Part shown: positions 1 through 64,000 of the stretch, piece by piece
Numbering within the stretch: the stretch's first letter is position 1
Layout of the letters: the number at the start of each line of letters is the position of its first letter
NCBI RefSeq assembly: GCF_024700885.2
Contig: NZ_CP117014.1
DNA from: Escherichia coli
Lineage (GTDB): Bacteria > Pseudomonadota > Gammaproteobacteria > Enterobacterales > Enterobacteriaceae
DNA: 64,000 nt
Reading direction: 5' to 3' (one strand)
Notes under the pieces: model-generated
The model's database searches: none
The model's input: only the letters and a program-made list of their open reading frames with translations
What the model was told of the DNA's origin: nothing
Made by a program: the position numbers and the translations under genes

Positions 1-861
1 ATGGATAAGTCATTTATCTCTGATATTCTTTATGCTGACATTGAAAGCAAGGCTAAAGAATTAACAGTTAATTCGAACAATACTGTTCAACCTGTCGCAC
101 TTATGCGGCTTGGTGTTTTCGTCCCTAAACCAACTAAAAAACAGGGTGAAAACAACGAGATAGATGCATCATCTGTTTTTTCCAAATTGGAAATAGCTCA
201 AGCAGAAGGCTACGACAACATCAAGATCACTGGCCCTCGCTTGGACATGGATACTGATTTCAAAGTCTGGATTGGGGTAATCTACTCATTTAGCAAGTAT
301 GGCTTATCATCGAATACAATTCGCCTTTCTTTTCAAGAATTTGCAAAGGCGTGCGGATTTCCATCTAAGCGACTTGATGGGAAATTAAGAAACACGATCC
401 ACGATTCTTTAGGTCGGTTACGCAACAAAGGCATCTCATTCAAAAGAGGGAAAAGTGCTCGTGGAAGCTACAATACTGGCCTGCTTAAAACGGGATATTT
501 TGACTTTGAAACAGATGTCGTTGAACTGGAGGCTGATTCCAAGTTATGGGAAATCTTCCAGCTAGACTATCGGGTGCTTCTACAGCAACACGCACTTCGC
601 GCTTTACCTAAAAAAGAAGCAGCCCAGGCCATATATACCTTTATAGAAAGCCTCCCGGCACGTCCAATACCTATTTCATTTGCCAGAATACGTGAAAGAT
701 TAGCCTTGATGTCATCGGTAAGTGAGCAAAACAGAACGATAAAAAAAGCTATAGACCAGTTAAAAACAATAGGTTATCTCGATTGCACCATTGAAAAGCA
801 AGGTCGTGAAAACTTCATTATCGTTCACTCTCGGAATCCGAAACTTAAACCAACAGATTAA
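1..861 (+). CDS. repA: Plasmid replication initiator RepA (P1-type, iteron-binding)
   Basis: 286-aa ORF starting at window position 1; protein recognisably P1 RepA-like; immediately followed by an array of ~19-bp iterons. Confidence 0.85.
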   Translation: MDKSFISDILYADIESKAKELTVNSNNTVQPVALMRLGVFVPKPTKKQGENNEIDASSVFSKLEIAQAEGYDNIKITGPRLDMDTDFKVWIGVIYSFSKYGLSSNTIRLSFQEFAKACGFPSKRLDGKLRNTIHDSLGRLRNKGISFKRGKSARGSYNTGLLKTGYFDFETDVVELEADSKLWEIFQLDYRVLLQQHALRALPKKEAAQAIYTFIESLPARPIPISFARIRERLALMSSVSEQNRTIKKAIDQLKTIGYLDCTIEKQGRENFIIVHSRNPKLKPTD

Positions 862-1084
862 ATGTGTGCTGAAGGGATAGTTTCATGTCTGGATGTGTGG
901 TGGAGGGAATTTCAGAGGATTGCTTATTTCAGATGTGTGCTGGAGGGATAAATGACGCTCTTTACATGCGAAATTCCCCTCCAGCACACATGTTGCCATT
1001 ACCATTCCCTCTACAACACATCTTGAGCAATGGGGTTTCCCGGCAGCACACATTTAACGTAAACCTTTCCCTACAGCACACATA
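862..1084. repeat. Iteron array (incA-like copy-control locus), 3 direct then 4 inverted copies of ~GATGTGTGCTGGAGGGAA
   Basis: Copies read at 862-879, 892-909, 932-950 (forward) and 974-992, 1005-1022, 1038-1054, 1067-1084 (reverse); matches the P1 iteron consensus from memory. Confidence 0.8.
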
Positions 1085-1095
1085 ATTAAAGCATT

Positions 1096-1803
1096 TCAGA
1101 ATTTGATCACTCCACTGATAGCCCCCTTTAACGCACTTGTAGCCATGCCAGCGGCACCGTTGACCAAGGCAGAAACACCTGAGCCTGCAGATGTGTATTT
1201 CTGGAAAGTGATTGGGTATGACAAGAACTCTGACACCTGATCACGTGAGCGAGTGATTTCCCCAAGTTGTGTAGGAAATACGCGCATTTCTTCTTCCAGT
1301 TCTTTTCCGCCGTCCTGAGTTACCCGGTAGACACGGATTTTCATCAGATATTCCGGAGGAAGGTTTATTGTTCCATCAGGATTTGTTACACGAGAACGAC
1401 GCTCTTTGAACCAGTCCATGATCTTGCCATCTTCGGTATCCCTCACGGTCATAGTGACCGGTCCAGCGCTAACATAGGTTGGCTTGCTGAATTCTACGCT
1501 GCCGATCACCTTGCTTTCTGTCTCAATGTTTCCACTGCTGTAGGTGATATCCTTCACGAACATATCGAAGCCGTTCAGGCCATCCACTTCAACGGTCCAC
1601 TGCCACCCCTGGGCGTAACGGATACGCATAGCGGCAGCAACAATATTTTTCCCGTAGGCAATATCGCTACTGTAATTCCCGCTTACCCCGCCGCCTGATA
1701 TGGCTTTATCAAGAATGTCGCTAATGAGGTTGCTGGTGAATGATTTCGTGTTAAATGACAATGCGGTGGTCAACGTTCTACCAACGCTGCTGAAAATACT
1801 CAC
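1096..1803 (-). CDS. Virion morphogenesis operon protein, hypothetical (235 aa)
   Basis: GTG start preceded by GGAGG; last gene of a tightly packed minus-strand operon 8190->1096; no recognisable motif. Confidence 0.4.
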   Translation of the reverse strand: MSIFSSVGRTLTTALSFNTKSFTSNLISDILDKAISGGGVSGNYSSDIAYGKNIVAAAMRIRYAQGWQWTVEVDGLNGFDMFVKDITYSSGNIETESKVIGSVEFSKPTYVSAGPVTMTVRDTEDGKIMDWFKERRSRVTNPDGTINLPPEYLMKIRVYRVTQDGGKELEEEMRVFPTQLGEITRSRDQVSEFLSYPITFQKYTSAGSGVSALVNGAAGMATSALKGAISGVIKF

Positions 1804-1818
1804 TCTGCGCCTCCAGCG

Positions 1819-2370
1819 TTAAAAAATGGTAGCCCCCGGAATAATGGCCCGGTTTGAGGACATTTTTTCCTCAATCTCCTGCACGCGGGCATATAGCGTG
1901 GCTTCATCGGGCAGATCGGAGTAGTCAAATTTCCCGTCGATGGACGCTCTACGCTGCCGGGCGACATTTCTTACATTGATAAGCGCCTCCAGATATTCCT
2001 CCAGCATTCCAATGATTGCAGGAGGCACTTGCCATTCATCCAGCTTTCTGTCGCGTAGATTAACCAGATACAGCATTCGAAAAGGCCAGCGTTCTGAACC
2101 TGTTAGCTCTAATTCAATAAATCCGGATAATTCATCCGAATAGACCAACAGGCCATTGTTGTCGGTAACATGAACCAGAGAGAGATAATCTTCTGGTAAT
2201 GGGATTGCAGTACCACCAGCTTTTTCAAGTTTTAACGTTTTCACTACCCCTGCCCTGTCCTGATACGTGGTCAGAGCTTTGATCAGGAAGGCTTTCAGCG
2301 TTTCTTCTTCACGCACAAGCAGTGGATTAAATCGTACTTTAACGCTTTCTAATAATTCGGTTGGTGTCAT
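1819..2370 (-). CDS. Virion morphogenesis operon protein, hypothetical (183 aa)
   Basis: ORF in structural operon; short intergenic spacing. Confidence 0.4.
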   Translation of the reverse strand: MTPTELLESVKVRFNPLLVREEETLKAFLIKALTTYQDRAGVVKTLKLEKAGGTAIPLPEDYLSLVHVTDNNGLLVYSDELSGFIELELTGSERWPFRMLYLVNLRDRKLDEWQVPPAIIGMLEEYLEALINVRNVARQRRASIDGKFDYSDLPDEATLYARVQEIEEKMSSNRAIIPGATIF

Positions 2371-2422
2371 CGTACCTACAACTCAAATACAAGGAGTTCC
2401 CGCCACAAGGGCGGGAAAGAGA

Positions 2423-2914
2423 TCACTCTACCCAGTTGTAAACAATACGCAGGGAAGGCTTAACGACTGCTGTTACGTCTTCGGTGGAGAAGTCCACTGC
2501 GTCGGAATACACTTTGCAGTGATAATATGTGCGGATCAGACCTTTATGGTTACCGCTATTGGATTCAGCCGCTGCCTGTAAGGTAATTTCCAGATATTCT
2601 TTGCCATATACCATTTGTTTTACGGCGGCCAGAACATCCCCTTCGATGGTTTCAGAGCAGGTAACCTGGAATTCACCTGAGTTACGCAATGGCCCGTGCT
2701 GGTTGATCTTCATGCCGCCAGGACCATAGTCTTCCACGTCTTCGCGAGTCATTTCCGGCAACTGAGTGGTACGAACAAGTACAGATAGTTTTTCGTAACC
2801 TTTAATAGTCATCCAGAATTCTGAACCAATAAGTTTTTCGCCCGCTGCCAGGTTTTTGTTCAACCGGGATTTCAGAAAAGCGATATCGGCTTTTGTATTT
2901 GCAAAACCGGACAT
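2423..2914 (-). CDS. Virion structural protein, possibly tail tube-like (163 aa)
   Basis: Size and position downstream of a large structural protein resemble myovirus tube genes; assignment is by context only. Confidence 0.3.
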   Translation of the reverse strand: MSGFANTKADIAFLKSRLNKNLAAGEKLIGSEFWMTIKGYEKLSVLVRTTQLPEMTREDVEDYGPGGMKINQHGPLRNSGEFQVTCSETIEGDVLAAVKQMVYGKEYLEITLQAAAESNSGNHKGLIRTYYHCKVYSDAVDFSTEDVTAVVKPSLRIVYNWVE

Positions 2915-2922
2915 AAATACTC

Positions 2923-3513
2923 CTACACAAAAACAGATGATATGTTGCTACGGTTAATCGAGGTGTTTCCGCTGCATTGCAGGGTTACCGTGTTATGAGT
3001 GAAATAGCCTTCCGGTGTGCGTGGGGCGTCCAGTTGGTAACTCACGCTTTTGATAACAACGTCGGTAAGGGCTATGTTCCTACCTATGTTTAACGTTACT
3101 GTCTCCGGGCGACGACCGAATGGCGCTACATTGTTCAGTTCCGGCGATTCCATCTTCAGCAATGCTGTAATGGCTGCGTTTACTTCAAGTTGCGCGTTCG
3201 TTGTCGCCATGAAATCAATTACCAGATTAAATTCAGGCGGTTGCTGACCTTCCCAAACAAGCATTGAGTTGAAGAGGGTTTTTGTTGTTACGCCGGTTGC
3301 GGTCTGAAGCGTATCTGCAAGAGAGCCAGCCGCAGCGCTAATACCACCAAGCAAACCTCCTACTGACTGGTTTTCAAATGGTGATTGCCACATTGATGAC
3401 AGTTCTGCGGTAGATCCTTCACCGATATAACCGACGACCATATCCTCTGAAGAGAGGATATAAACCTTCATTAACGGACTTATTCCGTCAGGCATTATCG
3501 CGCCGCAAATCAA
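2923..3513 (-). CDS. Virion morphogenesis operon protein, hypothetical (196 aa)
   Basis: ORF in structural operon. Confidence 0.4.
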   Translation of the reverse strand: MICGAIMPDGISPLMKVYILSSEDMVVGYIGEGSTAELSSMWQSPFENQSVGGLLGGISAAAGSLADTLQTATGVTTKTLFNSMLVWEGQQPPEFNLVIDFMATTNAQLEVNAAITALLKMESPELNNVAPFGRRPETVTLNIGRNIALTDVVIKSVSYQLDAPRTPEGYFTHNTVTLQCSGNTSINRSNISSVFV

Positions 3514-3562
3514 ACGCTATTTCTCCCAGGTAGAGGCCACCTTTGCAGACGGCCTATGTCAC

Positions 3563-4303
3563 TTACAAACCGCGTTTTTTGCGAATGCGCATTGATTTTT
3601 TGCGGTTGATATTCGCTACGGATGTATGTGCTTTGCGGCGTGCTTTTTTCAGCGCCTGTTTTTGCAATGACGTCATGCGGCGAGGACGCGGGCGTTTACG
3701 GATGATGGTTACCTTGCCATCACGAACCACTTTTTTACGTACCGCTTCCAGCATTGCGCTATCACCACCAGCAACGGTGTAAATGGCAATAGCTGTTTCC
3801 ATCATGTCGGTGTCGCTTTCGGAAAGAGCGTCATAAACACGTTCGGCAGCTGAGTCATCTTCATCGTCGATCATTTCGGTTACATCATCCTGATCAGCGC
3901 CAAGCGCAACAGCTGCATCAGCAAGAGCTGCGAGTGCATCGTTATAAGCATCGATTTGCTCATCGGTGAAATCGGTGTCTTCATCGATATCAGCCAGGCC
4001 AGCCATAGTGATTGCTAATGCATCAAATGAGTCAGCCTCCGGATCACCATCTTCAACCCAACCAGCAAGCATGGAAGCTGCCAGGCTGCGCATATCACCT
4101 TGTGCACGGGATTCAACCGCTTCCATCATCGCGGTTTCAATGTCGTCTTTGGGCTTTGGTTGAGTGTCCTTTCCTTTCTGTCCTGCGCTTTCCAGCATGG
4201 CGTTATCATTATTGTCCTGCGTGGATTTATCACCGCTTTCAAAGCAGCCAGAACCGAAAATCGCACGCATAAAAGGATCAGCAGTATAATTTTTCATATT
4301 CAA
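3563..4303 (-). CDS. Acidic virion protein with strongly basic C-terminal tail (246 aa)
   Basis: D/E-rich central region followed by K/R-rich C-terminus (KRPRPRR...RKKRGL); composition typical of internal or DNA-associated virion proteins. Confidence 0.35.
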   Translation of the reverse strand: MNMKNYTADPFMRAIFGSGCFESGDKSTQDNNDNAMLESAGQKGKDTQPKPKDDIETAMMEAVESRAQGDMRSLAASMLAGWVEDGDPEADSFDALAITMAGLADIDEDTDFTDEQIDAYNDALAALADAAVALGADQDDVTEMIDDEDDSAAERVYDALSESDTDMMETAIAIYTVAGGDSAMLEAVRKKVVRDGKVTIIRKRPRPRRMTSLQKQALKKARRKAHTSVANINRKKSMRIRKKRGL

Positions 4304-4340
4304 ACCTCTCTCCCCCGCATCATTTAGCGGGGGTTATAAA

Positions 4341-5999
4341 TCAGCGCATCAGAATTGGCTTACCGACGATTCGGCGAGCTGTACCGGTCGGACAAACAGA
4401 CCAGGACACTTCCCACAGATCGATGTCCTTTTGGACAACCTGAACAACGTATGGATCTTCACCCTGGGACTTGTCACGTGGAGTAACCAGCGCACCGGCT
4501 GCAACGTAACGGTCAAGCAATTCAGTCATTGCTTTCATTAGCGTTTCTTTGGTAATGCCATCCGGTTCGTGCTTAATCGCCTGAGCTACTTCATAGAAAT
4601 CTCTGGCGATGGCGTTCATCAAGGAAGACACATGCTGGAATCGCAGATAGTTGTTTTTGCTGTAAGTTGTTAAAGAGTCGTCAATGTAAACGGACCCGTC
4701 AGCAGCAACTGAAACTGGATTAATGCGCGCAAGAACGAACGCTTCACGATCAACTGCACCGATATTTGGAATTCGGGCAATGTTCTGTCGATCAATAATC
4801 GCGCGTGATATACCTGCCGGTGCGTAATGCCAACCACCAACATCCGGTACCAGCGCCACTCCTTTTGCCTTCGCTACGAATGCGTCGCAGCTAATGCCAT
4901 AGACGACATTCATTCCAGTGAAAGTATCTCGGCAGGAGAGTGGGAAGTAGTAACGGCTTGGTTGATGTGAGCCGCCAAAACTATGGCTTTTCGCTTCTGA
5001 AATAGCGTTTTCAGGTGTCTGGTTGCCCTTCAGGTCATAGAACATGTCTACGCGAACATCTTCAGCCAGCTTTTTGATTGCGGCTAAGGCGGATGCGTCA
5101 TAACAACCCAATGACAGCAATGCGGTGTAATTAACCTCTGAAGCTTCGAGAACCTTTAATGCTTCCAGATAGTCTGCAGCGTTAATTTCGGACAGATTTC
5201 CATCAGTACCACCTTCAAAAGCTACATCCTCAAAAATGAGTTGAGCAGCGGATGCTTCTGCATTATCTGCCAGTACGGCACCAATGCGAGAGGACTGGCT
5301 TTCAAGCAGTGTCGGAATCCATGCTGGTTGGCCCATGTCGTTGGTGCCTTCTGGATTGAAAGACACTTGGTGGCTTTCCAGCACCTCAATGGACCCATCG
5401 GTTTGTTTTTCTTTCAGCGTCAGCGTAAAGAGTTCGCTTTCTTCATCATCGCGAGTTAGTGATAACGTACGATTTTGAGATGCATCACCATCTTTGATGA
5501 AGAATAATGCCTTCTCTCCACCTTTAATCTGGGGCGTCTCTTTGGGTGTGAAGGTCACTGATTGAGTCGTTGCAGTTGAAGCAACACCAACGCTTAATGT
5601 GTCACCTGGATTTACTGTGGTTTCAGTAGGTTCAACGGAAAGTTCTTTGCTCGCCTTTGCCGCTTTTGCTTTGCCCACAACGGAAACAGAAATACCCGGC
5701 ACCTTCATGTCTTTAGCGCAAACTCGAACGACATATCCAGAGCCGCCTTTTACTGCACGCTCCACGTGGCGATATGGTTCAAATGCCGCGCCCTGGCGAG
5801 GGTGAATCGGTGAACCTAATACGCTTTGATAAGTCGTATCGTCAACTTTCAGTACCTTACCCGGTGCGCCACGACGCGATATTACAAGCCCAGCAAAGAC
5901 GGATGCGCCACCGCTGGTATTGGTGAGGGTAGCGTCAGCATTTACTGACATTACAGCAACGCCAGCTGCCTGCCCTACCGAAAAACTAATCTTATTCAT
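4341..5999 (-). CDS. Large virion structural protein (552 aa), possibly contractile tail sheath
   Basis: Large ORF in structural operon followed by a 163-aa tube-sized gene further downstream; identity unverified. Confidence 0.35.
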   Translation of the reverse strand: MNKISFSVGQAAGVAVMSVNADATLTNTSGGASVFAGLVISRRGAPGKVLKVDDTTYQSVLGSPIHPRQGAAFEPYRHVERAVKGGSGYVVRVCAKDMKVPGISVSVVGKAKAAKASKELSVEPTETTVNPGDTLSVGVASTATTQSVTFTPKETPQIKGGEKALFFIKDGDASQNRTLSLTRDDEESELFTLTLKEKQTDGSIEVLESHQVSFNPEGTNDMGQPAWIPTLLESQSSRIGAVLADNAEASAAQLIFEDVAFEGGTDGNLSEINAADYLEALKVLEASEVNYTALLSLGCYDASALAAIKKLAEDVRVDMFYDLKGNQTPENAISEAKSHSFGGSHQPSRYYFPLSCRDTFTGMNVVYGISCDAFVAKAKGVALVPDVGGWHYAPAGISRAIIDRQNIARIPNIGAVDREAFVLARINPVSVAADGSVYIDDSLTTYSKNNYLRFQHVSSLMNAIARDFYEVAQAIKHEPDGITKETLMKAMTELLDRYVAAGALVTPRDKSQGEDPYVVQVVQKDIDLWEVSWSVCPTGTARRIVGKPILMR

Positions 6000-6066
6000 G
6001 CTGGTTCTTATCCTCTAAAGCGAGAGAACGAGGCAAGGCTACCCACGGTTAATGGGCAGCCTCTGA

Positions 6067-6345
6067 TCAGGATTGGCTTACCGTGAAGTTATCGCCTACG
6101 GTTACTTCTTTCGTAGTTGGTTCAACACTGACGGTGCTTACGCTTTTATGTGCCTCCCTAACAGTGACTGTGCACTGTGCGGTTTTATTGCCGTCATTTG
6201 TTTTGATTGTCAGCACTGCCTGCCCGACCTTAAGAGCGGTACATGTAGTGCCATCAACCCGGACAATATCAGGGTGATCTGACTCAACAGTGAAAGATTT
6301 GTCTGTTGCGTCAGATGGCGTGATAGTTACTTGAATGTTTGCCAT
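6067..6345 (-). CDS. Small Ig-like (BIG2-type) domain protein, probable virion decoration or accessory protein
   Basis: 92-aa T/V/S-rich beta-strand pattern typical of bacterial Ig-like domains; AGGAG RBS; preceded by a stem-loop at ~6358-6385. Confidence 0.4.
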   Translation of the reverse strand: MANIQVTITPSDATDKSFTVESDHPDIVRVDGTTCTALKVGQAVLTIKTNDGNKTAQCTVTVREAHKSVSTVSVEPTTKEVTVGDNFTVSQS

Positions 6346-6492
6346 TTTTTTCTCCTGAACGCCCCTTAATCAGGGGCGTGTTTTTGCCTTACTTCTGCTT
6401 TGTTTTTTTCTGTGCCTTTGAAGTGTTCGCGGCGATAGTTTCACCTTCATCTACGTCAAGTGACGTTGGTGATACCGACACGTTCGCCACCA

Positions 6493-8190
6493 TCACTTTT
6501 TTTCGTTAACCTTGCCTGTCAGCATGTCGATAGCACCTTCTTTGGCGCGAGTCAGACGCAGGCGGGTGAAGTAGTTTTCACCGTTGCGAGGATGTACTTC
6601 GTTGATGGCACTGCCCCAGAGAGTGGTACGGTTAACGAGAGACGGATTGGTTTCGTGCACGTAAGGGATTGCTGGGACTGCATCACCAGCAATCAGACCG
6701 GCTTTACCGATGCCTTCGCCACGCCCATAGAAGAAGATGTCATCCAGCCCGAAGTCATATCCCTGTGCCTGGAATTGCTCACAGACAGGTTGCGGCACTT
6801 CGTAAATACGAATCGTGCCAAACAGGGTGCCGATGTACTGTACATACGGCGACTGAACGTAACCTGGTGCGATCTGGAAGTGCTGTGGAGGCAGAGAGCG
6901 CAGGAAGTTCGCGGCGTCACCACCAGCAAAGCCGCCACGAATACCCGTTGTCAGGGTACGATTTGCCATTTCTTGAGACAGAGCGTTTACTACGTGACGC
7001 AGGAGGCCGACCCAGGACTCATAGTTTTGAGCTTCCGGCAGAGCCACATCAAATTCACGACCATAAACGGTATGGAATACCAGGGTGCGCAGACGCATGA
7101 TGTCGGTTTCATGGGAGATCCAGTTACGCATCGCGGAGAACTGAAGTGCCGCTAATTCAAGGCCGTGCTCACGGCTTAAATCGGATGCGGACATTACCGT
7201 GTGTTCGGAAGCAATTACGTACTGGGATGGACGAACTTCGTACTTACGCATAGCCTGGTTGATCACAGGAATCAGGCTTGGATTGCGCTCGATGTTAATT
7301 TCGACCTGAACAGCAATTTCAGTACCTTCTGGCGGAGCCTGGGTAAATGTAATGTCAATGACACCAGTGTCATAGGCAACTTTGGCAGTCGCTGAGAAAG
7401 CTTTACCTTTGCTGTCTTTAGCATTGAAATAAAGGTTGCCATCGCCGTCGTCAACTTTGGACGGTTTGCGGTTGATCAGCAGTTTGTTATAACCAGCGCG
7501 AAGCGGGCAGGATTGTCCCTCAAAATTTTGGATGTCGAACTGGAAGGTTTTGGTGCTGCCATCCCCTTTAGTGGAAAGGGTATACAGGCGCTTCATTTGA
7601 GAATAAACACCAGCTGACTGCATATTCAGTTCGTCACCTTGTTTGAAGGTGCCGAATTTTGTGCCTGCTACGTTGACCAGTTCATAAATATTTGACTCGT
7701 CACGATCACAAGGAACAAAAGTACAGGCATCACTGGTAGCAGCGCCCAGAGAGGCAGGCAGAATTAGAGCAGCATATTGAGCAACTTTCATTACGCCGTC
7801 AGAGCTACGCATTGATTGCGCGACAGACTCAAACATTGCCTTACCCGTGCCTTCGTGGGTATCACTGGCACATTCAGTCATCAGGCGCTCAAGAGCCATG
7901 TGTGCGTTCGCCAGGATGTCACTTGCCGGGTAATGACCATGTTGACGTTTATACTCATGCAGAGACATAGCCCACCCACCAGTGATCTGACGAGCGACCT
8001 CTGGATTTACGCCTTCAAACATAGGCACTTTCTGGATTGCTTTATCCAGGTTTTCCATCATTACTGCCTGGTCAGCAATCATGTTGCCTGCTGCATCGGT
8101 GGTCGGATCGACGGTCATAGCCATGACGCTTGCCGCCCGATTCATAATCTCGCGCTCGCGATCACGAGCTGGCTGAATGTTTTTATTCAC
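6493..8190 (-). CDS. Large virion structural protein (565 aa), possibly major head protein
   Basis: First and largest gene of the morphogenesis operon; dispersed motif copy upstream (8317-8335); P1 gp23-like by position only. Confidence 0.35.
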   Translation of the reverse strand: MNKNIQPARDREREIMNRAASVMAMTVDPTTDAAGNMIADQAVMMENLDKAIQKVPMFEGVNPEVARQITGGWAMSLHEYKRQHGHYPASDILANAHMALERLMTECASDTHEGTGKAMFESVAQSMRSSDGVMKVAQYAALILPASLGAATSDACTFVPCDRDESNIYELVNVAGTKFGTFKQGDELNMQSAGVYSQMKRLYTLSTKGDGSTKTFQFDIQNFEGQSCPLRAGYNKLLINRKPSKVDDGDGNLYFNAKDSKGKAFSATAKVAYDTGVIDITFTQAPPEGTEIAVQVEINIERNPSLIPVINQAMRKYEVRPSQYVIASEHTVMSASDLSREHGLELAALQFSAMRNWISHETDIMRLRTLVFHTVYGREFDVALPEAQNYESWVGLLRHVVNALSQEMANRTLTTGIRGGFAGGDAANFLRSLPPQHFQIAPGYVQSPYVQYIGTLFGTIRIYEVPQPVCEQFQAQGYDFGLDDIFFYGRGEGIGKAGLIAGDAVPAIPYVHETNPSLVNRTTLWGSAINEVHPRNGENYFTRLRLTRAKEGAIDMLTGKVNEKK

Positions 8191-8348
8191 GGTTAAGCCC
8201 TAAATTCGGGCGCGGCGTGAAGGTTCTTTTGACGGGATAACAATACCTACTTTGTGATTTAGTCAATAGGTTTAGTAAAATAAAATCTATTAACACTCAT
8301 GTTGTTATGTGATTTAATTTTAGTTTTCTAACACAAATCATTAGAGTT

Positions 8349-8741
8349 ATGGCGTATCGAATCTTTGTTTCGTATAAAAATGGCGCTAAGAGCCACTCTC
8401 TGAACACAACAAGTCGCTTTCTTGTTGAGGCGCAGTTGGCATCAATTCTTGCCGAAAGTGAGATACTCTCGCTCGCTGAACGGATCGTTATCCAGTTTTC
8501 TGGTAGAGATATACTCAATGTCCCCGCTCTCACCCCGGCCTCCGAAGTTATGGAATCAATTAAATGGCCTGTATGCGGATGTCCTGCCAGGGTTGAAGAA
8601 CCGGTAACTGCAACGCTCTACATGCCGAAAGCTGTAAGAGATTGGCTTGCTATGGTTGGCAATGGGAAAGTCAGTGCTGGACTTCGCAAGTTAATTGAAA
8701 TGGCAGATATTCCTGAGTTAAAAAATGCATGGCGACAATGA
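8349..8741 (+). CDS. Hypothetical protein (130 aa)
   Basis: ORF divergent from structural operon; motif copy immediately upstream. Confidence 0.4.
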   Translation: MAYRIFVSYKNGAKSHSLNTTSRFLVEAQLASILAESEILSLAERIVIQFSGRDILNVPALTPASEVMESIKWPVCGCPARVEEPVTATLYMPKAVRDWLAMVGNGKVSAGLRKLIEMADIPELKNAWRQ

Positions 8742-8757
8742 GTAAACAAGGGACAAA

Positions 8758-9216
8758 ATGAGTCACGTTAACCCATCAAAAACACAATATCGCTTAATGC
8801 TGGCGATCGCGTCAGCTATACCAACCAGCCTGAATCCCCCGGCAGGCTATCCCACTGTTGTTGATGATTGTTTTCAGTATTACGGAGAAGACATCCTGAG
8901 CCAGTCAAAAGCGCTCAAGCAGTTATGTAAGGCAGGTATTCTTCACTGTATCGGAGATCCGGACGATTTTGTTGTTATGCTGGCGGATCGTGACTCTTTT
9001 CTACTGTCCTGGAAAGCTGGTGCGCGCGAAGCACGTTTGGGGAATGGTATTGGTTACATAGACTATAGCGATTGTCCGCTGGCATTTGCTGGTGGATATA
9101 TGCATTGGCATGAGCGAAATAGGGGCCGTCAGCGTCAGTATCGTTTGAGTGACTTTAACGTCTGTCACGGTTTCGAAGAAGCTGACAGCCAGGACATCTG
9201 GCTTCAGGAGCCTTGA
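8758..9216 (+). CDS. Hypothetical protein (152 aa)
   Basis: ORF 16 nt downstream of previous gene, same strand. Confidence 0.4.
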   Translation: MSHVNPSKTQYRLMLAIASAIPTSLNPPAGYPTVVDDCFQYYGEDILSQSKALKQLCKAGILHCIGDPDDFVVMLADRDSFLLSWKAGAREARLGNGIGYIDYSDCPLAFAGGYMHWHERNRGRQRQYRLSDFNVCHGFEEADSQDIWLQEP

Positions 9217-9536
9217 TCCCCCTTCCCTTCCCAAATCTCCCTGTTTCTTTGGTTATTCAGTGCGTTTCGTTGGTTGCATTCGTCGATCGTGCTGAATAAC
9301 TGTTCAGCGTATGTCGGATACTTGTTTAACAGCACTGGCGTGTCTTCTGGCACTAAACAAGGGGAGTAATCAATCAGATTTGCCTGCGGCTTGCTGGTGG
9401 CTTCTACGGTAATTTTCACTGGCACGCTGGTTGATGGCTTTTGCCCGTTCCCGCTGCATCCTGATAACGTCATCAGGCACACGCACATCGTTAATCCCAG
9501 CACGGCGTAACGCATTTTCAAGGCGAGTGATTTCAT
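9204..9536 (-). CDS. Rz1-like o-spanin lipoprotein, partly embedded in the Rz reading frame
   Basis: Lipobox LSGC after a hydrophobic signal segment; out-of-frame overlap with the Rz-like ORF; likely true start near 9515. Confidence 0.45.
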   Translation of the reverse strand: MKSLALKMRYAVLGLTMCVCLMTLSGCSGNGQKPSTSVPVKITVEATSKPQANLIDYSPCLVPEDTPVLLNKYPTYAEQLFSTIDECNQRNALNNQRNREIWEGKGDQGS

Positions 9537-9843
9537 TATGGCTTTCCTCCCGTTGTTTGATTAGGTTGGCATTCAGTTCTGCTGTTTTGCGCTGGTACTC
9601 CTTTTCCAGTGCTTTAATTCTTTCGTTTTCGGTCAGCATGGCTGAGCGAGCGTTCTCACTTAACTGTAATGCGGTAGAAAGCGTGTTGTTCGTGCTTTCC
9701 AGTTGTGATTTTGAGTCTTCAAGCGATCGGACATACCTGATGTGTTCGATAACTGCCGTCGTTGTTCGGTAAATTCCAGAAATGGCTAAAACCGCAATTA
9801 CAATCAAAATTATCTTTTTCAAAACCATCCTCTTCAGGTTCAT
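9370..9843 (-). CDS. Rz-like i-spanin (N-terminal transmembrane helix plus coiled coil)
   Basis: N-terminal hydrophobic helix (IILIVIAVLAISGIY) followed by heptad-rich E/K/R/Q region; lipoprotein gene overlapping in another frame. Confidence 0.5.
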   Translation of the reverse strand: MNLKRMVLKKIILIVIAVLAISGIYRTTTAVIEHIRYVRSLEDSKSQLESTNNTLSTALQLSENARSAMLTENERIKALEKEYQRKTAELNANLIKQREESHNEITRLENALRRAGINDVRVPDDVIRMQRERAKAINQRASENYRRSHQQAAGKSD

Positions 9844-9898
9844 TTTTGGTGTTAAACATGTACCAATTCACATCCTTTTGTGTTCCTAAGTGGTGTTG

Positions 9899-10705
9899 CT
9901 ATTGTTCCTTTTTGGTGTTCTTTTGGAGCGCATCGATAACGCCTTGTGGCATGATTAAACTGATTGCCGGACTCATTACTGCATCATCCAGTAGAGAACC
10001 AGTTAACGTGATGGCGACAGCGTTTTCTAAACCTTTGGTTGCCTGAGTGGTTGACGTTTTAATGCGACCTGTAAGGGCTACGACACTCTCACTTGCTGAG
10101 TTAATTTCGGAGAGTAAAACTTCGGCGGCTGTCACTGCTTCCCGTAAAGCATCAATTTCATCCTGAGTAATGACTGGAGCCTGAGCGCCCCCAGTACCAC
10201 CCTGTCCACCATTGCTATCACCACCACCAGCACTTCCGGCAGCTTCTATTTTTGCGTTAATGGCGTTCATGGCGGTTTTCAGAGCATCAAGTTTTAGCGC
10301 CGTCAATGCGTCCGTTAGAGATTGCGGAATGGAAACATTCCCCATCCCCTCAACAAGGGCGAAAGCAGGTATGGGGGTCAGCTCGTTACCTTTTACGTAG
10401 CATTCCCAGCCAATCTTCATCTGTAACAGCTCTGATGGCTTGGTGTATGGGGAAAGAGAATCAGCCAGTAATGAAGACGCTTTGCTGGCCTCATTTAGCT
10501 GTTCAGAAAAGCCAAGCAATTGAGTAGTCCAGGCCGAAACAGAATCAGGATAGGTTTTATCGGCGTGAACTATTCCCTGTATGGCGCTGGCGAGTGATGA
10601 GGCTTTTACAGACGCTGCCCGGCTTATGGTTATAGATTCTGGTGTAGAGATACCGGCATCTGACAGAATTTTGAAGGCTTTAACTTCACCTATTGAATCA
10701 AGCAT
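9899..10705 (-). CDS. Hypothetical tail-associated protein (268 aa; start MLDSIGEV overlapping PAAR stop as TAATG)
   Basis: Translational coupling to upstream PAAR-like gene; Ala/Ser/Gly-rich. Confidence 0.35.
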   Translation of the reverse strand: MLDSIGEVKAFKILSDAGISTPESITISRAASVKASSLASAIQGIVHADKTYPDSVSAWTTQLLGFSEQLNEASKASSLLADSLSPYTKPSELLQMKIGWECYVKGNELTPIPAFALVEGMGNVSIPQSLTDALTALKLDALKTAMNAINAKIEAAGSAGGGDSNGGQGGTGGAQAPVITQDEIDALREAVTAAEVLLSEINSASESVVALTGRIKTSTTQATKGLENAVAITLTGSLLDDAVMSPAISLIMPQGVIDALQKNTKKEQ

Positions 10706-10989
10706 TATGCAACCTGAAAAATATCCTCGCCGTTGGCGATAACAGAACCACAAGAAAGCGGATCGCCTACACAGACAACTCCCTTTCCACCTATCGAAAA
10801 CCATACTCGCGTCGATACAGCTGCCCCTGGATGTGCACTGTTACCGTCAGTGTGACTGGGAAACATGGCACCATCTACAACAATTGGCTTACCGTTAACG
10901 GTGAACCAGGGAACAGTTTCAGCTACCAGTCGCGGCGGAAATCCTCCGTGACCAGAACAAAGGGTGTCGCTGGTGGCTATTGCGCTCAT
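10705..10989 (-). CDS. PAAR-like spike tip protein
   Basis: 94 aa with HGG and GDPLSCG-type motifs characteristic of PAAR repeat proteins. Confidence 0.5.
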   Translation of the reverse strand: MSAIATSDTLCSGHGGFPPRLVAETVPWFTVNGKPIVVDGAMFPSHTDGNSAHPGAAVSTRVWFSIGGKGVVCVGDPLSCGSVIANGEDIFQVA

Positions 10990-11069
10990 TCTTCACCTCC
11001 TGGTTATCCTCCTATTGTCATCACTTTGTTATTTCGTCATTCAAACTGAGAGTAAAATTTCGGAATATT

Positions 11070-11231
11070 TTTGTATTCTCAATTCATCCTCAAATAAATC
11101 TCACTGTCAGACCATCATTCATTGGGTGATTAAGATATTCTCAAAATGAACTCAATAATCACTCTTTATTATCTCTTTTGGTGTGGATTTTTGGGTGCTT
11201 CTCTTTTAAAATTGCATTTTGATTCTCAAAT
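11070..11231. repeat. parC-like centromere: ~5 copies of (A/T)TTCTCAA(A/T) upstream of parM
   Basis: Repeats read at ~11075, 11087, 11136, 11150, 11221; located directly upstream of the ParM gene as in type II partition loci. Confidence 0.45.
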
Positions 11232-11255
11232 GTGTCTCAGAAGTGGAGCAAGAAG

Positions 11256-12212
11256 ATGCGCATTTTTATCGATGATGGTTCAACCAATATCAAAATGCTG
11301 TGGGAGCACGACGGGGAAACTCGCACTCACATCAGCCCTAACAGCTTTAAGCGCGGATGGTCAGCAACATTTTGTGCTGGCAAGCCGTTTAACTATGTCA
11401 TTGACGACGAAAAGTATTCGTATGATTTGATCTCGCCAGATGTTCTGCCGACGAATAACGTGGAATGGCAATACAGCCCGCTTAACGTCCTGGCTGTTCA
11501 CCATGCCCTGCTGACAAGTGGCATTGAGCCGCAGGAAGTAGAAATTGTGGTCACGCTGCCTCTGGCGGAGTTTTACGACGACGACGCGCAATACAATCTC
11601 GATAACATCGAGCGCAAGAAAGCCAGCCTTATGCGCCCCGTCACGCTGAATAAAGGCAATGTGTTCACGATTAAGAAAGTTACGGTACGACCGGAGTCTA
11701 TTCCGGCAGGAATTGGCCTGTGCGACAATCTGAACCCTGCCCATTCTATTCTTATCGTCGATTTGGGTGGAACTACCCTTGATGTTTCAATGGTCGCCGG
11801 GCAAATGACGGCAGTTTCCCGTGTTTTTGGCGATTCGAATCTTGGCGTCTCTCTGGTTACCAGGGAAGTAAGGCAAGCGCTTGCCAGAGCCAATACCGAA
11901 ACGTCAAATTACAATGTTGATCAGCTCATTATTAACCGCCACGATGAAGATTATCTGAATGACAATATCAATGACCCATCAGCGATTGGTGATGTGAAAA
12001 AGGCCATTGCCGCAAGCATTGACCGTCTGCGTACCCGCGTTCTTGATGTGATTGGCGACTTTAAAGGATATACGCATGTCATGGTGATCGGTGGTGGCGC
12101 ACCGCTGGTGGCAGATGCAATTCGCGAGCAAGTTAATATTCGTGATGACCGTTTCTTCGTGGCGGATGACCCGCAACTTGCTCTTGTTCATGGCCTGAAA
12201 GCAATCGGTTAA
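11256..12212 (+). CDS. parM: ParM actin-like plasmid segregation ATPase
   Basis: IFIDDGSTNIK phosphate-1 motif and full-length similarity to R1 ParM/StbA; ATG at 11256 with RBS (track ORF starts at upstream GTG 11232). Confidence 0.85.
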   Translation: MRIFIDDGSTNIKMLWEHDGETRTHISPNSFKRGWSATFCAGKPFNYVIDDEKYSYDLISPDVLPTNNVEWQYSPLNVLAVHHALLTSGIEPQEVEIVVTLPLAEFYDDDAQYNLDNIERKKASLMRPVTLNKGNVFTIKKVTVRPESIPAGIGLCDNLNPAHSILIVDLGGTTLDVSMVAGQMTAVSRVFGDSNLGVSLVTREVRQALARANTETSNYNVDQLIINRHDEDYLNDNINDPSAIGDVKKAIAASIDRLRTRVLDVIGDFKGYTHVMVIGGGAPLVADAIREQVNIRDDRFFVADDPQLALVHGLKAIG

Positions 12213-12218
12213 CGAGGT

Positions 12219-12563
12219 ATGTCCATGTCTCAGGAACGTAAGAAAGTGATGATTTATCTTCGCCCAGAGGCTTATGCCAATGAAAAGGCGGCGAGCGAGA
12301 AGATAAAAAAACATAGCGATATGGCAAGAACTGCATTGTTGGCAGGGCTTGCGCTGGGAGAAGTCGATAGCAGGCTTCCAGGATTACTGGCTTCCCTGCT
12401 GACCGAAGACAATAACCCGGAGCTGATCCGAAAAATGCTGGCATCCTTCCTGGAACTACCAGCTGCGGTTGAGGAGCGCCCTGCCTCCATTGAGCCAGTG
12501 AAGGAGCAAGTTGTTGCCAAAAGCGCGTCGGCGCGCAATCTGGCTGACTCTCTACCTGATTGA
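12219..12563 (+). CDS. parR: ParR-like centromere-binding adaptor
   Basis: 114-aa ORF 7 nt downstream of parM; size and position typical of ParR. Confidence 0.6.
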   Translation: MSMSQERKKVMIYLRPEAYANEKAASEKIKKHSDMARTALLAGLALGEVDSRLPGLLASLLTEDNNPELIRKMLASFLELPAAVEERPASIEPVKEQVVAKSASARNLADSLPD

Positions 12564-12583
12564 CAGAAGATGTGCTGGTTTAA

Positions 12584-12606
12584 GGCTGCAAATTGCAGCC
12601 TTTTTT
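12584..12606 (+). terminator. Rho-independent terminator after parR
   Basis: GGCTGCA-aat-TGCAGCC hairpin followed by TTTTTT. Confidence 0.6.
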
Positions 12607-12607
12607 G

Positions 12608-12730
12608 TGCCTTAATGGTGTCTAATTAGTGTTGAACTGGCACCAGTTAGGTGCTGTTATGGTGCAATTTTGTATCTGGTTCCAATTTAGGGCTGATTTC
12701 GTGTTAAATAGGATGCAATATAAGGTGTAT
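12608..12730. repeat. Centromere-like boxes (GGTGCAATT / GGTTCCAATT / GGATGCAAT) upstream of the ParA-like gene
   Basis: Related 9-11 bp boxes at ~12616, 12637, 12660, 12677, 12710; a similar set recurs downstream at 13790-13885. Confidence 0.4.
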
Positions 12731-12850
12731 TTGGTCTGATTGATGTTATACTTTGCCAAACATTCATGACTCCATTATAGAGCCTGTCCCGCATCAAAAA
12801 GGCTCTTATCTGGAACCGTTTTGATACCAAAATCACACCGAGGAACGGAT

Positions 12851-13492
12851 ATGATTATATTGGTAGTCAGCCAAAAAGGTGGCTGTGGAAAATCAACCAC
12901 AAGCGTAAACATCTGTGCGGAGCTTGCCCGCGCAAATAAGGATGTAGTGTTACTAGATGCAGACAAGCAAGGAACAGCTGCCCGCTGGGCAGCTGACCGT
13001 AACACGGCAGAGGTTTCTCCTGTAATTCATTGTGTCCAGAAGTTTGGTAATATTCGAGAAACACTTCTCGATCTGGATAAGCGTTATGAATTTGTTGTTG
13101 TTGATACAGCCGGGCGCGATAGCAAAGAGATGCGTACAGGCATAACCGCTGCAGATATTGTGTTGGTCCCATTCAGACCATCTCAACCAGATTTAGACAC
13201 GCTGGCACACTTTGTTGAAGTGTTTGAAGAGGCTTTGGACCTGATGCCTAATCCTAGCATTAAGGCGTTCGCAGTCTTAACAATGGCCCCATCCAATCCG
13301 GTTGTGAATGAAACCAATGAGGCCAAAGAGTACCTGGCTGAATATCCGCAACTGAAGTTGCTGAAAACCATCATTCGTGATCGTAAGGTTTACCGCGATT
13401 GCATGGCTGAAGGGAAGGGCGTTGTTGAGATGGACAACGGGAAAGCTAAAGGTGAAATCCAGATGTTGGTTAAGGAGTTATTAAGTGATTAA
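12851..13492 (+). CDS. ParA/Soj-family partition ATPase (small type Ib)
   Basis: Deviant Walker A KGGCGKST near N-terminus; ATG at 12851 with GAGGAA RBS. Confidence 0.8.
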   Translation: MIILVVSQKGGCGKSTTSVNICAELARANKDVVLLDADKQGTAARWAADRNTAEVSPVIHCVQKFGNIRETLLDLDKRYEFVVVDTAGRDSKEMRTGITAADIVLVPFRPSQPDLDTLAHFVEVFEEALDLMPNPSIKAFAVLTMAPSNPVVNETNEAKEYLAEYPQLKLLKTIIRDRKVYRDCMAEGKGVVEMDNGKAKGEIQMLVKELLSD

Positions 13493-13772
13493 GCCTCGTA
13501 AATCGGTAAAAGCCCCCGAAGTAAAAGACCCCGATCTTGAACGCCGAATTGAGGATTTTGCAAGTAAGGCTGATTTGGTGCCGGGTGAGCAACCAGAAGA
13601 CAACAAAGTGCTCGATAAGGACGCTCCACGTGATTTTAAATCTATTCGTGTTGGTTTCAATGAATACGAGTACCAGGTACTTGATGCGTTGAGCAAAAAG
13701 CATAATCGCAGCAAATTGAATATGATCCGCCATGCTATCCTCATGTTAGCGGAGTCTGAGGAAGCAAAATAA
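13485..13772 (+). CDS. ParG-like small centromere-binding protein (putative RHH)
   Basis: 95-aa basic protein overlapping the ParA stop; arrangement typical of ParF/ParG-type loci. Confidence 0.5.
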   Translation: MIKPRKSVKAPEVKDPDLERRIEDFASKADLVPGEQPEDNKVLDKDAPRDFKSIRVGFNEYEYQVLDALSKKHNRSKLNMIRHAILMLAESEEAK

Positions 13773-13789
13773 AGTCTTTCAGGTTGGTT

Positions 13790-13885
13790 TTAGAACTTAA
13801 AAAGTCTTGAACCAAAGGTGCACCAATACACCACTAATTTGGTGCACCTTTACATCCTTTTTGGTTCCAATTGTGTACCATTTGT
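13790..13885. repeat. Second set of centromere-like boxes downstream of ParG-like gene
   Basis: GGTGCACCAAT, TTGGTGCACC, GGTTCCAATT, GTGTACCATT at ~13818-13883. Confidence 0.4.
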
Positions 13886-14040
13886 CATTAATTTACTTAT
13901 GCGCAAAAGTGGGCTTCATGAAAAAGCTCATTATTGAAATAACGATAGAAAGTAATTTCTAATCAACTAGTGGTTGTCAGCCTATTCGGCTTATAAGATC
14001 ATACGCTGTTATACGTTGTTTACGCTTTGAGGAATCCACA

Positions 14041-15702
14041 ATGAGTGAGGCAGAAGCCCGCCCGACTAACTTTATTCGTCAGATCATCGATGAAGATCTG
14101 GCCAGTGGTAAGCACACCACAGTACATACCCGTTTCCCGCCGGAACCGAATGGCTATCTGCATATTGGTCATGCGAAATCTATCTGCCTGAACTTCGGGA
14201 TCGCCCAGGACTATAAAGGCCAGTGCAACCTGCGTTTCGACGACACTAACCCGGTAAAAGAAGATATCGAGTACGTCGAGTCGATTAAAAACGACGTTGA
14301 ATGGTTAGGTTTTCACTGGTCTGGCAACATCCGTTACTCCTCCGATTATTTTGACAAACTCCATGCCTATGCTGTTGAACTGATCAACAAAGGCCTGGCG
14401 TATGTTGACGAACTGACGCCGGAACAGATCCGCGAATACCGCGGCACCCTGACGCAGCCGGGTAAAAACAGCCCGTACCGCGACCGCAGCGTTGAAGAGA
14501 ACCTGGCGCTGTTCGAAAAAATGCGTGCCGGTGGTTTTGAAGAAGGTAAAGCCTGCCTGCGTGCGAAAATCGACATGGCTTCGCCGTTTATCGTGATGCG
14601 CGACCCGGTGCTGTACCGCATTAAGTTTGCTGAACATCACCAGACTGGCAACAAGTGGTGCATCTACCCGATGTACGACTTCACCCACTGCATCAGCGAT
14701 GCGCTGGAAGGTATTACGCACTCTCTGTGTACGCTTGAGTTCCAGGACAACCGTCGTCTGTATGACTGGGTACTGGACAACATCACCATTCCTGTTCACC
14801 CGCGCCAGTACGAATTTTCGCGCCTGAATCTGGAATACACTGTGATGTCCAAGCGTAAGCTGAACCTGCTGGTGACCGACAAGCACGTTGAAGGCTGGGA
14901 TGACCCGCGTATGCCGACCATTTCCGGTCTGCGTCGTCGTGGTTACACTGCGGCTTCTATTCGTGAGTTCTGCAAACGCATCGGCGTGACCAAGCAGGAC
15001 AACACCATTGAGATGGCGTCGCTGGAATCCTGCATCCGTGAAGATCTCAACGAAAATGCGCCGCGCGCAATGGCGGTTATCGATCCGGTGAAACTGGTTA
15101 TCGAAAACTACCAGGGCGAAGGCGAAATGGTCACCATGCCGAACCATCCAAACAAACCGGAAATGGGTAGCCGTCAGGTGCCGTTTAGCGGTGAGATTTG
15201 GATCGACCGCGCCGATTTCCGCGAAGAAGCTAACAAGCAGTACAAACGTCTGGTGCTGGGTAAAGAAGTGCGTCTGCGTAATGCTTACGTCATTAAGGCT
15301 GAACGCGTGGAGAAAGATGCCGAAGGCAATATCACCACCATCTTCTGTACTTATGACGCCGACACCTTAAGCAAAGATCCGGCAGATGGTCGTAAAGTGA
15401 AAGGCGTTATTCACTGGGTGAGCGCGGCACATGCGCTGCCGGTTGAAATCCGCCTGTACGATCGTCTGTTCAGCGTGCCGAACCCAGGTGCTGCGGATGA
15501 TTTCCTGTCGGTGATTAACCCGGAATCGCTGGTGATCAAACAGGGTTTTGCTGAACCGTCGCTGAAAGAAGCGGTAGCGGGTAAAGCATTCCAGTTTGAG
15601 CGTGAAGGTTATTTCTGCCTCGACAGCCGCCATTCTACGGCGGAAAAACCGGTATTTAACCGCACCGTTGGGCTGCGTGATACCTGGGCGAAGTTAGGTT
15701 AA
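14041..15702 (+). CDS. glnS: Glutaminyl-tRNA synthetase
   Basis: 553-aa class I aaRS with HIGH (LHIGHAKS) and KMSKS-like (VMSKR) motifs; essentially indistinguishable by eye from enterobacterial GlnRS; own terminator. Confidence 0.95.
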
Positions 15703-15726
15703 TAGGTATTTCGCCACATAAAAAAG

Positions 15727-15753
15727 TAAACGCCGCTACTGCGGCGTTTTTTA
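15727..15753 (+). terminator. Rho-independent terminator after glnS
   Basis: AAACGCCGC-tact-GCGGCGTTT hairpin followed by T-tract. Confidence 0.65.
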
Positions 15754-17979
15754 CTTCATTATTGCAATTATATCGTTAGCAACTACACGTGTTGACGCCT
15801 TGCAGGACACCGACCGTCTGGCTGCCATATGATGTACTTTAAACCCGTTTCGTTCATATAGTTCACGGATGTTTGGCGCACCACTATTTGTTATCACTAC
15901 CTTAGCGCCGCGCTGGTGGGCTTCCACCAATAGAGATACCAGCCGTTTCTGTTCGTCGAAACGGAAGCTATTTCCTGAATAACTGGTAAACCCTTCTGTA
16001 TCCGGCAGCGGTTCATACGGCGGATCGCAAAAAATCACATCGCCTTCACCAGCCGCCTCGATGACGCCAGCAAAGTCACCTGATACAAAGGACGTGTTTT
16101 TGAGTACGTCATCAGCCAAAAATGCCTCCATCTCTGCATGTGGGAAGTAGGGCGCTTTGTATTTGCCATACCCCACGTTGAACTCGCCATTTTGGTTGTA
16201 CCGCGTTACGCCATTAAAACAGTGCCGATTAAGGTACAAAAAGGCGGCAGCATGATGTAGCTGGTCATACTTTCCTCTGTTAAATGCCTCGCGCACTTCG
16301 AGGTAAGCGTCAGCGTTGTTGTAATTTTTGAAAAAACTATATGCCAGCGTGACGAGCGAATGTCCCTCTCGCTGCAATGTCTGATAGAAGTTAATCAGGT
16401 CACCGTTAATATCATTAAGCAGGTTGTGGCGAAATCCTGCATTCGTAAATACGGAACCGCCACCAACGAATGGTTCTATTAACCGCTTGCCGTGTGGTAG
16501 ATGCTCAAGCACTGTAGGCAACTCTGAGAATTTACCGCCTACCCATTTGAATATTGGGCGTTCATATTCATCCGGAGTCCGGAGTTTTCTTGTGTAGGTA
16601 ATGGTATTTATTGTTTTTTGCTGTTTATCCGCTACGGTCGCAAGAATGCGACACCCTATCCATTGCATAACAGGAACTGCCATGCTGTTGCCGATCGCTT
16701 TGTAACGCGGTCCGTCAGCTGCAAGCATCGCGGCCTCTTCTTCGCTTAAATCTGGATAGTGATTGCGAAGGTATGCCAGTTCATCTGAAGAAACTTTTTT
16801 ACGCTTTTCCGTAGGGATCAACGTGTGCCCGTCAGGAAAGCCCTGCAGGCGTTCGCACTCGACAGGCGTTAAGCGACGTACTGCCACTCCGACGTTCGCA
16901 CTGTCAAAAACAGCCAGGTCGGTTGCATCCTTAAAATCTCTGGCCTTGACCGTGGAAGCCGCCTCATCATCCGCATACTCACCAAATGCTACCATCCGGT
17001 AAGCACCGACAAGCCCACTTCCGCGCTGTGAAAAAATCTCCTGGTTGCTTGCACCCGTCCCGCCGGTATTGTGCGATCGGGCAAGTGTCGGGTGAGGATT
17101 TACAGGGTTATCCCAATGGCTCCCGCTTTTAATGCCATTTCCAACATTTCCGGCAACTTCCTTCCCCTCGCCTCTGCTCGGCGCAATATCCCGGCGCACG
17201 CCTTCGAACTCAAAAAGTACCGTTGCGGGATCGAGGTCTGTTCGAGCACTTGCGACAACAAACACGCGTCGGCGTCGTTGTGCCACTCCGAAGTATTGGG
17301 CATCAAGTATTCTCCAGGCCACCTTTCGCTGCGGTCCATAAATACAACCACACTGCGGCCACTTTGGAGCATGGCAACCGGTTTTGCCATCCCACCGCCA
17401 GAACGCGTTACTTTTTCCTGATTCAGGTCGATCACCTGGTTCAAATGGTGCATCTTCTCCAGCCAATCCGGCAAGGAAACATCCGAAGGCGTTATCTGCC
17501 GATGACAGGACTCCTGGGACATTTTCCCAGACGATAACTGTCGGTTTGAGGAAGGACTCAGACCGTTTGTCGTCAATTGCATTTGCAAGCTCCACATACT
17601 TCAAAGTTAGCGCGCCGCGCTCATCATCAAGCCCACCACGTAATCCCGCGATACTGAATGCCTGACAAGGTGTTCCCCCGACGAGCACATCAGGGGATTC
17701 GATTTCCCCAGCCAGGACTTTTTTGGCAAGTTTTGTCATATCGCCAAGGTTGGCGATATGAGGCCAGCGGTGCGCAAGAACGGCAGATGGAAAAGGCTCA
17801 ATTTCAGCAAACCACGCCGGACGCATACCCAACGGTTCCCAGGCAATGCTCGCGGCTTCAATTCCACTGCAAACTGAACCATATCGAAGGTTAACGTTCT
17901 GCTTCACCGCCAATGGCCTCCACCAGCGCGTTAAACAGTGCAGATAATTCGCCCGTAAAGAGCACGAAATCAGCATCAA
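15751..17979 (-). CDS. dmt: Bifunctional DNA methyltransferase: N-terminal C5-cytosine (Dcm-type) plus C-terminal N6-adenine (Dam-type), P1 Dmt-like
   Basis: Motifs [22 protein letters not shown] in N-terminal half; DPPY and Dam-like region in C-terminal half; start uncertain, ORF overlaps rdgC 3' end by ~88 nt. Confidence 0.8.
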
Positions 17980-18796
17980 ATCGTTGTGCTACATCCTCCC
18001 GGTCGATATCGTCATTCTGGTCATAGAGATCATCACAGAATGTCAGGGCTTTGATACTCATATCATCGTTGACTCTGAACGACGCGCGTTCCATCCAGTT
18101 AATTGCAACGGTCGTAGCTACTTTCCCCGCCTCAATGTGAGACATAATCTCGTCGGACTGTAGATCAACTTTGTTGCAGCGAACGGCACCACCATTATCG
18201 AGCAGACCCTTTAATGTGGCGTCTTCACCTGCTGTAAATCCGGCAGGGAAGCCGCTTTTAAACCACTCGGTCATTGTAATTTCCAGCGGTTCGCGTGGTG
18301 TGAATGGAATGACAGGCAGGCTGCCGAGCGATTTTCGCAATAAAGCCAGCTGGTCCTCTGCCTTTTTGGCGCTGCTTGCCTCAACGAATACCAGATGGTT
18401 GCTGCGGTCGATCAGGATTTTGGCAAGTGATTTTCTCGTGAACGCGCGAGGCAAAAGTGAATGCAGGACTTCATCTTTAAGACTGTCTCTTTCCGTTTTC
18501 TTCAGCTTGCGGGCTTGCTCTTCTTCGAGTTTCAGGACTTTTTTCTGCAACTCTTCCTTGAGCACCTGCGAGGGGAGAATTTTTTCTTCTCGCTTATGCT
18601 GTATTAGCAGAAAACCCTGGTATTCATGTGTGAGGTTGTCACCAAGAACGGAGGTCCAACCAGCTTTAGCCATATCCTGAGAACCGCATGGGGTAAACAC
18701 AAACTTGCTAAGGGCTGCATTTACTTCTGCAGTATCCCAGCTAACTTCGCGTGAAAGACGATAGATGAAGATATTTTTGAAAGCGACTGATCTCAT
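17891..18796 (-). CDS. rdgC: Recombination-associated protein RdgC homolog
   Basis: 301 aa collinear with E. coli RdgC ([40 protein letters not shown]); ATG start, motif copy ~35 bp upstream. Confidence 0.8.
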
Positions 18797-18807
18797 TTCT
18801 CACCATT

Positions 18808-18841
18808 TGTGTTAGAAAATACGCGTTAATTATCTAACACA
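18808..18841. promoter_or_regulatory. Palindromic operator-like site TGTGTTAGAAAA-N-TTATCTAACACA in the rdgC promoter region
   Basis: GTTAGA-N16-TCTAAC read directly; same architecture at 32812-32829 and 35654-35681. Confidence 0.45.
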
Positions 18842-18855
18842 AATGGGTGCATTTT

Positions 18856-19509
18856 CTATCCTTTCTTGAAATCGAAGTTGCCAGCAGTGGCCTGAAAGGT
18901 TCCCCCTGCCTTGAAAGCTATGTCCCCGTTAGCGGTGACAGCAATATTTTCCCCATTAACATTGATGTTGTTGGCTGATTTGACGTTAACACTCCCTCCT
19001 GCATTCACGATTACATCAGCCGGACCAATGATATATATCTGCCCGGACTCATTCATGCCAATCCTTGAGCCTGCTGCCGTATTGGCAATTTCATAGCCGC
19101 CACCAGCAGTTCGTACTTCAAGAATATTGTTGCGGTGAATAACGAAGTCTTTCGTTGCTGAGATTTGGGGGCGGGGAGGTGCTCCATCTACTTCCGGCGG
19201 CGTCCAGCCGTTGCCTTTGCCAGATGCTTCTGGTGCAACGTTTGGAATTCCTCCCGGTGCATCCTGAGCGGCACCAACTATCATTGGGCGTCTGGTGTCT
19301 ATTCGACCGTTAACATCTAAATAAGGAAACTCTACCCAGACCAGGTCACCTTTGACTGTGGGTACAAAAGCGTTTCCGATGGGTAACAGGTATTCCGCCC
19401 AGGGTAGATCGTCATCAGGAACGCCATTCCAGTCAGGTAAAACACGGACTTGAGCACGCATAAGCCCTGCCGGGTGCACAGTTCCAACAATTTGCGCTCT
19501 ACGCTTCAT
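18856..19509 (-). CDS. Baseplate spike/hub protein (gpV-like OB-fold N-terminus, beta-helical C-terminus)
   Basis: N-terminal pattern resembling phage baseplate assembly protein V; C-terminal NINVNGENIAVTANG repeats. Confidence 0.45.
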   Translation of the reverse strand: MKRRAQIVGTVHPAGLMRAQVRVLPDWNGVPDDDLPWAEYLLPIGNAFVPTVKGDLVWVEFPYLDVNGRIDTRRPMIVGAAQDAPGGIPNVAPEASGKGNGWTPPEVDGAPPRPQISATKDFVIHRNNILEVRTAGGGYEIANTAAGSRIGMNESGQIYIIGPADVIVNAGGSVNVKSANNINVNGENIAVTANGDIAFKAGGTFQATAGNFDFKKG

Positions 19510-20486
19510 TTGTTCGGCACTCCTAATATCATTCGTGTTGTGTAGCCTACGCGGTCCTCAAAGTGCGCAACATTTTTTACTATCAGCTTACGGGGCATTG
19601 ATTCATCAATGCGGTTTTCCTGGTCATAGCGGTATACGATAATCTCTATTACCATCCCCGGTTTTATATCAGGATTGCCTGCGACTTCTATATCCATTTT
19701 GGGGACGAGAGACAGCTGCATATTGCGAAGAGTTTCCATATCAGAGTCGGATATATAACGCACTGGGAGTGAGCTATCGCCATATTCGACGTAGCCATCG
19801 GTCATGGAATACCCAACAAAACGATATTGATTCTTTGCTGTTGTCGCATGTTCCTGTTGGAGTAGGCGCATTTTGGACAAAGTGTATTCTGCTTTAGGGT
19901 TATTCCCCTCGTAGGTAAATGATGGCGTTTGCTTCATCAGATCAGCCAGGGTGTAAAAGTTCAATTCCCCCCGGCATACCCAACATAATGCACCTTTGTC
20001 TCGCGCTATCTCCGAAAGCATTTTTGACGGTTTGTCACCGGCATTCAGATGATATGTAACTGCGCGTTTTAGCACGCTGCTGGTAATTTTAAGCTTGCCG
20101 GAATATGCCTTGAATATAGCGTCTGGTGTTTTGTTGGTATGTAAATTTGTGCGCGGGGAGGGGATCTTAAACCTGCGCACGTCTTCACTGACAGCAATAA
20201 CGGTAACAACATCACCAGCCAGCATTGCAGACGTAACAAAGAAATCTGTTTTAAAAGTGCCTGCATTACCGTTTGGATCGCCCATTTCAGCCACCAGCGA
20301 TGCACCGTATTTGGCTTTCCAGTCATCAATTACGGTGCCGGTAGCGTCATGAATTTCCAGTTTTAGCAAAGGGGCTTTGAGGCTGGTTTTTTCTACATAT
20401 ACTGCGGTAAAAATCCAGTCTCGAGGCACTTTGTTATCGTTAATGAGCACTGACTGTAGAAAATATTGTTGTAACTCCTGGGCCAC
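19506..20486 (-). CDS. Putative baseplate protein (326 aa)
   Basis: Translationally coupled to spike gene; no motif recognised. Confidence 0.3.
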   Translation of the reverse strand: MAQELQQYFLQSVLINDNKVPRDWIFTAVYVEKTSLKAPLLKLEIHDATGTVIDDWKAKYGASLVAEMGDPNGNAGTFKTDFFVTSAMLAGDVVTVIAVSEDVRRFKIPSPRTNLHTNKTPDAIFKAYSGKLKITSSVLKRAVTYHLNAGDKPSKMLSEIARDKGALCWVCRGELNFYTLADLMKQTPSFTYEGNNPKAEYTLSKMRLLQQEHATTAKNQYRFVGYSMTDGYVEYGDSSLPVRYISDSDMETLRNMQLSLVPKMDIEVAGNPDIKPGMVIEIIVYRYDQENRIDESMPRKLIVKNVAHFEDRVGYTTRMILGVPNK

Positions 20487-20489
20487 TTA

Positions 20490-21257
20490 TCACCCCATAG
20501 ATATCGAGGTTTCGGTAATAATACGTTTTGCGTCCAACTCCCATGCTGTGATCACGTCTGTAATCACACTTATCGGCGCTTGTGTGGCATAAATACGCTC
20601 TTCTCCAATTGGTGCTGAAACATCCGTAAAGCCGACTTCTTTGGCATCCTGTATCGAGCAAATCAGCGGGACCGGGACACGAACAAGGTGAGTGGTTGCT
20701 TCAAATTGTGTACCTGTCATCAGGCGAAGCCGTGCGCCCAGCGAATTACACATCAGACTCATGGTCGCTTTATCAGTTGCCATTAACGTAACGTCATACG
20801 TCAGAATGGCCTGGGTGTATTCCAGTTCTGCTAAAGGCATTCCGGTATCCGGTTCGCAAAAACTGGCTACTTTTTTGCGGTCAATCTGCTGATCATCGTT
20901 GATATAATTGATATCCATAGTGCGTGAGATATTGACCAGGGGGAGAGCATCCCGGTTAATGTTCTGGTTTTCAGGTTTTCTCCCTTGCCCGGCATTTGCG
21001 CGACGAACTGCTTTAAGAAACTCGATCGCATTGTCGAAACGGGCCACATAGACACGCTCTGCTGGTGGACGATTCAGGAATGACGCAAAGCGTTTTTCTT
21101 CCGGCGCGGGGGCCACCAGTAAGATATCAGAAAAGATATTGCTGATTAGCGTAGCAAACGCGTTATCCACGTTTTCAAAGCCCGTGGTCTGGAATTTCCC
21201 TGTGCGTGAGGTTTGCCATTCACCTGTTCGCGCCAGGAGGGTTTTATTTGAAGTCAT
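20490..21257 (-). CDS. Putative baseplate/tail protein (255 aa)
   Basis: ORF in same operon. Confidence 0.3.
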   Translation of the reverse strand: MTSNKTLLARTGEWQTSRTGKFQTTGFENVDNAFATLISNIFSDILLVAPAPEEKRFASFLNRPPAERVYVARFDNAIEFLKAVRRANAGQGRKPENQNINRDALPLVNISRTMDINYINDDQQIDRKKVASFCEPDTGMPLAELEYTQAILTYDVTLMATDKATMSLMCNSLGARLRLMTGTQFEATTHLVRVPVPLICSIQDAKEVGFTDVSAPIGEERIYATQAPISVITDVITAWELDAKRIITETSISMG

Positions 21258-22087
21258 TCGATCACTCCGTTTTGAGTCGTATCAAAATTTCTGGCAGGTA
21301 TGCAGTAGTAAAGCGAACCAACATGTTGTGTGCCGTAGCTAAAAATACGGTGCACGTACCACCAGCGGCGGGCTACGCCGTTTACCATCTCTTCATTCCA
21401 TTCAAGAATTGATCCGACGGGGACGTTATTTGCTGCAATACGCAGAATCAGAACATCATCGGTTAAGCCATCCTGCTCACCGTCTGCGTCAATCGCATGG
21501 AAAGAGTCACGCCCGTCAGGGTTATCCAGCACATAAACGATTTCAGGTTCCTGGTAAGTCAGTTCGCGTTGGTTGTTATCCAGTTCAGTGAATGACTCTT
21601 CTCCTGTTTCGTCGCTGACTACCCCATATGTGCCAACATCTGGTCGATATAAGAGAGCCTGAAACGCGTCTGGGCTGGATTCAATAATCAGCATCCAGTC
21701 TGCGCGGATTTGGTCGTTAAAGGCTTTATGCCCGTTATAGCGTGCTTTTAGCTGTGGCGTCGGTTCTCTGCCAGCCAAGGAAGGTGGAAGTATGGCTATA
21801 TCTGATTCGCCAGCGTCCGGAGTAAGGCCACCGTTGCTATCAGCAAAATTATCATGGCTATCAGCTTCGGCGGTGGATTGCTCTTCCAGAATGCTGAATG
21901 AATCCGGTCCGGCATTGCCATGTTCCGGCGCGCTTCCTGCATCCGCTTCAACCGTCGCTGGCGTTTCTCTCTGCGTGCTGTCATGTTCTGACTCCTTACT
22001 TGCCAGGTTTGCATCGTCAGCAAACCATTCGTCAAAACGGCCCATAAGCATCCTCAAAGGTCGATTTATCAGGTATCGAGGGTGCAT
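21254..22087 (-). CDS. Putative baseplate/tail protein (277 aa)
   Basis: First ORF of operon, overlaps next gene by 4 nt. Confidence 0.3.
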   Translation of the reverse strand: MHPRYLINRPLRMLMGRFDEWFADDANLASKESEHDSTQRETPATVEADAGSAPEHGNAGPDSFSILEEQSTAEADSHDNFADSNGGLTPDAGESDIAILPPSLAGREPTPQLKARYNGHKAFNDQIRADWMLIIESSPDAFQALLYRPDVGTYGVVSDETGEESFTELDNNQRELTYQEPEIVYVLDNPDGRDSFHAIDADGEQDGLTDDVLILRIAANNVPVGSILEWNEEMVNGVARRWWYVHRIFSYGTQHVGSLYYCIPARNFDTTQNGVIE

Positions 22088-22190
22088 TGTCTGGAGATTG
22101 TGATTTCAATTCATATCCCAGCATGGGACTAAAGTGCTTTACATTGTCCCATATTGGAACTACTATACTTTCAGTGAGAAGGAATCTGTG

Positions 22191-22493
22191 ATGAAAATAA
22201 TTTCGGTAAAAACACTAAGGGATTTTTGGGCGAAGAATCCCGATGCAGAACAGCCTTTAAAGGCATGGGTTGATGAAGCAACAAAGGCTGACTGGAAAAA
22301 TCCGGCTGAGATCAAAGAACAGTACCGGACAGCCAGCATCCTTAAAAACAGGCGCGTGGTGTTCAATATTAAGGGAAATGATTACAGGTTAATTGTCGCA
22401 ATTGCTTATCAGCGAGGATGGATGTTCGTTAAGTTTATTGGAACACACAAGGAATACGATGCCATTGACGCGGATACAATAGAACTGGAGTAA
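22191..22493 (+). CDS. higB: HigB-family type II toxin (RelE/ParE fold)
   Basis: 100 aa with conserved ...FNIKGNDYRLI...FIGTHKEYD pattern; toxin-first gene order. Confidence 0.75.
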   Translation: MKIISVKTLRDFWAKNPDAEQPLKAWVDEATKADWKNPAEIKEQYRTASILKNRRVVFNIKGNDYRLIVAIAYQRGWMFVKFIGTHKEYDAIDADTIELE

Positions 22494-22496
22494 ATC

Positions 22497-22856
22497 ATGA
22501 ACATTAAACCTATCCGTACAGAACAAGATTATGAGGCCGCACTGCGTGCGGTCGAACCGATGTTCGATAACGAACCGGAAATGAACACCCCGGAAGGTGA
22601 TTTCTTTGAGGTCATGTGTCTTCTCATTGAGGAGTACGAGAAAAAACATTACCCAATTGAGCCACCATCACCTATTGAAGCCATTAAATTCCGCATGGAA
22701 CAGCAAGGGCTGACCGTGAAGGATCTGGAACCGGCAATTGGTAAGTCAAACCGTGTTTACGAAGTGCTTAATGGGACACGAAATTTGACGTTACCTATGA
22801 TTCGTCGTTTACATGCCCAGTTTGGTATTCCACTGGAAAGTCTGGTTGGTGTTTAA
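22497..22856 (+). CDS. higA: HigA-family antitoxin (XRE-type HTH)
   Basis: 119 aa, starts 4 nt after higB stop; C-terminal HTH-like segment (GLTVKDLEPAIGKSNRVYEVLNG). Confidence 0.75.
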   Translation: MNIKPIRTEQDYEAALRAVEPMFDNEPEMNTPEGDFFEVMCLLIEEYEKKHYPIEPPSPIEAIKFRMEQQGLTVKDLEPAIGKSNRVYEVLNGTRNLTLPMIRRLHAQFGIPLESLVGV

Positions 22857-22916
22857 GTTTTGCGGTCTGGATGACCGCTTTTACATAAAATCAATGTTTA
22901 AATATTTGGTAATTAT

Positions 22917-23648
22917 ATGAGCGCTGATTCATCAATAGAAAAGGAAAACCCCTCTACCAAAAATCTGTTAGAAGACGCTGTAAAAGATAAGTTGTTTAAT
23001 AAGGTTTTTGCCTATATTTTTATTTCATTTTTAATTTCTAACTGGCAAGAAATATTGATTTTGTTTAAATCAAAATATGATATATACACAACACTATCTA
23101 TAGTATGGATTGGTGACAAATATCAAGTCCCTTATTTGGGAACCTTCATTGTACCTCCGTTTTTAGCTCACTTTGTTATGCCGTTTATATATGGCACTGT
23201 TGCGTCCATAGTAATGCCTTATATTACTATGCGTATATCAAAACTAACTGGTAGAAATTATGCGCAAATAAGACATATTGACCGTGAATTTGACTCAAAA
23301 GAGCAAGCAAGATTAGATGAGTTACAGAAAGAAATAGAACAAAAAAAAGATGAGCGTTTAAGTCTAGAAAAGAAAATAGAAGATCAACGTAAATCATTGG
23401 CTAAAATTGAAGGTGAAAAGAAAGAAGTTGAGGACGCTAGAATATCCCTGTTTTATGGGATAAAGGCAATAGTTGATATATATGAAACCAAAGGCGAAAG
23501 CATTTCCACCCAAGAGGATTTTGCTGATTTACTAAAGGCAGTCGAACAAACTGATTTTTATAAAGATACAGGTTTATACGGTATTAATAAATTGGTAGAT
23601 GATGTAAAAAGAATATACGAACATCAATCTATCTTAAATGATAAGTAA
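22917..23648 (+). CDS. Membrane protein with 2-3 N-terminal transmembrane helices and a long charged coiled coil (243 aa)
   Basis: Strongly AT-rich gene; hydrophobic segments (FAYIFISFLISNWQEILILF; FIVPPFLAHFVMPFIYGTVASIVMPYITM) then E/K-rich heptads. Confidence 0.5.
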   Translation: MSADSSIEKENPSTKNLLEDAVKDKLFNKVFAYIFISFLISNWQEILILFKSKYDIYTTLSIVWIGDKYQVPYLGTFIVPPFLAHFVMPFIYGTVASIVMPYITMRISKLTGRNYAQIRHIDREFDSKEQARLDELQKEIEQKKDERLSLEKKIEDQRKSLAKIEGEKKEVEDARISLFYGIKAIVDIYETKGESISTQEDFADLLKAVEQTDFYKDTGLYGINKLVDDVKRIYEHQSILNDK

Positions 23649-23677
23649 TAACATAGGCGGGATAACCGCCTATGTTA
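23648..23677. terminator. Bidirectional hairpin between convergent genes
   Basis: TAACATAGGCGG-gataa-CCGCCTATGTTA inverted repeat. Confidence 0.45.
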
Positions 23678-23681
23678 TCAA

Positions 23682-24878
23682 TCAAGAACCTTTCTTCACA
23701 TACTCCATGAACATTTTTTCAGCCTGCTCAGGTGACGTTCCTGCCATGACAAGCGCATCAATGAACGCCTGCTTCTTCAGTGCGAACTGATCGGCAAGGC
23801 GTTGCTGAAGCTCCTTGTTTTTCTGTTTCTCACGTTGCAAGGCCGCTTCTTTTGCTGCCGCCCGTTTTTTCTGTGCGTCTGACAACTTTCTGGCTTTGGT
23901 CAATTGGTCACGTAGCTTGTCAATTTTGCCGTTGTCCTTTGCCAGTTTTGTGCTTAAAGCGGCCTGGCGCTTCTGATAGAGCCTCCATTCGCGCTTGGCA
24001 GCGTCAACGTTTGTTTTACTGTTGCGATTGCGATTAAACTCCCTCTCGTCTTCTTTTGAGAAGTGTTTGGTTGTACGGCGGCGATCGTCACCAAATGCAA
24101 TTTGCGTTGCGGCCTTTTGTAACGCACGAGCAATACTCATTTGCCAACTGGCGGACTGTAACCGCGTCATTGAGTGGATCACGTGTTTACAGGCGACGCC
24201 TTGTAGCTTAGGGTTACGAACTTTTGGATAGGCGTATTCTTTTGGCGGGGCCAGGGCAAAGTTACCTGCAGTAGCGATGTAACGATACCAGTATTGATGA
24301 CGACCACAGTCACAATCGAAAGACACCCGCCCAGCGCACAGTGATTTAGTGATTTTCAGAGCTGATTTATCGTCTTCTGCGATGTCATCGACCATCTGAT
24401 CCCATTCTTCAAAGCGTATCCGGACGATATGGTGCTGGTGGACGGATATATCCGATGCTTCTACGCGGATATTAATCACGTTGTGGCGAAGAGATACGGG
24501 TGTAGCTCTTTTGATACCAGATCCGTCATCCACGGCGTTATTTGCACGCTTAATATCGATTGCCTGGCTGGATGCCACCAGCTGGGCGTATGTGATGCCA
24601 GCCGTCTTGCTGTCATATTTTTCGCGTGTTTTACTCCGTAGCTTTTCGAAACCTTTCAGGTCGTCTCGCGTGAAGAACGTGCCGCCTTTTTTCTTCCCTA
24701 ACTTGAGAATATCTTCGGCGGATTTGTTCCTCAGTCTACCTGGCGTCAGCGTCCGGTGAGCTTGTCGGCGCTTACGGGTTTGTTCTTTCCTGATAAGGTC
24801 GAATAAACGCGTGAAGTCCTTAGAGGACAGGCCGTCAGTGATATAGCGCCCGTCCTGGTTTTTCAGGAAATCAGGCAT
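23682..24878 (-). CDS. SWIM-type zinc-finger protein with basic N-terminus and K/R/Q-rich coiled-coil C-terminus (398 aa)
   Basis: CDCGRHQYW...(25)...CKHVIH matches a CxC-Xn-CxH SWIM finger. Confidence 0.45.
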   Translation of the reverse strand: MPDFLKNQDGRYITDGLSSKDFTRLFDLIRKEQTRKRRQAHRTLTPGRLRNKSAEDILKLGKKKGGTFFTRDDLKGFEKLRSKTREKYDSKTAGITYAQLVASSQAIDIKRANNAVDDGSGIKRATPVSLRHNVINIRVEASDISVHQHHIVRIRFEEWDQMVDDIAEDDKSALKITKSLCAGRVSFDCDCGRHQYWYRYIATAGNFALAPPKEYAYPKVRNPKLQGVACKHVIHSMTRLQSASWQMSIARALQKAATQIAFGDDRRRTTKHFSKEDEREFNRNRNSKTNVDAAKREWRLYQKRQAALSTKLAKDNGKIDKLRDQLTKARKLSDAQKKRAAAKEAALQREKQKNKELQQRLADQFALKKQAFIDALVMAGTSPEQAEKMFMEYVKKGS

Positions 24879-25200
24879 TTTCTATCTCCGGTTCCGCGCT
24901 CGCGTAATCACGGATCTTGTTCCTCAGCCATGCCACATCAGGAAGAGTTAACGTGGTCCCGGCGGGCATTTCTTCCATTTCTGACTCATGGCCCACCAGC
25001 ACCCGGAATACCCAGCGCAAATCTGCATTGCCATACGCCCGGTAGGCTGCAAGGTCTGAACGATATACTTCATCAATCTTTATCGTGTACTGGAAATTAT
25101 CAGAGTGATACTCCGATACCCGCTTAATCATTTCCTGGTGAAACAGCGCACGAAAAATATCGTCTTCAATGTACCTATCGTCGAGTCTGCTATAGCCCAT
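24871..25200 (-). CDS. Hypothetical protein (109 aa), translationally coupled to SWIM protein
   Basis: 8-nt overlap with downstream gene. Confidence 0.4.
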   Translation of the reverse strand: MGYSRLDDRYIEDDIFRALFHQEMIKRVSEYHSDNFQYTIKIDEVYRSDLAAYRAYGNADLRWVFRVLVGHESEMEEMPAGTTLTLPDVAWLRNKIRDYASAEPEIENA

Positions 25201-25372
25201 AACAAAGCCTCTCAGTCATAACCTGGGGGAAACTGTATGCAGGGTGTGAAATGCGAGAAACAGACAGGTCACCATAAATCCCCTCACTGGTGACAAGTGA
25301 CTTTCATTAATCTTTATGCGGGGGCCAGCTTCATTTGCTGGCATTAGATTAAAAATTAAACGGAGTGAATGA

Positions 25373-25507
25373 CATGGATGTTATATTCGAATTATTAATG
25401 CTAATTGATCTGTTTATGAACGCTTCATTGACCACTCAAATACTCGCGTCAATATTTTTGTTACTCTTCTACCTGGTATTGAGGGAGTTAACAAAGCTAC
25501 TAATGTG
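25373..25507 (+). CDS. Small hydrophobic peptide (44 aa), candidate membrane-active toxin-like peptide
   Basis: MDVIFELLMLIDLFMNASLTTQILASIFLLLFYLVLRELTKLLM; GGAG 12 nt upstream; below the track's 60-aa cutoff. Confidence 0.3.
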
Positions 25508-25508
25508 A

Positions 25509-26162
25509 TCAAAGTATCACGGTATCTTCATCAACTTCTTTCCCAGCCAGTGACTTTGGCTGGGAGGTGCCTGCTTTAACTTTTTCATGCCCAATAATGG
25601 ACAGGAACGAAGCGAGTATGCCTGTTTTTTGCTCTTTCTCGACTGTACCGGTCATCTGCTCTACATAATCTGCACTGGCAACGTTGTGGTATACGGTCGC
25701 GTAGCAACACAGGATCATCAAAATATGCTCCGGCCTGATATCCTGCCAGTTCACCCTGTAGACTTCTTCTCCGTTACCGTTGTATTCGGTATCAACGATA
25801 GAGTCGGGGATTTCGAAAGCACCTTTGTTATTTTGCGGCAGGGATAATAGTTTCTGGAGTTTTAACTCTCTGTATCTTTCCATCCCAACGATGATTGCTG
25901 CTCTACCATCGGCATGACGGGTCTTGAGAGTCACCTGGCTTGCTCCGGTGCCAGCGGAGATCGTTGGCGTAATTTCGTCTACTAGAACCTTAAATTTGCT
26001 TTTCCGCAGGGCTGCTATAGCTGGAGGAATTTTTTGCTTTTGCTCCAATGCTGACGCGGGAAGGGGTTTTACTTCGTTAATAATGAGAGCACCGTCTTTC
26101 AGTATTGCAGTGAGCATTTGAGGCTTGCTGGTGGTCAGGCTGAATATTGCGATCTTTTCCAT
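25509..26162 (-). CDS. Hypothetical protein (217 aa from ATG 26162, GGAGGAAGG RBS)
   Basis: Track ORF extends to 26204 but a strong RBS precedes the internal ATG and a terminator hairpin occupies 26197-26213. Confidence 0.4.
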   Translation of the reverse strand: MEKIAIFSLTTSKPQMLTAILKDGALIINEVKPLPASALEQKQKIPPAIAALRKSKFKVLVDEITPTISAGTGASQVTLKTRHADGRAAIIVGMERYRELKLQKLLSLPQNNKGAFEIPDSIVDTEYNGNGEEVYRVNWQDIRPEHILMILCCYATVYHNVASADYVEQMTGTVEKEQKTGILASFLSIIGHEKVKAGTSQPKSLAGKEVDEDTVIL

Positions 26163-26189
26163 TTTCCTTCCTCCACGGATGACGGATAC

Positions 26190-26213
26190 AAAAAAAGGCC
26201 GCACATGGCGGCC
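26190..26213 (-). terminator. Rho-independent terminator (minus strand)
   Basis: GGCCGC-acat-GCGGCC with A7 on plus strand = U7 tail on minus. Confidence 0.5.
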
Positions 26214-26430
26214 TGCTTTGGCGTTATGACTCCCTACCGCGCTTCGGCTGAAAGTTAATCGTCAAAAGAACCTTCAACGGGAGCCGTTAGCGCGATGGAT
26301 TATGTGCAGTTTGTGATTTCCAAAATAGTGTCAACCACTTTTTGTGGATTTTATTTTTTGACCGAAATTTGGCCTAAATCATGTTGATGTAGTTAATTGT
26401 TTTTATAACATAAAACTTCATTTTGTTTAC

Positions 26431-27054
26431 ATGAAGGATGGTGTAGTGAAGTTAAGGGTTTTAGGGGCCGCGCTCGCGGCTATGTTGGGATGCGTATCTG
26501 CTAATACTGCCAATGCAACTGCGTTACCTGCACAATTCAGGGCAGGGCAGCAGGTTATGAATAATGCTGGTGGGGATCATTCACAAGCGGCCATTATGGA
26601 CTTTTGCAAGAGGGAGGGCATTCCATTACGGCCTGTTGGAACTCAGTTTATTGGTAAAACTGACTTTTGCGTTTTTGCATATACAGCATATCTGACGGAC
26701 AAAGCTATAACAAAAACAGGTTATTCAACCAAAGATACTCTTTCCAGATTAAGTCAGGGATGGCAGCAATTCGAAGTGTATCGCCAGCAAGGATTAGGTG
26801 AGTTATTGCAACCACTTTTTATGCTTGCGTTGGTGCCCGAGGGGCAGCAATTTTTGGTTAAAAAGGGAATGCTTCGCCAAAGTGATATTGCCGGGTTCGA
26901 TAGCATGATGGCTTATGAGCGCAAACTAACCGAGCAGCGAAATAAAAAACCATCTGCTTCATGTGTGCAAAGTAAAACAGCAGAATACAGTGCAGTAGCC
27001 GGGCCTTTAGCCAAACAAATGGCAGAGCAATGGTGTAAAAAATACGGGCAATAA
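26431..27054 (+). CDS. Exported protein with signal peptide (207 aa)
   Basis: N-terminal LGAALAAMLGCVSANTANA signal-like segment. Confidence 0.5.
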   Translation: MKDGVVKLRVLGAALAAMLGCVSANTANATALPAQFRAGQQVMNNAGGDHSQAAIMDFCKREGIPLRPVGTQFIGKTDFCVFAYTAYLTDKAITKTGYSTKDTLSRLSQGWQQFEVYRQQGLGELLQPLFMLALVPEGQQFLVKKGMLRQSDIAGFDSMMAYERKLTEQRNKKPSASCVQSKTAEYSAVAGPLAKQMAEQWCKKYGQ

Positions 27055-27074
27055 GTTACGCAGCGGAGGCAGAA

Positions 27075-27467
27075 TTGAAAAGATTGACAATTGCTTTACT
27101 GGCGTCTTTCCCTTTGATCGCGAGCGCCGGAAATTTACAAGTTAAGTGCGGTCGGTTTGATATAAAAATCTATCCAGATGCCATATTTCTGAATGGGAAT
27201 AAGGTTGATAACGTACACCGAAAAACTGAATCTGACGTAATGAGCTATGTGTTCCAGGAGTATGCGGAGATGGGGGGAACTTACACGCTGTACTCGCTGG
27301 ATGTTCCTTCTCGCGGTGATATGACATTATCCCATCAATGGCAGAACGCCGATGGCGAAGCTCTGCGCGAAGTTAAAACAGAAAAATGTGGCACTTTCCA
27401 TTCTTTTAAAGGGAAAGTGCCAAATGTTAAATCTGTGCTTGAAAAACAGCGCGCAGGTGATTTTTAA
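27075..27467 (+). CDS. Exported protein with signal peptide (130 aa)
   Basis: MKRLTIALLASFPLIASA signal peptide. Confidence 0.5.
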   Translation: MKRLTIALLASFPLIASAGNLQVKCGRFDIKIYPDAIFLNGNKVDNVHRKTESDVMSYVFQEYAEMGGTYTLYSLDVPSRGDMTLSHQWQNADGEALREVKTEKCGTFHSFKGKVPNVKSVLEKQRAGDF

Positions 27468-27489
27468 ACTGTGTTAGCACTTTGAACAT

Positions 27490-27535
27490 GGCGACAACAC
27501 ATCTTGGTGGCTGCGTTGTCGCTGTATGTTTTTAT
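27490..27535 (+). terminator. Rho-independent terminator
   Basis: GCGACAAC...GTTGTCGC stem followed by TGTATGTTTTTAT. Confidence 0.5.
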
Positions 27536-27555
27536 AATATAAAGCATTAAAGTTT

Positions 27556-28185
27556 TCATTTTTGTCGGATCTTTTCCAGCATATTTAATTCATTATCACT
27601 TTCTGCTGCTGAGACGGTTGGCCTCACATTTCCGAAATATTTCCTGTGAGACTCATGACTTATGTATTCACCGACAGTTTCATTCTTGAATATACGAATT
27701 TGACATATGCGAGATCCAACAATAAGTTCTACAGGGCTATTCCCATGATTAAATAACTCTAAAGATATACAGCCTCTGTACCCTGGTTGTATCATGGTAT
27801 TTAATGAAAGACCAAGCCTTGTATAGCTGCTTCTGGACAATACATCAGCGTAGCAATCTGGTGGCAAACAAACATATTCTAATGTTGTTGCCAGTACCAC
27901 TTGATTCGGGTAAACAATGAACCTATCCCCAAGATCTCTCCTTGTTTCCTGGAAAAATGTTCTGATTGGTTGATGAGTATCATTGTTTTTTGAGGGAATT
28001 AACTCTATTGACGGCTTCCTTGTCATAATAGACACTAAAAAATCGTAACCAAGTCTAAGGTCTATGGTGAAGTTTCCAATTTGGTTTTTATTTAGAAGAG
28101 GTTCAATGAACAACGACTCAGGTTCTTCTGATTCATAATATTGCAGCAATTCAGCTTTGCTTAGGAGATTCATTGTGCACTCCAT
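27556..28185 (-). CDS. dCTP deaminase (Dcd/dUTPase-fold) homolog
   Basis: 209 aa collinear with E. coli Dcd: IDLRLG, LATTLEYVCLP, RSSYTRLGL, GYRGCISLELFNHG; putative catalytic Ser/Arg/Glu conserved. Confidence 0.7.
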   Translation of the reverse strand: MECTMNLLSKAELLQYYESEEPESLFIEPLLNKNQIGNFTIDLRLGYDFLVSIMTRKPSIELIPSKNNDTHQPIRTFFQETRRDLGDRFIVYPNQVVLATTLEYVCLPPDCYADVLSRSSYTRLGLSLNTMIQPGYRGCISLELFNHGNSPVELIVGSRICQIRIFKNETVGEYISHESHRKYFGNVRPTVSAAESDNELNMLEKIRQK

Positions 28186-29243
28186 TTTTCAAGAATCATT
28201 ACGTTTCGAATCGATTTTTCAACCAAATCATTTATAGTTTTTTCTATGGCTTCTTTTGACAACCCAGACCATATACCCGTAGGTTTTTCCCATTCAGAGC
28301 ATAAGTACTGCCAGCTGCTGTTAATAAAAGCATGCATTTCATTGTGGTCGCGAATAACAAAAGGACGCACATTATCAAAAGCTGATTTCACATCAAGCAA
28401 AGGTGTCGGCAATGTCAAACAAGGAGAAATAATCTGCCCACCCTTATGTAAGGCTGATATCACAGCATTGAACATGCCAACAACTGGATTTTCCACTTTG
28501 TTCAAAAAGTCGCTTACAATTTTAACTCTATCTTCTGTGGATGGGTGAGTATAGCTTGCAGGATGAGAGCCAGCTAATTTGTATAAGAAATCTACCCCAC
28601 TTTTTCCAATAAATTGGGCACTAAATAGATCTGCAAAATATTCTCTGCAATGATTTATCCAAATAACATCAGGTAGATTACTCCATTCTGGTCCTGGAAG
28701 TGTGCCTTTGTCCTTGGAACGATAGTTAAGACAGGCAAGCTCAGAAATACCTTTGCTAATATCAACGAAATGTCCCAATTCGTGATATAAAGGTATAGAG
28801 CATAATGGTCGTCTTCTGTACATTTCAGGTAATGAAATCTGAATTAATTCGACCTCGAATTTGACATTTAAAACTTCATCAAATAAAGAATACAAATTCT
28901 TGTTTACAGACTTAAAATAAAACCCATGCATATCTGGAGATAGGGCTGTGGTTATAAGTGTTTTTTCACTTATCCATTTTTTACAGGCATCATTTAAGCA
29001 ATAAACAATCTCGTAGGGAATTTTCTTTGTAGTACTGCCAGTGAAAAAATTAACTGCATCGGTGATAAAAAAAGTACAATCCGCAATTATTTTATCAGCA
29101 ACATTCACATGGTTTTCATAGAGCTTATCTACCGCTTCTTGTAGAACAGCAAGATATTCATGCATGTCTTTAGAAAAATAGGGAGATTCTGATATCTCCC
29201 TTAGCTTATTTCGAACTAATGTAAGTTGTGTAAATGCAAGCAT
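28170..29243 (-). CDS. HExxH zinc metallopeptidase-like protein (ImmA/IrrE-like motif)
   Basis: 357 aa; HELGH at residues 154-158 with downstream EYFADLFSAQFI; 16-nt overlap with Dcd-like gene. Confidence 0.5.
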   Translation of the reverse strand: MLAFTQLTLVRNKLREISESPYFSKDMHEYLAVLQEAVDKLYENHVNVADKIIADCTFFITDAVNFFTGSTTKKIPYEIVYCLNDACKKWISEKTLITTALSPDMHGFYFKSVNKNLYSLFDEVLNVKFEVELIQISLPEMYRRRPLCSIPLYHELGHFVDISKGISELACLNYRSKDKGTLPGPEWSNLPDVIWINHCREYFADLFSAQFIGKSGVDFLYKLAGSHPASYTHPSTEDRVKIVSDFLNKVENPVVGMFNAVISALHKGGQIISPCLTLPTPLLDVKSAFDNVRPFVIRDHNEMHAFINSSWQYLCSEWEKPTGIWSGLSKEAIEKTINDLVEKSIRNVMILEKWSAQ

Positions 29244-29548
29244 TAAATGTACTCTAATACATTCCGGGCCATTACGGGTTCTAACATATCTTCGCTAGTT
29301 ACTTTGGTTAGCACCTGGGCGAGCGCCTTAGTGTGGCGTATCTCTACCGCGAGCGAGATGGACTCTCTGTGAGAAGGAATCTGTAATTGATCACCTTTAT
29401 CTACACTTAAGTTTGAGGCTTCTCTGATCACCTCATAAACCCGTAACTTTAACTGCTGTGACACTTCTTGTTGAGATGCTATAAGCTGAAGTACAGTCTT
29501 GATTAACTTCAAAGAATCAGAAGCTTGCTGAGGAACCGCATAGAGCAT
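29243..29548 (-). CDS. Small hypothetical protein (101 aa), first gene of the three-gene operon
   Basis: Stop overlaps start of the metallopeptidase gene; predicted all-alpha. Confidence 0.4.
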   Translation of the reverse strand: MLYAVPQQASDSLKLIKTVLQLIASQQEVSQQLKLRVYEVIREASNLSVDKGDQLQIPSHRESISLAVEIRHTKALAQVLTKVTSEDMLEPVMARNVLEYI

Positions 29549-29684
29549 AACCCCTCCTTTTCCCTTATCTATAACCGCTTTCTTTTTTCTGTGGATGTTA
29601 AAAGTAGAAGCGGTTTTTACCTTTTATAATATATATAGTGTCTAAAACTAATTTTGGCACTATATATGGCATGATATCTATGTT

Positions 29685-29730
29685 TTAAAGACACAAAAGC
29701 TCTGTTAAAACAGAGCTTTTGTGTCTTTAA
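29685..29730. promoter_or_regulatory. Perfect 20-bp inverted repeat with 6-nt spacer upstream of the three-gene operon
   Basis: TTAAAGACACAAAAGCTCTG-ttaaaa-CAGAGCTTTTGTGTCTTTAA; second IR ATATATAGTG-N17-CACTATATAT at 29631-29667. Confidence 0.5.
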
Positions 29731-29874
29731 CTTGATCATTTTCTCGCTGAAGTGTATGTCAGGCTTAGCTCATAATCAAGTTGCTTCCAAGCTAAAAATG
29801 AGCTATTTCACTGAAACACCAAGAGCGGGATGTTTCATTTATTTGCGTTGGGCCTGACGGTGTGCAGGTGAGTT

Positions 29875-30162
29875 TTAGCTCATCACACTATAACGACGGG
29901 GAACGGAATTCTCCATCAGGTCACGAATTACTCCCGCCTCATGTAGTTCCTCTGTTTCCCAGTATCTGTTTGTCACCAGATCGAGGCTGGCTATGACCTT
30001 GTGCCGGTCATTAGGCATAGCCAATTTTTCTGCTATAACCATCAGTGAAAACTCTTCATCCAGTAGGATTTGATACCAGACTTTTGACAGCTCCAACTCT
30101 CTAATGAGGGTGAAGCGCCGCTCAAGTGTGGCGGCAGAATAAGTGAAATCTATTTTTTTCAT
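29875..30162 (-). CDS. Hypothetical protein (95 aa)
   Basis: ORF downstream of antirepressor-like gene. Confidence 0.4.
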   Translation of the reverse strand: MKKIDFTYSAATLERRFTLIRELELSKVWYQILLDEEFSLMVIAEKLAMPNDRHKVIASLDLVTNRYWETEELHEAGVIRDLMENSVPRRYSVMS

Positions 30163-30221
30163 CGTGCGGATAATCCGATTATTTGGCAGTTAAATCCCCG
30201 GCGTCGCCGGGGATGCAGCAT

Positions 30222-31148
30222 TTAACTAACAATCCAGTCCATAGCAATAACATCCTCTGGAGCTAAATCAATAGCATGGATTTTCCCGTCACGGATGGTG
30301 CGCCAGTGCTTTCGTGATCCACCTTCGGGCCACACCCATATACCTTCAGGCCAGGAAGAACGACGACACACTGTTGCGTATCCAGTCCTGATCTTCTCTC
30401 TGACGGTATGTAGTGACAGATTATCCTTTGGGCTTTCAGGCACAGGATGGTGGATTGCCTGAAACATCCCCATCTTTGGATGATACCAGCGTTTATTGCG
30501 TGGTTCTGCCTCCGACATCACCTGCTTAAAGGCTTTCCGGAAGGGGGCCAGGGCCACAATGGAGCGTCGCGCAAGCAAACCCTCTGGAGTTAAAAACTCA
30601 TGCGTATCGGTGGGAATCCGGAAAGCGTTAACCAGGTTGCGACATTTGGCTTCAGTCAGGCCACATTTCGCCGCCAGCTGGCGGTAGCCAATGTAACCTT
30701 CCGGCATATTGCCTTTCTTGATTTGCTCGAGTGTTTCAGCGACCATCGATACTTGTGCTGATACCTCGGCTACCTGGGCATTTACGGCGTTGATCCGGCG
30801 TTCATGCTCAAGATGCATTTGCGCCATTTCAGCCAGAATTTCGGCTTTTGATTTTAACTGTACCCGGGCATTCTCCAGTTCGCGCCAGCGGTCCACCAGC
30901 CGGGCGGTGAATTCGGGAGAGAGCTGCGCGACGACGACAATACTATCGCGCTTGCCTTGCTCGCCTTCGAAGACGTAATAGCTCGCCGGGCGGCCTGCGG
31001 TGGGCTTTTCCTCAATTTGAGGAAAAGATATTACGCCCCGTTCCGCCAGGTGTTCAATGGTGCGTTTAACGTTATCAGGGCGCTTACCTACCAGTTCCGC
31101 GATCTCAATGCTGGTCATTGTCGCTTTTTGAGAGATGGACAGATTCAT
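30222..31148 (-). CDS. Rha-family phage regulatory protein / antirepressor-like
   Basis: N-terminal ...TSIEIAELVGKRPDNVKRTIEHL... resembles the Rha domain; 308 aa. Confidence 0.55.
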   Translation of the reverse strand: MNLSISQKATMTSIEIAELVGKRPDNVKRTIEHLAERGVISFPQIEEKPTAGRPASYYVFEGEQGKRDSIVVVAQLSPEFTARLVDRWRELENARVQLKSKAEILAEMAQMHLEHERRINAVNAQVAEVSAQVSMVAETLEQIKKGNMPEGYIGYRQLAAKCGLTEAKCRNLVNAFRIPTDTHEFLTPEGLLARRSIVALAPFRKAFKQVMSEAEPRNKRWYHPKMGMFQAIHHPVPESPKDNLSLHTVREKIRTGYATVCRRSSWPEGIWVWPEGGSRKHWRTIRDGKIHAIDLAPEDVIAMDWIVS

Positions 31149-31363
31149 CAGTGCGCCTCCACGCAGTTCATCGGCAGATTCCAGTAATTGAGGATCTCCA
31201 TCGCATCAAGAGTGAAGCGAGCAGCAAAAATGCAGGGTTCTTCGGGAAGGTATGAGCGCGCCTCTGCTTCGGTAGCAGCCATGACGCAGATATACAGGTG
31301 TTTTTGGCAGGAATAGAAACGCCAGATAAATTCAGAATGAGTTGGGGTAGGGATAGTAGCCAT
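31148..31363 (-). CDS. Small protein (71 aa) overlapping antirepressor start; Icd-position gene
   Basis: ATG with AAGGAGG RBS; stop overlaps antirepressor start. Confidence 0.4.
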   Translation of the reverse strand: MATIPTPTHSEFIWRFYSCQKHLYICVMAATEAEARSYLPEEPCIFAARFTLDAMEILNYWNLPMNCVEAH

Positions 31364-31548
31364 ATTGGCAGCCTCCTTTGACTAAGTTAAGGAGCTACCG
31401 CGTGAGGTTCCAATCTCAATGGCGGTAGCACTGACTGGGTTGGAACTACCGGCGTCAAAGGGAACCGGCCTGCCTTTCGGCAGCCCAGCCAGCACTACCA
31501 TTGATCTCTGAGCTAAACGCTACGTATGGCTGTGCGATGGCATGACAC

Positions 31549-31569
31549 AAAAAAGACGCTTTCGGCGTC
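31549..31569 (-). terminator. Rho-independent terminator (minus strand)
   Basis: GACGC-tttcg-GCGTC with A6 on plus = U6 on minus. Confidence 0.5.
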
Positions 31570-31674
31570 TGTGTCGCCTTTGACATTATCCGGGGTTCCA
31601 ATCCCGGCACCCGTTTTTCTAAGGTGCCGTAGAAATATACCCCACGATAATGCTAGGGCGCAACAGTCAGTATT

Positions 31675-31842
31675 TTATGCTTTGGCGGATTTCTTCCGGG
31701 CTTGCTTGCAGGCGTAGGCCATTGCTTTAACTTTCACTTCATCCAGCTTCCCGGTGATCACTTCTTTTCCGAGAGTGACAAACCAGTCATAGCAACCGCC
31801 AGTGATGTTCTGGATTTGAAAGTTGAGGTAGCGAACAGTCAT
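31675..31842 (-). CDS. Small basic protein (55 aa), below track cutoff
   Basis: ATG preceded by GGGGG; MTVRYLNFQIQNITGGCYDWF...KQARKKSAKA; followed by terminator. Confidence 0.3.
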   Translation of the reverse strand: MTVRYLNFQIQNITGGCYDWFVTLGKEVITGKLDEVKVKAMAYACKQARKKSAKA

Positions 31843-32173
31843 TTTGACACCCCCGACGCGAGTAAAGAATGCAGATTATCGCGTGAGTGGTGGACGACGA
31901 GTGATGGGAAAAGACTGTAGTTGTTCATAGTGTAGTGACTCCTTGCTTTCGGAGCCGCCATCGACTGTTCCACGGTCTGGTGGCGGCGCAATAAAGGCTG
32001 GAACACCGTGAGTCAACGGGGGCTTTTCAGCCACCTATATTGCACCGCCATAGGTATGACGGCGGCAATAATACGAAAAACTAAACAGTTTGTCTCAAAA
32101 AGTTGACCGGTGTGCCAATCGGTAGTGAATGTACATCGGAGAAATTTACAATTCAACTTAAAATGTTAGAAAA

Positions 32174-32752
32174 CTAATTTATCGATTCAATCGCCATCTG
32201 ATACAACGTCATTTCATCGGCATTGTGCCGTATGAAATCTGCTTTTCCGCCTATTTTTCCATCAGCATGAACAGGGACCAGCCAGGGATATTGTTCTCGG
32301 ACCTCGGCTGGCGCTGCGTACTGGTGGTGCCATTTACACAAAGGGAGGACATATTTATGCGCGTTCTCTGCCGTTCTCCCGAAGATATGGTGCAGGGATA
32401 CCACTGGGCTATGTTGCCCGTGAATATGGCAGGCAATGCAGGGGAGAGTACCTATAGCGGTCTGTATCCGGCGTTCATCGGCTGTGAGTGATCTGCCTTT
32501 CAGGCCGCGTGACGTGCGTGTTTTTTTGGGCGGAGCGGATACAGCTTTATCTTTTCTCCGCTGTTCATATTGCTTTGCTTTTTCATTTTTCTTTTGCCGA
32601 TATTCAGGCGATGCGGCCTTTTCTCTCGCTCGCTGCTGCTGGCGTTGAGCTTGTTGAAGGCGCTTTGCCCTTTGTTCCTCTCGCCAGGCCGGGTCAGCCA
32701 ATTTTTGCATGGCTTTTTGTCTCTGTTTCTCCCAATAACTCTGTTTCTGCAT
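32174..32752 (-). CDS. HNH-family endonuclease with long basic disordered N-terminus (P1 Ref-like)
   Basis: ~90 aa K/R/Q-rich N-terminus then CIACHIHG...LHHIF...PLCKWHHQ zinc/HNH motif; motif copies on both flanks. Confidence 0.5.
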   Translation of the reverse strand: MQKQSYWEKQRQKAMQKLADPAWREEQRAKRLQQAQRQQQRAREKAASPEYRQKKNEKAKQYEQRRKDKAVSAPPKKTRTSRGLKGRSLTADERRIQTAIGTLPCIACHIHGQHSPVVSLHHIFGRTAENAHKYVLPLCKWHHQYAAPAEVREQYPWLVPVHADGKIGGKADFIRHNADEMTLYQMAIESIN

Positions 32753-32811
32753 GATGGCAGTCTCTTACTTTTCAACGATTTTTCTATGATTGATCAAAAC
32801 GGTTAGATATT

Positions 32812-32829
32812 CAAAATTGATTTTCTAAC
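32812..32829. promoter_or_regulatory. Palindromic operator-like site GTTAGA-N16-TCTAAC upstream of the Ref-like gene
   Basis: GGTTAGATATTCAAAATTGATTTTCTAACACA read directly. Confidence 0.45.
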
Positions 32830-32869
32830 ACAAAACATTAATATCATCACTGATAAATGTTTGGAGGAC

Positions 32870-33025
32870 ATGATGCTTATAGCTTTAAGTGCGATCCACC
32901 AGCCATCTGTGAATGAGATTGGCCTGTTCTATGTGTTGTTTTTCGGGGCGTTGGCGCTACTTGAGCTTGGTATTGAGCTTTTCGCAGTGCTTATGTTTTG
33001 CGTCACGATTTTGGGGAAATTTTGA
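32870..33025 (+). CDS. Small hydrophobic protein (51 aa)
   Basis: GGAGG RBS; stop overlaps next gene start as TGATG; below track cutoff. Confidence 0.3.
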   Translation: MMLIALSAIHQPSVNEIGLFYVLFFGALALLELGIELFAVLMFCVTILGKF

Positions 33026-33636
33026 TGGTGAAACGTGTTTTGAAAATTTACATCGCGGGGCCGATGACTGGTTATCCAGATTACAACCGTGCTGCGTTTA
33101 ATGCGAAAGCGAGCGAGCTGATGGCTGAAGGGCATATCGTTCTGAATCCAGCTGTGTTACCTGGTGGCCTTTGTCAGAGTGAATACATGGATATTTGCCT
33201 GGCAATGGTGCGTTCTGCTGATGCGATCTACTTGCTCAATCGATGGGAGGAATCGATTGGTGCTCGTGCAGAGCACGCGCTGGCTGAAAAGCTGGGGCTG
33301 ACTGTAATTTATGAGTCACCAACCAACATTGAATGCCAGGTTGCTCCGCATATTTACCGGGAACTGGTCAATGCACTGCGTGATATCGCTGCTGTATATC
33401 ACGGCACAGAACAGCTTCGTGAGCGTTTAGCCCATACCATTTCCTATTACCTGTCTTTATCTCATGAGCACAAGCTCCGCCAGAAGGTAATGATCAAATT
33501 TATCATGAGGTTATCGAAATCCCTGGCAAACGCCGATCCAAAGAATCCATTACCGAAAGAGGCAATGAATTACCTGAAGTCCTGCAACGTTGTTTCTGAA
33601 GATGGCGTTCTTTTGGTTAGAAGGAGTTCTGCGTGA
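33025..33636 (+). CDS. DUF4406-like (nucleoside 2-deoxyribosyltransferase-like) protein with C-terminal extension
   Basis: N-terminal KIYIAGPMTGYPDYN...HIVLNP pattern. Confidence 0.45.
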   Translation: MVKRVLKIYIAGPMTGYPDYNRAAFNAKASELMAEGHIVLNPAVLPGGLCQSEYMDICLAMVRSADAIYLLNRWEESIGARAEHALAEKLGLTVIYESPTNIECQVAPHIYRELVNALRDIAAVYHGTEQLRERLAHTISYYLSLSHEHKLRQKVMIKFIMRLSKSLANADPKNPLPKEAMNYLKSCNVVSEDGVLLVRRSSA

Positions 33637-33950
33637 GCTGGCGGGGATGGGGAAGGGCAGAAATCATGATACTCCGCCAGTGCGCCGGAACTATGACGGT
33701 CGAGAGTATTGGGAAGCTGATCGGTCGTACCGGTGATGCCGTCAGGACTAAAGCGCGGGAGTTGGGGATCAGCATGATTCTGAAAGGAGACTTTCATCCG
33801 TCAGCCAAATTCCGGCAGAGCGATATAGAACTGGCGCGGCAGCTTCATCAGTGTGGTGTTCCCCGCCGTGAGATCGCGGAAAAACTCGAAATGCCCCTGG
33901 GCATGATTAATCAGTACGTTTATTTCGAAAGGAGAGTACATGAAGTCTGA
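33633..33950 (+). CDS. Small putative DNA-binding protein (105 aa)
   Basis: HTH-like segment SIGKLIGRTGDAVRTKARELG. Confidence 0.35.
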   Translation: MSWRGWGRAEIMILRQCAGTMTVESIGKLIGRTGDAVRTKARELGISMILKGDFHPSAKFRQSDIELARQLHQCGVPRREIAEKLEMPLGMINQYVYFERRVHEV

Positions 33951-34443
33951 AGGTTTAACGCCAGCACAACTGGCAGAGCGTAACGCTGAGTATGTAACGG
34001 AAATTTCCCGACTTGAGAAAGCGTGTGCTGCGCTGGCGGCGGAGAATGCGAGACTGAATGCGATATGTGAGGATCGCCGCACGTTCATTATGAATGGCGT
34101 GCAGCTTGGCTTTATCAAGGTGCCAACAGTGGAAATAGATCCAGCTCTCGAAACAATTCGTCTCGCCCTATCACCACAAAAAACCACTCCTGCGACCGAC
34201 ACTTTCCTGGATGAAGTGAAGACTGAAGCACGCAAGGAGGGCGCTTACTTTGTGGCGAACAGGATGCTGGCTGCTTGGGAAGCTGGTTTTATTGATGATA
34301 CTGCGAAGAACGCCGCGGATATTGCCCGGATGATTCTTACCTCTACTGAGTTTATGGCTAATGCGCGGGAAGGCGATTTTGACCGCTCATTCTCTGATGG
34401 CGTTCTCGAAGATATCGCCGAACAGCTTAGAAAAGGAAGGTAA
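33940..34443 (+). CDS. Ea22/Ead-like early-region protein
   Basis: Coiled-coil CAALAAENARLNAICEDRR and C-terminal ...TDTFLDEVKTEARKEG... shared with paralog at 37652. Confidence 0.45.
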   Translation: MKSEGLTPAQLAERNAEYVTEISRLEKACAALAAENARLNAICEDRRTFIMNGVQLGFIKVPTVEIDPALETIRLALSPQKTTPATDTFLDEVKTEARKEGAYFVANRMLAAWEAGFIDDTAKNAADIARMILTSTEFMANAREGDFDRSFSDGVLEDIAEQLRKGR

Positions 34444-34446
34444 ACA

Positions 34447-34695
34447 GTGAGTAATACCGCACGACTACAGCTTGGTTTTTCACCGCTATCAAAAACCATC
34501 GTGTTGGCAAAAATGCGTGACTTAGGGGATGGAACAAAACGTCGTGTTGGCAATGATCGCGGTCGTGATGTAACCAACGAGGCCGCTCAACTCCTCTGGC
34601 ATCTGGTCATGGCAGAAGGCGGTGAAATTAATTGGGAGCTGGATGATGGTTCTCGCATGGTATTGAAGGCAGAAAAGCAGGAACCACCACAGTGA
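34447..34695 (+). CDS. Small early-region protein (82 aa)
   Basis: Tightly packed ORF. Confidence 0.35.
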   Translation: MSNTARLQLGFSPLSKTIVLAKMRDLGDGTKRRVGNDRGRDVTNEAAQLLWHLVMAEGGEINWELDDGSRMVLKAEKQEPPQ

Positions 34696-34967
34696 ATATC
34701 GACACCACGATAACGCTCGATACGGCCCTAAATACCGGTCTGGCACTTCTTGGTTGGCTTTACATCATGTCCCGTACCTGGCGATGGCTGGGTTCCATTT
34801 TCCTAAAAGAGTGGAAAAAACGGCGCAAACAGGAACTACGCCAGAAGGCATTAGAAGCGTTCTATGACGCATTTGAACTTAGCCGCATTGAACCAGGCAC
34901 AACAGCCAGAATAGCGACAAAAGGCGACCTGATGATAGTGATGTTCAGACAGGAGAAAACCAAATGA
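34692..34967 (+). CDS. Small early-region protein (91 aa)
   Basis: 4-nt overlap with neighbours; N-terminal hydrophobic segment. Confidence 0.35.
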   Translation: MNIDTTITLDTALNTGLALLGWLYIMSRTWRWLGSIFLKEWKKRRKQELRQKALEAFYDAFELSRIEPGTTARIATKGDLMIVMFRQEKTK

Positions 34968-35188
34968 CAGAACAGACGATGACAAATCGCGAACTTGTTG
35001 ATGCCGCGATTGAACTTGCTGGCGATTTTTATTCCATGATGGGGTACACGCATCGCCCAGGCTTCAAATATTGGGAGTCTCCGCACCCGCAAGAGCAACG
35101 GGTATTTCAAATGGCCTGCCGCGCTTTTGAAGTTATTCGCGGTTCTGATGTGATGGACGCGGTTGCTGATTTGGAGGATGAAGAGTGA
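34964..35188 (+). CDS. Small early-region protein (74 aa)
   Basis: Translationally coupled ORF. Confidence 0.35.
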   Translation: MTEQTMTNRELVDAAIELAGDFYSMMGYTHRPGFKYWESPHPQEQRVFQMACRAFEVIRGSDVMDAVADLEDEE

Positions 35189-35496
35189 ACACAATTAAAG
35201 AAATGCCGGTAGAACGTGATGAATATGGCTGCTGGACACATCCGGAGTATGAGAAGTTTTGCGCAGGTCGTGAATATATTTCCACTGAGGAATTTGACGC
35301 CTGGATGAAGGAAAATAATCTTCAGTGGACTATTCGCAGTATGGATGAAGATGATTTTGATCTGGACGCAGCTGGTCCCGATATTGCCGCCTGGGAACCG
35401 GAGCGACCAGAGGGTGAAGGCTGGTTTGTTGGCTCTATTCATGACACTGAAGATGGTCCGGTTTGTATCTGGCTGCGTGAGAAGGTTGCCGCATGA
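35185..35496 (+). CDS. Small early-region protein (103 aa)
   Basis: Translationally coupled ORF. Confidence 0.35.
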   Translation: MNTIKEMPVERDEYGCWTHPEYEKFCAGREYISTEEFDAWMKENNLQWTIRSMDEDDFDLDAAGPDIAAWEPERPEGEGWFVGSIHDTEDGPVCIWLREKVAA

Positions 35497-35653
35497 CCCA
35501 GGCTCTGCATGAAGTGAATTTATATAGCCGTATTGATGGTTCTGGCTATAGAAACTAGACACGGGCGCGGTTTTTAGCGGAAATCTGACGCTAATGCAGG
35601 TGAAGGGAGGGCAGCTTAAAGTCTGATCAAATCATTTACGCACTCAAAATCAC

Positions 35654-35681
35654 GTTAGAACATTGATTTTAGTTTTCTAAC
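35654..35681. promoter_or_regulatory. Palindromic operator-like site GTTAGA-N16-TCTAAC
   Basis: CGTTAGAACATTGATTTTAGTTTTCTAACATA read directly, ~45 bp upstream of gene at 35725. Confidence 0.45.
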
Positions 35682-35724
35682 ATATTATTTTACCGATCGG
35701 AACAAAACAGAGTCGGTATGCATT

Positions 35725-36720
35725 ATGAGTGCAATAATCACCCCATATGTCGTAAATGAAACTGGTGTGGCTGTCTTTCCTGTAGATAAGCCCACCAGCA
35801 ATTACATCGGCGCAGGACGCCGTTTTCTTATATCCCCATTGCCGCGTGAACAGGCTGAAAACACCCCTGATGGTGTCGTTGACCTGAATTATTCACTGGT
35901 TGCCAACCAGTCACTGGCACCCTTTTTTCAAAGTGAGCGCGTATTTAACGCGTTAGGTGGTGAGGATTCTCTCGTTCACTGGGTTAGCACCAACATTCAC
36001 GATTGCCAGGTGCATGATAAGCGCGATTGCAGCCACCAGCTAACCACCCATTTCTATAACGGTTCTGCCGTTCGCCTGTGCTGGAAGCATGATGCGGAAT
36101 ACATGATGAAGGGATACGGCAAGCTGGAAGACCAACTGTCACTGAATCGCGCCAACTGGATTATGAACTGGGCTGCCAGCGAGTTAAAACTTCCGCCAGA
36201 TCGCGATCTGAGCATGGTTGAACTCACCTTTTGGGCCATTCGCCGGAATCTTAAAGACGAACTGCCTGATGAAGCTGGTCGCATTGCATTTTGTCAGCCA
36301 AAAACTGAAATCCCTACCGGCACTCTGAAAGAGTCGGATATTACTTGGGAGCATAGTACCCGCGAGCTGGTGGATATTTCCGCAGAGCAGATCGTCAATC
36401 TGTCCGTCGATGAAGATTCTGGCCTCCTATATATGCGCCGTCCAAAAACCTTACTCGGAAAAAGCCCGGCTTATCTCCGGTTTGTGGTGTCTCGCCCGTG
36501 TGTAGGCTGCGGCGGCAAGGTTAATCACCCATTCATGTACCGCGCCCGCTCGTTAAACGAACACGACCGCTGGACTGTTCCTCTTTGCGATGACTGCGCC
36601 AGAAGCGCAGAAAACGATGTCCGGGCATGGGAAAAAGCACATGGCATACGCCTTTACGTAGCCGCTAACCAGCTTTTCGACTTCGCCATTGAGCGCGGAG
36701 TGATCACGTTCAATAACTGA
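35725..36720 (+). CDS. Hypothetical protein with C-terminal Cys-cluster (331 aa)
   Basis: CVGCGG...CDDC near C-terminus. Confidence 0.4.
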   Translation: MSAIITPYVVNETGVAVFPVDKPTSNYIGAGRRFLISPLPREQAENTPDGVVDLNYSLVANQSLAPFFQSERVFNALGGEDSLVHWVSTNIHDCQVHDKRDCSHQLTTHFYNGSAVRLCWKHDAEYMMKGYGKLEDQLSLNRANWIMNWAASELKLPPDRDLSMVELTFWAIRRNLKDELPDEAGRIAFCQPKTEIPTGTLKESDITWEHSTRELVDISAEQIVNLSVDEDSGLLYMRRPKTLLGKSPAYLRFVVSRPCVGCGGKVNHPFMYRARSLNEHDRWTVPLCDDCARSAENDVRAWEKAHGIRLYVAANQLFDFAIERGVITFNN

Positions 36721-36733
36721 TGGGAGCAATGCA

Positions 36734-37027
36734 ATGAGTCAAGGTAATGGTGACGGAGCTGCAAAGTGCAGAATCTCCACTTGTTTGATTAATGACAAAA
36801 AAATAGAACCGTGCGCGGCGTTGGCACAATCTCTGGAGAAGGATGCTGAATACACGACGCGGAAAGGTCTGCTGAAATACAAAATCTATAACCATGAATT
36901 AATTCATTCACAAGACCTGATCATGCTGCGGTCTGGTGAATTTTCTAAATCGCCTATTCGAGTTTCATTTTGCCCATTCTGTGGTGAAAGTCTGAAAACG
37001 TGGGAAGCGGAGGCAACCAGTGAATAA
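36734..37027 (+). CDS. Small protein with C-terminal zinc-ribbon-like CPFCG (97 aa)
   Basis: ORF with Cys pairs. Confidence 0.35.
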   Translation: MSQGNGDGAAKCRISTCLINDKKIEPCAALAQSLEKDAEYTTRKGLLKYKIYNHELIHSQDLIMLRSGEFSKSPIRVSFCPFCGESLKTWEAEATSE

Positions 37028-37664
37028 CCGCTTTTACATGATGTGCTTGCGTGAAACTGTGGGTAATAACGCCTCATTCCATTGCCATAACGGCAATGGT
37101 TACAGTTCTGATATCGATCGCGCTCATATTTACACGCTGGAAGAAGCCCAAAAAGCCTGGAATTGTGGGCGAGATATCGATCAGCCTGTTTGTGCCGATA
37201 GTGTGGATGCAATGGCTGTGTGGCACGTTGATTGCCAGTACATCCCTACAGAAAGCCTGATTGAGTCAGATTGCACTGAGTATGTGGCCTACAAAAAAGG
37301 TAGCTGGAACGGCAACGATGTTTACTGGCTTCAACACGGTGGATTGCCAACAGATGACTTCAGTAAAGCGACCATCTTTAGCTTCGCCAACAAAAACGAA
37401 CCAGGAATAGTTTGGTTGCCATTTTCCATTGCTGATGCAGCAAAGCGCCGGACGTTCAATATCAATAACTTTAACCGCAGAACAATGGTTCAGGGCGCAG
37501 GTTTGGTCATGCCTGACTGGTTGAAAGAGCAGAACAGAAGAAAGAAGTCGCGAAGCGGGAAGGTGCGTTGGAATTGTCCGCATTGCGGAAAAATAACCTG
37601 GCAGTACAGCCCATATGATTTTGAAGGCTGTCGTGATTACAACTGTGAAGGATGGCGAGAATGA
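37020..37664 (+). CDS. Cys-rich hypothetical protein (214 aa)
   Basis: Multiple Cys/His pairs including CPHCG. Confidence 0.35.
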   Translation: MNNRFYMMCLRETVGNNASFHCHNGNGYSSDIDRAHIYTLEEAQKAWNCGRDIDQPVCADSVDAMAVWHVDCQYIPTESLIESDCTEYVAYKKGSWNGNDVYWLQHGGLPTDDFSKATIFSFANKNEPGIVWLPFSIADAAKRRTFNINNFNRRTMVQGAGLVMPDWLKEQNRRKKSRSGKVRWNCPHCGKITWQYSPYDFEGCRDYNCEGWRE

Positions 37665-38374
37665 CAATTGACTATCAGGTACTGCGTGAGGCGGCAGAAA
37701 AGGCAACACCAGACGAATGGGTCGCATTTATTTCGACGGATACTGGTACTTATGCGGTGCACACGCCCGGTGATGAACGATGTGAAGACGTTATCAAATG
37801 GACCGGCTTTGATGGACAGAAAAATGCAGAGAACAACGCTCGTTATGTTGCCGCGTTCAACCCAAAGGTTGCACTGGAGCTTCTTGGTGAAATTAAGCGC
37901 CTGGAGGACACAAATATTGATGCTATGTGTCGAATTGCAGAGCTTGAGACTAATCTCGCGGCGCTGGCGGCGGAGAATGAACTGGCTCGTAAGGCAGTTC
38001 AGGCATTCTGCGATGTTGTTGGCGACAACACCGAGGTTATCGCTGAGGAGGTTGGGCGAGATGGCGTTCTGGTTATTTTGGAGGCCATGAAGGCAACAGG
38101 AAATATGCCAGCCACCGATGCTTTTCTGGCTGAAATTCGTGCGGAAGCACGCAACGAGGGAGTTAACTATACCGCCAGCCGTCTTGCTGCTGCGTTCAAT
38201 CACGGATTTATCAATAAGTCTTTGCGTGAAGTTTTCGACGTTACACGCATGATTTTGTCAGCGAAAGAAGAGTTGGCTAATGAAGCGCATCCGATTGATG
38301 GCCTGTCTGGTGAATATGCGGAGAAATCCCTTGAAGAATGGGCGGAACAGATTCGCAAAGGAGCTGACAAGTGA
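37652..38374 (+). CDS. Ea22/Ead-like early-region protein
   Basis: N-terminal YQVLREAAEKAT and AAFNPKVALELL cassettes shared with 39309 paralog; coiled coil. Confidence 0.45.
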   Translation: MARMTIDYQVLREAAEKATPDEWVAFISTDTGTYAVHTPGDERCEDVIKWTGFDGQKNAENNARYVAAFNPKVALELLGEIKRLEDTNIDAMCRIAELETNLAALAAENELARKAVQAFCDVVGDNTEVIAEEVGRDGVLVILEAMKATGNMPATDAFLAEIRAEARNEGVNYTASRLAAAFNHGFINKSLREVFDVTRMILSAKEELANEAHPIDGLSGEYAEKSLEEWAEQIRKGADK

Positions 38375-38781
38375 AGAAGATGATTTTTATCGCGGCATTG
38401 TTGGTGAATATCCAACAAGTGCATGCTTCAGCAGCTATTGTAGCCTCTACCGCCGCGACTACGGCTGCTGTAGCTGCTGCGAACTCTGCGAATATCGCAA
38501 ACCAACAGGCACAGCGTGCTGCTAATGCATCAGCCAGCGTTCACTCAATCACCATTAAGAGCAGTAAGCAAAATCTGGGATTCATAACGTGCGGCACGCG
38601 TTCTAATGAAGCTGTAGGTTCACTTGGATGTACGGTATATGGGGGTAGTGAGAATAGAGAAATTCCATGGAAAACGTGGCCCGGATACGTTCTTGGCTCG
38701 AAGCTCCCGGCCAGTTATGAAGTAAACGCCGTATCGTTTGATCACTATAACGGCGTGGCAACGGTCTATTTTGCATATTGA
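38371..38781 (+). CDS. Secreted Ala-rich small protein (136 aa)
   Basis: Signal-like N-terminus then low-complexity Ala/Thr run. Confidence 0.35.
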   Translation: MKKMIFIAALLVNIQQVHASAAIVASTAATTAAVAAANSANIANQQAQRAANASASVHSITIKSSKQNLGFITCGTRSNEAVGSLGCTVYGGSENREIPWKTWPGYVLGSKLPASYEVNAVSFDHYNGVATVYFAY

Positions 38782-38788
38782 GGCCCGC

Positions 38789-39322
38789 ATGAAATTCTCC
38801 AAATTTTCTGAGTTGGTGAATCGTATTTTGTTGAATCGTATTTTGTCCAACAACCACAGCCATCGTCGCGATATGGATGTAACGATCGTTGTTCATTCGC
38901 CTGGCAGCATTGGTTCAACACCCTCAGTTGAGGTTCAGTCAATTCACGCTGGTTTTGATTGGGATTCCGGGAAAGTGCTGATTTTCCCAGCACAGCCACT
39001 GACCACTCTAACACCAGAACAGATTACTGATATTACTGATAGTGTGCGCAAAGGTCAGTCCTGGCACGCATATCAGGAATACAAGAAGCATAAAGAGCAG
39101 TTGGAAAAATTATCGATTGAACTTGATACCGCAAAACAGCGCATTGCAGAGCTGGAGAGCAATCGCGCGGCGCTGGCGGCGGAGCATGGTATTCAGATTG
39201 CAATAAATGAACTGCTTGCTCTGGCCCCGCGTCTGGATAAACGAGCGGTGGATGCACTCTCTGTGGCTGTGGAGCACCTGTGTAAACTGATTAAGAAGGA
39301 GGCAGTCAGTGAGCAAAATTAA
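38789..39322 (+). CDS. Ea22-like coiled-coil protein (start refined to ATG 38789)
   Basis: IAELESNRAALAAEHG coiled-coil cassette shared with paralogs. Confidence 0.4.
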   Translation: MKFSKFSELVNRILLNRILSNNHSHRRDMDVTIVVHSPGSIGSTPSVEVQSIHAGFDWDSGKVLIFPAQPLTTLTPEQITDITDSVRKGQSWHAYQEYKKHKEQLEKLSIELDTAKQRIAELESNRAALAAEHGIQIAINELLALAPRLDKRAVDALSVAVEHLCKLIKKEAVSEQN

Positions 39323-40064
39323 TTACCAGGCACTGCGTGAGGCGGCAGAGAAAGCAACGTGGGGAGACTGGGACTCATATAAACCACACCGTGGCGCACG
39401 TGGTTATAAGGTCCGACTAAGTGGTCAGGCCATTGCGCAACACGTTCTGAAAAACAACGCTGAATTTATTGCTGCCTTTAATCCAAAGGTTGCTTTGGCA
39501 TTACTGGATGAACTGGAAAGAAACCAGCAATACATCAAACGCCGCGACCAGAAGAACGAGGATATTGCTCTTACGGTTGGGAAGCTGAGAGTTGAGCTTG
39601 AGGAAGTAAAACAACACGCTGAAGAATTATCCGAAACCAAGGCTGTTCGTAACCAATGGCGGCCAGATATTTGCCCAATAACCGGACGTGCATTTTTCAT
39701 GTGGATTGAGCATCCAACATTGGGAAATGTGCCGACATATGGTGGCCCATTAGATAGTTACACCATTCCAACAAAGGACGGTGACGGTGAGTTTTCATGT
39801 GAGCGTTACGATCATGATTTTGGCGGTTGGGTAGAAAGCGAATGTCTTGGGTTATATCTGATTGATGATAGAGAACAATGCAGGGTCTACGAACTGGAGG
39901 AGCGCGTTAAGGAACTGGATGCTCGGGAAATATCGCTCCCGGAACGTAGCAGCATGCTTCATCGAACAGATTTTCACGATGATTACCAAACGGTAATGGC
40001 ATACAAAGTTTCTGAAGTCATCGATGCAATCCGCGCTACTGGCATTCGCATCAAAGGAGAGTGA
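39309..40064 (+). CDS. Ea22/Ead-like early-region protein
   Basis: N-terminal YQALREAAEKAT / AAFNPKVALALL cassettes. Confidence 0.45.
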   Translation: MSKINYQALREAAEKATWGDWDSYKPHRGARGYKVRLSGQAIAQHVLKNNAEFIAAFNPKVALALLDELERNQQYIKRRDQKNEDIALTVGKLRVELEEVKQHAEELSETKAVRNQWRPDICPITGRAFFMWIEHPTLGNVPTYGGPLDSYTIPTKDGDGEFSCERYDHDFGGWVESECLGLYLIDDREQCRVYELEERVKELDAREISLPERSSMLHRTDFHDDYQTVMAYKVSEVIDAIRATGIRIKGE

Positions 40065-40065
40065 G

Positions 40066-40476
40066 ATGAACGCTATAACCAAAGAACGTATCAAATTATT
40101 CATTAAAAATCCGCTTGATAACGGACTTACTCGTGGCGAACAAATGGAACTGGCACGAATTGCTCTGGCATCGCTGGAAGCAGAGGCAGTTATGTTCTGT
40201 ATATCAGGACAAAATGTAGATTCAGAAGAACATGTATCAACCAGCAAAGCGGTTGTTGATGCCTGGGTTGAAGAATGGAATCAGGTTGACGGAAGTCCTG
40301 GCGAACCACTGTACAAAACTATGCCACTCTACTATCACGCTGCCTTGCCAGCGCCGGTAGTGCCGGATGAAATGTATTGGCAGGATGCGCCAGTTGAAGG
40401 CAGCAGCAAAGCGGCTGCATACGCTACAGGCTGGAACGCCTGCCGCGCCGCTATGCTTCATGGGAAAGGAGAGTGA
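40066..40476 (+). CDS. Small early-region protein sharing N-terminal cassette with 40752 gene
   Basis: ITKERIKLFIKNPLDNGLTRGEQMELARIALASLEA near-duplicated at start of next large gene. Confidence 0.4.
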   Translation: MNAITKERIKLFIKNPLDNGLTRGEQMELARIALASLEAEAVMFCISGQNVDSEEHVSTSKAVVDAWVEEWNQVDGSPGEPLYKTMPLYYHAALPAPVVPDEMYWQDAPVEGSSKAAAYATGWNACRAAMLHGKGE

Positions 40477-40478
40477 TA

Positions 40479-40741
40479 TGGCAACTTTAACAAAAAAAGA
40501 ACGGGCATGGTTGAACGAATTACAGGACGTTCTTGATCGCTGTCCATCACCGAAAAAAATTGGTTTTTACACCATTGGCGATAAAAGCATTTACCTGTAT
40601 GACCTGCGCCGCATGGATGAAATCATGGAGACTCTTGATAATCGTTCGTCGATGGATTGGTGTGTTGCTGTTCATGATATGAATGCAGGGTTTGATGAAA
40701 AGATTTTGTTCCCCTCATCAGTTGAAAGCACTGCGGGTTAA
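40479..40741 (+). CDS. Small early-region protein (87 aa; start refined to ATG 40479)
   Basis: AGGAGAG RBS; track ORF extends upstream in overlap. Confidence 0.35.
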
Positions 40742-40751
40742 GGAGTAACAC

Positions 40752-42272
40752 ATGACCACTATTACCAAAGAACGTATTGAATTGTTCATTAAAAATCCGC
40801 TTGAAAACGGGCTTACCCGTGGTGAACAAATGGAACTGGCACGGATTGCGCTGGCATCGCTGGAAGCAGATCCAGTTAAACGAGTTAACTCAGATCAGAT
40901 GCGCCGAGTCTGCTTAGAAGCTAATCGCCATTTAGATAAATATGACGCGATGGCGAAAGAGGTAAATAAGTTGCTTGGACGCATCGCCCCGCCAGCGCCG
41001 GTAGTGCCGGAAGAAGCAACTCCGGAAAACGTAGAAATGCTCTCTGGCTATGTTTCCACGTACAAATTAACCGATAGCGAGCGCGATATTGCTGCCGAAA
41101 TATGGAACGCCTGCCGCACCGCCATGCTTCAGTCCGGAAACTTTCGGGAAAGCAAGAATTCGTCAACCAATAATTTTCGGGAAATCGCGGAAACGTCAAC
41201 CAACTATCCGGTAATTCCTAGTGAGGTGTTGTCAGCAATCCTGAAGTTTGCCAGAGTTCGTGCCGATTTCGATGATTTTGACGGTGACAGGCGAGGTATC
41301 GGTGATTGTCTGGATGAGGCCGAGCAAGAGCTTATCGTTACCATTAACAAATATGCCAGTCAGTTGGCAGCAGAACCGATAGCGACTAATGACGTTCGAG
41401 AGCAAACAGCCGTTCCGCCAATACAGGCTGATGTCGCGCAAGCAATTGAAAATCTCAAGCAGAAGTTAGTGGAATGCAATCGCTATAACTACTGCGCAGA
41501 TGCAGTTAAAGGCGTAGAGGATGCCAGCCGCGTCTTGGCACTCCAAAATCAAAATATGTCAGCACCGGTAACGCCGGAGGCCATTGAAAACGCAATTGAA
41601 TATATCCGCAGTATCGCTTTTCACATCGATGAAGACGATTACCACGGCAAGCATATTGCGTATTTCATGCGACAAGCATTGGCCTGGCTGGAAGGGCATT
41701 CATGCAGCGACGACAGGCTGGGTAAGGCCGACAATCAACCCGCATCTGGTAACCAGTCTGCCGAATCCAATCGCGGTAATGAGTGGACCGGCAATCCTGA
41801 TATTGATAACGCCATCATCATGCTCGACCGCATAGATACGGCGGAAAGTTGCGATGATGACCGTATTGAGGCCGTTAAGGCTGTGTTGCGTAGACTGGCA
41901 GGCAACTATCCGGATATTCCGGATAGTTCGGTGCCAGCGCCAGGAAAGGGCGTCACCGGTGAACGTATCCGCATTAAGCCGCATGTTTATCGCGAACTGG
42001 TTAACCGTCTCCACGATACAGCGATCAAGTGTGCTGGCACCCAGCAATTACGAGAAAGAATTAGCCGTGTTTTGGGCGACGTTATTACACCAGATCATCA
42101 TAAACAAGCCGAGAAAAGTGGCCTGGAAAGGTGTCGCCTTGAGGCGGCATTAAACATTAAGCCGGGGCATACGCTTGGCATTATTGATGCACTATTGGTT
42201 CATAAGATGGCCAGGGCTTTATTGCCGCTGGTGGCTGAAAAGCATGAGGTGGACCATGCCAACGAAAGCTGA
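40752..42272 (+). CDS. Large early-region protein (506 aa) with Ea22-type N-terminal cassette
   Basis: N-terminus duplicates 40066 gene; internal APPAPVVPEE linker also shared. Confidence 0.4.
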   Translation: MTTITKERIELFIKNPLENGLTRGEQMELARIALASLEADPVKRVNSDQMRRVCLEANRHLDKYDAMAKEVNKLLGRIAPPAPVVPEEATPENVEMLSGYVSTYKLTDSERDIAAEIWNACRTAMLQSGNFRESKNSSTNNFREIAETSTNYPVIPSEVLSAILKFARVRADFDDFDGDRRGIGDCLDEAEQELIVTINKYASQLAAEPIATNDVREQTAVPPIQADVAQAIENLKQKLVECNRYNYCADAVKGVEDASRVLALQNQNMSAPVTPEAIENAIEYIRSIAFHIDEDDYHGKHIAYFMRQALAWLEGHSCSDDRLGKADNQPASGNQSAESNRGNEWTGNPDIDNAIIMLDRIDTAESCDDDRIEAVKAVLRRLAGNYPDIPDSSVPAPGKGVTGERIRIKPHVYRELVNRLHDTAIKCAGTQQLRERISRVLGDVITPDHHKQAEKSGLERCRLEAALNIKPGHTLGIIDALLVHKMARALLPLVAEKHEVDHANES

Positions 42273-42540
42273 ATTACAGGTGCGCGTAGATGAGCTTGAA
42301 AAAGAGAACGCGAGCCTCAAAAAAATGCTGTCGCGGGCGGAAAGGGAATTATCAGGCAAATTATTGCCAGAAGAACTGCCACCAGCAGATATACCTGATC
42401 GAGTGTCCTGGTGGATGAAGTATTTCCGTGCACCGTGGGAGGCGTTTTGGTGCTACGACCATCGCAGATGGTGTGATGAGCTTGATAGCAGTTTCCCCTA
42501 TTTTGCAGAAGGGAACTCTTGCCCTGAATGTAGGCGTTAA
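42256..42540 (+). CDS. Coiled-coil / zinc-ribbon small protein, paralog A
   Basis: C-terminal W..PWE.F.C.DH..W.DELD.SFPYF...CP.C shared with next gene. Confidence 0.4.
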   Translation: MPTKAELQVRVDELEKENASLKKMLSRAERELSGKLLPEELPPADIPDRVSWWMKYFRAPWEAFWCYDHRRWCDELDSSFPYFAEGNSCPECRR

Positions 42541-42845
42541 TGATGACCGGCGAGCTTTATTTTAAAATGGCACGGGAGCGGCGTGTGCATCTGGATCGGA
42601 TATTTCATCTCCAGAAGAGAGTAGAAGAACTGGAACGTCGTCTGAACTGTTATCCTGTTGATATGGTGTCTGCAATACCGCCGATTCCAATAGAAATGCA
42701 GATCCGCCTATGGATGGAAGAATATGGAATGCCGTGGGAGATATTTTTCTGCTTCGACCATAAACAGTGGGTAGATGAGCTGGATAATAGTTTCCCATAT
42801 TTCACAGAGAACACATGCCCAGTATGCAGGAAGAACGGAATATGA
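42540..42845 (+). CDS. Coiled-coil / zinc-ribbon small protein, paralog B
   Basis: Tandem paralog of previous gene. Confidence 0.4.
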   Translation: MMTGELYFKMARERRVHLDRIFHLQKRVEELERRLNCYPVDMVSAIPPIPIEMQIRLWMEEYGMPWEIFFCFDHKQWVDELDNSFPYFTENTCPVCRKNGI

Positions 42846-43366
42846 CAAAATTTGGAAAGCTGGAAGCTCATTTGCTAACTCGCAACTACCGCCATGATAT
42901 ACACCCATATAGACAGTGGATCGATGAAAGCGAAGGAGTAGTTACATTCCCTCTCTACAGGTTTGATGGGATGTTGGCTGGGTATCAGACATATAGACCA
43001 GGTGCACCTAAGCAGCATAGCAATCCGAAGATGGCCCGGTATTTCACGCGATCACACGGCAGACAGTTACTTTGGGGAACCTATCTTCCTTTAAAAGATG
43101 GCCCAATATGGATAACTGAGTCTATTTTTAAGAGCGCAGCTGTACACAACGCGGGCGGCAATTCGTGGGCGCTGTTAGGTTCAACTTTCTCCGCAGGATT
43201 ACGCCGTCAACTTGCGATGCTGCCGTATGACTTTCGCGTAATAGGTGACAATGATGCGGCTGGTGAATCACTTGTGAAGTCTTTCGGAAAAGGTTTTGTG
43301 GCCCCGGATCTTGACGAGCTACAACCACATGAAGTGTCTCATTTGATTTTTAGCCATAGCCAATAA
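42815..43366 (+). CDS. Hypothetical protein with Toprim-like acidic motif (start uncertain)
   Basis: ...ITESIFKSAAV...VIGDNDAAGE... resembles a Toprim E / DxD arrangement. Confidence 0.3.
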   Translation: MPSMQEERNMTKFGKLEAHLLTRNYRHDIHPYRQWIDESEGVVTFPLYRFDGMLAGYQTYRPGAPKQHSNPKMARYFTRSHGRQLLWGTYLPLKDGPIWITESIFKSAAVHNAGGNSWALLGSTFSAGLRRQLAMLPYDFRVIGDNDAAGESLVKSFGKGFVAPDLDELQPHEVSHLIFSHSQ

Positions 43367-43574
43367 GCATCTCTCCCCTTTGAGGTCACAATTAGTGGCC
43401 TTAAACAATGTGTTTTCTACCTCGATTTAGCCTTTATTATCGTTTTGCATTTCTCTAATCCGGGCAACGAGGTTACGCTGATTCGTTGGTGATGAATAGT
43501 AGCAAAGCGCACAAAATCATCTGCGGTGGTTGATGTACGTAACGCGTTTGCACCAAATGTGTCTCTTTAATGTA

Positions 43575-43594
43575 TACTGTATAAATGAACAGTA
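43575..43594. promoter_or_regulatory. LexA (SOS) box upstream of humD
   Basis: TACTGTATAAATGAACAGTA = CTGT-N8-ACAG consensus, 20 bp upstream of ATG. Confidence 0.7.
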
Positions 43595-43613
43595 TTATTG
43601 AGGTGAAAACGCT

Positions 43614-44003
43614 ATGGGCTTCCCTTCTCCTGCGGCGGACTATGTTGAAAGCCGAATTTCTCTTGATCAGCAACTAATCAGGCATCCATCAGCGACATAC
43701 TTCATGCGGGCGGCAGACAGCCATCACCGTGAGGGAATATTGCAGGGTGCTTTGCTGGTGGTTGATTCTTCGCTTACTCCAGTTGATGGTTCGCTGCTTG
43801 TGTGCGCTATGGAGGGAGAATATCGCGTAAAAAGATACCGGAAGTATCCGCGCCAGCACCTGGAGGATTTAAGCACCGGGAAGAAAGAGGCGTTACCAGT
43901 AGATGACGATGGTTACACGGGTAGTAATGCTGTTTTTGGTGTGATCACCCACATTATCAATGACGCCAGGGGCGGTGAATTTGATGATAGTCCTGCTATA
44001 TGA
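43614..44003 (+). CDS. humD: UmuD-prime-like S24 peptidase-fold protein (P1 HumD-like)
   Basis: 129 aa aligning with UmuD C-terminal domain (...LLVVDSS...GEYRVKRY...FGVITHII); SOS box upstream. Confidence 0.65.
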   Translation: MGFPSPAADYVESRISLDQQLIRHPSATYFMRAADSHHREGILQGALLVVDSSLTPVDGSLLVCAMEGEYRVKRYRKYPRQHLEDLSTGKKEALPVDDDGYTGSNAVFGVITHIINDARGGEFDDSPAI

Positions 44004-44137
44004 TTTGTTTTCAGAGAAACCATAGAGAGGCATGACTGGATCTATATCGCCCTGGCCATTTAAATGATTCCTCCCATTAGACGCGGTTACTCACTTGAAG
44101 ATAAGATGAGGTTATAATTCTCTTTTTAGGTACGCGA

Positions 44138-44560
44138 ATGAGTTCGTCTGCTTTTGTCACTGTTGTCACTGGAGTAAGCGTTTTTGTCCTAGGTCGACTC
44201 ATCATCAAGGGGGTTGAGTCTTACATTTCATTCAAGGAACAGTTGGGGGAAATATCGCATCTGTTATTGTCTAACCAAGCAAAGCTATCGAATCCCCGCT
44301 CTGACTTAAAACAAGAAATCATCCATGATTTGAAAGATGCGGCAGCACAGTTACGGGTGAAGTACGAACTATTACCTTTCTATATCAAAATGTTACACAT
44401 CGGTTTTCGCCTTGTTCCATCAGAAACTGAAATTCGTAAAGCGGCGCAAGAATTGAATCTGATAGCCTCGATACATGATGGTAAAACCGGAGAGCTGCCA
44501 TATGAGCACATAGCCAAGATTGGATTACTGCTCAGAATTCCAACCACTTATTCTGCTTAA
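44138..44560 (+). CDS. Membrane-anchored hypothetical protein (140 aa)
   Basis: N-terminal TM helix (SAFVTVVTGVSVFVLGRLII); AT-rich gene between humD and phd. Confidence 0.4.
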   Translation: MSSSAFVTVVTGVSVFVLGRLIIKGVESYISFKEQLGEISHLLLSNQAKLSNPRSDLKQEIIHDLKDAAAQLRVKYELLPFYIKMLHIGFRLVPSETEIRKAAQELNLIASIHDGKTGELPYEHIAKIGLLLRIPTTYSA

Positions 44561-44668
44561 TCCCAGCAATTGCAAGACTGCATCTCGAGGATTTAAGGCA
44601 CCAAGAAGTGGTATTCAGCATCATTAAAACCTATAATTGCGTACACATAACGAGCACACGAGGTGTTT

Positions 44669-44890
44669 ATGCAATCCATTAACTTCCGTACCGCGCGCGG
44701 CAACCTTTCTGAAGTGCTCAACAATGTTGAAGCCGGGGAAGAGGTTGAAATCACCCGCAGAGGCCGTGAGCCAGCAGTAATTGTCAGCAAGGCTACTTTT
44801 GAAGCCTACAAAAAAGCGGCGCTGGATGCCGAATTTGCATCCCTGTTTGACACCCTGGACTCCACCAACAAGGAACTGGTTAACCGATAA
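44669..44890 (+). CDS. phd: Phd antitoxin
   Basis: 73 aa from [13 protein letters not shown]...; recognised as P1 Phd; stop overlaps doc start. Confidence 0.85.
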
Positions 44891-45270
44891 TGAGGCATAT
44901 ATCACCGGAAGAACTTATTGCGCTTCATGATGCGAATATAAGCCGCTACGGCGGCCTGCCGGGAATGTCAGATCCGGGTAGGGCAGAGGCCATTATCGGG
45001 AGAGTTCAGGCCAGAGTTGCCTACGAAGAGATCACCGACCTTTTCGAAGTCTCCGCCACCTACCTGGTGGCTACGGCGAGAGGGCATATATTCAATGATG
45101 CCAATAAGCGTACCGCGCTAAACAGTGCGCTGCTATTTCTACGCCGTAACGGTATACAGGTATATGATGATCCCGTGCTGGTGGAGCTTGCAGTGGGGGC
45201 TGCAACTGGTGAAATCCCCGTATCTTCAGTAGCGAAAAAACTACGTGAACTATATGGTTCCAATATTTGA
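44890..45270 (+). CDS. doc: Doc toxin (Fic-fold kinase)
   Basis: 126 aa with HIFNDANKR Fic motif; P1 Doc-like. Confidence 0.85.
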
Positions 45271-45305
45271 AAAGAAGCCCGCTCAACCAGGCGGGCTTCT
45301 TACTA

Positions 45306-46400
45306 TCACTCAATGATTTTTTCTGCTGTCAGCCAGCTAATTTCTTGCCTGTCTTTCGGCGGTTTTAGCATGTGGGCGTATTCAGCGACATTCTCCCACG
45401 GAATTGTTTTTGCCCACTCAACGATAGCATTGTGATCTGCAGTGAAGAGTGGAATGGTGTGCGATTTCAACCATTCTAATGTCGTGACGCCATGTTTTTT
45501 GGCGTGGTGCTGCGCATGATGCCGGGCTATCACTCGTAATGGTATTGTCCATTCACTACCATCAGGCATCGAAAAGCGCATTGTCTTCGGCATATCTGAT
45601 TCAAGAACAGCCTCCCTAATACCAGGGAACTCACCAAGAATCATACGACGATAGTCATCACTATTTCGCCCGCCATACCTTTCGGCAAAATGATCAAGAT
45701 ATTCTTGGGTAATAAATGGTGAATCCTCCGCACTCAGCTTAATGGCTTTATATACACCACTCGGATTATCTTCAGCTAAAGCACGTCCATGATGTGAATC
45801 ATAAAAAAAGCCTATTTCCTCTGGTGACGGAATTGAAGTGAGCAATATGCGTGAATCACCACTAGTCATGCTTGCCCACACAATGCTGTATGCCCGATCG
45901 CTGATATGTGCGGAATCCACAATAATGAATAAAAGATGGTCGGCGTAGTGACCTGCAATGCTATCTTCATAGTTAAGGCGGAAGTTACAAAAGCACATTC
46001 CCCAAAATTCATTGAACATCAGACCGCTATCACCGACCTTAAAATACTCAATGATAAAAGGTTGTTTTTTCAGCAATGCCTCCCAACATTGCCACACATA
46101 TGCAACAATTCCTCTTTTGCAAACATTTGATTTTGGATAAACAATTACTGTCCGGGAATCAGGATACATAATCGTATAAAGGGTACTAATAACAGCAAGC
46201 ACTTGCGGTCGTCCGATCCCATACGGAGTGGTGACAGTAGCTTTTGCATTATTGGGCTGTATAGCTTCAACAATTTGTTGTTGCTGGTGGCTTAAATCAA
46301 TATCAAACAATTCTTTTGCTGCCAGTACCCAATTGTCTTTATATTTCTCCACCAGCGACAGCCAGCGCGGATCTTTATAAATATTGCTCTTAGTCGCCAT
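45306..46400 (-). CDS. PacB-like terminase large-subunit paralog with degenerate Walker motifs (365 aa)
   Basis: Collinear with PacB N-terminal half (SHQQQQI, DSHHGRA, ESPF, YGGR) but Walker A GHGTGKSS replaced by PYGIGRPQ and Walker B LDEAS by VDSAH; start ATG 46400. Confidence 0.5.
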   Translation of the reverse strand: MATKSNIYKDPRWLSLVEKYKDNWVLAAKELFDIDLSHQQQQIVEAIQPNNAKATVTTPYGIGRPQVLAVISTLYTIMYPDSRTVIVYPKSNVCKRGIVAYVWQCWEALLKKQPFIIEYFKVGDSGLMFNEFWGMCFCNFRLNYEDSIAGHYADHLLFIIVDSAHISDRAYSIVWASMTSGDSRILLTSIPSPEEIGFFYDSHHGRALAEDNPSGVYKAIKLSAEDSPFITQEYLDHFAERYGGRNSDDYRRMILGEFPGIREAVLESDMPKTMRFSMPDGSEWTIPLRVIARHHAQHHAKKHGVTTLEWLKSHTIPLFTADHNAIVEWAKTIPWENVAEYAHMLKPPKDRQEISWLTAEKIIE

Positions 46401-47157
46401 CTGCCACTTCCTTAACTTCTTCTTTGGCCTGTTCTGCAATCGCCGCACGGCATTTCGCCCTGGCTGTAGCGATTGCTTCAGCTCGCACATCGTCTGGAAT
46501 CGTTGACGTGATATACATATCCAGTTCTTCGGCACGGAATACTGTTTGGTCCAGATATTCGCGTAGCATCCAGGTAAATTCGAAATCACACGCGATAATC
46601 TCTGCGCTACCTTCTGCACCATTTGGGAAATGAATAAATGCCTGTTTAGCCAAACCGATAACACGACATGCGGTTGCCAAAACAGCGACAACTAGGTTTA
46701 CATTTTCACACGCTACGGGCTGGTTAACGCCGGAGATTACTCCATTTAACTGTCGGTTATATGGAAGGTAGTTTGAGATGCGTTCTACGCGCCATGTGCC
46801 AGTCAGGCTGCCATTTTTAAATATAATTGGTGTAACGGATAGCCCAAGCTCGCGTATAAGTCGTTGCGCTATAGCAGGATCATTAAACAGGTCTAATGCT
46901 ACACATTCGAAAGACTGCGCAAGGGCAAACAGTTCTTCCAGAGAGTAGTCTTTGCCCCTGGCGGTGATGTAACGACGAACGCCGCTGTCTGCATCACTCC
47001 ATATAGCTACGCCATGCTCTTCATTCAGCTCTTCATTAAAGCCGAGATACGTCATGATAGTGCGTTCAATCGTGTCAAACGGCAGTGACATGTCGGCGTT
47101 AACAGCCACCAGCAGGCCATTACGCAAGCGGTATTGAATTGTTTTAGTGCTTTCCAT
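46390..47157 (-). CDS. Hypothetical protein (255 aa)
   Basis: ORF overlapping paralog start. Confidence 0.4.
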   Translation of the reverse strand: MESTKTIQYRLRNGLLVAVNADMSLPFDTIERTIMTYLGFNEELNEEHGVAIWSDADSGVRRYITARGKDYSLEELFALAQSFECVALDLFNDPAIAQRLIRELGLSVTPIIFKNGSLTGTWRVERISNYLPYNRQLNGVISGVNQPVACENVNLVVAVLATACRVIGLAKQAFIHFPNGAEGSAEIIACDFEFTWMLREYLDQTVFRAEELDMYITSTIPDDVRAEAIATARAKCRAAIAEQAKEEVKEVADGD

Positions 47158-47163
47158 GTCAAA

Positions 47164-47604
47164 TCACTCCACAACAAACCAGTCACAGGCCAGCAGGTCG
47201 CCAACTGAAGGCACCCACGGAACAACTACACCTTGTGCATTTTTTAAGGCGAAATAAGCACCATACGGAACGAGGTCGCCGGGGAAATATCCCTTAATGG
47301 CTTCCATTCGTGCCGGGTACTGTCCTTCAGGAACCAGCCAGCAGAATTGGTTTTCGCCGTTCCACCCGCGTCGAGCAACTTTCTTGCCTTCCTTCAGCCA
47401 CATCAGCGCGTCTGAAAAGTCGGCTGCTTCAAGGTCGATTTCTTCTTGCTGGGTGGTGATGCCACCAGCAGAAATAGTTACGCTCCCGGTAAGATTAATC
47501 ATCACGCCGTTGTCATCCGTAATGATGACCGTGGTTCCATTTTTTTTGTGAGCTTTGTATTTGGGACGGAACTTAAAAAGCTCTTTCGTTGCCATGTTAT
47601 TCAT
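47164..47604 (-). CDS. DUF2829-like (Tad2-like) domain protein with N-terminal extension
   Basis: C-terminal half ...DALMWLKEGKKVARRGWNG...VGDLLACDWFVVE matches the DUF2829 pattern from memory. Confidence 0.5.
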   Translation of the reverse strand: MNNMATKELFKFRPKYKAHKKNGTTVIITDDNGVMINLTGSVTISAGGITTQQEEIDLEAADFSDALMWLKEGKKVARRGWNGENQFCWLVPEGQYPARMEAIKGYFPGDLVPYGAYFALKNAQGVVVPWVPSVGDLLACDWFVVE

Positions 47605-47618
47605 AGTCTTTTCTCTGC

Positions 47619-48113
47619 TTATAACTTTTCGTACTGAAGCGGTGAACGCTTAATTTCAAAGTGGCCTTCCGATGTGCTACCAAAGCCACCAGCACCACGC
47701 TCCGTTTCGTTGAGTTCCTCAACCTCGACTAGTGAGACTTGTTCAACACGCTCAAAAATTCCTTGCATGACAGCCATTCCAGGCTTGAGACAAACGCCTT
47801 CCCCGCCGGGATCAGTAATCAGTTTTGCCATGATTTCGCCGCGATAATCGGAGTCGATAATTCCTACGCAGTTAGCCAGGCGAGTATGTTTTTTGCAGCC
47901 CAATCCTGATCGCGGATAGAGTTTCAGACACCAGCCGGGCGGGATCTCCATAGCCAGTCCGGTATACACCCACCAGCTTGAGGAAATTGCACCATTGCTA
48001 TCGACGCATGGTTTTATTTCAACAGCCTCAAAATCCATCGCCGCCGATCCGGAGGTGGCATAAGCTGGAAGTTTTGCTGCCGGATGTAGGCGTTTCACTT
48101 TTACGTAAATCAT
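47619..48113 (-). CDS. dut: dUTP diphosphatase
   Basis: Motifs AYATSGSA, PRSGLG, GIIDSDYRGE, GAGGFGSTS. Confidence 0.8.
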   Translation of the reverse strand: MIYVKVKRLHPAAKLPAYATSGSAAMDFEAVEIKPCVDSNGAISSSWWVYTGLAMEIPPGWCLKLYPRSGLGCKKHTRLANCVGIIDSDYRGEIMAKLITDPGGEGVCLKPGMAVMQGIFERVEQVSLVEVEELNETERGAGGFGSTSEGHFEIKRSPLQYEKL

Positions 48114-48592
48114 TGTTTTTTAGCTCTCTGCGTGAAGGTGTAAACCCGACGTTTGATATGTGGAACGGTAGGAACAGGAAGACAGGAACTTTCAATAACT
48201 CCTTGCTCATCCAGCGATCGCACCGCCCGCAAGAACTGCGACGTGTCGCCGCCAAACTGGCGGGCATAGGTGCTGCCGTTATGAAGTATTTGAGCTATTA
48301 CCCGAGTTTTTGTCTGGCTGTCACGATATGCGAATAGCCGCACGGCCTCTTCTGGCGCAATCGCTAACTGATAGCCTTTCCCGGCACGGTGTCGAATGAA
48401 TCCATGCGCCAGTAGGTTTTTGAGTTCGTTACGAGTGCGAACAGATCCGTAACCCAGGAAGTGTGGATTGATAACGACTGGCTTAAACCATTCCGTAGGT
48501 GCTTTAGCTAATAGAGCTAACAGCTTCCCGGATAATTCTGGATAGGAAGACGGGTAACAATTCAGAGATGGGTAATAAGTTTTCACCGACAC
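48110..48592 (-). CDS. Hypothetical protein (160 aa)
   Basis: 4-nt overlap with dut. Confidence 0.4.
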   Translation of the reverse strand: MSVKTYYPSLNCYPSSYPELSGKLLALLAKAPTEWFKPVVINPHFLGYGSVRTRNELKNLLAHGFIRHRAGKGYQLAIAPEEAVRLFAYRDSQTKTRVIAQILHNGSTYARQFGGDTSQFLRAVRSLDEQGVIESSCLPVPTVPHIKRRVYTFTQRAKKQ

Positions 48593-48927
48593 CCCCTTGC
48601 AGGATATCGACCGGCATTAGTATCCGGTGCAATAAAGCCGGTAGTGGGGCGAGTGAAAGCGAGATTAATCTTCTCGACCATAGTGCGATAATTTTCCTGA
48701 TAGTGGGCCAGGAGTTTTTCGGCGGCAATGATGGTTACTTTCCGGACGTAGCTTTCTGCTTCCTCCAGATTTCGCCAGTTTTTTTCGAGGGTAAACACAG
48801 GGACGGCCTCAAGCCCGGTCATGATGCCGAACACAACGACAGCATGACTGTTCTTAACACCAGCGGCGAAGGTTACGGTGTAACCATCCACCTTGAAGCG
48901 TCTTGATTCCGTGATTTGACTCTGCAA
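48583..48927 (-). CDS. Hypothetical protein (114 aa)
   Basis: First gene downstream of recombinase. Confidence 0.4.
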   Translation of the reverse strand: MQSQITESRRFKVDGYTVTFAAGVKNSHAVVVFGIMTGLEAVPVFTLEKNWRNLEEAESYVRKVTIIAAEKLLAHYQENYRTMVEKINLAFTRPTTGFIAPDTNAGRYPARGCR

Positions 48928-49000
48928 AGCACCCTCCTAAATAGGCGAGGGTACTTTACAGCAAAGGCGTTAATCTAAAAAGATGTGTTAGAAATTTAAT

Positions 49001-50029
49001 TTACGAATCCATCAGGCGGCTATTAGCCCCCACAGACACGCCGCCACGGCGAAGATACCGCATAAGTGTTTCCGGTTTCTTCCAGGTTCCTTCCTGCATG
49101 ATCTCCACCATAGACACCTGCTTTTCAGCCATATCAATAGCGGCCCCGACGCGTGCACTATGCCCGGTCCACGTCCGGTATCTTCCTTTGTTTGGCGTAG
49201 CATCTCTTTTATTCAGCAACACCCAGGCGTCGCTGAATATTTTCTCCATTGCAGGTGCAGTAAGGGGCGTTGTCGTGATCCTGGCCTTATTGCTACGGTG
49301 TATCGGCGGGAACAGCACTGCGTCAGGATGTTCGCGAAGCCCGGAAACATCCAGCCAGTCATTCAGCACAGCGGTAGTGCGACGGGAAAGCACCTTATCA
49401 AGCCCGGCGGCGGTCGTTATTGTCTTCGTGTGTGAAATATGTAGCGTGACAGTGTCACCTGTTTGATCCAGATCTCCTACACGAATACGCGAGATTTCCG
49501 ACATACGCATCAGCGTATTGTATGCAACAAAGAGAAAAGCCCGGTTGCGCAGGTCCACCAGCCGTTCTGACCTGGACAACAGGACGTCGAGCAGTTTCAG
49601 ATCGTCCCACCGAAGCGGTATAGCCTGGCCTGTTCGTTCGCCTTTTTCAGTTGCCGCTTCGCGCCGGATGCGCCGCATAGCCAGAGAAACACTTTTATCA
49701 TCCGAAAGTGGCGGAAGGCCACAATGCGAAAGCAGCATATTCAGCATGGCGTAGTGCTTATCAATGGTGGTCGAAGCCAGATCGGCATCATGCAGCTGAA
49801 GAAAATACTCGCGGGCCATTTCTGGTGAGATCGGAAACCAGGCAAGCTGGCGAGCGTGACACCAGCGCGCCCATGAATGAAACACCAACCGGAGGTCGCG
49901 CAGAGTATTCGGCGCATAAGCCCCCTGGTCATTCATGAACCGCATAAAGTTTTCTGCAGCCTCCTGGTACTCTTTGCCAATGTTGCGCAGAAAACCACCG
50001 GAGCTGCCAGAGATAATTAATTCACTCAT
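49001..50029 (-). CDS. Cre-like tyrosine site-specific recombinase
   Basis: 342 aa collinear with P1 Cre (…WTGHSARVGAA.DMA……IMQ.G.W……Y.R), conserved R/H-x-x-R/W/Y; lox-like site ~150 bp upstream. Confidence 0.8.
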   Translation of the reverse strand: MSELIISGSSGGFLRNIGKEYQEAAENFMRFMNDQGAYAPNTLRDLRLVFHSWARWCHARQLAWFPISPEMAREYFLQLHDADLASTTIDKHYAMLNMLLSHCGLPPLSDDKSVSLAMRRIRREAATEKGERTGQAIPLRWDDLKLLDVLLSRSERLVDLRNRAFLFVAYNTLMRMSEISRIRVGDLDQTGDTVTLHISHTKTITTAAGLDKVLSRRTTAVLNDWLDVSGLREHPDAVLFPPIHRSNKARITTTPLTAPAMEKIFSDAWVLLNKRDATPNKGRYRTWTGHSARVGAAIDMAEKQVSMVEIMQEGTWKKPETLMRYLRRGGVSVGANSRLMDS

Positions 50030-50180
50030 GAAACTATTTAACCTCTATATACAGATAACGCTACGCGAAAAATATAAAAATGACAGGGTAGCTATAAGTT
50101 AATTTTCAAGATTCAAGCCTTTGATTCGAGGCGCGTATTTTCAGTGATGTCAATACTGATCATCTACCCATAATTATAGC

Positions 50181-50214
50181 CTAACTTTAAATAATGCCAA
50201 TTATTTAAAGTTAT
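50181..50214. other. lox-like recombination site: 13-bp inverted arms with 8-bp asymmetric spacer
   Basis: CTAACTTTAAATA-ATGCCAAT-TATTTAAAGTTAT; outer AACTT/AAGTTAT shared with loxP. Confidence 0.6.
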
Positions 50215-50395
50215 AAAATGCCGATTTTTTTTAATCCATCATAGATTGATGATGACCAGTAACACGTTGCCTTCATGGTCTTTAATTTGCGAAGTGTGGT
50301 TTCTACGGTTGGTTTTCTAAAATTGATGACAAAAAATCACAGTTCGATCCTTTACTCACTCTGTTATTCGACATAAATTTGTCATAGTAATTTTA

Positions 50396-50411
50396 TGTTA
50401 GAAAACTAAAT
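50396..50411 (+). promoter_or_regulatory. Dispersed motif copy TGTTAGAAAACTAAAT in promoter of gene at 50424
   Basis: Read directly, ~13 bp upstream of ATG. Confidence 0.45.
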
Positions 50412-50423
50412 CGAGTAGGAATA

Positions 50424-51461
50424 ATGAGTAAGAAGTCGATCGAGAAAGAGTACAAACGGTTCCTGCAAACCGCTGAACGGTGGAAAGAGCTGGTGGTCGC
50501 AAACTCTGTTTTCCATGATACCAGTTATGCTGGCGAGGAATTCCGCCATGTTGCATTAACGCATGACCAAAACATATTAGAAGAAGCTGAAAAATGTCTT
50601 GCTGAATGGAAAGCCTTCGTTGACATGTGCCGCGATGCCGACGGCAAAGCGTCGAACATTGTTGAGTCTGTATATTCTCCGATCCCATTCATCATTGAGG
50701 ACACCAATCAAAGCACGCATGTCGTTGTGCAAAGCGCTACAACAACACGTACATTTACACGTGAACAATTGCTAAAAAAATACGACAAAATCATAAAGAA
50801 AAGCCTTAAAAATAGGGTTTTTTCTCAAATCGTAGGTGATCTTGAAGAAGAACAGCGCTTCTTTGAAGCTGAGCCTGAAGGCGAGATCTACCGGGCGCGT
50901 AAAGAGGCATATACAGATGTTGTGCTGACAACAAACATCGAAGGCAGCAATGCCCTTTCTCGCTTTAGAGTTGGCGCACATGGTGCATTGGTTTTCGCAA
51001 GACTACCGAAGACAACGATCCCCGTTGTCAATAATGTTGGTGAACGCCGGAGCATTACAATTTATTCTGGCGTCGAATCGGTACCTTGCAGCCTTCTCGG
51101 CGATTTTAACTTATATCGTGTTCGTGACCTGGAAAAACACCAGCCAAGCTATGTTGCGAAGTCGTACATCTTAAGGAACATCGATATTCGCAATGAAAGC
51201 CTTAAGCAGAAATCCGCTAAGATGCTGGAGGATGCCGATCCGGCTATTCGCCATATCATTGAGCGTAAGATACGTACATCACGTGAAGCAATGGCAAGGC
51301 TGGATAAAATGGATCTGGAATTGTTAGACGTAATGATGGCCTCTGGAGACGACCTGACCGGCATTAAACTGAATGAAGCTCGTAAAAAATACGGCAAAGC
51401 AATCGAAGAACGTTACGGATACACATTCCCCCAAACGCAGTACGCCGCGAAGCTCTGGTAA
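50424..51461 (+). CDS. Hypothetical protein in the c1-equivalent position (345 aa); candidate regulator
   Basis: Convergent with pacB and adjacent to lox-like site, as for c1 in P1; motif copy in own promoter; no recognisable P1 C1 similarity. Confidence 0.4.
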   Translation: MSKKSIEKEYKRFLQTAERWKELVVANSVFHDTSYAGEEFRHVALTHDQNILEEAEKCLAEWKAFVDMCRDADGKASNIVESVYSPIPFIIEDTNQSTHVVVQSATTTRTFTREQLLKKYDKIIKKSLKNRVFSQIVGDLEEEQRFFEAEPEGEIYRARKEAYTDVVLTTNIEGSNALSRFRVGAHGALVFARLPKTTIPVVNNVGERRSITIYSGVESVPCSLLGDFNLYRVRDLEKHQPSYVAKSYILRNIDIRNESLKQKSAKMLEDADPAIRHIIERKIRTSREAMARLDKMDLELLDVMMASGDDLTGIKLNEARKKYGKAIEERYGYTFPQTQYAAKLW

Positions 51462-51468
51462 TCACAAC

Positions 51469-51490
51469 CGGCCCCGCATCGCGGGGCTTT
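51469..51490. terminator. Bidirectional hairpin terminator between convergent genes
   Basis: GCCCCGC-atc-GCGGGGC followed by TTTATATAT. Confidence 0.55.
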
Positions 51491-52997
51491 ATATATCCAG
51501 ATCCGGCATTTCGATATCCGCCAGAACCTGATCTCGGAAAGTTGCCATTTCGGCACCAATATCTTCATTAGCAGGCACATAGTCCACCAGCATAGTGAAG
51601 CAGTAGGTATCCCATCGGTCAGGCGATTTGATGTTTAGCTTTTGCCGCATGTGCTCTTTGCGCATCATCGCCATTTTCCCTTCTTCATTCAGTAAAAAGG
51701 GGATTTTTGACGCTTGCTCTGCCGTTTTAGGGTCACTGTCTATCCGCATACGCCCTGACTTTATGGCATCACGCGCCATAATGTTTGCGTAGGCACGCTG
51801 ATTAACAAATCGCTCCCTGTCTTTGTTCGCAAACATGGGTTTTCCCCACCGAATACGTACCGGGTTCGCACCACGACGCACCAACTGCGCACACGTATCA
51901 GAACCAAAACCATCAGCATCAACCGCGATTGTTATATTCGGGTATTTTTCCGGCGTACATTCGTTATATATGAAGTCAGCAAAGGCCAATGGGTCCATAG
52001 TGCCAGGCATCTCCATTACCTTAAAGTTAACAACGCGCCGCTTATCCCTGTGACCTGATACCTTGCAGATGTTGAGGACCGACTTATCTCGCCCATTACC
52101 AACGTCAGCCGTTGCCACCCATCCCCAGTTTTTCTCCAACAACACCTTGCGGCGAGCAGAGCGATCGCATTCATCACGACCAAGCAAATAGCCGTTAATT
52201 TCTCGTGGGAACTGACCAAGCACCTTGACCATGTACTCAATAGAATCGCGCCCACCATATTCCAGAAGCTTCTCCTTGATGAATTGTGGTGTGACGAACG
52301 GTGATTCTTCCGAGTTAAGAACAATTGCTGTCCAGATCCCTTTCGGGTTGTCTGGGGTTTTTGCTCGAGAATGGTGCGAATCGTAGAAATAACCACTTGG
52401 CCTTGTTGGCTGGGATAGCATCAACATCCGGTTATCTTCTTCAGTAAGAGCACCGGTCATTACGCCGATCGCCTTATCAGATATACCAGATGCTTCATCC
52501 AGAATTAGAAGCAAATGTGCCGCGTGTTCCCCCGCCAGCGCTTCTTCGTTGCCGAGTCGATAACCTTTGCAGAGAACTTCCCAAATCCCCTTACGGGAGC
52601 GCTCATAAAACATGGTGTCAGAGAGGACAAAATAGGTCTGCAACCACCCATGACGCTTAACTGCATTCGCCCAATACTGTTTAACGTATTTGAATACGCC
52701 TGTTTTTACCTGGCCTATCTTGTTAGCAACAATGATGACACGGGCATCGGGGAACAGGATCATAAAAATCAACAGCAACATCGCGGTAAGGGACGACTTC
52801 CCCGTTCCGTGTCCGGACGTGACGGTCGTCCTACTCCCCGTTTCCTGCACTGACTGAATGATCTGCTGCTGCTGGTGGGAGGGGAACATCCCAAAAATAT
52901 CGACTACAGCCTGGGTAAAGTTGTAGCGGTATTTGATTACCATATCGCGCCAGCGTGGATCGCTGGTGACGCATTTAATCTTGCGCCCGCCAGCCAT
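51489..52997 (-). CDS. pacB: Terminase large subunit (PacB-like)
   Basis: Walker A GHGTGKSS, Walker B LLLILDEASG; 502 aa; start overlaps pacA stop. Confidence 0.8.
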   Translation of the reverse strand: MAGGRKIKCVTSDPRWRDMVIKYRYNFTQAVVDIFGMFPSHQQQQIIQSVQETGSRTTVTSGHGTGKSSLTAMLLLIFMILFPDARVIIVANKIGQVKTGVFKYVKQYWANAVKRHGWLQTYFVLSDTMFYERSRKGIWEVLCKGYRLGNEEALAGEHAAHLLLILDEASGISDKAIGVMTGALTEEDNRMLMLSQPTRPSGYFYDSHHSRAKTPDNPKGIWTAIVLNSEESPFVTPQFIKEKLLEYGGRDSIEYMVKVLGQFPREINGYLLGRDECDRSARRKVLLEKNWGWVATADVGNGRDKSVLNICKVSGHRDKRRVVNFKVMEMPGTMDPLAFADFIYNECTPEKYPNITIAVDADGFGSDTCAQLVRRGANPVRIRWGKPMFANKDRERFVNQRAYANIMARDAIKSGRMRIDSDPKTAEQASKIPFLLNEEGKMAMMRKEHMRQKLNIKSPDRWDTYCFTMLVDYVPANEDIGAEMATFRDQVLADIEMPDLDI

Positions 52998-54361
52998 TAA
53001 TCATCCTCCGGCGGTTCTATCGCGATATCATCATCTCCGGCGTCATACCCTGCATCAGATGCATCATAATCACCGTAAATTTCAGCCGTTGCCGAAGGGT
53101 CAATATCCAGCTCTTCGTCGTTGGCCTCGAATTCTCCAGCTTTACGCTCGCCATTGCGGTCGTAATCTCCGCACCCCAATTCTTCAACAATGGTTGCCAC
53201 ATCCGCCCGGCGCTCTGCCAGCCATTGCGGATGGTTAGCCTGAAGCGTTGCAAACTCCCTTGCCTCTTTGTCCAGCTGTTCATCATCAACATCATTGACG
53301 TCAGAAACAGGTGGTTCGAGAAGAGTGATAGCTTTCGCCGCGCGCGCCGCGAGGATAGCCGGGACGCTGACACCCTGGCGCTCGATGTATTCAGCAACAC
53401 CGATATCATCCAGTTCCTCGCGCTCACGCATACGTATAGCGGCGGCGATAACTCTGGCTGCGCGTGCGTCAGCGCCAATGCGATATTCAATCTCTTTGCC
53501 ACGCTGTTCGGCCTGTAGGCGTGCTAATTCGAGTTTTTCTCTGGCCTCAGCCTCTTTGAATGCTTGCTGGCGAGCGCTCTGACGAAGCTTTTCATCCCCC
53601 TGTCGCAGCTTTTGTTCGGACTGATATATAGCTGCCAACCTACTGATAAAATCATTCATGTAGTAGGCCGCGTCACTGATTAGACCGAGAAGGCGCTGCC
53701 CAGGGTGCATTCCTTCTGGCTCTTTATCGCCCAAGGCGTCTATTTCCGCCTGTAGACGTTCGGCCTCCTGATCAACAATGCTTTGATACTGAAGTGCGCG
53801 CTCTTGCGCCATTTGAATTGCTAACCGCAGGTGTTCTTCTGCGCCGTTCTTCATCATATCGCGAGCCACATTCGTAGTTGGCAATGTGGCACGCTGCACA
53901 GCACCGTCAGGGATCATTGCAGAAGATCCCTCAATTTTTGGGGCGTTTTTATCTTCTTCGGGGATCATTTTCGCCATTTTTTCGCGCAATGATCTCCTGA
54001 CAGATTCTTTTATCTCATTGTTATTATTTGAATTATTTTCATGATCCGAAGTTTTCTTTCTCGGCATACTTCGGAAAGAACCTGCGCCCTGCGAATTGTC
54101 AATTTCTGTAAATTTTGTTTTTTCTGCACCCTCTTCCAGCTTTTTTGTTGCTCTTCCCGCCCGTTTTTTTTCAGGTGATTTGGTGCTTTTTTTTGTTGTC
54201 TTTACCTGCGACCGCACCTCATTTTTTTTCATATTGAGATGCTTTCTGGCTGTATTGAAGCTAAGGCCATGCTCCTCACAGTATTCCTTTACAGTGATCC
54301 CTTTTTCTTCACGCAACGCTATAAAGCGGGCGCGGTGCTCCTCCCAATTAACCAGACTCAT
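52997..54361 (-). CDS. pacA: Terminase small subunit (PacA-like) with N-terminal HTH
   Basis: N-terminal ...KEYCEEHGLSFNTARKHL HTH; acidic C-terminus; internal GATC cluster. Confidence 0.7.
   Translation of the reverse strand: MSLVNWEEHRARFIALREEKGITVKEYCEEHGLSFNTARKHLNMKKNEVRSQVKTTKKSTKSPEKKRAGRATKKLEEGAEKTKFTEIDNSQGAGSFRSMPRKKTSDHENNSNNNNEIKESVRRSLREKMAKMIPEEDKNAPKIEGSSAMIPDGAVQRATLPTTNVARDMMKNGAEEHLRLAIQMAQERALQYQSIVDQEAERLQAEIDALGDKEPEGMHPGQRLLGLISDAAYYMNDFISRLAAIYQSEQKLRQGDEKLRQSARQQAFKEAEAREKLELARLQAEQRGKEIEYRIGADARAARVIAAAIRMREREELDDIGVAEYIERQGVSVPAILAARAAKAITLLEPPVSDVNDVDDEQLDKEAREFATLQANHPQWLAERRADVATIVEELGCGDYDRNGERKAGEFEANDEELDIDPSATAEIYGDYDASDAGYDAGDDDIAIEPPEDD
53912..54046. other. 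Candidate pac site: cluster of five GATC (Dam) sites within pacA
   Basis: GATC at 53912, 53925, 53963, 53991, 54043 (~0.5 expected by chance); GGGATCATT duplicated. Confidence 0.4.
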
Positions 54362-54750
54362 AAAGCAACACCACGCTTTTTAACGGCGGCATTCCACAGC
54401 TTATTCGCCATGTCCACCAGCTCTCGTTGCTCTTTTCGCGCCTGTTCGACTGATTTCCTGCTACAGTTTTTAACCAGTAAACTGCCATATTCAGGGGTTC
54501 GCCCACGCACCTTGAACTGATATCCGTTCAGGCCATGCAACCAGTATTTTCGTGGGTAAACACGATCATCAAGCTCACAGATTGCCCTGCTTGAACGAAC
54601 AAAATGACGAATGATGTTAGTTACACTTACTCGTGAAACATGGAGATGAGGGTATTTTTCTTTGGCGAGAGTGGTAATTTCAGTGACTGTCAGATAGCAG
54701 TCAGCCCTGATCATGATATCCGCAATTTCTGCGCTGCTGATTTGTTCCAT
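54358..54750 (-). CDS. Small protein immediately upstream of pacA (Lpa-position gene; putative late activator)
   Basis: 130 aa, 4-nt overlap with pacA start; assignment by synteny with P1 lpa only. Confidence 0.4.
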   Translation of the reverse strand: MEQISSAEIADIMIRADCYLTVTEITTLAKEKYPHLHVSRVSVTNIIRHFVRSSRAICELDDRVYPRKYWLHGLNGYQFKVRGRTPEYGSLLVKNCSRKSVEQARKEQRELVDMANKLWNAAVKKRGVAL

Positions 54751-54858
54751 TAATCCCCCGGGCAGGAAATGACCGAGGGGATGATAATGAGAATGTTAAA
54801 ACTGTATAGACTGGTAAAAAGATGAATGTATTAGAAAATTAATACTAAATATCTAATG

Positions 54859-55251
54859 CTACCAGCTAGACAAACGAACAACATGTTTCACTTTTGCGAT
54901 CCACTGTCCGCGATAACTATTGATTACGGCCTGTGCCAGCTTCAAATTGGCTTCAAAATCAGCCTTACTACCATCAGACTCCACCAGCATTCCTCCATCT
55001 ATTTCTGGTAAACATAGATAATCCTGCTCAACCTGCAGCGGCATTGATGGCTCTCTGAATGGGGTTACTTGCTCTGCTTTCCAGCGAAATCTAACCCTTA
55101 TCCCCCTGGTGGTCATTACTAGATAGCCTGTTATAGTGCTTTTATGGCCCACATCAGTACGCGTGGCATTGCATGACTCGATCTTACAGTTAGCGATAGA
55201 CCACTCCATATTGGTGGCCTGTTGAGTGCTTAATTTGGTAGTCCCGTACAT
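54859..55251 (-). CDS. Hypothetical protein (130 aa)
   Basis: ORF, stop/start coupled to upstream gene. Confidence 0.4.
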   Translation of the reverse strand: MYGTTKLSTQQATNMEWSIANCKIESCNATRTDVGHKSTITGYLVMTTRGIRVRFRWKAEQVTPFREPSMPLQVEQDYLCLPEIDGGMLVESDGSKADFEANLKLAQAVINSYRGQWIAKVKHVVRLSSW

Positions 55252-55826
55252 CAGAAAGCCTCCCAGTCAGTCGCGATAATATCCACACCAGTTGCAAACC
55301 AGTCTGTCTGCGCCTGTAAATCCCCATTCATCATTACCAGGCGAGGCATCACCATCACATCGCACCCTTCCACAATATCGAATGCCTCTTCCGGCAAGAA
55401 TTCGAAGAGCTTTTCTTTGCTGCCAATACTGCCACGGAACATCGATATATAGCTCCCTTTGGGCCATGATGTCCGCCGGGCATCAAGCCCTTTCATCATC
55501 CAGTAAAAAGCCGAGGAAAAAGGGATATTCTTTTTGCCAATGATTACATTATTCGCTTCTGTGTATTTCAGGAACTTAACTAACCTTACCATTGACTCGG
55601 ATAACGCAACGTATGGCTCATGATTGATTGCTGACACGCTTACACCGTGCAATCCAACGCTTACCACTGTCATATCGCCGCTCTGTGCGGTTTCGATATT
55701 GACGCCTTTGCGAACTAATGAGGCGTAAATTTCCTCTCGCTTTTGGGTCCAGCGTTCACGCTTCCCTATGAAGTCACTCAAAATGAGATCTTCTTCTGTA
55801 TATGCGTTATCGTTCGCCATTAACAT
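55251..55826 (-). CDS. Hypothetical protein with DUF2829-like C-terminal region (191 aa)
   Basis: ...FYWMMKGLDARRTSWPKGSYI...VDIIATDWEAF resembles the G-K-x-x-R-x-x-W and D-l-l-A-x-D-W pattern of 47164 protein. Confidence 0.35.
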   Translation of the reverse strand: MLMANDNAYTEEDLILSDFIGKRERWTQKREEIYASLVRKGVNIETAQSGDMTVVSVGLHGVSVSAINHEPYVALSESMVRLVKFLKYTEANNVIIGKKNIPFSSAFYWMMKGLDARRTSWPKGSYISMFRGSIGSKEKLFEFLPEEAFDIVEGCDVMVMPRLVMMNGDLQAQTDWFATGVDIIATDWEAF

Positions 55827-56278
55827 AACGTTTCCTTTTTTACACGCGCGACTATCCCCCGGAAGTACCGGTAGTGATGTCGTAACTTCGTATTAATTAA
55901 GGGGTACAGCCTGAGCGGCTATATGATGAATTGAAAGGAGTTGTGGCGGTGGTGCCTCCACCTGCCAGGTTAGCCACTCCTGGCGACGTCACTTATCAGA
56001 ACGTAGTGAATGAAAATGGCTTCGTCACGAGCGCATAGCCGCAATTACCACAACGGAAACGGCGCTCACGCTAATTAAACGCCTTTTCCTGTTGTGCGCC
56101 GTGCTCTTCCGGCTGTCACACCGAATCGCCAGGATGGTGAATCCGCAGTCCGACGCTATGAACGGGGCTTGCACATTCCGGCTACCTGGTGTGCCCATGC
56201 AGTGTTAGTAAAAGGTACCTAACAGCTACACCAGACCGCTAACGACGCATGTGCCATACGCCGTGTTACAACCAAATG

Positions 56279-56354
56279 TGGTGGCCCCTACCGGACTTGA
56301 ACCGGTGACCGTGCGATTATGAGTCGCCCGCTCTAACCACTGAGCTAAAGGGCC
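56279..56354 (-). tRNA. tRNA with CAU anticodon (Ile2/Met-type)
   Basis: Reverse complement gives 76-nt cloverleaf ending CCA, anticodon loop CTCATAA; very similar to E. coli ileX from memory. Confidence 0.8.
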
Positions 56355-56783
56355 AGATTACTGTTAATTACGCTTACGCTTTTTGCCAGAACCGCGTAAG
56401 GCTTTTGCCGCTTGCTCTACCCCGTATGCAACCACCAGCAGAAACAATAATGTCCACTCCGGGTTTTTATCGGCAAACGCCCAAAAATCCATCACTTGCA
56501 GCCACCTTTTAAGACAAAACGCCATTGCTGTTAGGTTGCGGTGCCGGGCGCCTCCCGGTGACGTTAACCAGTTAACAATTAACGCCGGATCACTTATGGA
56601 TTCTCGTTACGCCAGTAAAAAGACCACCTTTACTGTTTTAACTGTTCCGCGTGCGCTTAGCCGCATTCACCGCAATGGTAAGAGCATTTGGCTGACTGGG
56701 CGGCGATGACGCCTGTACGCATTTGGTGATCCGGTTCTGCTTCCGGCATTCGCTTAATTAGCCAAATACCCTTAATGTTGCAC

Positions 56784-56870
56784 TGGCGGAGAGTAATGGA
56801 ATCGAACCATCATCGCTTGCGCAATGGGACGGTTTTCAAGACCGCTTGAGCACCATGCTCCCTACTCTCC
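56784..56870 (-). tRNA. tRNA-Ser (UGA), type II with long variable arm
   Basis: 87 nt, acceptor GGAGAGT/ACTCTCC, anticodon stem GCGGT/ACCGT, loop CTTGAAA, T-loop TTCGATT, 3' GCCA. Confidence 0.7.
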
Positions 56871-57324
56871 CGTTATTGTGGCGACCGGTGCTGATCTCCG
56901 GCTTGCGGTTATTTCAGACTCTCACGGGCGTTTAATTGCCCCGCCGAACAGCTCTTTTCCGCAATAGCTGCAATGTCTTTCGCGCATCAGCCTGCGCATT
57001 CACCACAATGTTGAGAACACTGGTTGTCACGCTGCAACGCAACATTTATTCGTAGATTGGGATATGACCCCGTTACGCCAGTGTTCTCAACGTTGTAGTG
57101 CCGGTTACGGTTCCGGCCAGACCTCTTCCTCAACGGGGTGTTCTCCATACGGACTACCGTTTATTGGTCGTTCCTGCGGTTTATGTTGTGAAGCCAGATG
57201 CTTATCTTCTGGTTGCTTCAAAGAGCTGCACTTCATCACAACGGTAAGAGCATTTATGGCTCGCATCGCGGGAAAAAGCCCACGGTAGAGAGTCGAACTC
57301 TACAAATGCTCTTACCTGTTGTGT

Positions 57325-57400
57325 TGGTGCCGGTTAACGGGATCGAACCGCTGACCATTCGCTTACAAAGCGACTGCTCTACCAACTGAGCTAAACCGGC
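57325..57400 (-). tRNA. tRNA-Thr (UGU)
   Basis: 76 nt, acceptor GCCGGTT/AACCGGC, D-arm GCTCAGTTGGTAGAGC, loop TTTGTAA, T-loop TTCGATC, CCA. Confidence 0.8.
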
Positions 57401-57404
57401 AATT

Positions 57405-57491
57405 TGGTGGGGAGTGATGGAGTCGAACCACCCGAGTCGCAATGACAGTAGATTTACAGTCTACCCCGCTACCCCTACGGACTAACTCCCC
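57405..57491 (-). tRNA. tRNA-Tyr (GUA), type II
   Basis: 87 nt, acceptor GGGGAGT/ACTCCCC, anticodon stem GTAGA/TCTAC, loop CTGTAAA, CCA. Confidence 0.75.
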
Positions 57492-57496
57492 TAAAT

Positions 57497-57573
57497 TGGC
57501 GATGGTGGGTGGATTCGAACCACCTACCGAAAGCTTAGAAGGCTGCTGTTCTATCCTACTGAGCTACACCATC
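57497..57573 (-). tRNA. tRNA-Arg (UCU)-like
   Basis: 77 nt, acceptor GATGGTG/CACCATC, loop CTTCTAA as in E. coli argU, T-arm GGTGG-TTCGAAT-CCACC, CCA; one mismatch in anticodon stem. Confidence 0.6.
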
Positions 57574-58808
57574 ACTTGCCGGGTACGTCTCCGGCGAGGG
57601 CTTCCACCTCCGTATGCTTTTCGGCGCACCGCGCCCTGGCTGCAATTCGGTAACAGGGGATGCACAACCCTGGCTTCCAGCGTGATTAGCGCCTTCAGCA
57701 TGACGGGATATACCCGTTACAAGAAGTTCTCCCAGGATGCCATTAAGCAATGGCTGTTACGCGGGAAGGACGCAACAGGTAAGGGCGCTGACCAGAAAGA
57801 CCTGACCCTTCTCATTCATCTGGTTAATCACACCAGCGCCCTTGCCTGTTATGCCTCCCCGTTCCCTAATACACAGACGGGGACACTCTGCGGTCGATTT
57901 TTTTGACGGGGGACGACTCATACCCCGTGGCGTCTGGCTTCTTAGGCCGCTACCATCATCAGATCATCGTTTGCATTTACTTTAATGGTCAGTTTCTAAA
58001 CCGCCGCAAAGTCGCTAACCATGACGAAAACCCTAAAAAAGCCCACCCGAAGATGGGCAAATACGCTACATCTCACACAAGAAAGAAGCCGACTGCCTGA
58101 GCTGGATTCACTTTCAAATGCCCGCTGAAAGGGATCACAAGTCGGCTTCTTTCTTGATGCGGCACTCTCTCCGCCCGTCACCGCTCTGTCTCGGTTGTCG
58201 CGTTTGCCACGCCAGCCGTAACGAGGTTTAAAGTCTTTACACGTTTCCATCACTCGACTGCCGTCTGTGGCTGTTCGTTGCAGCGGGGGTGCCTCCCCCT
58301 GGGGATATCCCCGGCCTTACCCCATTCTTTCAAGACACAATGCAAGGCCACATCCGCATAGGTGCATTACCGCAACATTAAGGAGACTCAGGGCAAAAGG
58401 TAACCGCCACAAAAATCCCTATGCCTCCTTAATGTTGAAGATGTGCATTGATGATTAGATGCAGCATGTACCGTTACTCTCTGCCGGACCATCATCAATG
58501 AACACCTTAAAAAGACCTTCCGTGGCTCAACATGTATTGTCGTTTACTCCGCAAAGTGCTCTCTCTGAAACCACTTTCCGCACTAAACCTGCTGAACTTT
58601 GGCCTGCACGGTGCCAAAGCGTGCTCTTGCATTACTATACATTTCTAACACTTTAATTTGTTAAATGCTGGTGGGCGAACAATAACCAATAAGTGACTAT
58701 CAAGCCCAGCAAGCGAAACGTGGGTACCGCCCACCAGCAAGGAAAATTCTATGTTAAGTTATCTTCACAATCAATACATTCGAATTGTGATTTTAGATTT
58801 CTAACACA

Positions 58809-60017
58809 TTATTTCCCATAAAGATCTTCTACACCCCCATTCTTCTTATCCCATTCGTTCGCCCATACCCGGCAAGCGTCAATGATTTCCTGACGACGAT
58901 CTCCTTGCATGAACGGGATGCTTTCATGGAAACAGCTTGGAATGCAGGCCACACTGAATACAGTATCAAACTCCGTCTGCTTGATTGCCTCCAGCGTCTC
59001 CGGACGCATTTTTAATTCATCGATTGGCGCATCCTTAGAGTCCATAATCCGGCGATATAAGCGCGGAAAATCCGTCTCCAGATACGCCATAATTTTATCT
59101 GCGAGACATTCGTCTATGTCGGTATTCCAGTCCTTTTCGAAGCCCGGCAGGCGATAGTAAAGCGGCGTTCCCCATACCGATGGGATCACATCCATCGTTA
59201 ACAGGCGATTGGTTCTGATTTGTTGATGGTAATTAGCCGTCAGCAGTGCTTCGCCACGCTGCCCAGTTTCCGCAACCAGGCCGTGCGGATACTCATGGAT
59301 GTAGGCAATGGCATCCCTTCCATCATACATAAGTGGAAATGTCTCTGGTCTTTGTCCCATGCCACAAGCACGGTTCAGATCGTGACCAAGCTGTGAGCAC
59401 TCTCGCTTTAATGTTTCGATAATGCTCTGCGCTGTAGCCAACTTTTTACGCAGTGTGACGCCTTCGCCTTGATAATCAATGCATTGCTGATTGAGCTTGG
59501 TTAAACGCTCTTTTAGTTCCCGGCGCTCTCTTTTCAGCGTGCGGTTATCCTTCTCCGCAACATCCAGCCGCTTTGTCAGGCTTGGCGGATAGTCTTTTTT
59601 GTAACGGTTCAAATCGGCTTCGGCAGATTTACGCAGTGTATTTGCCTGTTCAAGACGCGCTTCCAGATTGCCGATCTCATTACGCATATTCGCGGCAAAT
59701 TGATTAACTGCATCACCCAGGCTTTCAACTGTCGCTGATACGCCTGTGACTTGTGAAAAACGGATCAAGCCATCATTAACTGCTTGTTGGTATTCCTCAA
59801 ACTGATCCACCAGCTTATTGTAATCAACTGCCCCATCATCAAGCAGCTTGTTGATTTCCGCCACCAGGTTATCTGTAGTGGCAATGACACTCTCGTGCAG
59901 TCGCTTTGACAGGTCATCACCCGGATTCCGTTTCTGTATAAGAGCGATTTGTGTGCGCAGCGTTTCAATTGCTGTCGAGATAATTTCCAGATTAGAAGTA
60001 TCAGTGTGTTGACTCAT
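58809..60017 (-). CDS. Hypothetical protein with N-terminal coiled coil (402 aa)
   Basis: Motif copies flank both ends (58786-58807 and 60038-60056). Confidence 0.45.
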   Translation of the reverse strand: MSQHTDTSNLEIISTAIETLRTQIALIQKRNPGDDLSKRLHESVIATTDNLVAEINKLLDDGAVDYNKLVDQFEEYQQAVNDGLIRFSQVTGVSATVESLGDAVNQFAANMRNEIGNLEARLEQANTLRKSAEADLNRYKKDYPPSLTKRLDVAEKDNRTLKRERRELKERLTKLNQQCIDYQGEGVTLRKKLATAQSIIETLKRECSQLGHDLNRACGMGQRPETFPLMYDGRDAIAYIHEYPHGLVAETGQRGEALLTANYHQQIRTNRLLTMDVIPSVWGTPLYYRLPGFEKDWNTDIDECLADKIMAYLETDFPRLYRRIMDSKDAPIDELKMRPETLEAIKQTEFDTVFSVACIPSCFHESIPFMQGDRRQEIIDACRVWANEWDKKNGGVEDLYGK

Positions 60018-60130
60018 TGCTATTCCCGTTACTTTGTTAAATTATTTTTCTAACATATTTTATTAGTTTGATGACAGTATCGAAAGATGCAATAAACAAA
60101 AAACCCGCTAATTGGCGGGTTTTTATGCAA

Positions 60131-60445
60131 TTACTGTGTTGCAGCCTGATAAATAAGATACGCGATAAATACAGGTACGATGGCCCATTGCAGCAATGAA
60201 AGTAGCCTCATTACTGTTATTGGGGTAACTCCATCCACGTATTGTTTCTCTGACATTTTCCCGAACCAACTAACCGACAACAGTGCCGAGTTTTCCCCCA
60301 ATTCCAGCTCTCTGAGAGCTTCACGGATTAACGGCGCTGTCACAGCCTTAACCGGTGTGCTCAACGTGATACTCCGCGTCCTCCCCGCATCGTCAGCGAA
60401 CGCCAGACTCACATAATATTTTTTGCTCAATGTACAAACTCCCAA
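60131..60445 (-). CDS. Small protein with C-terminal transmembrane helix (104 aa)
   Basis: C-terminal LLSLLQWAIVPVFIAYLIY hydrophobic segment. Confidence 0.35.
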   Translation of the reverse strand: MGVCTLSKKYYVSLAFADDAGRTRSITLSTPVKAVTAPLIREALRELELGENSALLSVSWFGKMSEKQYVDGVTPITVMRLLSLLQWAIVPVFIAYLIYQAATQ

Positions 60446-60641
60446 TCATCAGCGCTTGCACTTTCCGGGGTTATGTGAACCTTATCGCCAGTAACAATAT
60501 TGCGAGCTTCAAAACTTCCATTGATACGTTTCGAGATCTCAATACATAGAGCCTGCTGCCATGAGCGACGACGAGCGATAGCATTAGTTCCTGCAGGGAT
60601 AAGTTCTGCCACGTTAAGTAACCGCAAAACGATTTCTCCGT

Positions 60642-61136
60642 TTAATCAAGACAAACATACTCCGTGATAGCTTTTATGGCTTCAGCGGCACTGCGCGCCT
60701 CAAAGCAGTAGTAACCGGCTTCTGTGAGGCGAGTCATCCAGACGAGTTGTTCGGGAGTCAGGCGATTTCTCCCATGTTTCATCTCAATGCGCATTCCGTG
60801 GTATCCCCCACAAGCAAGGTCTATAGAAAGATCGGGATATCCCTTCTTTTGGCCCTCTGCCACCATTTTTATTGCCGTCCTTATGCCTCGCAGGCCACCG
60901 TTTGGAGTGGCGTGAGTATGCTCATACACATAACGCATATTGCGATACATCCAGTCCAGGACGCGAACCTGCTCGTAATGCTCATGGTTCCTTTTGATTA
61001 GATCTGGGTTTTTCTCCAGTTCTCTAAGAGCTGCGGCATGTGGGGATGTTTCAGAATATTCACTGCGACGCCTTCTCTTTCGCGCTATTTTTCTAACACA
61101 CCCATTGATAGTAAATATGCGAAATAATAACAACAA
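60642..61136 (-). CDS. VRR-NUC domain nuclease (start uncertain)
   Basis: ...PNGG...KGYPDL...GGYHG.RIEMK.G.N.LTPEQ..W...L...GY pattern; motif copy at 61083-61100 lies inside the 5' end of the track ORF. Confidence 0.55.
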   Translation of the reverse strand: MLLLFRIFTINGCVRKIARKRRRRSEYSETSPHAAALRELEKNPDLIKRNHEHYEQVRVLDWMYRNMRYVYEHTHATPNGGLRGIRTAIKMVAEGQKKGYPDLSIDLACGGYHGMRIEMKHGRNRLTPEQLVWMTRLTEAGYYCFEARSAAEAIKAITEYVCLD

Positions 61137-61272
61137 CGTTAGATTTGTAAAACAAGAGAGATACTACTCAAGGATGGTCTATATGCAACAGGTCGGATTT
61201 GCTTTTAGAGTAAAGAGTGACCTTAATCAACAAGGAGGGTAAATCGCATGGCATTTACCCAACCTGTTATTT

Positions 61273-61533
61273 TTAAAGGGTTATTTTATCCTGTTCGGAT
61301 AATTCTTTGATTGTCTTGTCGATTGCGATCAACCAACCTTCATAGGTTAAATCATCAACAAGTTCTACCAACTTATCATCGGTGTGAGGAAAGTATATCC
61401 AGCTCCAGTTCGCAGGGTTTTCTGCTTTTCGCAGCGTAAAAACCTTCTTGTATCGGTGGAACTCAAGGATATACCCCTTCGATATGGAATATTCCTTTAG
61501 GTCTTCGACCGTAAACCTACGATTCTTTCGCAT
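61273..61533 (-). CDS. Hypothetical protein (86 aa)
   Basis: ORF with short spacing to neighbours. Confidence 0.35.
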   Translation of the reverse strand: MRKNRRFTVEDLKEYSISKGYILEFHRYKKVFTLRKAENPANWSWIYFPHTDDKLVELVDDLTYEGWLIAIDKTIKELSEQDKITL

Positions 61534-61535
61534 GG

Positions 61536-61970
61536 CTACCCCATAATTCGATATTTCTCTATAGACTCGTCGTAACTTGTGTACACGTATGGCTCTGTAT
61601 CATCGGCATAAGGTGCGACTTCCAGAGCATGAACAGGATTGTATACCGCGTCATTTTCCAGGCGATCGCTCGAATACAGATGCCCAGCCAAAACCGTAAG
61701 CGCCGGGCGACTCATTTTGTAGATCTCTGCCACATCACTATCTACAACTTGTCCAAATGATATGTCGCCGCGCTCCAGCAATAACGTTTTAAGCGCAGGC
61801 CACCACGGCCCATAAAGGTGATAAAGCTGTGGATCTCGTTTCAGCCTTTCCACCATGCCATTCAGATATGCATCCAGAAACGCCTCTTCACTCCTGCCAT
61901 TGAGCGCCTGCGGCAAAATGTCCTCAAGGTAGGATTCCGTCGGTTTTACAGTGTCAATTAATGTCGTCAT
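61536..61970 (-). CDS. Hypothetical protein (144 aa)
   Basis: ORF. Confidence 0.4.
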   Translation of the reverse strand: MTTLIDTVKPTESYLEDILPQALNGRSEEAFLDAYLNGMVERLKRDPQLYHLYGPWWPALKTLLLERGDISFGQVVDSDVAEIYKMSRPALTVLAGHLYSSDRLENDAVYNPVHALEVAPYADDTEPYVYTSYDESIEKYRIMG

Positions 61971-62006
61971 TCAAATTCGGCCCCAGTTGGGGCCGCTCCT
62001 TATCTG

Positions 62007-63962
62007 TTAGGCCGCATCGGCGATTATTTTACGCAGTTCATCTACCGAGTAACGCGTAGATACCATCCATGCAGGACGGTCAAAGTTCACATCAGCAACC
62101 GGGTTTGCTTCAAAATTCCAGAAACGTCCGCCAATCTTCTTAATCGCGTCTTTGGCGTTCCGTATTGTCGAGGAACCTGGTTGGTCGGCAATGAGATAAA
62201 CCGCGCCAACGTCCTCGCTGACGCTCCACCAGCGCCCGCGAACACGCGCCTTAGCGCGAATCGGCTTATCATTAACCACAATGATATAGTCATCATTCGC
62301 CGCTTCATCAGCTCTGGCTTCAGCCACTGCCGCCTGCTCTTCTCTTTTGCTTTCAGCCTGCTCAAGCCTTTCCGCGATCTCTGATTCAGTGGCCCCGCCG
62401 TTTTTCAGCGATACATAGTCCTGCCACGTTGCCGATTTGAGCGTATCCGGCAACTCATTCACATAGTCGCCGTCTTTCAACTCACGGGCGCGGCGGGTAG
62501 CCATTTCTACCAGGCGATTAACAGAAACAGCATCAGCAAAATCGTCCTTACTAATGTGTTTTTCATCAAATGCATTGATGACAGCCCCCACCTTAATCCA
62601 CTGTGCTGCCGGTGATTCCAGGGGGTTATCAGCCTGAACAATGGCGAGTTTCGCTCCATCTACCCCATTATTCGCCAGCTGTTCCAATGCCGCCCATCCA
62701 TCTGCATCACTGAGTGATTTATATTGCTCAAACAATGCATCGCGCCAGGCCACCAGCGCAGAACGTGTTTTTTCGATCTTCGCCTTAATTTTCGCGATCT
62801 TGACCTGATTAAACATCCGTTCAATATCATCGATATTGCTAAAGGCTTTCATCCTGCCCTGGAATAAACGGTATGCCAGCACGGTCCTCCAGAATGATTC
62901 CAGACCTTCTCCGGACGGTTTGCGGAACAAGCTAAGAATATCTTCAGAAGTGACTTTATTAAGCGAACGACCTGACAGACCACGCCCAGCCATCCAGTTT
63001 TCGAACTCATGGGCAACATCATCCATCGTTGCCTGTGCGCCCCATGCCTGCATTCCCTGGGTGTAATCATACCCATACAATGCCTGGAGGAATCCCTCGC
63101 CGTCCACGATATTCAGCGGGTTATCACTGGCTTGTATTTTTGCCACTTCACGCTTCAGCGCCTCGTCGTTGCCATCAGGATATATCCATCGCTCAGGTGC
63201 TATATCCGATGCTCGCCCGATTTTTTGGCCTATCACGCCATCATAGGCCGATGACAGCGCGATCTGACCATCATCTGTGCGATATGCCCAGTATTTAATA
63301 GCTGACCCACCGCCCCATGCATTACCAGGTTTACCAGCAATAACATTCATTACCCCATTGCGAATAGCATCATAGAACTGATCGCGAGTAAGTATTGTTG
63401 ATAGCTGGTGGCACTGAACACCACGCGCAGCCGTTGCGCGCGATTCAGCTACCCCCTCTTCAAAAGTTACCGCTTCAATCACAGAGTCAAACGGCAATGT
63501 AACGATTGACCCCGGTGCTCGAGCGTAACGACTTGCTCTATCCAGCCAGGCGATACGGCAGAGGTATTGTGCTTTTTCACCGTCAATTTTTTCCACCCGG
63601 ACAATCGCTGTTGTTTCGCGATCATCAATGACTGCACGGTAATAACTACCTTTATGCAACAGGATATTCTTGTCAGTGCGCATATATTCCTGTGGGTTCT
63701 GAATAACATCGATACTGATATCCAGCACACCAGACTTAATAGCGCGCTCCACCTCACCACGAGAGCGTTTCATTATGGTATCCGCGTCTTTTGCCCTGGT
63801 GATCGCAAACCGCAGCACCCGCGCACGTTTTCTGTAGCTACTCAACTGCTCAAGCGCGTATTTTTGCCCATTCCTGTTCGTACCCGCTTTTATCAGGTCG
63901 TCAAGATTGCGCTGGTAATACTCTATCTGTTCCATCGCGCTTTTCAGTTCTGTCTCCATCAT
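62007..63962 (-). CDS. Large hypothetical protein (651 aa)
   Basis: Long ORF, no recognisable motif; upstream region runs off the window. Confidence 0.45.
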   Translation of the reverse strand: MMETELKSAMEQIEYYQRNLDDLIKAGTNRNGQKYALEQLSSYRKRARVLRFAITRAKDADTIMKRSRGEVERAIKSGVLDISIDVIQNPQEYMRTDKNILLHKGSYYRAVIDDRETTAIVRVEKIDGEKAQYLCRIAWLDRASRYARAPGSIVTLPFDSVIEAVTFEEGVAESRATAARGVQCHQLSTILTRDQFYDAIRNGVMNVIAGKPGNAWGGGSAIKYWAYRTDDGQIALSSAYDGVIGQKIGRASDIAPERWIYPDGNDEALKREVAKIQASDNPLNIVDGEGFLQALYGYDYTQGMQAWGAQATMDDVAHEFENWMAGRGLSGRSLNKVTSEDILSLFRKPSGEGLESFWRTVLAYRLFQGRMKAFSNIDDIERMFNQVKIAKIKAKIEKTRSALVAWRDALFEQYKSLSDADGWAALEQLANNGVDGAKLAIVQADNPLESPAAQWIKVGAVINAFDEKHISKDDFADAVSVNRLVEMATRRARELKDGDYVNELPDTLKSATWQDYVSLKNGGATESEIAERLEQAESKREEQAAVAEARADEAANDDYIIVVNDKPIRAKARVRGRWWSVSEDVGAVYLIADQPGSSTIRNAKDAIKKIGGRFWNFEANPVADVNFDRPAWMVSTRYSVDELRKIIADAA

Positions 63963-64000
63963 GCCGATATCTTTTCCGGCGGCGTTTGCCGCTTTCAGGT

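Follow-up and report, generated by a model that had tools for sequence, protein, structure and literature searches.

The locus analysed here raises the question of whether one replicon carries two complete partition systems of different type side by side, and whether these take the place of the ParA/ParB system expected next to its replication gene. The window (the whole stretch of 64 kb that was analysed) is, as judged from its sequence, a D6-like, P1-related phage-plasmid of Escherichia coli, sharing 99.9% identity with E. coli plasmid pB2C_96 and 97.9% with phage D6. The element is of the non-mobilizable class, without a relaxase. The double par locus is situated about 10 kb from repA (positions 1–861 of the window), between a PAAR-domain gene and glnS. 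The earlier note had stated that the P1-type parA/parB expected beside repA are absent from the window, which is confirmed: the genes after repA are for tail tube and head morphogenesis, the 64-kb window contains no large ParA, no HTH ParB and no second Walker-A ParA, and the annotation of pB2C_96 lists no further par genes across its complete 96 kb. A type Ia ParABS system (large ParA with N-terminal HTH, HTH ParB and parS beside the replicon) is thus found neither in the window nor in pB2C_96, whereas in P1, a related phage-plasmid, ParA/ParB/parS of this type has the same biological role.

The order described earlier, ParM/ParR and then a ParA with a small DNA-binding partner, is borne out. 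All four open reading frames are present on the + strand (Table 1), and a check for a frameshifted, non-functional locus revealed none, each gene being full length in comparison with solved homologues.

Table 1. Coordinates of genes and candidate sites of the double par locus (numbering of the window)
Feature	Position	Strand	Sequence or evidence
parC-like candidate centromere and operator	11075..11243	+	CTCA spacing, periodicity, footprint
parC iterons, 11 bp, first group	11075-11107	+	ATTCTCAATTC ATCCTCAAATA AATCTCACTGT
parC iterons, 11 bp, second group	11137-11158	+	ATTCTCAAAAT GAACTCAATAA
Two degenerate parC units	11159-11180	+	
parMR promoter	11183-11189; 11207-11212	+	conserved GTGGATT; -10 TAAAAT
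parC iterons beyond the promoter	11222-11243	+	ATTCTCAAATG TGTCTCAGAAG
parM (stbA), actin-like segregation ATPase, 318 aa	11256..12212	+	Pfam, PHROG, structure matches
parR (stbB), predicted centromere-binding ParM adaptor, 112 aa	12225..12563	+	Pfam, PHROG, 2jd3 alignment
Intrinsic terminator ending the parMR operon	12582..12602	+	AAGGCTGCAAATTGCAGCCTT then TTTTTT; terminator scan
Upstream box array, six 11-bp units in perfect phase	12606-12671	+	TGTGCCTTAAT GGTGTCTAATT AGTGTTGAACT GGCACCAGTTA GGTGCTGTTAT GGTGCAATTTT
Upstream box array, about six more units after a 6-bp shift	12678-12743	+	GGTTCCAATTT ...
Probable extended -10 promoter element of the parA operon	12744..12752	+	TGTTATACT; assignment inferred
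Three opposite-orientation boxes, 11 bp apart, promoter-RBS interval	12811..12843	+	TGGAACCGTTT TGATACCAAAA TCACACCGAGG
Small Walker-type ParA (type Ib), 213 aa	12851..13492	+	NCBIfam, PHROG, Pfam, ParF match
Candidate centromere-binding protein, 95 aa, D6 orf61 homologue	13485..13772	+	
Downstream box array	13806..13882	+	CTTGAACCAAA GGTGCACCAAT ACACCACTAAT TTGGTGCACCT TTACATCCTTT TTGGTTCCAAT TGTGTACCATT

The first cassette is of the type II ParMRC kind, with an NTPase of the actin fold. Its ParM, translated from a ribosome-binding site GGAG (11245–11248), matches Pfam StbA_N (3e-66), the ParM C-terminal domain (4.6e-55) and PHROG 691 'partition protein' (2e-74), and aligns at full length with the R1 ParM structures (E ~1e-108, 54% identity, 314 residues). 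The parR gene begins 12 nt downstream of the parM stop codon and, as in other type II systems, encodes a small adaptor with an N-terminal ribbon-helix-helix (RHH) directly after parM. This protein matches Pfam Plasmid_stab_B (7e-11) and PHROG 8671 'partition protein' (9e-60), shares the segment R-x-A-L-x-A-G-L-A-L with its R1 counterpart, and aligns over residues 3–74 with pB171 ParR/StbB (2jd3; E 1.6e-6, 32% identity).

The second cassette begins with a ParA in the size range of small Walker ParAs (about 200–220 aa), which has no N-terminal DNA-binding domain and contains the deviant Walker A motif KGGCGKS (residues 9–15), the sole deviant Walker A in the window. It aligns over its full length with TP228 ParF (4dzz, 206 aa; 1e-18, 29% identity) and matches PHROG 164 'ParA-like partition protein' as well as Pfam CbiA, VirC1 and AAA_31. 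ParA_partition is by far the best NCBIfam model (8.5e-48), at a score of 162.6 bits, which lies below the curated cut-off of 180. The gene of the 95-aa partner follows; it opens with a GTG start codon, shares its first 8 nt with the end of parA and has its own ribosome-binding site (AAGGAG, 13473–13478), an arrangement of translationally coupled start.

[quoted passage not shown] In pB171, par1 and par2 are transcribed divergently, with the parC1 region in common and regulatory cross-talk between them. Unlike that arrangement, both operons here point in the same direction, are separated by a terminator and possess their own arrays with different cores, and no divergent operons with a shared centromere are found. 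Across five diverged loci the terminator hardly varies, the difference being a single loop base in relative L015. It is very probable that the double par locus consists of two independent cassettes, each with its own putative centromere and operator. The tandem combination is genuine yet not new: type II together with type Ib systems has been recorded for pB171 and for 971 PLSDB plasmids, PMC13245405 and PMC7602700 give precedents for type II with type-I RHH systems and for dual upstream and downstream type Ib arrays, and the phage D6 record itself already labels StbA, StbB and a "possible ParA". The current picture of plasmid partition is thus unchanged, such double loci having been documented before, and no experiment on the D6-like double par locus was found in the literature consulted.

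The whole 3-kb block is carried by about 119 D6-like plasmids, PLSDB records with the block numbering about 120–130, and the four-gene order is kept in all diverged D6-like variants examined, replaced alleles included. The segregation machinery had been described as "redundant or replaced"; replacement does not fit the conservation of the pair in ~119 D6-like plasmids and its partial annotation in D6. All four genes are under purifying selection, with dN/dS of 0.02–0.26 against three diverged relatives, given only where dS was not saturated (parM, 0.02–0.05; parA, 0.03–0.05). The two modules differ in history. Relative to L007, dS is ~0.1 for parM and parR and 1.2 for parA, while relative to L015 it is 2.3 for parM (ParR being 58% identical) and 0.36 for parA, so that at least one module has been exchanged by recombination; type II and type Ib modules recombine independently among the relatives. 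Each is also found alone elsewhere, parMR on a plasmid of Proteus, and the pair of parA and small protein on plasmids of Serratia, Rahnella, Aeromonas and Acinetobacter.

Such separate histories, together with the ability of each module to work alone on other plasmids, are what would be expected if only one cassette partitions and the other is a redundant passenger, which might be silent, act only as a regulator, or determine incompatibility with plasmids that compete with the element. This is unlikely, however, as the strong purifying selection extends to both NTPases and both DNA-binding proteins, the gene order persists across diverged variants and both sets of arrays are conserved. Multiple par systems on Enterobacteriaceae virulence plasmids, according to the introduction of PMC13245405, 'possibly enhance plasmid stability'.

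The 95-aa protein had been called "ParG-like", a term that is apt for its architecture and not for its sequence. The protein contains a basic N-terminal tail (MIKPRK), a helix (residues 16–29) and a C-terminal RHH (residues ~47–94), and thus has the flexible tail and dimeric RHH known from partners encoded directly downstream of parA; at least 90% of 96 relatives retain R5 in the tail. The monomer model lacks a formed beta-strand. Foldseek returned weak E-values (0.2–1), because the domain comprises only ~45 residues, with ParG (1p94) as the fourth match. No Pfam match was obtained even at E ≤ 10, none of the 96 aligned relatives matches the ParG Pfam family, and a PDB sequence search gave no ParG match and nothing significant among characterised centromere-binding proteins. 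The protein is therefore not a member of the ParG sequence family, and the cassette resembles TP228 ParF/ParG/parH in that its ParA matches ParF and its partner shares the tail and RHH of ParG without detectable sequence homology. The family to which it belongs (PHROG 9169, 'unknown function') comprises at least 243 clusters at 50% identity, has no Pfam family, and is always found beside small ParAs, often adjoining plasmid rep genes.

A function other than partition, such as a VirC1-like transfer accessory, a positioning factor for phage processes or a transcriptional switch, could be proposed for this pair, as the ParA is below the NCBIfam cut-off with VirC1 ranking second among its models (6.7e-14 by NCBIfam, 4e-12 by Pfam), and relatives of the functionally unassigned partner match the NikA-like and TraY RHH families, which are used in relaxosomes. 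It is nevertheless highly improbable. The best structural relative of the ParA, at full length, is the partition ATPase ParF; the element is non-mobilizable and has no relaxase; and models of defence systems gave no convincing match to the ParA cassette (best 1.6e-4, P-loop only). Furthermore, in three unrelated plasmids (Rahnella pRAHAQ02, Aeromonas pAsa5 and Acinetobacter pACICU1) the pair lies beside the replication initiator gene and divergent from it, the usual location of par systems, and parMR is absent from the neighbourhood; its operon is flanked by phased boxes on both sides, as in type Ib pESBL.

Repeats of TTCTCAA had been noted upstream of parM, and these are present (11076, 11138 and 11223, all on the + strand) within a block whose start was rightly set at 11070; the literal string, however, is not the unit, which is an 11-bp iteron with the core TCTCA. 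Seven clear and two degenerate units lie on both sides of the conserved promoter, with CTCA cores at 11078/11089/11100, 11140/11151 and 11225/11236 spaced by exactly 11 bp, and would constitute the phased-iteron parC found upstream of type II operons. The strongest period in 11070–11250 is 11 bp (z = 4.3), reached in 0/500 dinucleotide shuffles. Alignment with diverged relatives leaves the TCTCA cores and the promoter as the conserved islands, and L007 contains exactly one additional 11-bp unit.

The type Ib operon is flanked by boxes of GGTGC/GGTTC type and the reverse GNACC in 11-bp phase. Boxes of GGTNCAATT type had been described on both flanks: phased arrays do occur on both sides, and GGTTCCAATT has one exact copy per flank (12678, 13863) and none elsewhere in the 64 kb (0.19 expected), but the literal pattern is loose, with a single exact match (12661). 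An 11-bp spacing is the top period both upstream (z = 3.6–4.4) and downstream (z = 4.2), a strength attained by 0/500 shuffles, and two coding regions used as controls lack it as top period. No other 150-bp window of the 64 kb is as dense in GGTNC|GNACC as the downstream flank (7 against 0.82 ± 0.96). Window-wide, box pairs at +11 are no commoner than pairs at other spacings, so the case for the boxes stands on local periodicity and conservation; the upstream 11-bp periodicity is not significant in relatives L009, L010 and L011. The TGTTATACT element is the most conserved intergenic block in the alignment of five diverged loci, and was missed by the consensus promoter scan because that scan requires a -35 hexamer. 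The boxes abutting the parA ribosome-binding site have equivalents in L006, L012, L014 and L015. These repeats would correspond to the sites known from type Ib systems, where an upstream operator may be accompanied by a downstream array.

In most of the other genera studied, the homologous operons have similar boxes spaced by multiples of 11 bp, and 30 of 54 adjacent GYRC spacings in a tally of these operons are such multiples, compared with ~9% by chance. RGYRCY, the strict hexamer of the cross-genus comparison, shows no enrichment at this locus (2 copies upstream, 0 downstream, mean 0.53 per 150 bp). In the Acinetobacter homologue, the beta-strand reads HTI instead of IRV and the boxes are AACTAAT, likewise at 11 bp, a co-variation that consists of a single contrast between Acinetobacter and all others.

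That the repeats merely reflect AT-rich promoter or curved-DNA composition, with the downstream palindrome as operon terminator, is very unlikely: TTCTCAA does occur at chance level window-wide (10 found, 11.8 expected, with 3/10 inside 150 bp), the boxes are short and degenerate, Tandem Repeats Finder detects no array of either cassette, and the perfect 13-bp inverted repeat in the downstream array (13814–13826/13839–13851) could give a hairpin that is stable as RNA (-24.8 kcal/mol, z = -4.8), but the 11-bp period stands out in all three regions against shuffles and coding controls, the conserved islands coincide with the iteron cores, one relative differs by precisely one unit, boxes at the same phase recur in other genera, and L006 and L015 retain the downstream boxes without the hairpin and have a separate terminator.

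With the repeats taken as candidate centromeres, each cassette can be compared with characterized systems. R1 parC has 5 + 5 iterons about its promoter, and the layout here is 3 + 2 (+2 degenerate) upstream and 2 downstream. The R1-type parC of pChi7122-2, which was read directly, contains 11-bp ACCCA iterons on both sides of the promoter in the same layout as here, and the core TCTCA in place of ACCCA means that ParR specificity should differ. The hosts differ as well, a phage-plasmid here and a conjugative IncF plasmid in the case of R1 (IncFII). By analogy with R1 and pB171, ParR dimers would bind the 11-bp TCTCA iterons flanking the parMR promoter, repressing parMR and assembling the complex by which ParM-ATP filaments are captured at their ends, and filament growth between two such complexes would push sister plasmids apart.

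For the type Ib cassette, the abstract of PMC3130281 describes TP228 parH sites as short degenerate box arrays with AT-rich spacers, to which the arrays here are similar, although the boxes are of 5–6 bp at an 11-bp period, as opposed to the TP228 tetramers, and an extra downstream array is present. [quoted passage not shown] The ParAB-parS features of pESBL (IncI1) were established by EMSA and stability assays (PMC7602700); the flanking boxes predicted here share that layout, and the pESBL repeat is the octamer GATAACAA, in contrast to the GGTGC/GGTTC-type boxes of this locus. On the model of TP228 and pESBL, RHH dimers of the 95-aa protein would bind these boxes one helical turn (11 bp) apart, and the basic N-terminal tail would stimulate the ATPase of nucleoid-bound ParA, spacing plasmid copies along the nucleoid. 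The upstream boxes overlap the parA promoter and ribosome-binding site and would mediate autoregulation, with the second array sitting downstream of the operon. Both cassettes would then contribute to the stability of the element.

A wider reading can be put forward tentatively, and is perhaps somewhat less probable than its opposite: that the 95-aa family represents widespread, unnamed type Ib centromere-binding proteins with a box of their own, and that D6-like elements swap the two par cassettes independently, changing their partition specificity. The site of the family may be a conserved GGTACC/GGTGC-type box with one-helical-turn spacing, from Enterobacterales to Aeromonas and Spongiibacter. 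The analysis yields testable binding sites and a likely role for a 'hypothetical protein' that many gammaproteobacterial plasmids, Aeromonas pAsa5 and Acinetobacter pACICU1 among them, encode next to a small ParA. Segregation systems and candidate centromere positions predict stability and partition-based incompatibility, and may guide curing or engineering of these elements. Both E. coli and Salmonella commonly carry D6-like phage-plasmids, and these share cells with resistance plasmids such as IncC (PMC6799933). Independent cassette swapping, if true, would change partition specificity and thereby allow escape from incompatibility with co-resident plasmids, and would never leave a D6-like element without working segregation.

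The window encodes two adjacent partition cassettes on the plus strand, a type II cassette (parM and parR with the candidate centromere parC) followed by a type Ib cassette (a small parA and, directly downstream, a 95-aa ORF for a candidate centromere-binding protein). This confirms the two different tandem systems described in the earlier note and supports its interpretation, with some refinements. All four proteins are full length compared with solved homologues, dN/dS is 0.02-0.26 against three diverged relatives where dS is unsaturated, and the four-gene order is retained in every D6-like variant examined; neither locus is thus frameshifted. In the homologous locus L008 (NZ_MK356557, pSa1423-90k; 1200-4800), many frameshifts run through parM, parR, parA and the small ORF, almost no CDS is annotated, and those that are annotated are tiny. 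This looks like an uncorrected long-read assembly and not true decay, and L008 was left out of the comparisons as a poor assembly. In the GenBank record of phage D6, the four genes are labelled 'StbA type plasmid stability protein', 'StbB type', 'possible ParA partitioning function' and 'hypothetical protein', and 'parA, stbB and parM' are named as partition functions of a D6-like Salmonella plasmid (PMC6799933), so the co-occurrence of these partition genes is already on record. None of the database records examined annotates the role of the fourth gene or the centromeres.

Features of the double partition locus and its surroundings (window coordinates)
Feature	Position	Strand	Remarks
repA	1-861		followed by tail-tube and head-morphogenesis genes
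PAAR-domain gene (P1 upfC homologue)	10705-10989	-	divergent from parM
parM	11256-12212	+	ATG start 11256; GGAG at 11245-11248
parR	12225-12563	+	
Terminator	12582-12602		ends parMR operon; nearly invariant in five diverged loci
Upstream array	12606-12671		six perfectly phased 11-bp units: TGTGCCTTAAT GGTGTCTAATT AGTGTTGAACT GGCACCAGTTA GGTGCTGTTAT GGTGCAATTTT
Upstream array, continued	12678-12743		about six units after a 6-bp shift
Invariant TGTTATACT	12744-12752		probable extended -10 element of the parA operon
Reverse-oriented boxes beside RBS	12813, 12824, 12835		GAACC, ATACC, ACACC, respectively
parA	12851-13492	+	
95-aa ORF	13485-13772	+	
Downstream array	13806-13882		seven units, including a perfect 13-bp inverted repeat from two GGTGCACC palindromes
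glnS (glutaminyl-tRNA synthetase)	14041-15702	+	full length, 553 aa; directly after downstream array
742-aa ORF	15751-17979	-	cytosine-methylase-like N-terminal part plus Dam-type adenine methylase
345-aa ORF	50424-51461	+	GERR motif (51039) like ParB box II; PHROG 1678 match only

The 3-kb block 11000-14040 shares 99.9% identity with E. coli plasmid pB2C_96 (NZ_CP035876) and 97.9% with Escherichia phage D6, which is assigned to the 'P1g2' group (PMC10879196). Megablast matches it to 131 PLSDB records, and almost all of these are non-mobilizable ~90-kb plasmids from Escherichia, Salmonella and Shigella; at least 80% of the par block is present in about 119 plasmids. Since P1-like virion genes are its neighbours, the window represents a D6-like phage-plasmid. 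The RepB-family initiator gene of pB2C_96 starts at window position 1, and the two sequences are collinear apart from three variable stretches (22107-23690, 27470-29885 and 39602-44631) with little or no megablast match and short matches of 90-94% identity at most; these are variable cargo of the phage-plasmid, and their counterparts in pB2C_96 carry toxin-antitoxin and other accessory genes. The double par locus, some 10 kb away from repA, is flanked by a PAAR-domain gene and glnS. The latter is present in D6, pB2C_96 and the diverged relative L007 and absent from the diverged D6-like loci L006 and L015, where a methyltransferase gene directly follows the par locus, which makes glnS an accessory insertion at the par-methyltransferase junction. 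The region of the 742-aa ORF is annotated as two genes (orf64 and orf63) in phage D6 and as a single 2076-bp CDS in pB2C_96.

In the type II cassette, ParM matches the two ParM domains of Pfam (3e-66 and 4.6e-55) and is 54% identical to R1 ParM structures over an end-to-end alignment, while ParR matches Pfam Plasmid_stab_B and shares 32% identity with the N-terminal ribbon-helix-helix (RHH) part of pB171 ParR (2jd3). The TTCTCAA repeats previously noticed upstream of parM are present, in three copies within 150 bp, but the heptamer itself is otherwise at chance level across the window, and the copies are part of a series of CTCA cores at exact 11-bp steps in three clusters (11078/11089/11100, 11140/11151 and 11225/11236). 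The top period of 11070-11250 is 11 bp (z = 4.3; reached by 0/500 dinucleotide-preserving shuffles), and two coding controls show nothing at this period. When the parM upstream regions of the window, D6 and two diverged relatives are aligned, the TCTCA cores stand out as conserved islands, together with a GTGGATT block and the -10 element TAAAAT. The parC of L007 differs by exactly one inserted 11-bp unit, TCTCAAATGTG, and L015, whose ParR is only 58% identical, has GTCTCT-type cores with unchanged spacing. As in the R1-type locus of pChi7122-2, the iterons lie on both sides of the promoter, but their cores are TCTCA instead of ACCCA. The entire parC array is contained in the 266-bp intergenic region between the PAAR gene and parM, so ParR binding at parC might influence the adjacent virion operon too.

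The type Ib ParA (213 aa) carries the sole deviant Walker A motif in the window, shares 29% identity with TP228 ParF in a full-length alignment, and has ParA_partition as its best NCBIfam model (162.6 bits, under the curated cut-off of 180). The 95-aa ORF opens with a GTG start preceded by AAGGAG, and its first 8 nt lie within the end of parA. Its product has no match in Pfam, NCBIfam or PDB sequences, belongs to PHROG 9169 (unknown function) and shows weak Arc-like matches over the C-terminal half. Homologues are found by tblastn in 175 plasmids, and in every locus examined the ORF directly follows a gene for a small ParA-type ATPase. In Rahnella pRAHAQ02, Aeromonas salmonicida pAsa5 and Acinetobacter pACICU1, the pair adjoins the replication initiator divergently, without parMR. 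As a word-indexed protein search returned close relatives only, the family was collected by exhaustive profile search, which gave 243 clusters at a 50% identity level, almost all with proteins of 70-100 aa. Residues M1, R5, F25, N59, E62, L66 and R82 are conserved in at least 90% of a 96-sequence alignment.

The description 'ParG-like' holds for the architecture of this protein, an RHH fold, but not for family membership: the Pfam matches within the family are to the RHH families NikA-like, RHH_1 and DUF6290, and never to ParG. When PDB sequences were searched with a profile, all matches fell below threshold; most of them are RHH proteins aligned in register, the top four among them. The AlphaFold model built from a deep alignment has a mean pLDDT of 86 (95-98 over residues 50-90); the β-strand is unformed in this model of the monomer, which is what an obligate dimer would be expected to show. 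Tandem Repeats Finder identifies 1.9 copies of the 15-bp unit GTAAAAGACCCCGAA at 13506-13534, encoding a duplicated VKAPE/VKDPD in the flexible N-terminal tail, which is the most length-variable part of the protein among its relatives.

Phased boxes flank the ParA operon on both sides as had been claimed, but the literal GGTNCAATT has a single match in the window, and the window boxes are degenerate. The strict hexamer class RGYRCY shows no enrichment in the flanks, and periodicity tests and a looser 5-mer class were used in place of both patterns. The top period of both flanks is 11 bp (z = 4.4 and 4.2; 0/500 shuffles), GGTTCCAATT occurs once per flank and nowhere else in the window, and, of all 150-bp stretches of the 64 kb, the downstream flank is the richest in GGTNC|GNACC. 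Over the whole window, boxes are not paired at +11 more often than at other spacings, and Tandem Repeats Finder and Rfam return nothing relevant to the arrays; the sole Rfam match, an miRNA at E 0.14 over the downstream palindrome, is dismissed as chance. L006 and L007 do not conserve an alternative parA promoter, TTGCCA-17-TATAGA (~12753-12781), and the invariant TGTTATAC is preferred. In the leader between the probable promoter and the RBS, an imperfect inverted repeat (ATCAAAAAGGCTC / GAACCGTTTTGAT; 12793-12825) overlaps the first reverse-oriented box, and the leader RNA fold is only modestly better than shuffles (z = -2.4).

The strongest support for the box arrays comes from sequence comparison across genera. 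GGTACC/GGTGC/GCACC boxes flank homologous operons in E. coli variants, Serratia, Rahnella, Arsenophonus, Aeromonas and Spongiibacter, and by our own tally 30/54 of the spacings between adjacent GYRC are multiples of 11, compared with roughly 9% by chance. Upstream periodicity of 11 or 22 bp is significant in the homologous loci L006, L007, L012 and L014 and not in L009, L010 and L011. In L006 and L015 the downstream boxes are kept without the palindrome, and the terminator is a separate element, which argues that the boxes and not the hairpin are the conserved feature. In the Acinetobacter homologue, HTI replaces IRV in the predicted recognition strand and the boxes are AACTAAT, also at 11 bp, a single contrast that is only suggestive of co-variation between β-strand and box.

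The claim that a P1-type parA/parB, expected beside repA, is absent from the window is borne out, as virion genes follow repA and no second Walker-A ParA occurs in any frame of the window; no other par genes are annotated across the 96 kb of pB2C_96. Apart from its GERR motif, the 345-aa ORF shows no sign of encoding a ParB; its sole match is to a PHROG of unknown function. PADLOC defence-system models give no meaningful match.

The two modules differ in their divergence from the same relatives. Compared with L007, parM and parR each have a dS of ~0.1, whereas parA has a dS of 1.2 and the small protein is 77% identical; compared with L015, parM has a dS of 2.3, whereas parA has a dS of 0.36 and the small protein is 95% identical. 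In plasmid NZ_CP066033, ParR is 100% identical and the small protein just 75% identical. By these contrasts, the modules undergo independent recombination, which fits the report that partition genes are often exchanged between plasmids and phage-plasmids (PMC10879196).

All four genes are identified, intact and under purifying selection, the cassettes form two separate transcription units, and their phased repeat arrays are conserved and occupy canonical positions. By analogy with R1, pB171, TP228 and pESBL, from which we infer the steps of the mechanism, ParR would bind the TCTCA iterons, repress its own promoter and link the bound plasmid to ParM filaments as they grow. The RHH protein would bind the GGTGC-type boxes on one helix face and autoregulate via the promoter- and RBS-proximal boxes, while its basic tail, in which R5 is nearly invariant, may activate nucleoid-bound ParA so that plasmid copies are spaced.

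The two par loci of pB171 are divergent and have a centromere in common, whereas those of the window are co-directional, separated by a terminator and share nothing. [quoted passage not shown] The combination of a type II with a type-I RHH system has been reported for pB171 and other plasmids, with 971 PLSDB accessions listed in a 2026 survey (PMC13245405), and no experimental work on D6-type par loci was found in the literature; the locus is thus of a known kind and uncharacterised. What is new is modest: a putative role for the 'hypothetical' fourth gene, explicit maps of the candidate centromeres, and evidence that the modules are exchanged independently. The locus will not surprise a specialist, yet it is well defined and directly testable.

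Follow-up and report, generated by a model that had tools for sequence, protein, structure and literature searches.

A host-type glnS gene carried as a putative moron-type cassette on D6-like phage-plasmids

Why should a phage-plasmid of Escherichia coli carry a second copy of glnS, the essential host gene for glutaminyl-tRNA synthetase (GlnRS)? The question arises from a 64,000-nucleotide stretch of E. coli contig NZ_CP117014.1 (assembly GCF_024700885.2), hereafter the window, in which an earlier sequence-only reading had singled out positions 13773-15753, exactly the interval from the first base after the stop of a parG-like gene through the stop of a methyltransferase gene. Judged from its sequence relationships, the element is a D6-like (P1-related) phage-plasmid and persists outside the chromosome as a replicon of its own. 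Identity of the window to the E. coli plasmid NZ_CP035876.1 is 100%, and the records matching it are 87-97-kb non-mobilizable plasmids of replicon cluster 1704. With window positions 11000-19000 as an 8-kb query, phage D6 showed 97.7% identity over the 84% covered, and in the D6 annotation the locus is flanked by P1-like structural genes (capsid, baseplate and tail genes similar to P1 23, 5, 6, 24 and 7). The par module beside glnS was present in 93 of 5,426 complete E. coli genomes, on plasmids in all 93, and a search of the chromosomes of the same 5,426 genomes for D6-type par modules, indicative of integration at chromosomal glnS, found none. The junctions of the glnS cassette recur in 69 complete E. 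coli genomes, and identical junctions are found in plasmid records of E. coli, Salmonella, Shigella and E. fergusonii, about 100 in all.

That reading knew of no aminoacyl-tRNA synthetase (aaRS) on P1-like phage-plasmids, and the novelty this implied does not hold: orf62 of phage D6 (NC_050154.1 / MF356679.1) is annotated as 'glutaminyl-tRNA synthetase, similar to E. coli GlnS'. The D6 genome reportedly goes back to Gilcrease and Casjens in 2018. D6 orf62 has the same locus, junctions, promoter, terminator and C-terminal WAKLG* as the window copy, with a coding sequence 98.2% identical and a protein different at 2 aa; the 29 nucleotide differences are concentrated towards the 3' half. The neighbouring methylase is one P1-like Dcm-Dam fusion in the window, whereas it is encoded by two ORFs in D6. 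A further relative, the D6-like prophage pYU39_89 of Salmonella Typhimurium ST213, carries a cassette that is 98.4% identical to that of the window and 2 nt away from that of D6; the host of the ST213 prophages is Salmonella, that of the present element E. coli. In 2019, glnS was described in all D6-like genomes examined and termed a moron that might contribute to host fitness or to maintenance of the plasmid (PMC6799933). As the gene has thus stood in public annotation and the literature since 2018-2019, its presence is not a discovery; no functional study of D6-type glnS after 2019 was found in the literature searched. What is already known is the glnS cargo of D6-like phage-plasmids, and what we add are the limits of the cassette, its REP-less end, empty sites, indications of an old capture, and mosaicism.

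The encoded enzyme matches the NCBIfam equivalog TIGR00440 with 1067 bits (cutoff 425.8) over the full profile (1-524). It contains the class Ic catalytic domain PF00749 (aa 28-337) and both anticodon-binding beta-barrel domains, PF03950 (aa 340-439) and PF20974 (aa 456-528). The class I signature HIGH lies at aa 41-44 (14161-14172) and VMSK, the GlnRS form of KMSKS, at aa 268-271 (14842-14853), in agreement with the full-length class I aaRS described previously from the letters. The similarity to enterobacterial GlnRS noted at that time was likewise borne out, as only five conservative substitutions (V97I, Q106K, I112V, D510E, V552L) and the absence of the last residue, Glu, separate the protein from K-12 GlnRS. 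Its C-terminus (...WAKLG*) is specific to phage-plasmid copies, while chromosomal glnS ends ...WAKVGE*. The best PDB matches are structures of E. coli GlnRS, e.g. 1o0b and 1gtr, and with five conservative differences from this crystallised enzyme the window protein should charge tRNA-Gln.

The ORFs on both sides of glnS are as the sequence-only reading placed them, a ParA/ParG-like operon upstream and a Dmt-like methyltransferase gene downstream (Table 1). The ParA ORF scored 162 bits with the ParA family partition ATPase model NF041546, under its 180-bit cutoff, and D6 annotates this pair as 'ParA-like partition protein' and orf61. The methyltransferase, about 83% identical to dmt of P1 and P7, combines an N-terminal C5-cytosine domain (TIGR00675, dcm, 116 bits) with a C-terminal Dam-family N6-adenine domain (TIGR00571, dam, 246.6 bits over aa 474-739). 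Directly 3' of parG lies a repeat region whose inverted repeat has arms at 13814-13826 and 13839-13851 and the core GGTGCACC. These repeats are related to a motif at 12660-12688 upstream of parA, and motifs with a loose resemblance to them, GGTTCC and GTGTACC, occupy the corresponding intergenic site in glnS-less relatives. The first ~113 bp 3' of parG therefore probably belong to the partition module and not to the glnS insert, and the repeats would be a candidate centromere or operator.

Table 1 Features of the glnS locus and related genes in the window. Positions refer to the whole 64,000-nucleotide stretch.
Feature	Position	Strand	Remarks
ParA-type partition ATPase	12821..13492	+	upstream backbone neighbour of the cassette
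Small ParG-like ORF	13485..13772	+	overlaps parA; no family match
Repeat region 3' of parG	13813..13873	.	perfect 13-nt inverted repeat, then TTTTTGGTTCCAATTG
Left-end spacer of insert	13886..13953	.	68 bp; from alignments and blast
Chromosome-derived glnS promoter and leader	13954..14040	+	87 bp; K-12 homology begins at 13954
glnS promoter, -35 TTGTCA	13974-13979	+	identical to K-12
glnS promoter, -10 GATCAT	13997-14002	+	identical to K-12; 17-nt spacing from -35
Dam site GATC within -10 hexamer	13997	+	same in K-12
Shine-Dalgarno GAGGA of glnS	14029-14033	+	in the leader
glnS CDS, glutamine--tRNA ligase	14041..15702	+	553 aa; ORF call, family profiles, motifs
Native glnS Rho-independent terminator, right end of insert	15728..15755	.	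AAACGCCGC-TACT-GCGGCGTTT and T-run; found on both strands in terminator scan
Dmt-like DNA methyltransferase	15751..17979	-	742-aa fusion; downstream backbone neighbour
Five tRNA genes	56279-57573		basis of the earlier tRNA remark, confirmed

Within this frame, the cassette appears to span about 13886-15755 (~1.9 kb). The GC content is 50-54% within glnS and 40-48% in the flanks, and the nucleotide alignment to chromosomal glnS that had been proposed for finding the junctions bounds the K-12 homology at 13954 and 15698, with 95.9% identity. The ~270 bp of upstream sequence credited to the gene are present (268 bp), although only the last 87 bp of them (13954-14040) are homologous to the chromosomal glnS locus. 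The spacer to their left was seen only in glnS-bearing phage-plasmids and has no counterpart in K-12 or in relatives with an empty site; an E. fergusonii phage-plasmid matches window positions 13922-14040 at 85% identity. The predicted promoter of the cassette (TTGTCA-17-GATCAT, 13974-14002) shares its hexamers with the promoter region of chromosomal glnS, which has been studied by experiment. Chromosomal glnS is repressed by Dam methylation of promoter GATC sites, according to the account of Plumbridge and Soll (1987) given in PMC11741368.

The terminator claimed for the gene was found as a hairpin at 15728-15749 with a 9-bp GC-rich stem and a T-run, homologous to the native glnS terminator; such an own factor-independent terminator is expected of a moron. 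With an A-tract on its opposite side, it can serve the convergent methyltransferase gene as a terminator as well. We considered whether this hairpin is instead backbone of the methylase gene and rejected this, since the hairpin found here in relatives without glnS is another one (AAAGCCCC..GGGGCTTT) and the stem follows glnS in other Enterobacteriaceae. In chromosomes of Citrobacter and Enterobacter, matching stems lie 19-27 nt past the glnS stop; in those of Escherichia the distance is 67-198 nt, with REP elements between. One to three REP elements separate stop and terminator in every sampled Escherichia chromosome; the cassette has none. Compared with K-12 chromosomal glnS (b0680), the plasmid copy thus has the same enzyme, promoter hexamers with Dam site, ribosome-binding site and terminator stem, but is not in the company of nagE and chiP, has no REP elements and differs in the last codon pair. 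Taken together, the cassette reads as a moron-type independent transcription unit with a predicted promoter and terminator of its own and putative expression from the prophage.

As expected of such a moron, the flanking genes are adjacent in a relative without the insert. In an E. marmotae plasmid that lacks the cassette, only 135 bp separate parG from the methylase gene, and homology to the window ends at 13770 and restarts at 15727. Roughly 10-20% of plasmids that share the par module are without glnS, so the element does not need the gene; such relatives differ from the description of glnS in all D6-like genomes (PMC6799933). In a lineage of E. fergusonii phage-plasmids, the region is 87% identical to the window and glnS is intact (554 aa). 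The left junction is common to this ~13% diverged lineage and the window, which points to a single capture long ago. In an exact-protein look-up, the GlnRS of the E. fergusonii plasmids was found only on phage-plasmid contigs, and glnS nt 201-420 of the plasmid copy is ~8% diverged from every E. coli allele sampled. A donor scan of genome contigs gave E. albertii, one divergent 'E. coli' and many other enterics among the matches listed; chromosomes of Salmonella, E. fergusonii and E. marmotae were not among the matches listed.

The phage-plasmid copies are mosaics, formed through repeated gene conversion with chromosomal glnS. In pAPEC201603, nt 1-716 of glnS match the K-12 allele without a difference (Fisher 6e-9). 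D6 glnS is K-12/O157-like in its 3' half (Fisher 2e-10), and the 3' half of the window gene resembles another E. coli allele, RIVM_C037791 (Fisher 6e-8). Ongoing conversion in the present host was rejected: in two host-plasmid pairs, the plasmid gene and the chromosomal glnS of its own host differ at 43 and 63 sites, which indicates that conversion is episodic and not a continuous repair. The dN/dS of the window gene is 0.018 against K-12 (56 synonymous and 4 non-synonymous differences) and 0.02 against D6 (27 and 2, respectively). The cassette thus seems to be under strong purifying selection, although the low dN/dS is partly inherited from chromosomal alleles; imported tracts have already been purified on the chromosome, and the ratio alone is no proof of selection on the plasmid copy. 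The glnS genes of H140 and H158 were not accepted as pseudogenes, because their scattered 1-nt deletions, partly in homopolymer runs, are probably assembly errors. The glnS of pSa1423-160k resembles these apparent pseudogenes.

We consider it reasonably probable that glnS is a moron-type cassette, captured once, which gives the cell a second dose of GlnRS and may thereby confer a modest benefit on the carrier. An ancestor of the D6 lineage would have taken up a complete Escherichia-type glnS with its 87-bp sigma-70 promoter and leader and its native terminator, and the insertion would have placed it between the parA/parG operon and the dmt methylase gene. In the lysogen, host RNA polymerase would transcribe plasmid glnS constitutively, as it does the chromosomal copy, and the second, functionally equivalent dose of enzyme would charge host tRNA-Gln. 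Extra or back-up GlnRS could then modestly benefit the carrier cell and hence maintenance of the plasmid-prophage, by a route other than virion production or evasion of defence. The glnS-less relatives (10-20%) and the partly inherited dN/dS count against this account. We know of no benefit of doubled GlnRS in E. coli, and strong overproduction of the enzyme leads to mischarging. The element has two partition systems, and two toxin-antitoxin systems have been described on D6-like elements (PMC6799933), so an extra maintenance device is not obviously needed.

A related but unlikely explanation is that plasmid glnS has become the main source of GlnRS while the chromosomal copy is down-regulated, so that loss of the plasmid is costly and the gene acts as a maintenance device. 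The gene is indeed a plasmid paralogue of an essential chromosomal aaRS gene and adjoins partition modules, and such an addiction role was put forward for D6-like glnS by the authors of PMC6799933. The precedent is plasmid pBT1 of S. Typhimurium D23580, which likewise bears an additional copy of an essential class I aaRS gene, cysS; this copy was shown experimentally to replace the chromosomal gene functionally and is needed for normal growth, and the plasmid lowers expression of chromosomal cysS (Canals et al. 2019, PMC6333337). The likeness is limited, as pBT1 is not a phage-plasmid and its cysS is only 79% nucleotide-identical to the chromosomal gene, whereas phage-plasmid glnS is 96-98% identical to the chromosomal copy, has its promoter in common and has exchanged sequence with it. 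Moreover, once pBT1 had been cured, chromosomal cysS was expressed again and growth in LB matched that of the wild type (PMC6333337), which makes even this precedent one of weak addiction. Chromosomal glnS is near full length in 5,424 of 5,426 complete E. coli genomes (5,427 chromosomal places), and both carriers examined have an intact 554-aa chromosomal gene, so that essentially all carriers keep their own copy. This counts against addiction; as to a regulatory takeover, it speaks neither for nor against. Since the promoter hexamers are identical in the two copies and the proteins almost so, nothing obvious would silence only one of them.

It is also improbable that the gene is a neutral hitch-hiker, captured by accident and kept intact by gene conversion, with a 1.7-kb homology patch to the chromosome as its sole consequence. 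Conversion does occur, as seen from the mosaic tracts that match chromosomal alleles exactly; several relatives do without the gene, and the prophage as a whole may be selfish according to the authors of PMC6799933. Loss of the whole gene is, however, beyond the reach of conversion, and yet lineages ~13% diverged have kept the cassette and its junctions; a packaging size limit should favour the loss of 1.9 kb of useless DNA. The 43 and 63 differing sites in the plasmid-chromosome pairs also argue against continuous repair.

A role in the lytic cycle or in counter-defence is very unlikely. Extra GlnRS together with the five tRNAs might boost translation during phage growth, or keep tRNA-Gln charged when it or GlnRS is under attack by a system of the host or of a competitor, and the sequence-only reading had accordingly suggested translation capacity or evasion of a host system. 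Toxins that target tRNA exist, and aaRS genes, including GlnRS, occur in very large uncultured phages; these are deeply diverged (GlnRS about 50-57% identity), whereas the window copy is essentially a host allele. Neither suggestion gained support here. None of the tRNA genes of the element is for tRNA-Gln, Gln makes up 3.7% of the residues of the ORFs in the window (the E. coli average is about 4.4%) and CAG 57% of Gln codons, without enrichment, and the promoter is of the host housekeeping sigma-70 type with no phage-type signal. An enzyme with five conservative differences from that of the host would be equally sensitive to anything that targets GlnRS, and to our knowledge no E. coli defence system does so. 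Plasmid-borne resistant aaRS alleles such as the mupA IleRS are drug-resistant variants on mobile elements; a resistant or escape allele was rejected here, since the substitutions are few and conservative and the copies have repeatedly been homogenised with host alleles, contrary to the pattern expected of an escape variant.

Finally, nothing was found in favour of the outcomes that would have overturned the sequence-only reading, namely a chimeric assembly or chromosomal DNA mistaken for plasmid, and these can be dismissed with near certainty, given the same junctions across independent assemblies (69 E. coli genomes, about 100 plasmid records) and phage D6, a par module that is chromosomal in none of 93 genomes, and a WAKLG* end and REP-less terminator arrangement that differ from every sampled chromosomal copy.

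The favoured account, a cassette of modest benefit, leaves the function of glnS a tractable question, which bears on essential housekeeping genes as plasmid maintenance devices. The plasmid and chromosomal genes differ at about 2-5% of nucleotides, so that allele-specific expression can be measured, and the question is sharpened by the position of a Dam-sensitive native promoter next to a gene for a Dam-family methylase. There is a rather small chance that the 1.7-kb patch of 96-98% homology serves recombination with the chromosome of each new host, or that the cassette is an addiction module like that of pBT1. If recombination is the answer, the conversion tracts would be its footprint, and either transient Campbell-type integration at glnS or mobilisation and transduction of the nagE-glnS-chiP-fur neighbourhood could occur. 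The repeated exchange with the chromosome calls for caution in the use of glnS for sequence typing or phylogeny of carrier strains. If either of these two readings is true, an aaRS gene would be a functional part of phage-plasmid biology.

The open reading frame between the partition genes and the dmt-like methyltransferase gene encodes a glutaminyl-tRNA synthetase (GlnRS) by all tests applied. The NCBIfam equivalog TIGR00440 matches it with 1067 bits (cutoff 425.8), Pfam assigns it a class Ic catalytic domain and both domains for anticodon binding, and the class I motifs HIGH (aa 41-44) and VMSK (aa 268-271) are present. E. coli GlnRS structures were its top PDB matches. Compared to the K-12 enzyme there are five conservative substitutions (V97I, Q106K, I112V, D510E and V552L) and the terminal Glu is absent. 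The sequence-only reading was thus right to call the gene a host-type glnS, and it also named the neighbours correctly, as ORF calls and profile matches revealed a ParA-type ATPase and a small ORF upstream and a Dcm-Dam methyltransferase downstream. This glnS is a real and intact second copy of the host-type gene and is probably expressed.

Features of the glnS locus and its surroundings
Feature	Position	Strand	Remarks
Actin-like ParM/StbA gene	11232..12212		Small partner at 12219..12563
ParA-type ATPase gene	12821..13492	+	Upstream of glnS
Small parG-like ORF	13485..13772	+	Overlaps ParA-type ATPase gene
Promoter hexamers (-35 TTGTCA, -10 GATCAT)	13974-14002		Kept in the 87 bp upstream of glnS
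GATC within -10 hexamer	13997		
glnS ORF (GlnRS, 553 aa)	14041..15702	+	ORF call, TIGR00440, Pfam, motifs
Terminator hairpin stem	15728-15749		Same as K-12 glnS terminator stem
dmt-like Dcm-Dam fusion methyltransferase gene (742 aa)	15751-17979	-	Convergent with glnS
tRNA cluster (n=5: Met-CAT, Ser-TGA, Thr-TGT, Tyr-GTA, Arg-TCT)	56279-57573	-	

E. coli plasmid NZ_CP035876.1 matches the 8 kb around glnS at 100% identity, and phage D6 covers 84% of this query with 97.7% identity over that portion. In the D6 record, P1-like capsid, baseplate and tail genes are annotated on either side of the locus, and orf62 is described as 'glutaminyl-tRNA synthetase, similar to E. coli GlnS'. Among 5,426 complete E. 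coli genomes, 93 have the par module that adjoins glnS in the window, and no chromosomal par module of this type was detected. An assembly chimera and chromosomal flanks are both excluded, because identical cassette junctions recur in 69 complete E. coli genomes and the par module is plasmid-borne in all 93 carriers. P1, P7, SJ46 and RCS47 match this 8-kb query only in the dmt part, so the glnS cargo is a trait particular to the D6 lineage. Across 50,697 phage records, no cultured and complete phage genome other than D6 encodes a host-like GlnRS. A 1.6-kb piece submitted as a Salmonella phage aligns to aa 384-553 at 93.5%, and all further hits come from metagenomic contigs or from uncultured phages of very large size (~50-57% identity).

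The presence of glnS on D6-like phage-plasmids is already known, and the novelty claimed from sequence alone does not hold, since the D6 orf62 annotation and PMC6799933 precede it. That paper attributes the original observation to Gilcrease and Casjens 2018, regards the gene as a moron and, drawing a parallel to cysS on pBT1 of S. Typhimurium D23580, proposes that it may contribute to host fitness or to plasmid maintenance. In the literature searched, no functional follow-up on D6-type glnS was found. PMC6799933 places glnS in all D6-like genomes; this can be refined, as ~10-20% of plasmids sharing this par module are without it. We compared three such relatives around locus positions 6950-7100 (E. 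marmotae pRHBSTW-00605_3, E. coli 2021CK-00607 and S. dysenteriae 204/96; parAG identity 84-98%). The parAG of 2021CK-00607 is nearer to that of the window than is the parAG of a glnS-bearing E. fergusonii element; the glnS-less state of these relatives may therefore be derived, by loss or by a swap of modules, and not ancestral.

Homology to the K-12 chromosome extends from 13954 to 15698 (95.9% identity), that is from 87 bp 5' of the glnS ATG, a stretch which also keeps the ribosome-binding site, to a few bases short of the stop codon. The proposal that glnS has its own terminator was borne out by the hairpin stem. In K-12, ~200 bp of REP elements separate stop codon and terminator, whereas none are present there in the window. 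The stem lies 26 nt past the stop in phage-plasmids, 19-27 nt in Citrobacter, Enterobacter and one 'Escherichia sp.' genome, and 67-198 nt, with intervening REP elements, in E. coli and E. albertii chromosomes. REP number at this position varies among Escherichia chromosomes (3' flanks of loci L002, L008, L009 and L092-L094). The glnS-less relatives have another hairpin at the terminator position. In the E. marmotae plasmid the gap between parG and the methylase gene is only 135 bp, and homology to the window ends at 13770 and restarts at 15727. Repeats in the first ~113 bp past parG are related to the ones that precede parA, and this stretch is probably part of the partition module, not the insert; 13886-13953 is exclusive to glnS-bearing elements among the relatives compared. 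The insert, ~13886-15755, is a self-contained promoter-gene-terminator unit (GC 50-54% vs 40-48% in the flanks) and, on this D6-like phage-plasmid, a moron of the classical kind.

Two unlike partition systems, ParM/StbA and a ParA-type ATPase, each with its partner, lie side by side at 11232-13772. Related ~30-nt motifs (TGGTGCA...GGTTCCAATT) occur upstream of parA (12660-12688) and downstream of the parG-like ORF (13813-13873), the latter region with a perfect inverted repeat of 13 nt (13814-13826 / 13839-13851) around GGTGCACC; lying on both sides of the parAG operon, they are candidates for centromere or operator sites. The methyltransferase is a single fusion with ~83% identity to P1 and P7 dmt, whereas D6 has two separate ORFs, and window-D6 homology is interrupted from 16581 to 17891. 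Elements that are otherwise near-identical have had their methylase module swapped. On the D6-like plasmids of Survcare253 and 1EC213, the DNA adenine methylase gene beside glnS is flagged by RefSeq as a partial pseudogene ('missing N-terminus'). According to Plumbridge and Soll 1987, cited in PMC11741368 and borne out there by RNA-seq, chromosomal glnS is repressed when Dam methylates the GATC sites of its promoter, and plasmid glnS should inherit this regulation. The plasmid copy lies beside a Dam-family methylase gene, and we infer a possible link.

The E. fergusonii phage-plasmid is 87% identical to the window across the region. Since this diverged element has the same left junction (13922-14040, 85% identity), terminator arrangement and an intact glnS (554 aa), the capture seems single and old. 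Window glnS has 56 synonymous and 4 non-synonymous differences from K-12, and 27 and 2 from D6 (dN/dS ~0.02). Phage-plasmid copies are, furthermore, mosaics and not a clean clade (Fisher p, uncorrected): pAPEC201603 is identical to the K-12 allele over nt 1-716 and otherwise of phage-plasmid type (6e-9), the 3' halves of D6 and pYU39_89 are K-12/O157-like (2e-10), and that of the window is a few bases from the chromosomal allele of RIVM_C037791 (6e-8). A weaker signal (1e-3) marks pZ1323HEC0010-2 as E. albertii-like around nt 1300-1500, with 1-2 differences per 100 nt against E. albertii and 8-10 against E. coli alleles, which points to a passage through E. albertii or to exchange with it; its parAG is just 78% identical to that of the window. 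All E. coli and Salmonella phage-plasmid copies have the diagnostic ...WAKLG* end. Nucleotides 201-420 diverge by ~8% from every sampled E. coli allele and may be what is left of the original donor's sequence; this donor was not found among the matches listed in a contig scan. Plasmid glnS recombines repeatedly with chromosomal glnS, so that part of the low dN/dS is imported and is not evidence of selection on the plasmid copy. This exchange is episodic, as the copies in two host-plasmid pairs differ at 43 and 63 sites. Two seeming pseudogene copies look like assembly indel errors. The glnS of Salmonella pSa1423-160k (168.8 kb; locus 4001-5648) shows 91% identity, numerous indels and its first stop at codon 56, and most of the genes around it lack annotation; either the sequence is poorly assembled or this plasmid, of cointegrate size, bears a decaying copy.

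Addiction was assessed from the sequence of the chromosomal copy, which shows no decay, since near-full-length glnS is present in 5,424 of 5,426 complete E. coli genomes (5,427 chromosomal places) and intact (554 aa) in both carriers examined. Selection on translation capacity is unsupported, as the tRNA scan found no tRNA-Gln among the five tRNA genes and Gln makes up 3.7% of window ORF residues. The tRNA cluster lies ~40 kb from glnS, and AGA and AGG together reach ~13 per 1000 codons in window ORFs, a usage well above that typical of E. coli; tRNA-Arg(UCU) may thus match the codon usage of the element itself. Evasion of a host system is likewise unsupported, as the enzyme is essentially the host's and its repeated homogenisation with host alleles is the opposite of an escape variant.

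The best-supported reading is that plasmid glnS would be expressed constitutively in the lysogen, in host-like fashion, and would supply an extra or back-up dose of GlnRS, which may be of modest benefit to the carrier or to its maintenance of the plasmid. What our analysis adds to the known moron is the anatomy of the cassette and evidence of recurrent exchange between plasmid and chromosome.

Follow-up and report, generated by a model that had tools for sequence, protein, structure and literature searches.

Gene content and mosaic structure of the interval

The 64,000-nt window (the whole stretch of Escherichia coli DNA analyzed) is carried by a D6-like, P1-related phage-plasmid. The interval at 22088-29874 lies between the start of a P1 gene 7 homolog (22087) and the stop of a pmgF-like gene (29875), the limits that an earlier sequence-only reading had given it. 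All of the genes named in that reading are present, namely, higB and higA, a gene encoding a 243-aa protein, a SWIM-motif gene, a 47-aa ORF, two genes for exported proteins, and the genes for a 101-aa protein, a 357-aa peptidase, and a dCTP deaminase (Dcd), as are its three hairpins (23648-23678, 26191-26219, and 27491-27522) and its palindrome (29685-29730). The antirepressor (immI) region that it had placed on the flank is also real, with Ant matching phrog_63 and the C4 antisense RNA and isrK located at 31418-31627.

Breakpoints relative to seven relatives, together with the D6 annotation, reveal a mosaic in which core virion and maturation genes are interleaved with exchangeable cargo. In PLSDB, the core is carried by 118 plasmids, the exported-protein pair by 70, higB by 23, the cassette formed by the last three genes by about 11, and this allele of the 243-aa gene by 6. 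The described heterogeneous and partly AT-rich composition was borne out: against a window GC of 0.472, the values are 0.314 (z = -4.1) for the 243-aa gene, 0.372 (z = -3.9) for the cassette segment at 27468-29885, and 0.476 (z = +0.2) for 23690-26260. The gene set lacks a uniform composition, and alignment with related phage-plasmids showed that it also varies between elements. The interval had been read as one accessory island of cargo, and there are conserved modules at both ends and several variable, AT-rich genes inside. However, the central ~2.6 kb (23690-26260) is core, conserved in the 118 relatives at 95 to 99% identity with a GC equal to the window average, which makes a single island very improbable. 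The interval is not one 7.8-kb island but three small swappable slots with ordinary tail genes between them. Terminator-like hairpins are enriched (20 observed versus 7.3 ± 3.0 in shuffled sequence), and those of the interval are probably terminators of convergent genes.

The core block encodes homologs of P1 genes 25, 26, and mat on the minus strand. The gene 25 homolog (23682-24878, 398 aa) is a tail protein with a SWIM-type CxC...CxH motif; it matches phrog_1722 (tail protein, 1.5e-196) and corresponds to D6 orf74, annotated as "similar to P1 gene 25," and P1 gp25 is virion associated (PMC9024508). The gene 26 homolog (24871-25200) is a baseplate protein matching phrog_1269 (baseplate wedge, 2.3e-36) and D6 orf75, and P1 gp26 is similar to T4 gp53 (PMC9024508). 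The mat (maturation control) homolog (25509-26162, GC of 0.466) matches phrog_1837 (1.6e-94) and D6 orf78, "similar to P1 gene mat." The "SWIM operon" previously counted as cargo, with the gene that follows it, is this set of three. The gap between gene 26 and mat contains a putative 47-aa hydrophobic ORF on the plus strand (25365-25508; phrog_38362, 1.6e-30) at the same position as D6 orf77; an Escherichia fergusonii relative has an additional relE/higA pair in this gap. A GC-rich hairpin with a T-run after it (26191-26219, minus strand) is located some 30 nt upstream of the start of mat; it falls within the conserved block and is conserved together with the core.

The first slot has two variable parts, both on the plus strand. 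The higB toxin gene (CDS 22191-22493) and its promoter region occupy 22107-22489, with breakpoints at 22106/22490 relative to four of the relatives (L002, L011, L012, and L014), and D6, like many relatives, has a relE/higA pair in place of higB. The following higA-like gene (22497-22856) encodes a 119-aa Xre-HTH antitoxin (phrog_1373, transcriptional regulator) and is kept in most relatives, including ones without this higB. HigB matches the PADLOC profile PD-Lambda-2_A over its full length (3.4e-42), while the HigA-like protein aligns only to positions 1 to 119 of the 402-position PD-Lambda-2_B profile, the N-terminal HTH. PD-λ-2 depends on a fusion of HigA to a peptidase and on a third gene, resembling a P4 antitoxin, without which there is no defense (Vassallo et al. 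2022, PMC9519451). As only two of the three components are matched, the antitoxin has no peptidase domain, and component C was not detected, a complete PD-λ-2 was rejected, and higBA is, judged from its sequence, an ordinary type II toxin-antitoxin pair. The second part of the slot (22917-23648) encodes a hypervariable protein of 243 aa that has hydrophobic segments at its N terminus and a coiled coil at its C terminus; Pfam gives weak coiled-coil matches only. Its homologs are confined to E. coli and Salmonella elements and share 45 to 68% identity, whereas the flanks are ~97% identical; the six plasmids with this allele are those that carry its 3' part. The hairpin between the convergent genes at 23646-23680 (a 13- to 15-bp stem with 13-nt perfect arms, a 5-nt loop, and a T-rich tail) is probably a bidirectional terminator.

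The two exported-protein genes, in the slot that follows mat (26431-27467, plus strand) and earlier regarded as cargo, proved to be semi-conserved, with 45 of the 70 plasmids retaining them at near full length. They encode proteins of 207 and 130 aa, each with a signal-peptide-like N terminus called by eye from the translations, and belong to phrog_12786 and phrog_13864, both families of unknown function, with no Pfam match. The pair occupies the position of the D6 simB-like gene, but no homology with SimB was found beyond the signal peptide, which is all that D6 orf79 shares. The arrangement resembles the variable defense hotspots of temperate phages and their satellites, such as those of P2 and P4 (Rousset et al. 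2022, PMC9122126), where different small systems occupy fixed inter-core positions from one isolate to another. It differs in that the element is a D6-like phage-plasmid with several small slots rather than one and with most alleles uncharacterized.

A mobile three-gene cassette

The cassette (~27467-29877) is a 2.4-kb insertion with a GC of about 0.37 and a 14-nt imperfect direct repeat on both sides: the left copy, GCAGGTGAKTTTTA, lies at 27453-27466 (plus strand), and the right copy at 29864-29877 (plus strand) forms the right edge. The repeat has two matches in the window versus 0 expected, and cassette-less relatives have one copy and ~30 bp where the cassette has 2.4 kb. The slot adjoins the c4/icd/ant immunity region; in P1 and D6, this sim/immI neighborhood contains sim genes. 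Within the inserted DNA, a hairpin (27491-27522; 11-nt arms, 91% complementary) separates dcd from the exported-protein gene that converges on it. DNA homology with a Klebsiella integrative element extends exactly from the promoter to the dcd stop (27554-29785), with 83% identity overall.

The control region (29631-29762, minus strand) comprises a sigma70-like promoter (29762-29735) and two inverted repeats, IR1 (29685-29730) and IR2 (29631-29667). IR1 is a perfect 22+22-nt palindrome of 46 bp and is identical at 48 of 48 positions in the Klebsiella copy; in Dickeya, Proteus, and Aeromonas, both repeats are kept, with changes that compensate each other. The folding energy of the leader RNA is -53.9 kcal/mol (z = -7.2). 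The palindrome does not mark an island boundary; it belongs to the control region and is conserved also in Klebsiella, Dickeya, and Proteus. Autoregulation, as operators or leader hairpins, is the most likely role of the palindromes. The cassette is an autonomous, horizontally mobile module with its own promoter, two leader inverted repeats, and three overlapping genes.

All three genes are on the minus strand. Gene 1 (29243-29548), whose stop overlaps the peptidase start, encodes a fast-evolving, labile-looking helical 101-aa protein with a mean column identity of 30%, which is conserved only in an M-[LFY]-x-[AS] motif at its N terminus and has no match in Pfam or PADLOC. Gene 2 (28170-29243) encodes a predicted M48-like zinc metallopeptidase (HExxH...E gluzincin) of 357 aa, in which the N- and C-terminal domains are helical. 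It belongs to a small family, with 508 cluster representatives in a set of 1.84 billion proteins, and its C-terminal NDLxEKSIRN motif is invariant. This motif, the novel flanking helical domains, and the soluble nature of the protein, which has no membrane segments, set it apart from the M48/M56 gluzincins (HtpX, Oma1, and BlaR1) and from regulatory zincins like ImmA/IrrE. Gene 3 (27556-28173) encodes a dUTPase-fold Dcd of 205 aa, counted from MNLLSK, which matches TIGR02274 at 113.3 bits (cutoff, 92.8) and solved Dcd structures at 1.9e-16. With the housekeeping enzymes (E. coli dcd; TIGR02274; PDB 1xs1 and 4xjc) it shares the fold, the length, the catalytic Ser/Arg/Glu, and the C-terminal Lys-Tyr, which binds triphosphate and is invariant here. 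It is only ~30% identical to E. coli Dcd, however, carries an additional conserved helix of ~15 residues at its C terminus (D197, L-x-x-L), and is embedded in a three-gene cassette on mobile DNA, its hosts having a dcd gene already.

The peptidase itself may be the effector, with the Dcd-like protein as a nucleotide sensor or decoy that might recognize phage-made modified dCTP or altered deoxynucleoside triphosphate (dNTP) pools and the small protein as a peptidase inhibitor or substrate. Its HExxH and E are invariant in the family alignment, it is a zincin with large extra helical domains and no relative among PDB structures by Foldseek, and Dcd is the most conserved member of the triad (53 to 81% identical), as expected for a ligand-binding module. 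However, the invariant Dcd residues (R118/S119/S120, R123, E143, K182, and Y183) align to the catalytic Ser/Arg/Glu of E. coli Dcd, and because all catalytic residues, not only binding ones, are invariant across phyla, catalysis rather than sensing alone is indicated, leaving a peptidase effector unlikely.

Distribution and neighborhood of the triad

In 48 of 50 genome loci from Proteobacteria and Bacteroidota, the gene immediately 3' of that for the peptidase is dcd, a small ORF is 5' of the peptidase in every locus with sequence available, and the gene junctions overlap. One natural peptidase-Dcd fusion was found, a singleton from a single sequencing run. Among 5,426 complete E. coli genomes, seven have a copy, all on plasmids, while most copies overall are in bacterial chromosomes and islands. 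This distribution bears on whether the operon serves phage nucleotide metabolism or counter-defense, with Dcd feeding dUMP/dTTP synthesis or rebalancing pools while the element itself replicates and with the peptidase as an accessory maturation factor. Phages do encode Dcd-family enzymes (e.g., the phrog_1663 dCTP deaminase), phage-type Dcd structures have been solved, and the NCBI annotation of gene 3 is simply dcd. However, besides the chromosomal and island copies, none of 50,697 phage records contains a match to the 357-aa partner, the cassette is absent from ~90% of D6-like elements, and metabolism does not explain why a protease is an obligate part of the triad; we regard such a role as doubtful.

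In Proteobacteria, the triad is often beside integrase, restriction-modification (RM), Qat, or HerA genes. It adjoins QatABCD and an integrase in Proteus, is near type I RM in Rhizobium and Bradyrhizobium and near type III RM in Methylolobus, adjoins ubiquitin-like (ThiF/Multi_ubiq) and M78 genes in Methylophilus, and in Klebsiella comes first among the cargo behind the integrase of an integrative element that carries a primase; further neighbors are HerA, mad8-like, and PDC-S60 genes. About 17 large neighbors at the Bacteroidota loci gave no convincing PADLOC match, so the association with defense islands is patchy.

Less probable than defense, though the stronger of the alternatives, is that the triad is mainly a postsegregational-killing or addiction module stabilizing the phage-plasmid and other mobile elements: upon loss of the element, the labile small protein would no longer be made and long-lived Dcd would poison the dNTP pool. 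The toxin-antitoxin-like layout (overlap of the three genes, a small first gene that evolves fast, and promoter palindromes), the copies on plasmids or integrative elements, and the other toxin-antitoxin pairs already in the region are consistent with this. However, the triad is also chromosomal at sites without obvious mobility genes, as in Aeromonas, and has RM, Qat, and HerA systems as neighbors. Many toxin-antitoxin modules serve both addiction and defense, so addiction does not exclude defense.

Proposed function and related systems

The interval had been proposed as a hotspot for defense or anti-defense content. PADLOC v2 detected no known defense system in it, and higBA is incomplete as PD-λ-2, but defense content has a strong candidate in the peptidase/Dcd operon. 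The three cassette proteins have no PADLOC v2 match, and the triad has no identity in PADLOC, Pfam, or NCBIfam. We consider the cassette a good candidate for a novel anti-phage system and infer, with a probability of about 0.5, that the triad is a protease-gated, toxin-antitoxin-like defense acting by dCTP depletion. Against defense, the Dcd sequence resembles that of a normal housekeeping enzyme, for which a metabolic role is possible, and the same architecture on a plasmid prophage suits an addiction module equally well.

Deamination of deoxycytidine nucleotides is a validated defense strategy, known from AvcID and from the defensive dCTP deaminase (Tal et al., preprint, "Antiviral defense via nucleotide depletion in bacteria"). 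In these systems, deamination starves phage DNA synthesis, the logic proposed here, and the enzymes are held off until infection and are found in defense islands or mobile elements. AvcID (the AvcD deaminase and the AvcI RNA antitoxin) is likewise toxin-antitoxin-like, with a labile inhibitor encoded directly upstream. Those enzymes have a zinc-dependent cytidine/dCMP-deaminase fold fused to a kinase or NTPase-like domain, whereas the cassette, known here from sequence, has a dUTPase-fold Dcd (TIGR02274) with zincin and small-protein partners and matches no PADLOC model.

The effector, sensor, and inhibitor roles are assigned among the three proteins entirely by inference. In the lysogen, the small protein, the peptidase, and Dcd would be held as an inactive complex. 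In favor of such a complex, a fused three-chain AF2 model reached a pTM of 0.81, an improvised proxy read by pTM alone with 18 paired sequences; the reference values set beforehand were ~0.46 for no docking, 0.58 or 0.71 for one pair, and 0.85 for all three. The trigger may be infection by another phage or the loss of host gene expression that results from it, upon which the peptidase would remove the small inhibitor or trim the C-terminal extension of Dcd. The freed Dcd would convert dCTP to dUTP, and the DNA replication of the invader would be starved or its DNA uracilated. The outcome would be a toxin-antitoxin-like abortive infection by nucleotide depletion, which may shield the host clone of the phage-plasmid.

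Variable segments of a D6-like phage-plasmid

In a megablast search, the interval 22088-29874 matched Escherichia phage D6 at 95% identity over 43% of the query, along with 130 plasmids of ~90 kb from E. coli, Salmonella, and Shigella, nearly all of them non-mobilizable. The D6 annotation carries homologs of P1 genes 5, 6, 24, and 7 on one flank and pmgF, antirepressor, icd, and ref on the other, the antirepressor (Ant) of the window matches phrog_63, and the C4 antisense RNA (77 bits) and isrK (63 bits) were found on the minus strand at 31418-31627, both above their Rfam gathering scores; this stretch, just outside the interval, is the P1-type immI control region. These matches identify the window as a D6-like, P1-related phage-plasmid and bear out the conserved modules that the sequence-only reading had placed on either side. 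Some relatives lack ant and icd at this place, so the variable zone reaches beyond 29874.

Other parts of the window hold a full-length glutamine--tRNA ligase (14041-15702, plus strand; TIGR00440, 1067 bits versus a cutoff of 425.8), with glnS annotated at the same position in relatives, and five clustered tRNA genes (Met, Ser, Thr, Tyr, and Arg; 56279-57573, minus strand), which suggests translation-related cargo. A 742-aa protein (15751-17979, minus strand) matches Dcm-like methyltransferases in its N-terminal part and Dam-like ones in its C-terminal part and resembles P1 Dmt; the D6 counterpart of this region is annotated as two genes, orf63 and orf64. A 342-aa Cre-like tyrosine recombinase (49001-50029, minus strand) was identified by eye against P1 Cre, and a low-GC stretch (0.39; 50000-50400) adjoins its gene.

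The interval had been described as a single accessory island of ~7.8 kb and a likely hotspot for defense or anti-defense content. Every ORF named in that description was found, as were all four structures: a hairpin with 13-nt perfect arms (23648-23678), two further sites (26191-26219 and 27491-27522), and a perfect palindrome of 22+22 nt (29685-29730). Terminator-like sites numbered 20, versus 7.3 +/- 3.0 in shuffled sequences. Composition is heterogeneous, as had been expected, with a GC content of 0.314 in a 243-aa gene (z = -4.1) and 0.372 in the Dcd cassette (27468-29885; z = -3.9), whereas the middle of the interval (23690-26260) has a GC content of 0.476, the same as the window mean of 0.472. 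Breakpoints were located by BLAST against seven relatives, and segment frequencies were taken from separate PLSDB searches. The gene set varies and the breakpoints are sharp, but 23690-26260, which contains homologs of P1 genes 25, 26, and mat, is conserved in relatives and present in 118 PLSDB plasmids. The exported-protein pair (26431-27467), in place of which D6 has a simB-like gene, is present in 70 plasmids; higB (22107-22489), which is replaced by a relE/higA pair in relatives, in 23; the Dcd cassette, which is missing from most relatives, in ~11; and this allele of the 3' part of the 243-aa gene (23100-23689), which is divergent in relatives, in 6. Variable presence, deviant composition, and discrete junctions thus characterize 22107-22489, 23100-23689, and 27467-29877 but not 23690-26260, where PHROG matches, the D6 annotation, plasmid frequency, and average GC all mark a core, and a single contiguous island has to be given up. 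The "island" is ordinary phage-plasmid mosaicism, only partly as first described, and islands read from raw sequence may take in core virion genes. The resulting slot map records where D6-like phage-plasmids swap cargo and helps in mining for further systems.

Core genes and smaller cargo slots

The 398-aa "SWIM" protein corresponds to phrog_1722 (tail; 1.5e-196), the 109-aa protein to phrog_1269 (baseplate wedge), and the 231-aa ORF to phrog_1837, and their D6 homologs are annotated as P1 genes 25, 26, and mat. In P1, gp25 is virion associated and gp26 resembles T4 gp53 (PMC9024508). The block is near full length in 116 of the 118 plasmids, mostly at 95-99% identity. Homology and synteny with P1 and D6 and presence in essentially all relatives establish it as a P1-type virion/maturation core. 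In one relative (record H85, NZ_CP066033.1), IS2 is inserted inside the otherwise conserved block. E. fergusonii pEF-4 has an extra relE/higA pair between gene 26 and mat (9212-9783 of record L013), where the window has only a 47-aa ORF, and this gap is a further small cargo slot.

At the first slot, HigB matches PD-Lambda-2_A (PDLC03979) at 3.4e-42 over positions 1-96 of 97, and the 119-aa HigA-like protein matches the PD-Lambda-2_B profile, 402 positions long, at positions 1-119 only. No PADLOC model exists for any of the three cassette proteins (for Dcd, none at E<=0.01). PD-λ-2 comprises a HigB-like toxin, a HigA-peptidase fusion, and a third, P4-antitoxin-like protein required for defense (PMC9519451). 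Component A is present here, but the peptidase-fused B is not, and the 243-aa protein downstream of higBA has no PADLOC match to PD-Lambda-2, so component C was not found. PD-λ-2 is therefore ruled out for higBA with the 243-aa gene, and the pair is plain higBA. The toxin-first genes are adjacent with 4-nt spacing, profile matches assign a RelE/HigB-fold toxin and an Xre-HTH antitoxin, and the RefSeq annotation of identical proteins agrees; by sequence, the pair is classified as an ordinary type II HigBA toxin-antitoxin. Hydrophobic segments near the N terminus and a coiled coil can be recognized in the 243-aa protein, which matches nothing significantly in Pfam or PADLOC. Its homologs are confined to E. 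coli and Salmonella elements and are 45-68% identical, versus ~97% for the flanking core; a role in superinfection exclusion would be a guess.

Between the 207-aa member of the exported pair and the simB-like orf79 of D6, similarity is limited to 14 residues of the signal peptide, and the 207-aa protein was accordingly rejected as a SimB homolog of the P1 Sim superimmunity type. At 27383-27428, within the 3' end of the 130-aa gene and just before the cassette junction, is an imperfect inverted repeat of 20 nt with 85% complementarity.

A mobile three-gene cassette

Cassette-less relatives have ~30 bp where the window has 2.4 kb. The insert (27467-29877) is bracketed by GCAGGTGAKTTTTA at 27453-27466 and 29864-29877, a sequence that matches twice in the window, where no match was expected, and is present once at empty sites. 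A K. pneumoniae integrative element shows 83% DNA identity to exactly 27554-29785, a stretch that begins at the stop codon of dcd and takes in a conserved TTGACA promoter, ending a short way upstream of it, and the 48-bp palindrome region is 100% identical between the two copies. In Dickeya, Proteus, and Aeromonas the copies retain the promoter together with two inverted repeats, the first one and another at 29631-29667 of the window, with compensatory changes, and the leader folds far better than shuffled sequences (z = -7.2). The palindrome at 29685-29730, which had been taken to punctuate the island, thus belongs to the cassette's own control region, where it could act as either a DNA operator or an RNA hairpin. 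In an Rfam search of 21900-32000, the leader hairpins matched no family, the only hits being C4 and isrK outside the cassette. A scan limited to perfect arms of at least 9 nt and loops of at most 8 nt found no long palindromes upstream of distant cassette copies outside the enterobacterial/Aeromonas clade.

The third gene scores 113.3 bits against TIGR02274 (curated cutoff, 92.8), its orthologs are recorded with PF22769 (DCD), and solved Dcd structures match it at 1.9e-16. Residues S119/S120, R123, E143, K182, and Y183 show no variation and line up with the motifs RSS...ARLG...LEF...KY of E. coli; by analogy with E. coli Dcd, we take them to be the catalytic Ser-Arg-Glu and the triphosphate-binding Lys-Tyr. 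The protein, which has an extra conserved C-terminal helix, is thus predicted to be a dUTPase-fold dCTP deaminase. The 357-aa product of gene 2 has H154, E155, H158, and E201 invariant in 36 sequences, that is, HExxH with a third zinc ligand Glu, the motif of a putative M48-type zinc metallopeptidase. The 101-aa product of gene 1 belongs to a group of ~100-aa helical, fast-evolving proteins in which an N-terminal M-[LFY]-x-[AS] is conserved, and many orthologs (alignment A5, loci L015-L062) end in Ala-rich or hydrophobic residues (…SYAA, …LNAAA, …YAAI, and …AVTA). These tails resemble ssrA-like degrons; the window copy is shorter and has no such tail. Of the cassette proteins, NCBIfam and Pfam recognize only Dcd, and the products of genes 1 and 2, which belong to no family in either database, are labeled "hypothetical protein" in public records. 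In an improvised test, the three chains were fused and run through AF2 with 18 paired sequences, and the pTM came out at 0.81, against reference values fixed beforehand (~0.46 if nothing docks, 0.58 or 0.71 for one pair, and 0.85 for all three), which suggests that the three proteins may form a ternary complex.

The three genes have overlapping junctions. In the species-representative genome set, Dcd lies directly downstream of the peptidase in 48 of 50 loci, the exceptions being a truncated contig and the weakest match, and a small ORF lies directly upstream in all proteobacterial and Bacteroidota loci with sequence available. The cassette is a mobile unit with its own promoter and three strictly co-occurring genes, and both of its active sites are intact. 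On one metagenomic contig (L070, 2050-3945; P0204), the peptidase and Dcd are fused into a single protein of 631 aa, with a 101-aa ORF ahead of it; this fusion is a singleton from one sequencing run and possibly a read-through artifact.

In Proteus mirabilis, the cassette directly adjoins QatABCD in an integrase island. Type I RM genes are neighbors in Rhizobium, Bradyrhizobium (L021), and locus L062, type III RM genes in Methylolobus, and HerA, mad8-like, and PDC-S60 genes at L036, L033, and L020, while Methylophilus has ThiF/Multi_ubiq genes, an M78 peptidase, and Rhs toxins, and Dickeya has an integrase/AlpA island. On the K. pneumoniae chromosome (L071-L074), a small integrative element at mnmE has the cassette as its leading cargo, next in order after the integrase, and also carries primase, AAA_25, and Ash-like genes; this variant is indexed in thousands of assemblies, and in one Klebsiella strain an IS breaks the small-protein/peptidase junction. 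The cassette is carried by 7 of 5426 complete E. coli genomes, always on D6-like plasmids, and hundreds of public contigs from E. coli and Salmonella encode exactly these proteins. PADLOC, run on 40 large neighbors of the triad loci, was informative for Proteobacteria, and ~17 large neighbors in Bacteroidota loci gave no convincing match. The association with defense genes, seen in Proteobacteria only, is suggestive. The evidence that bears on protection against phage is this genomic neighborhood, and we put the odds that the triad is a defense system at about even. A function in phage metabolism is among the readings that share the other side of that balance; a tblastn search with the gene 2 peptidase found no match in phage records.

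Possible function of the cassette

The Dcd would be the effector, collapsing the dCTP pool and raising dUTP. It would be held inactive in the complex until, after infection or host shut-off, the zincin removed the small protein or trimmed the Dcd tail and freed it, and the palindromes may mediate autoregulation. A competing assignment, also sharing the balance of probability, makes the peptidase the effector and Dcd the sensor.

The precedents for nucleotide-depletion logic, the validated dCTP-deaminase defense (Tal et al.) and AvcID, both have an unrelated zinc-deaminase fold. The enzyme of Tal et al. is a ~576-aa protein with a zinc-dependent cytidine deaminase domain and an N-terminal kinase-like domain, whereas the cassette Dcd has 205-209 aa and a dUTPase fold and so lacks the architecture of the PADLOC dCTPdeaminase system. 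AvcID is a type III toxin-antitoxin whose dCMP-deaminase-family toxin is neutralized by an upstream small RNA. The cassette does not fit this type, since the toxin fold differs; a structured leader that might act as an RNA antitoxin does lie upstream of its genes but matches nothing in Rfam. A purely addictive role for the triad is the last of the readings that divide the probability not given to defense. The triad was absent from PADLOC (to 2023) and from the open-access literature, which was searched for a Dcd or dUTPase fold with a peptidase in defense and for RefSeq protein accessions; one apparent "Dcd" match was the string dCdA.

The triad is the item worth following, as a candidate nucleotide-depletion or TA-like system whose enzyme is of another fold and whose zincin has no structural placement. 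The boldest reading, to which we give a probability of about 0.35, is that it is an undescribed anti-phage system in which a dCTP deaminase that needs no metal is gated by a protease of its own, a form of nucleotide-depletion immunity that would have arisen independently of the zinc-deaminase systems and would spread as a 2.2-kb promoter-palindrome-three-gene unit among phage-plasmids, integrative satellite-like elements, and defense islands of Proteobacteria and Bacteroidota. If the triad does defend against phages, it could affect the host range of phage therapy, since the exact proteins recur in E. coli and Salmonella and K. pneumoniae very commonly has a close variant. On the same condition, the triad would add to dCTP-depletion immunity a second route with no structural relation to the first, provide a clear example of a defense effector governed by its own protease, and give a function to a zincin family without a solved structure.
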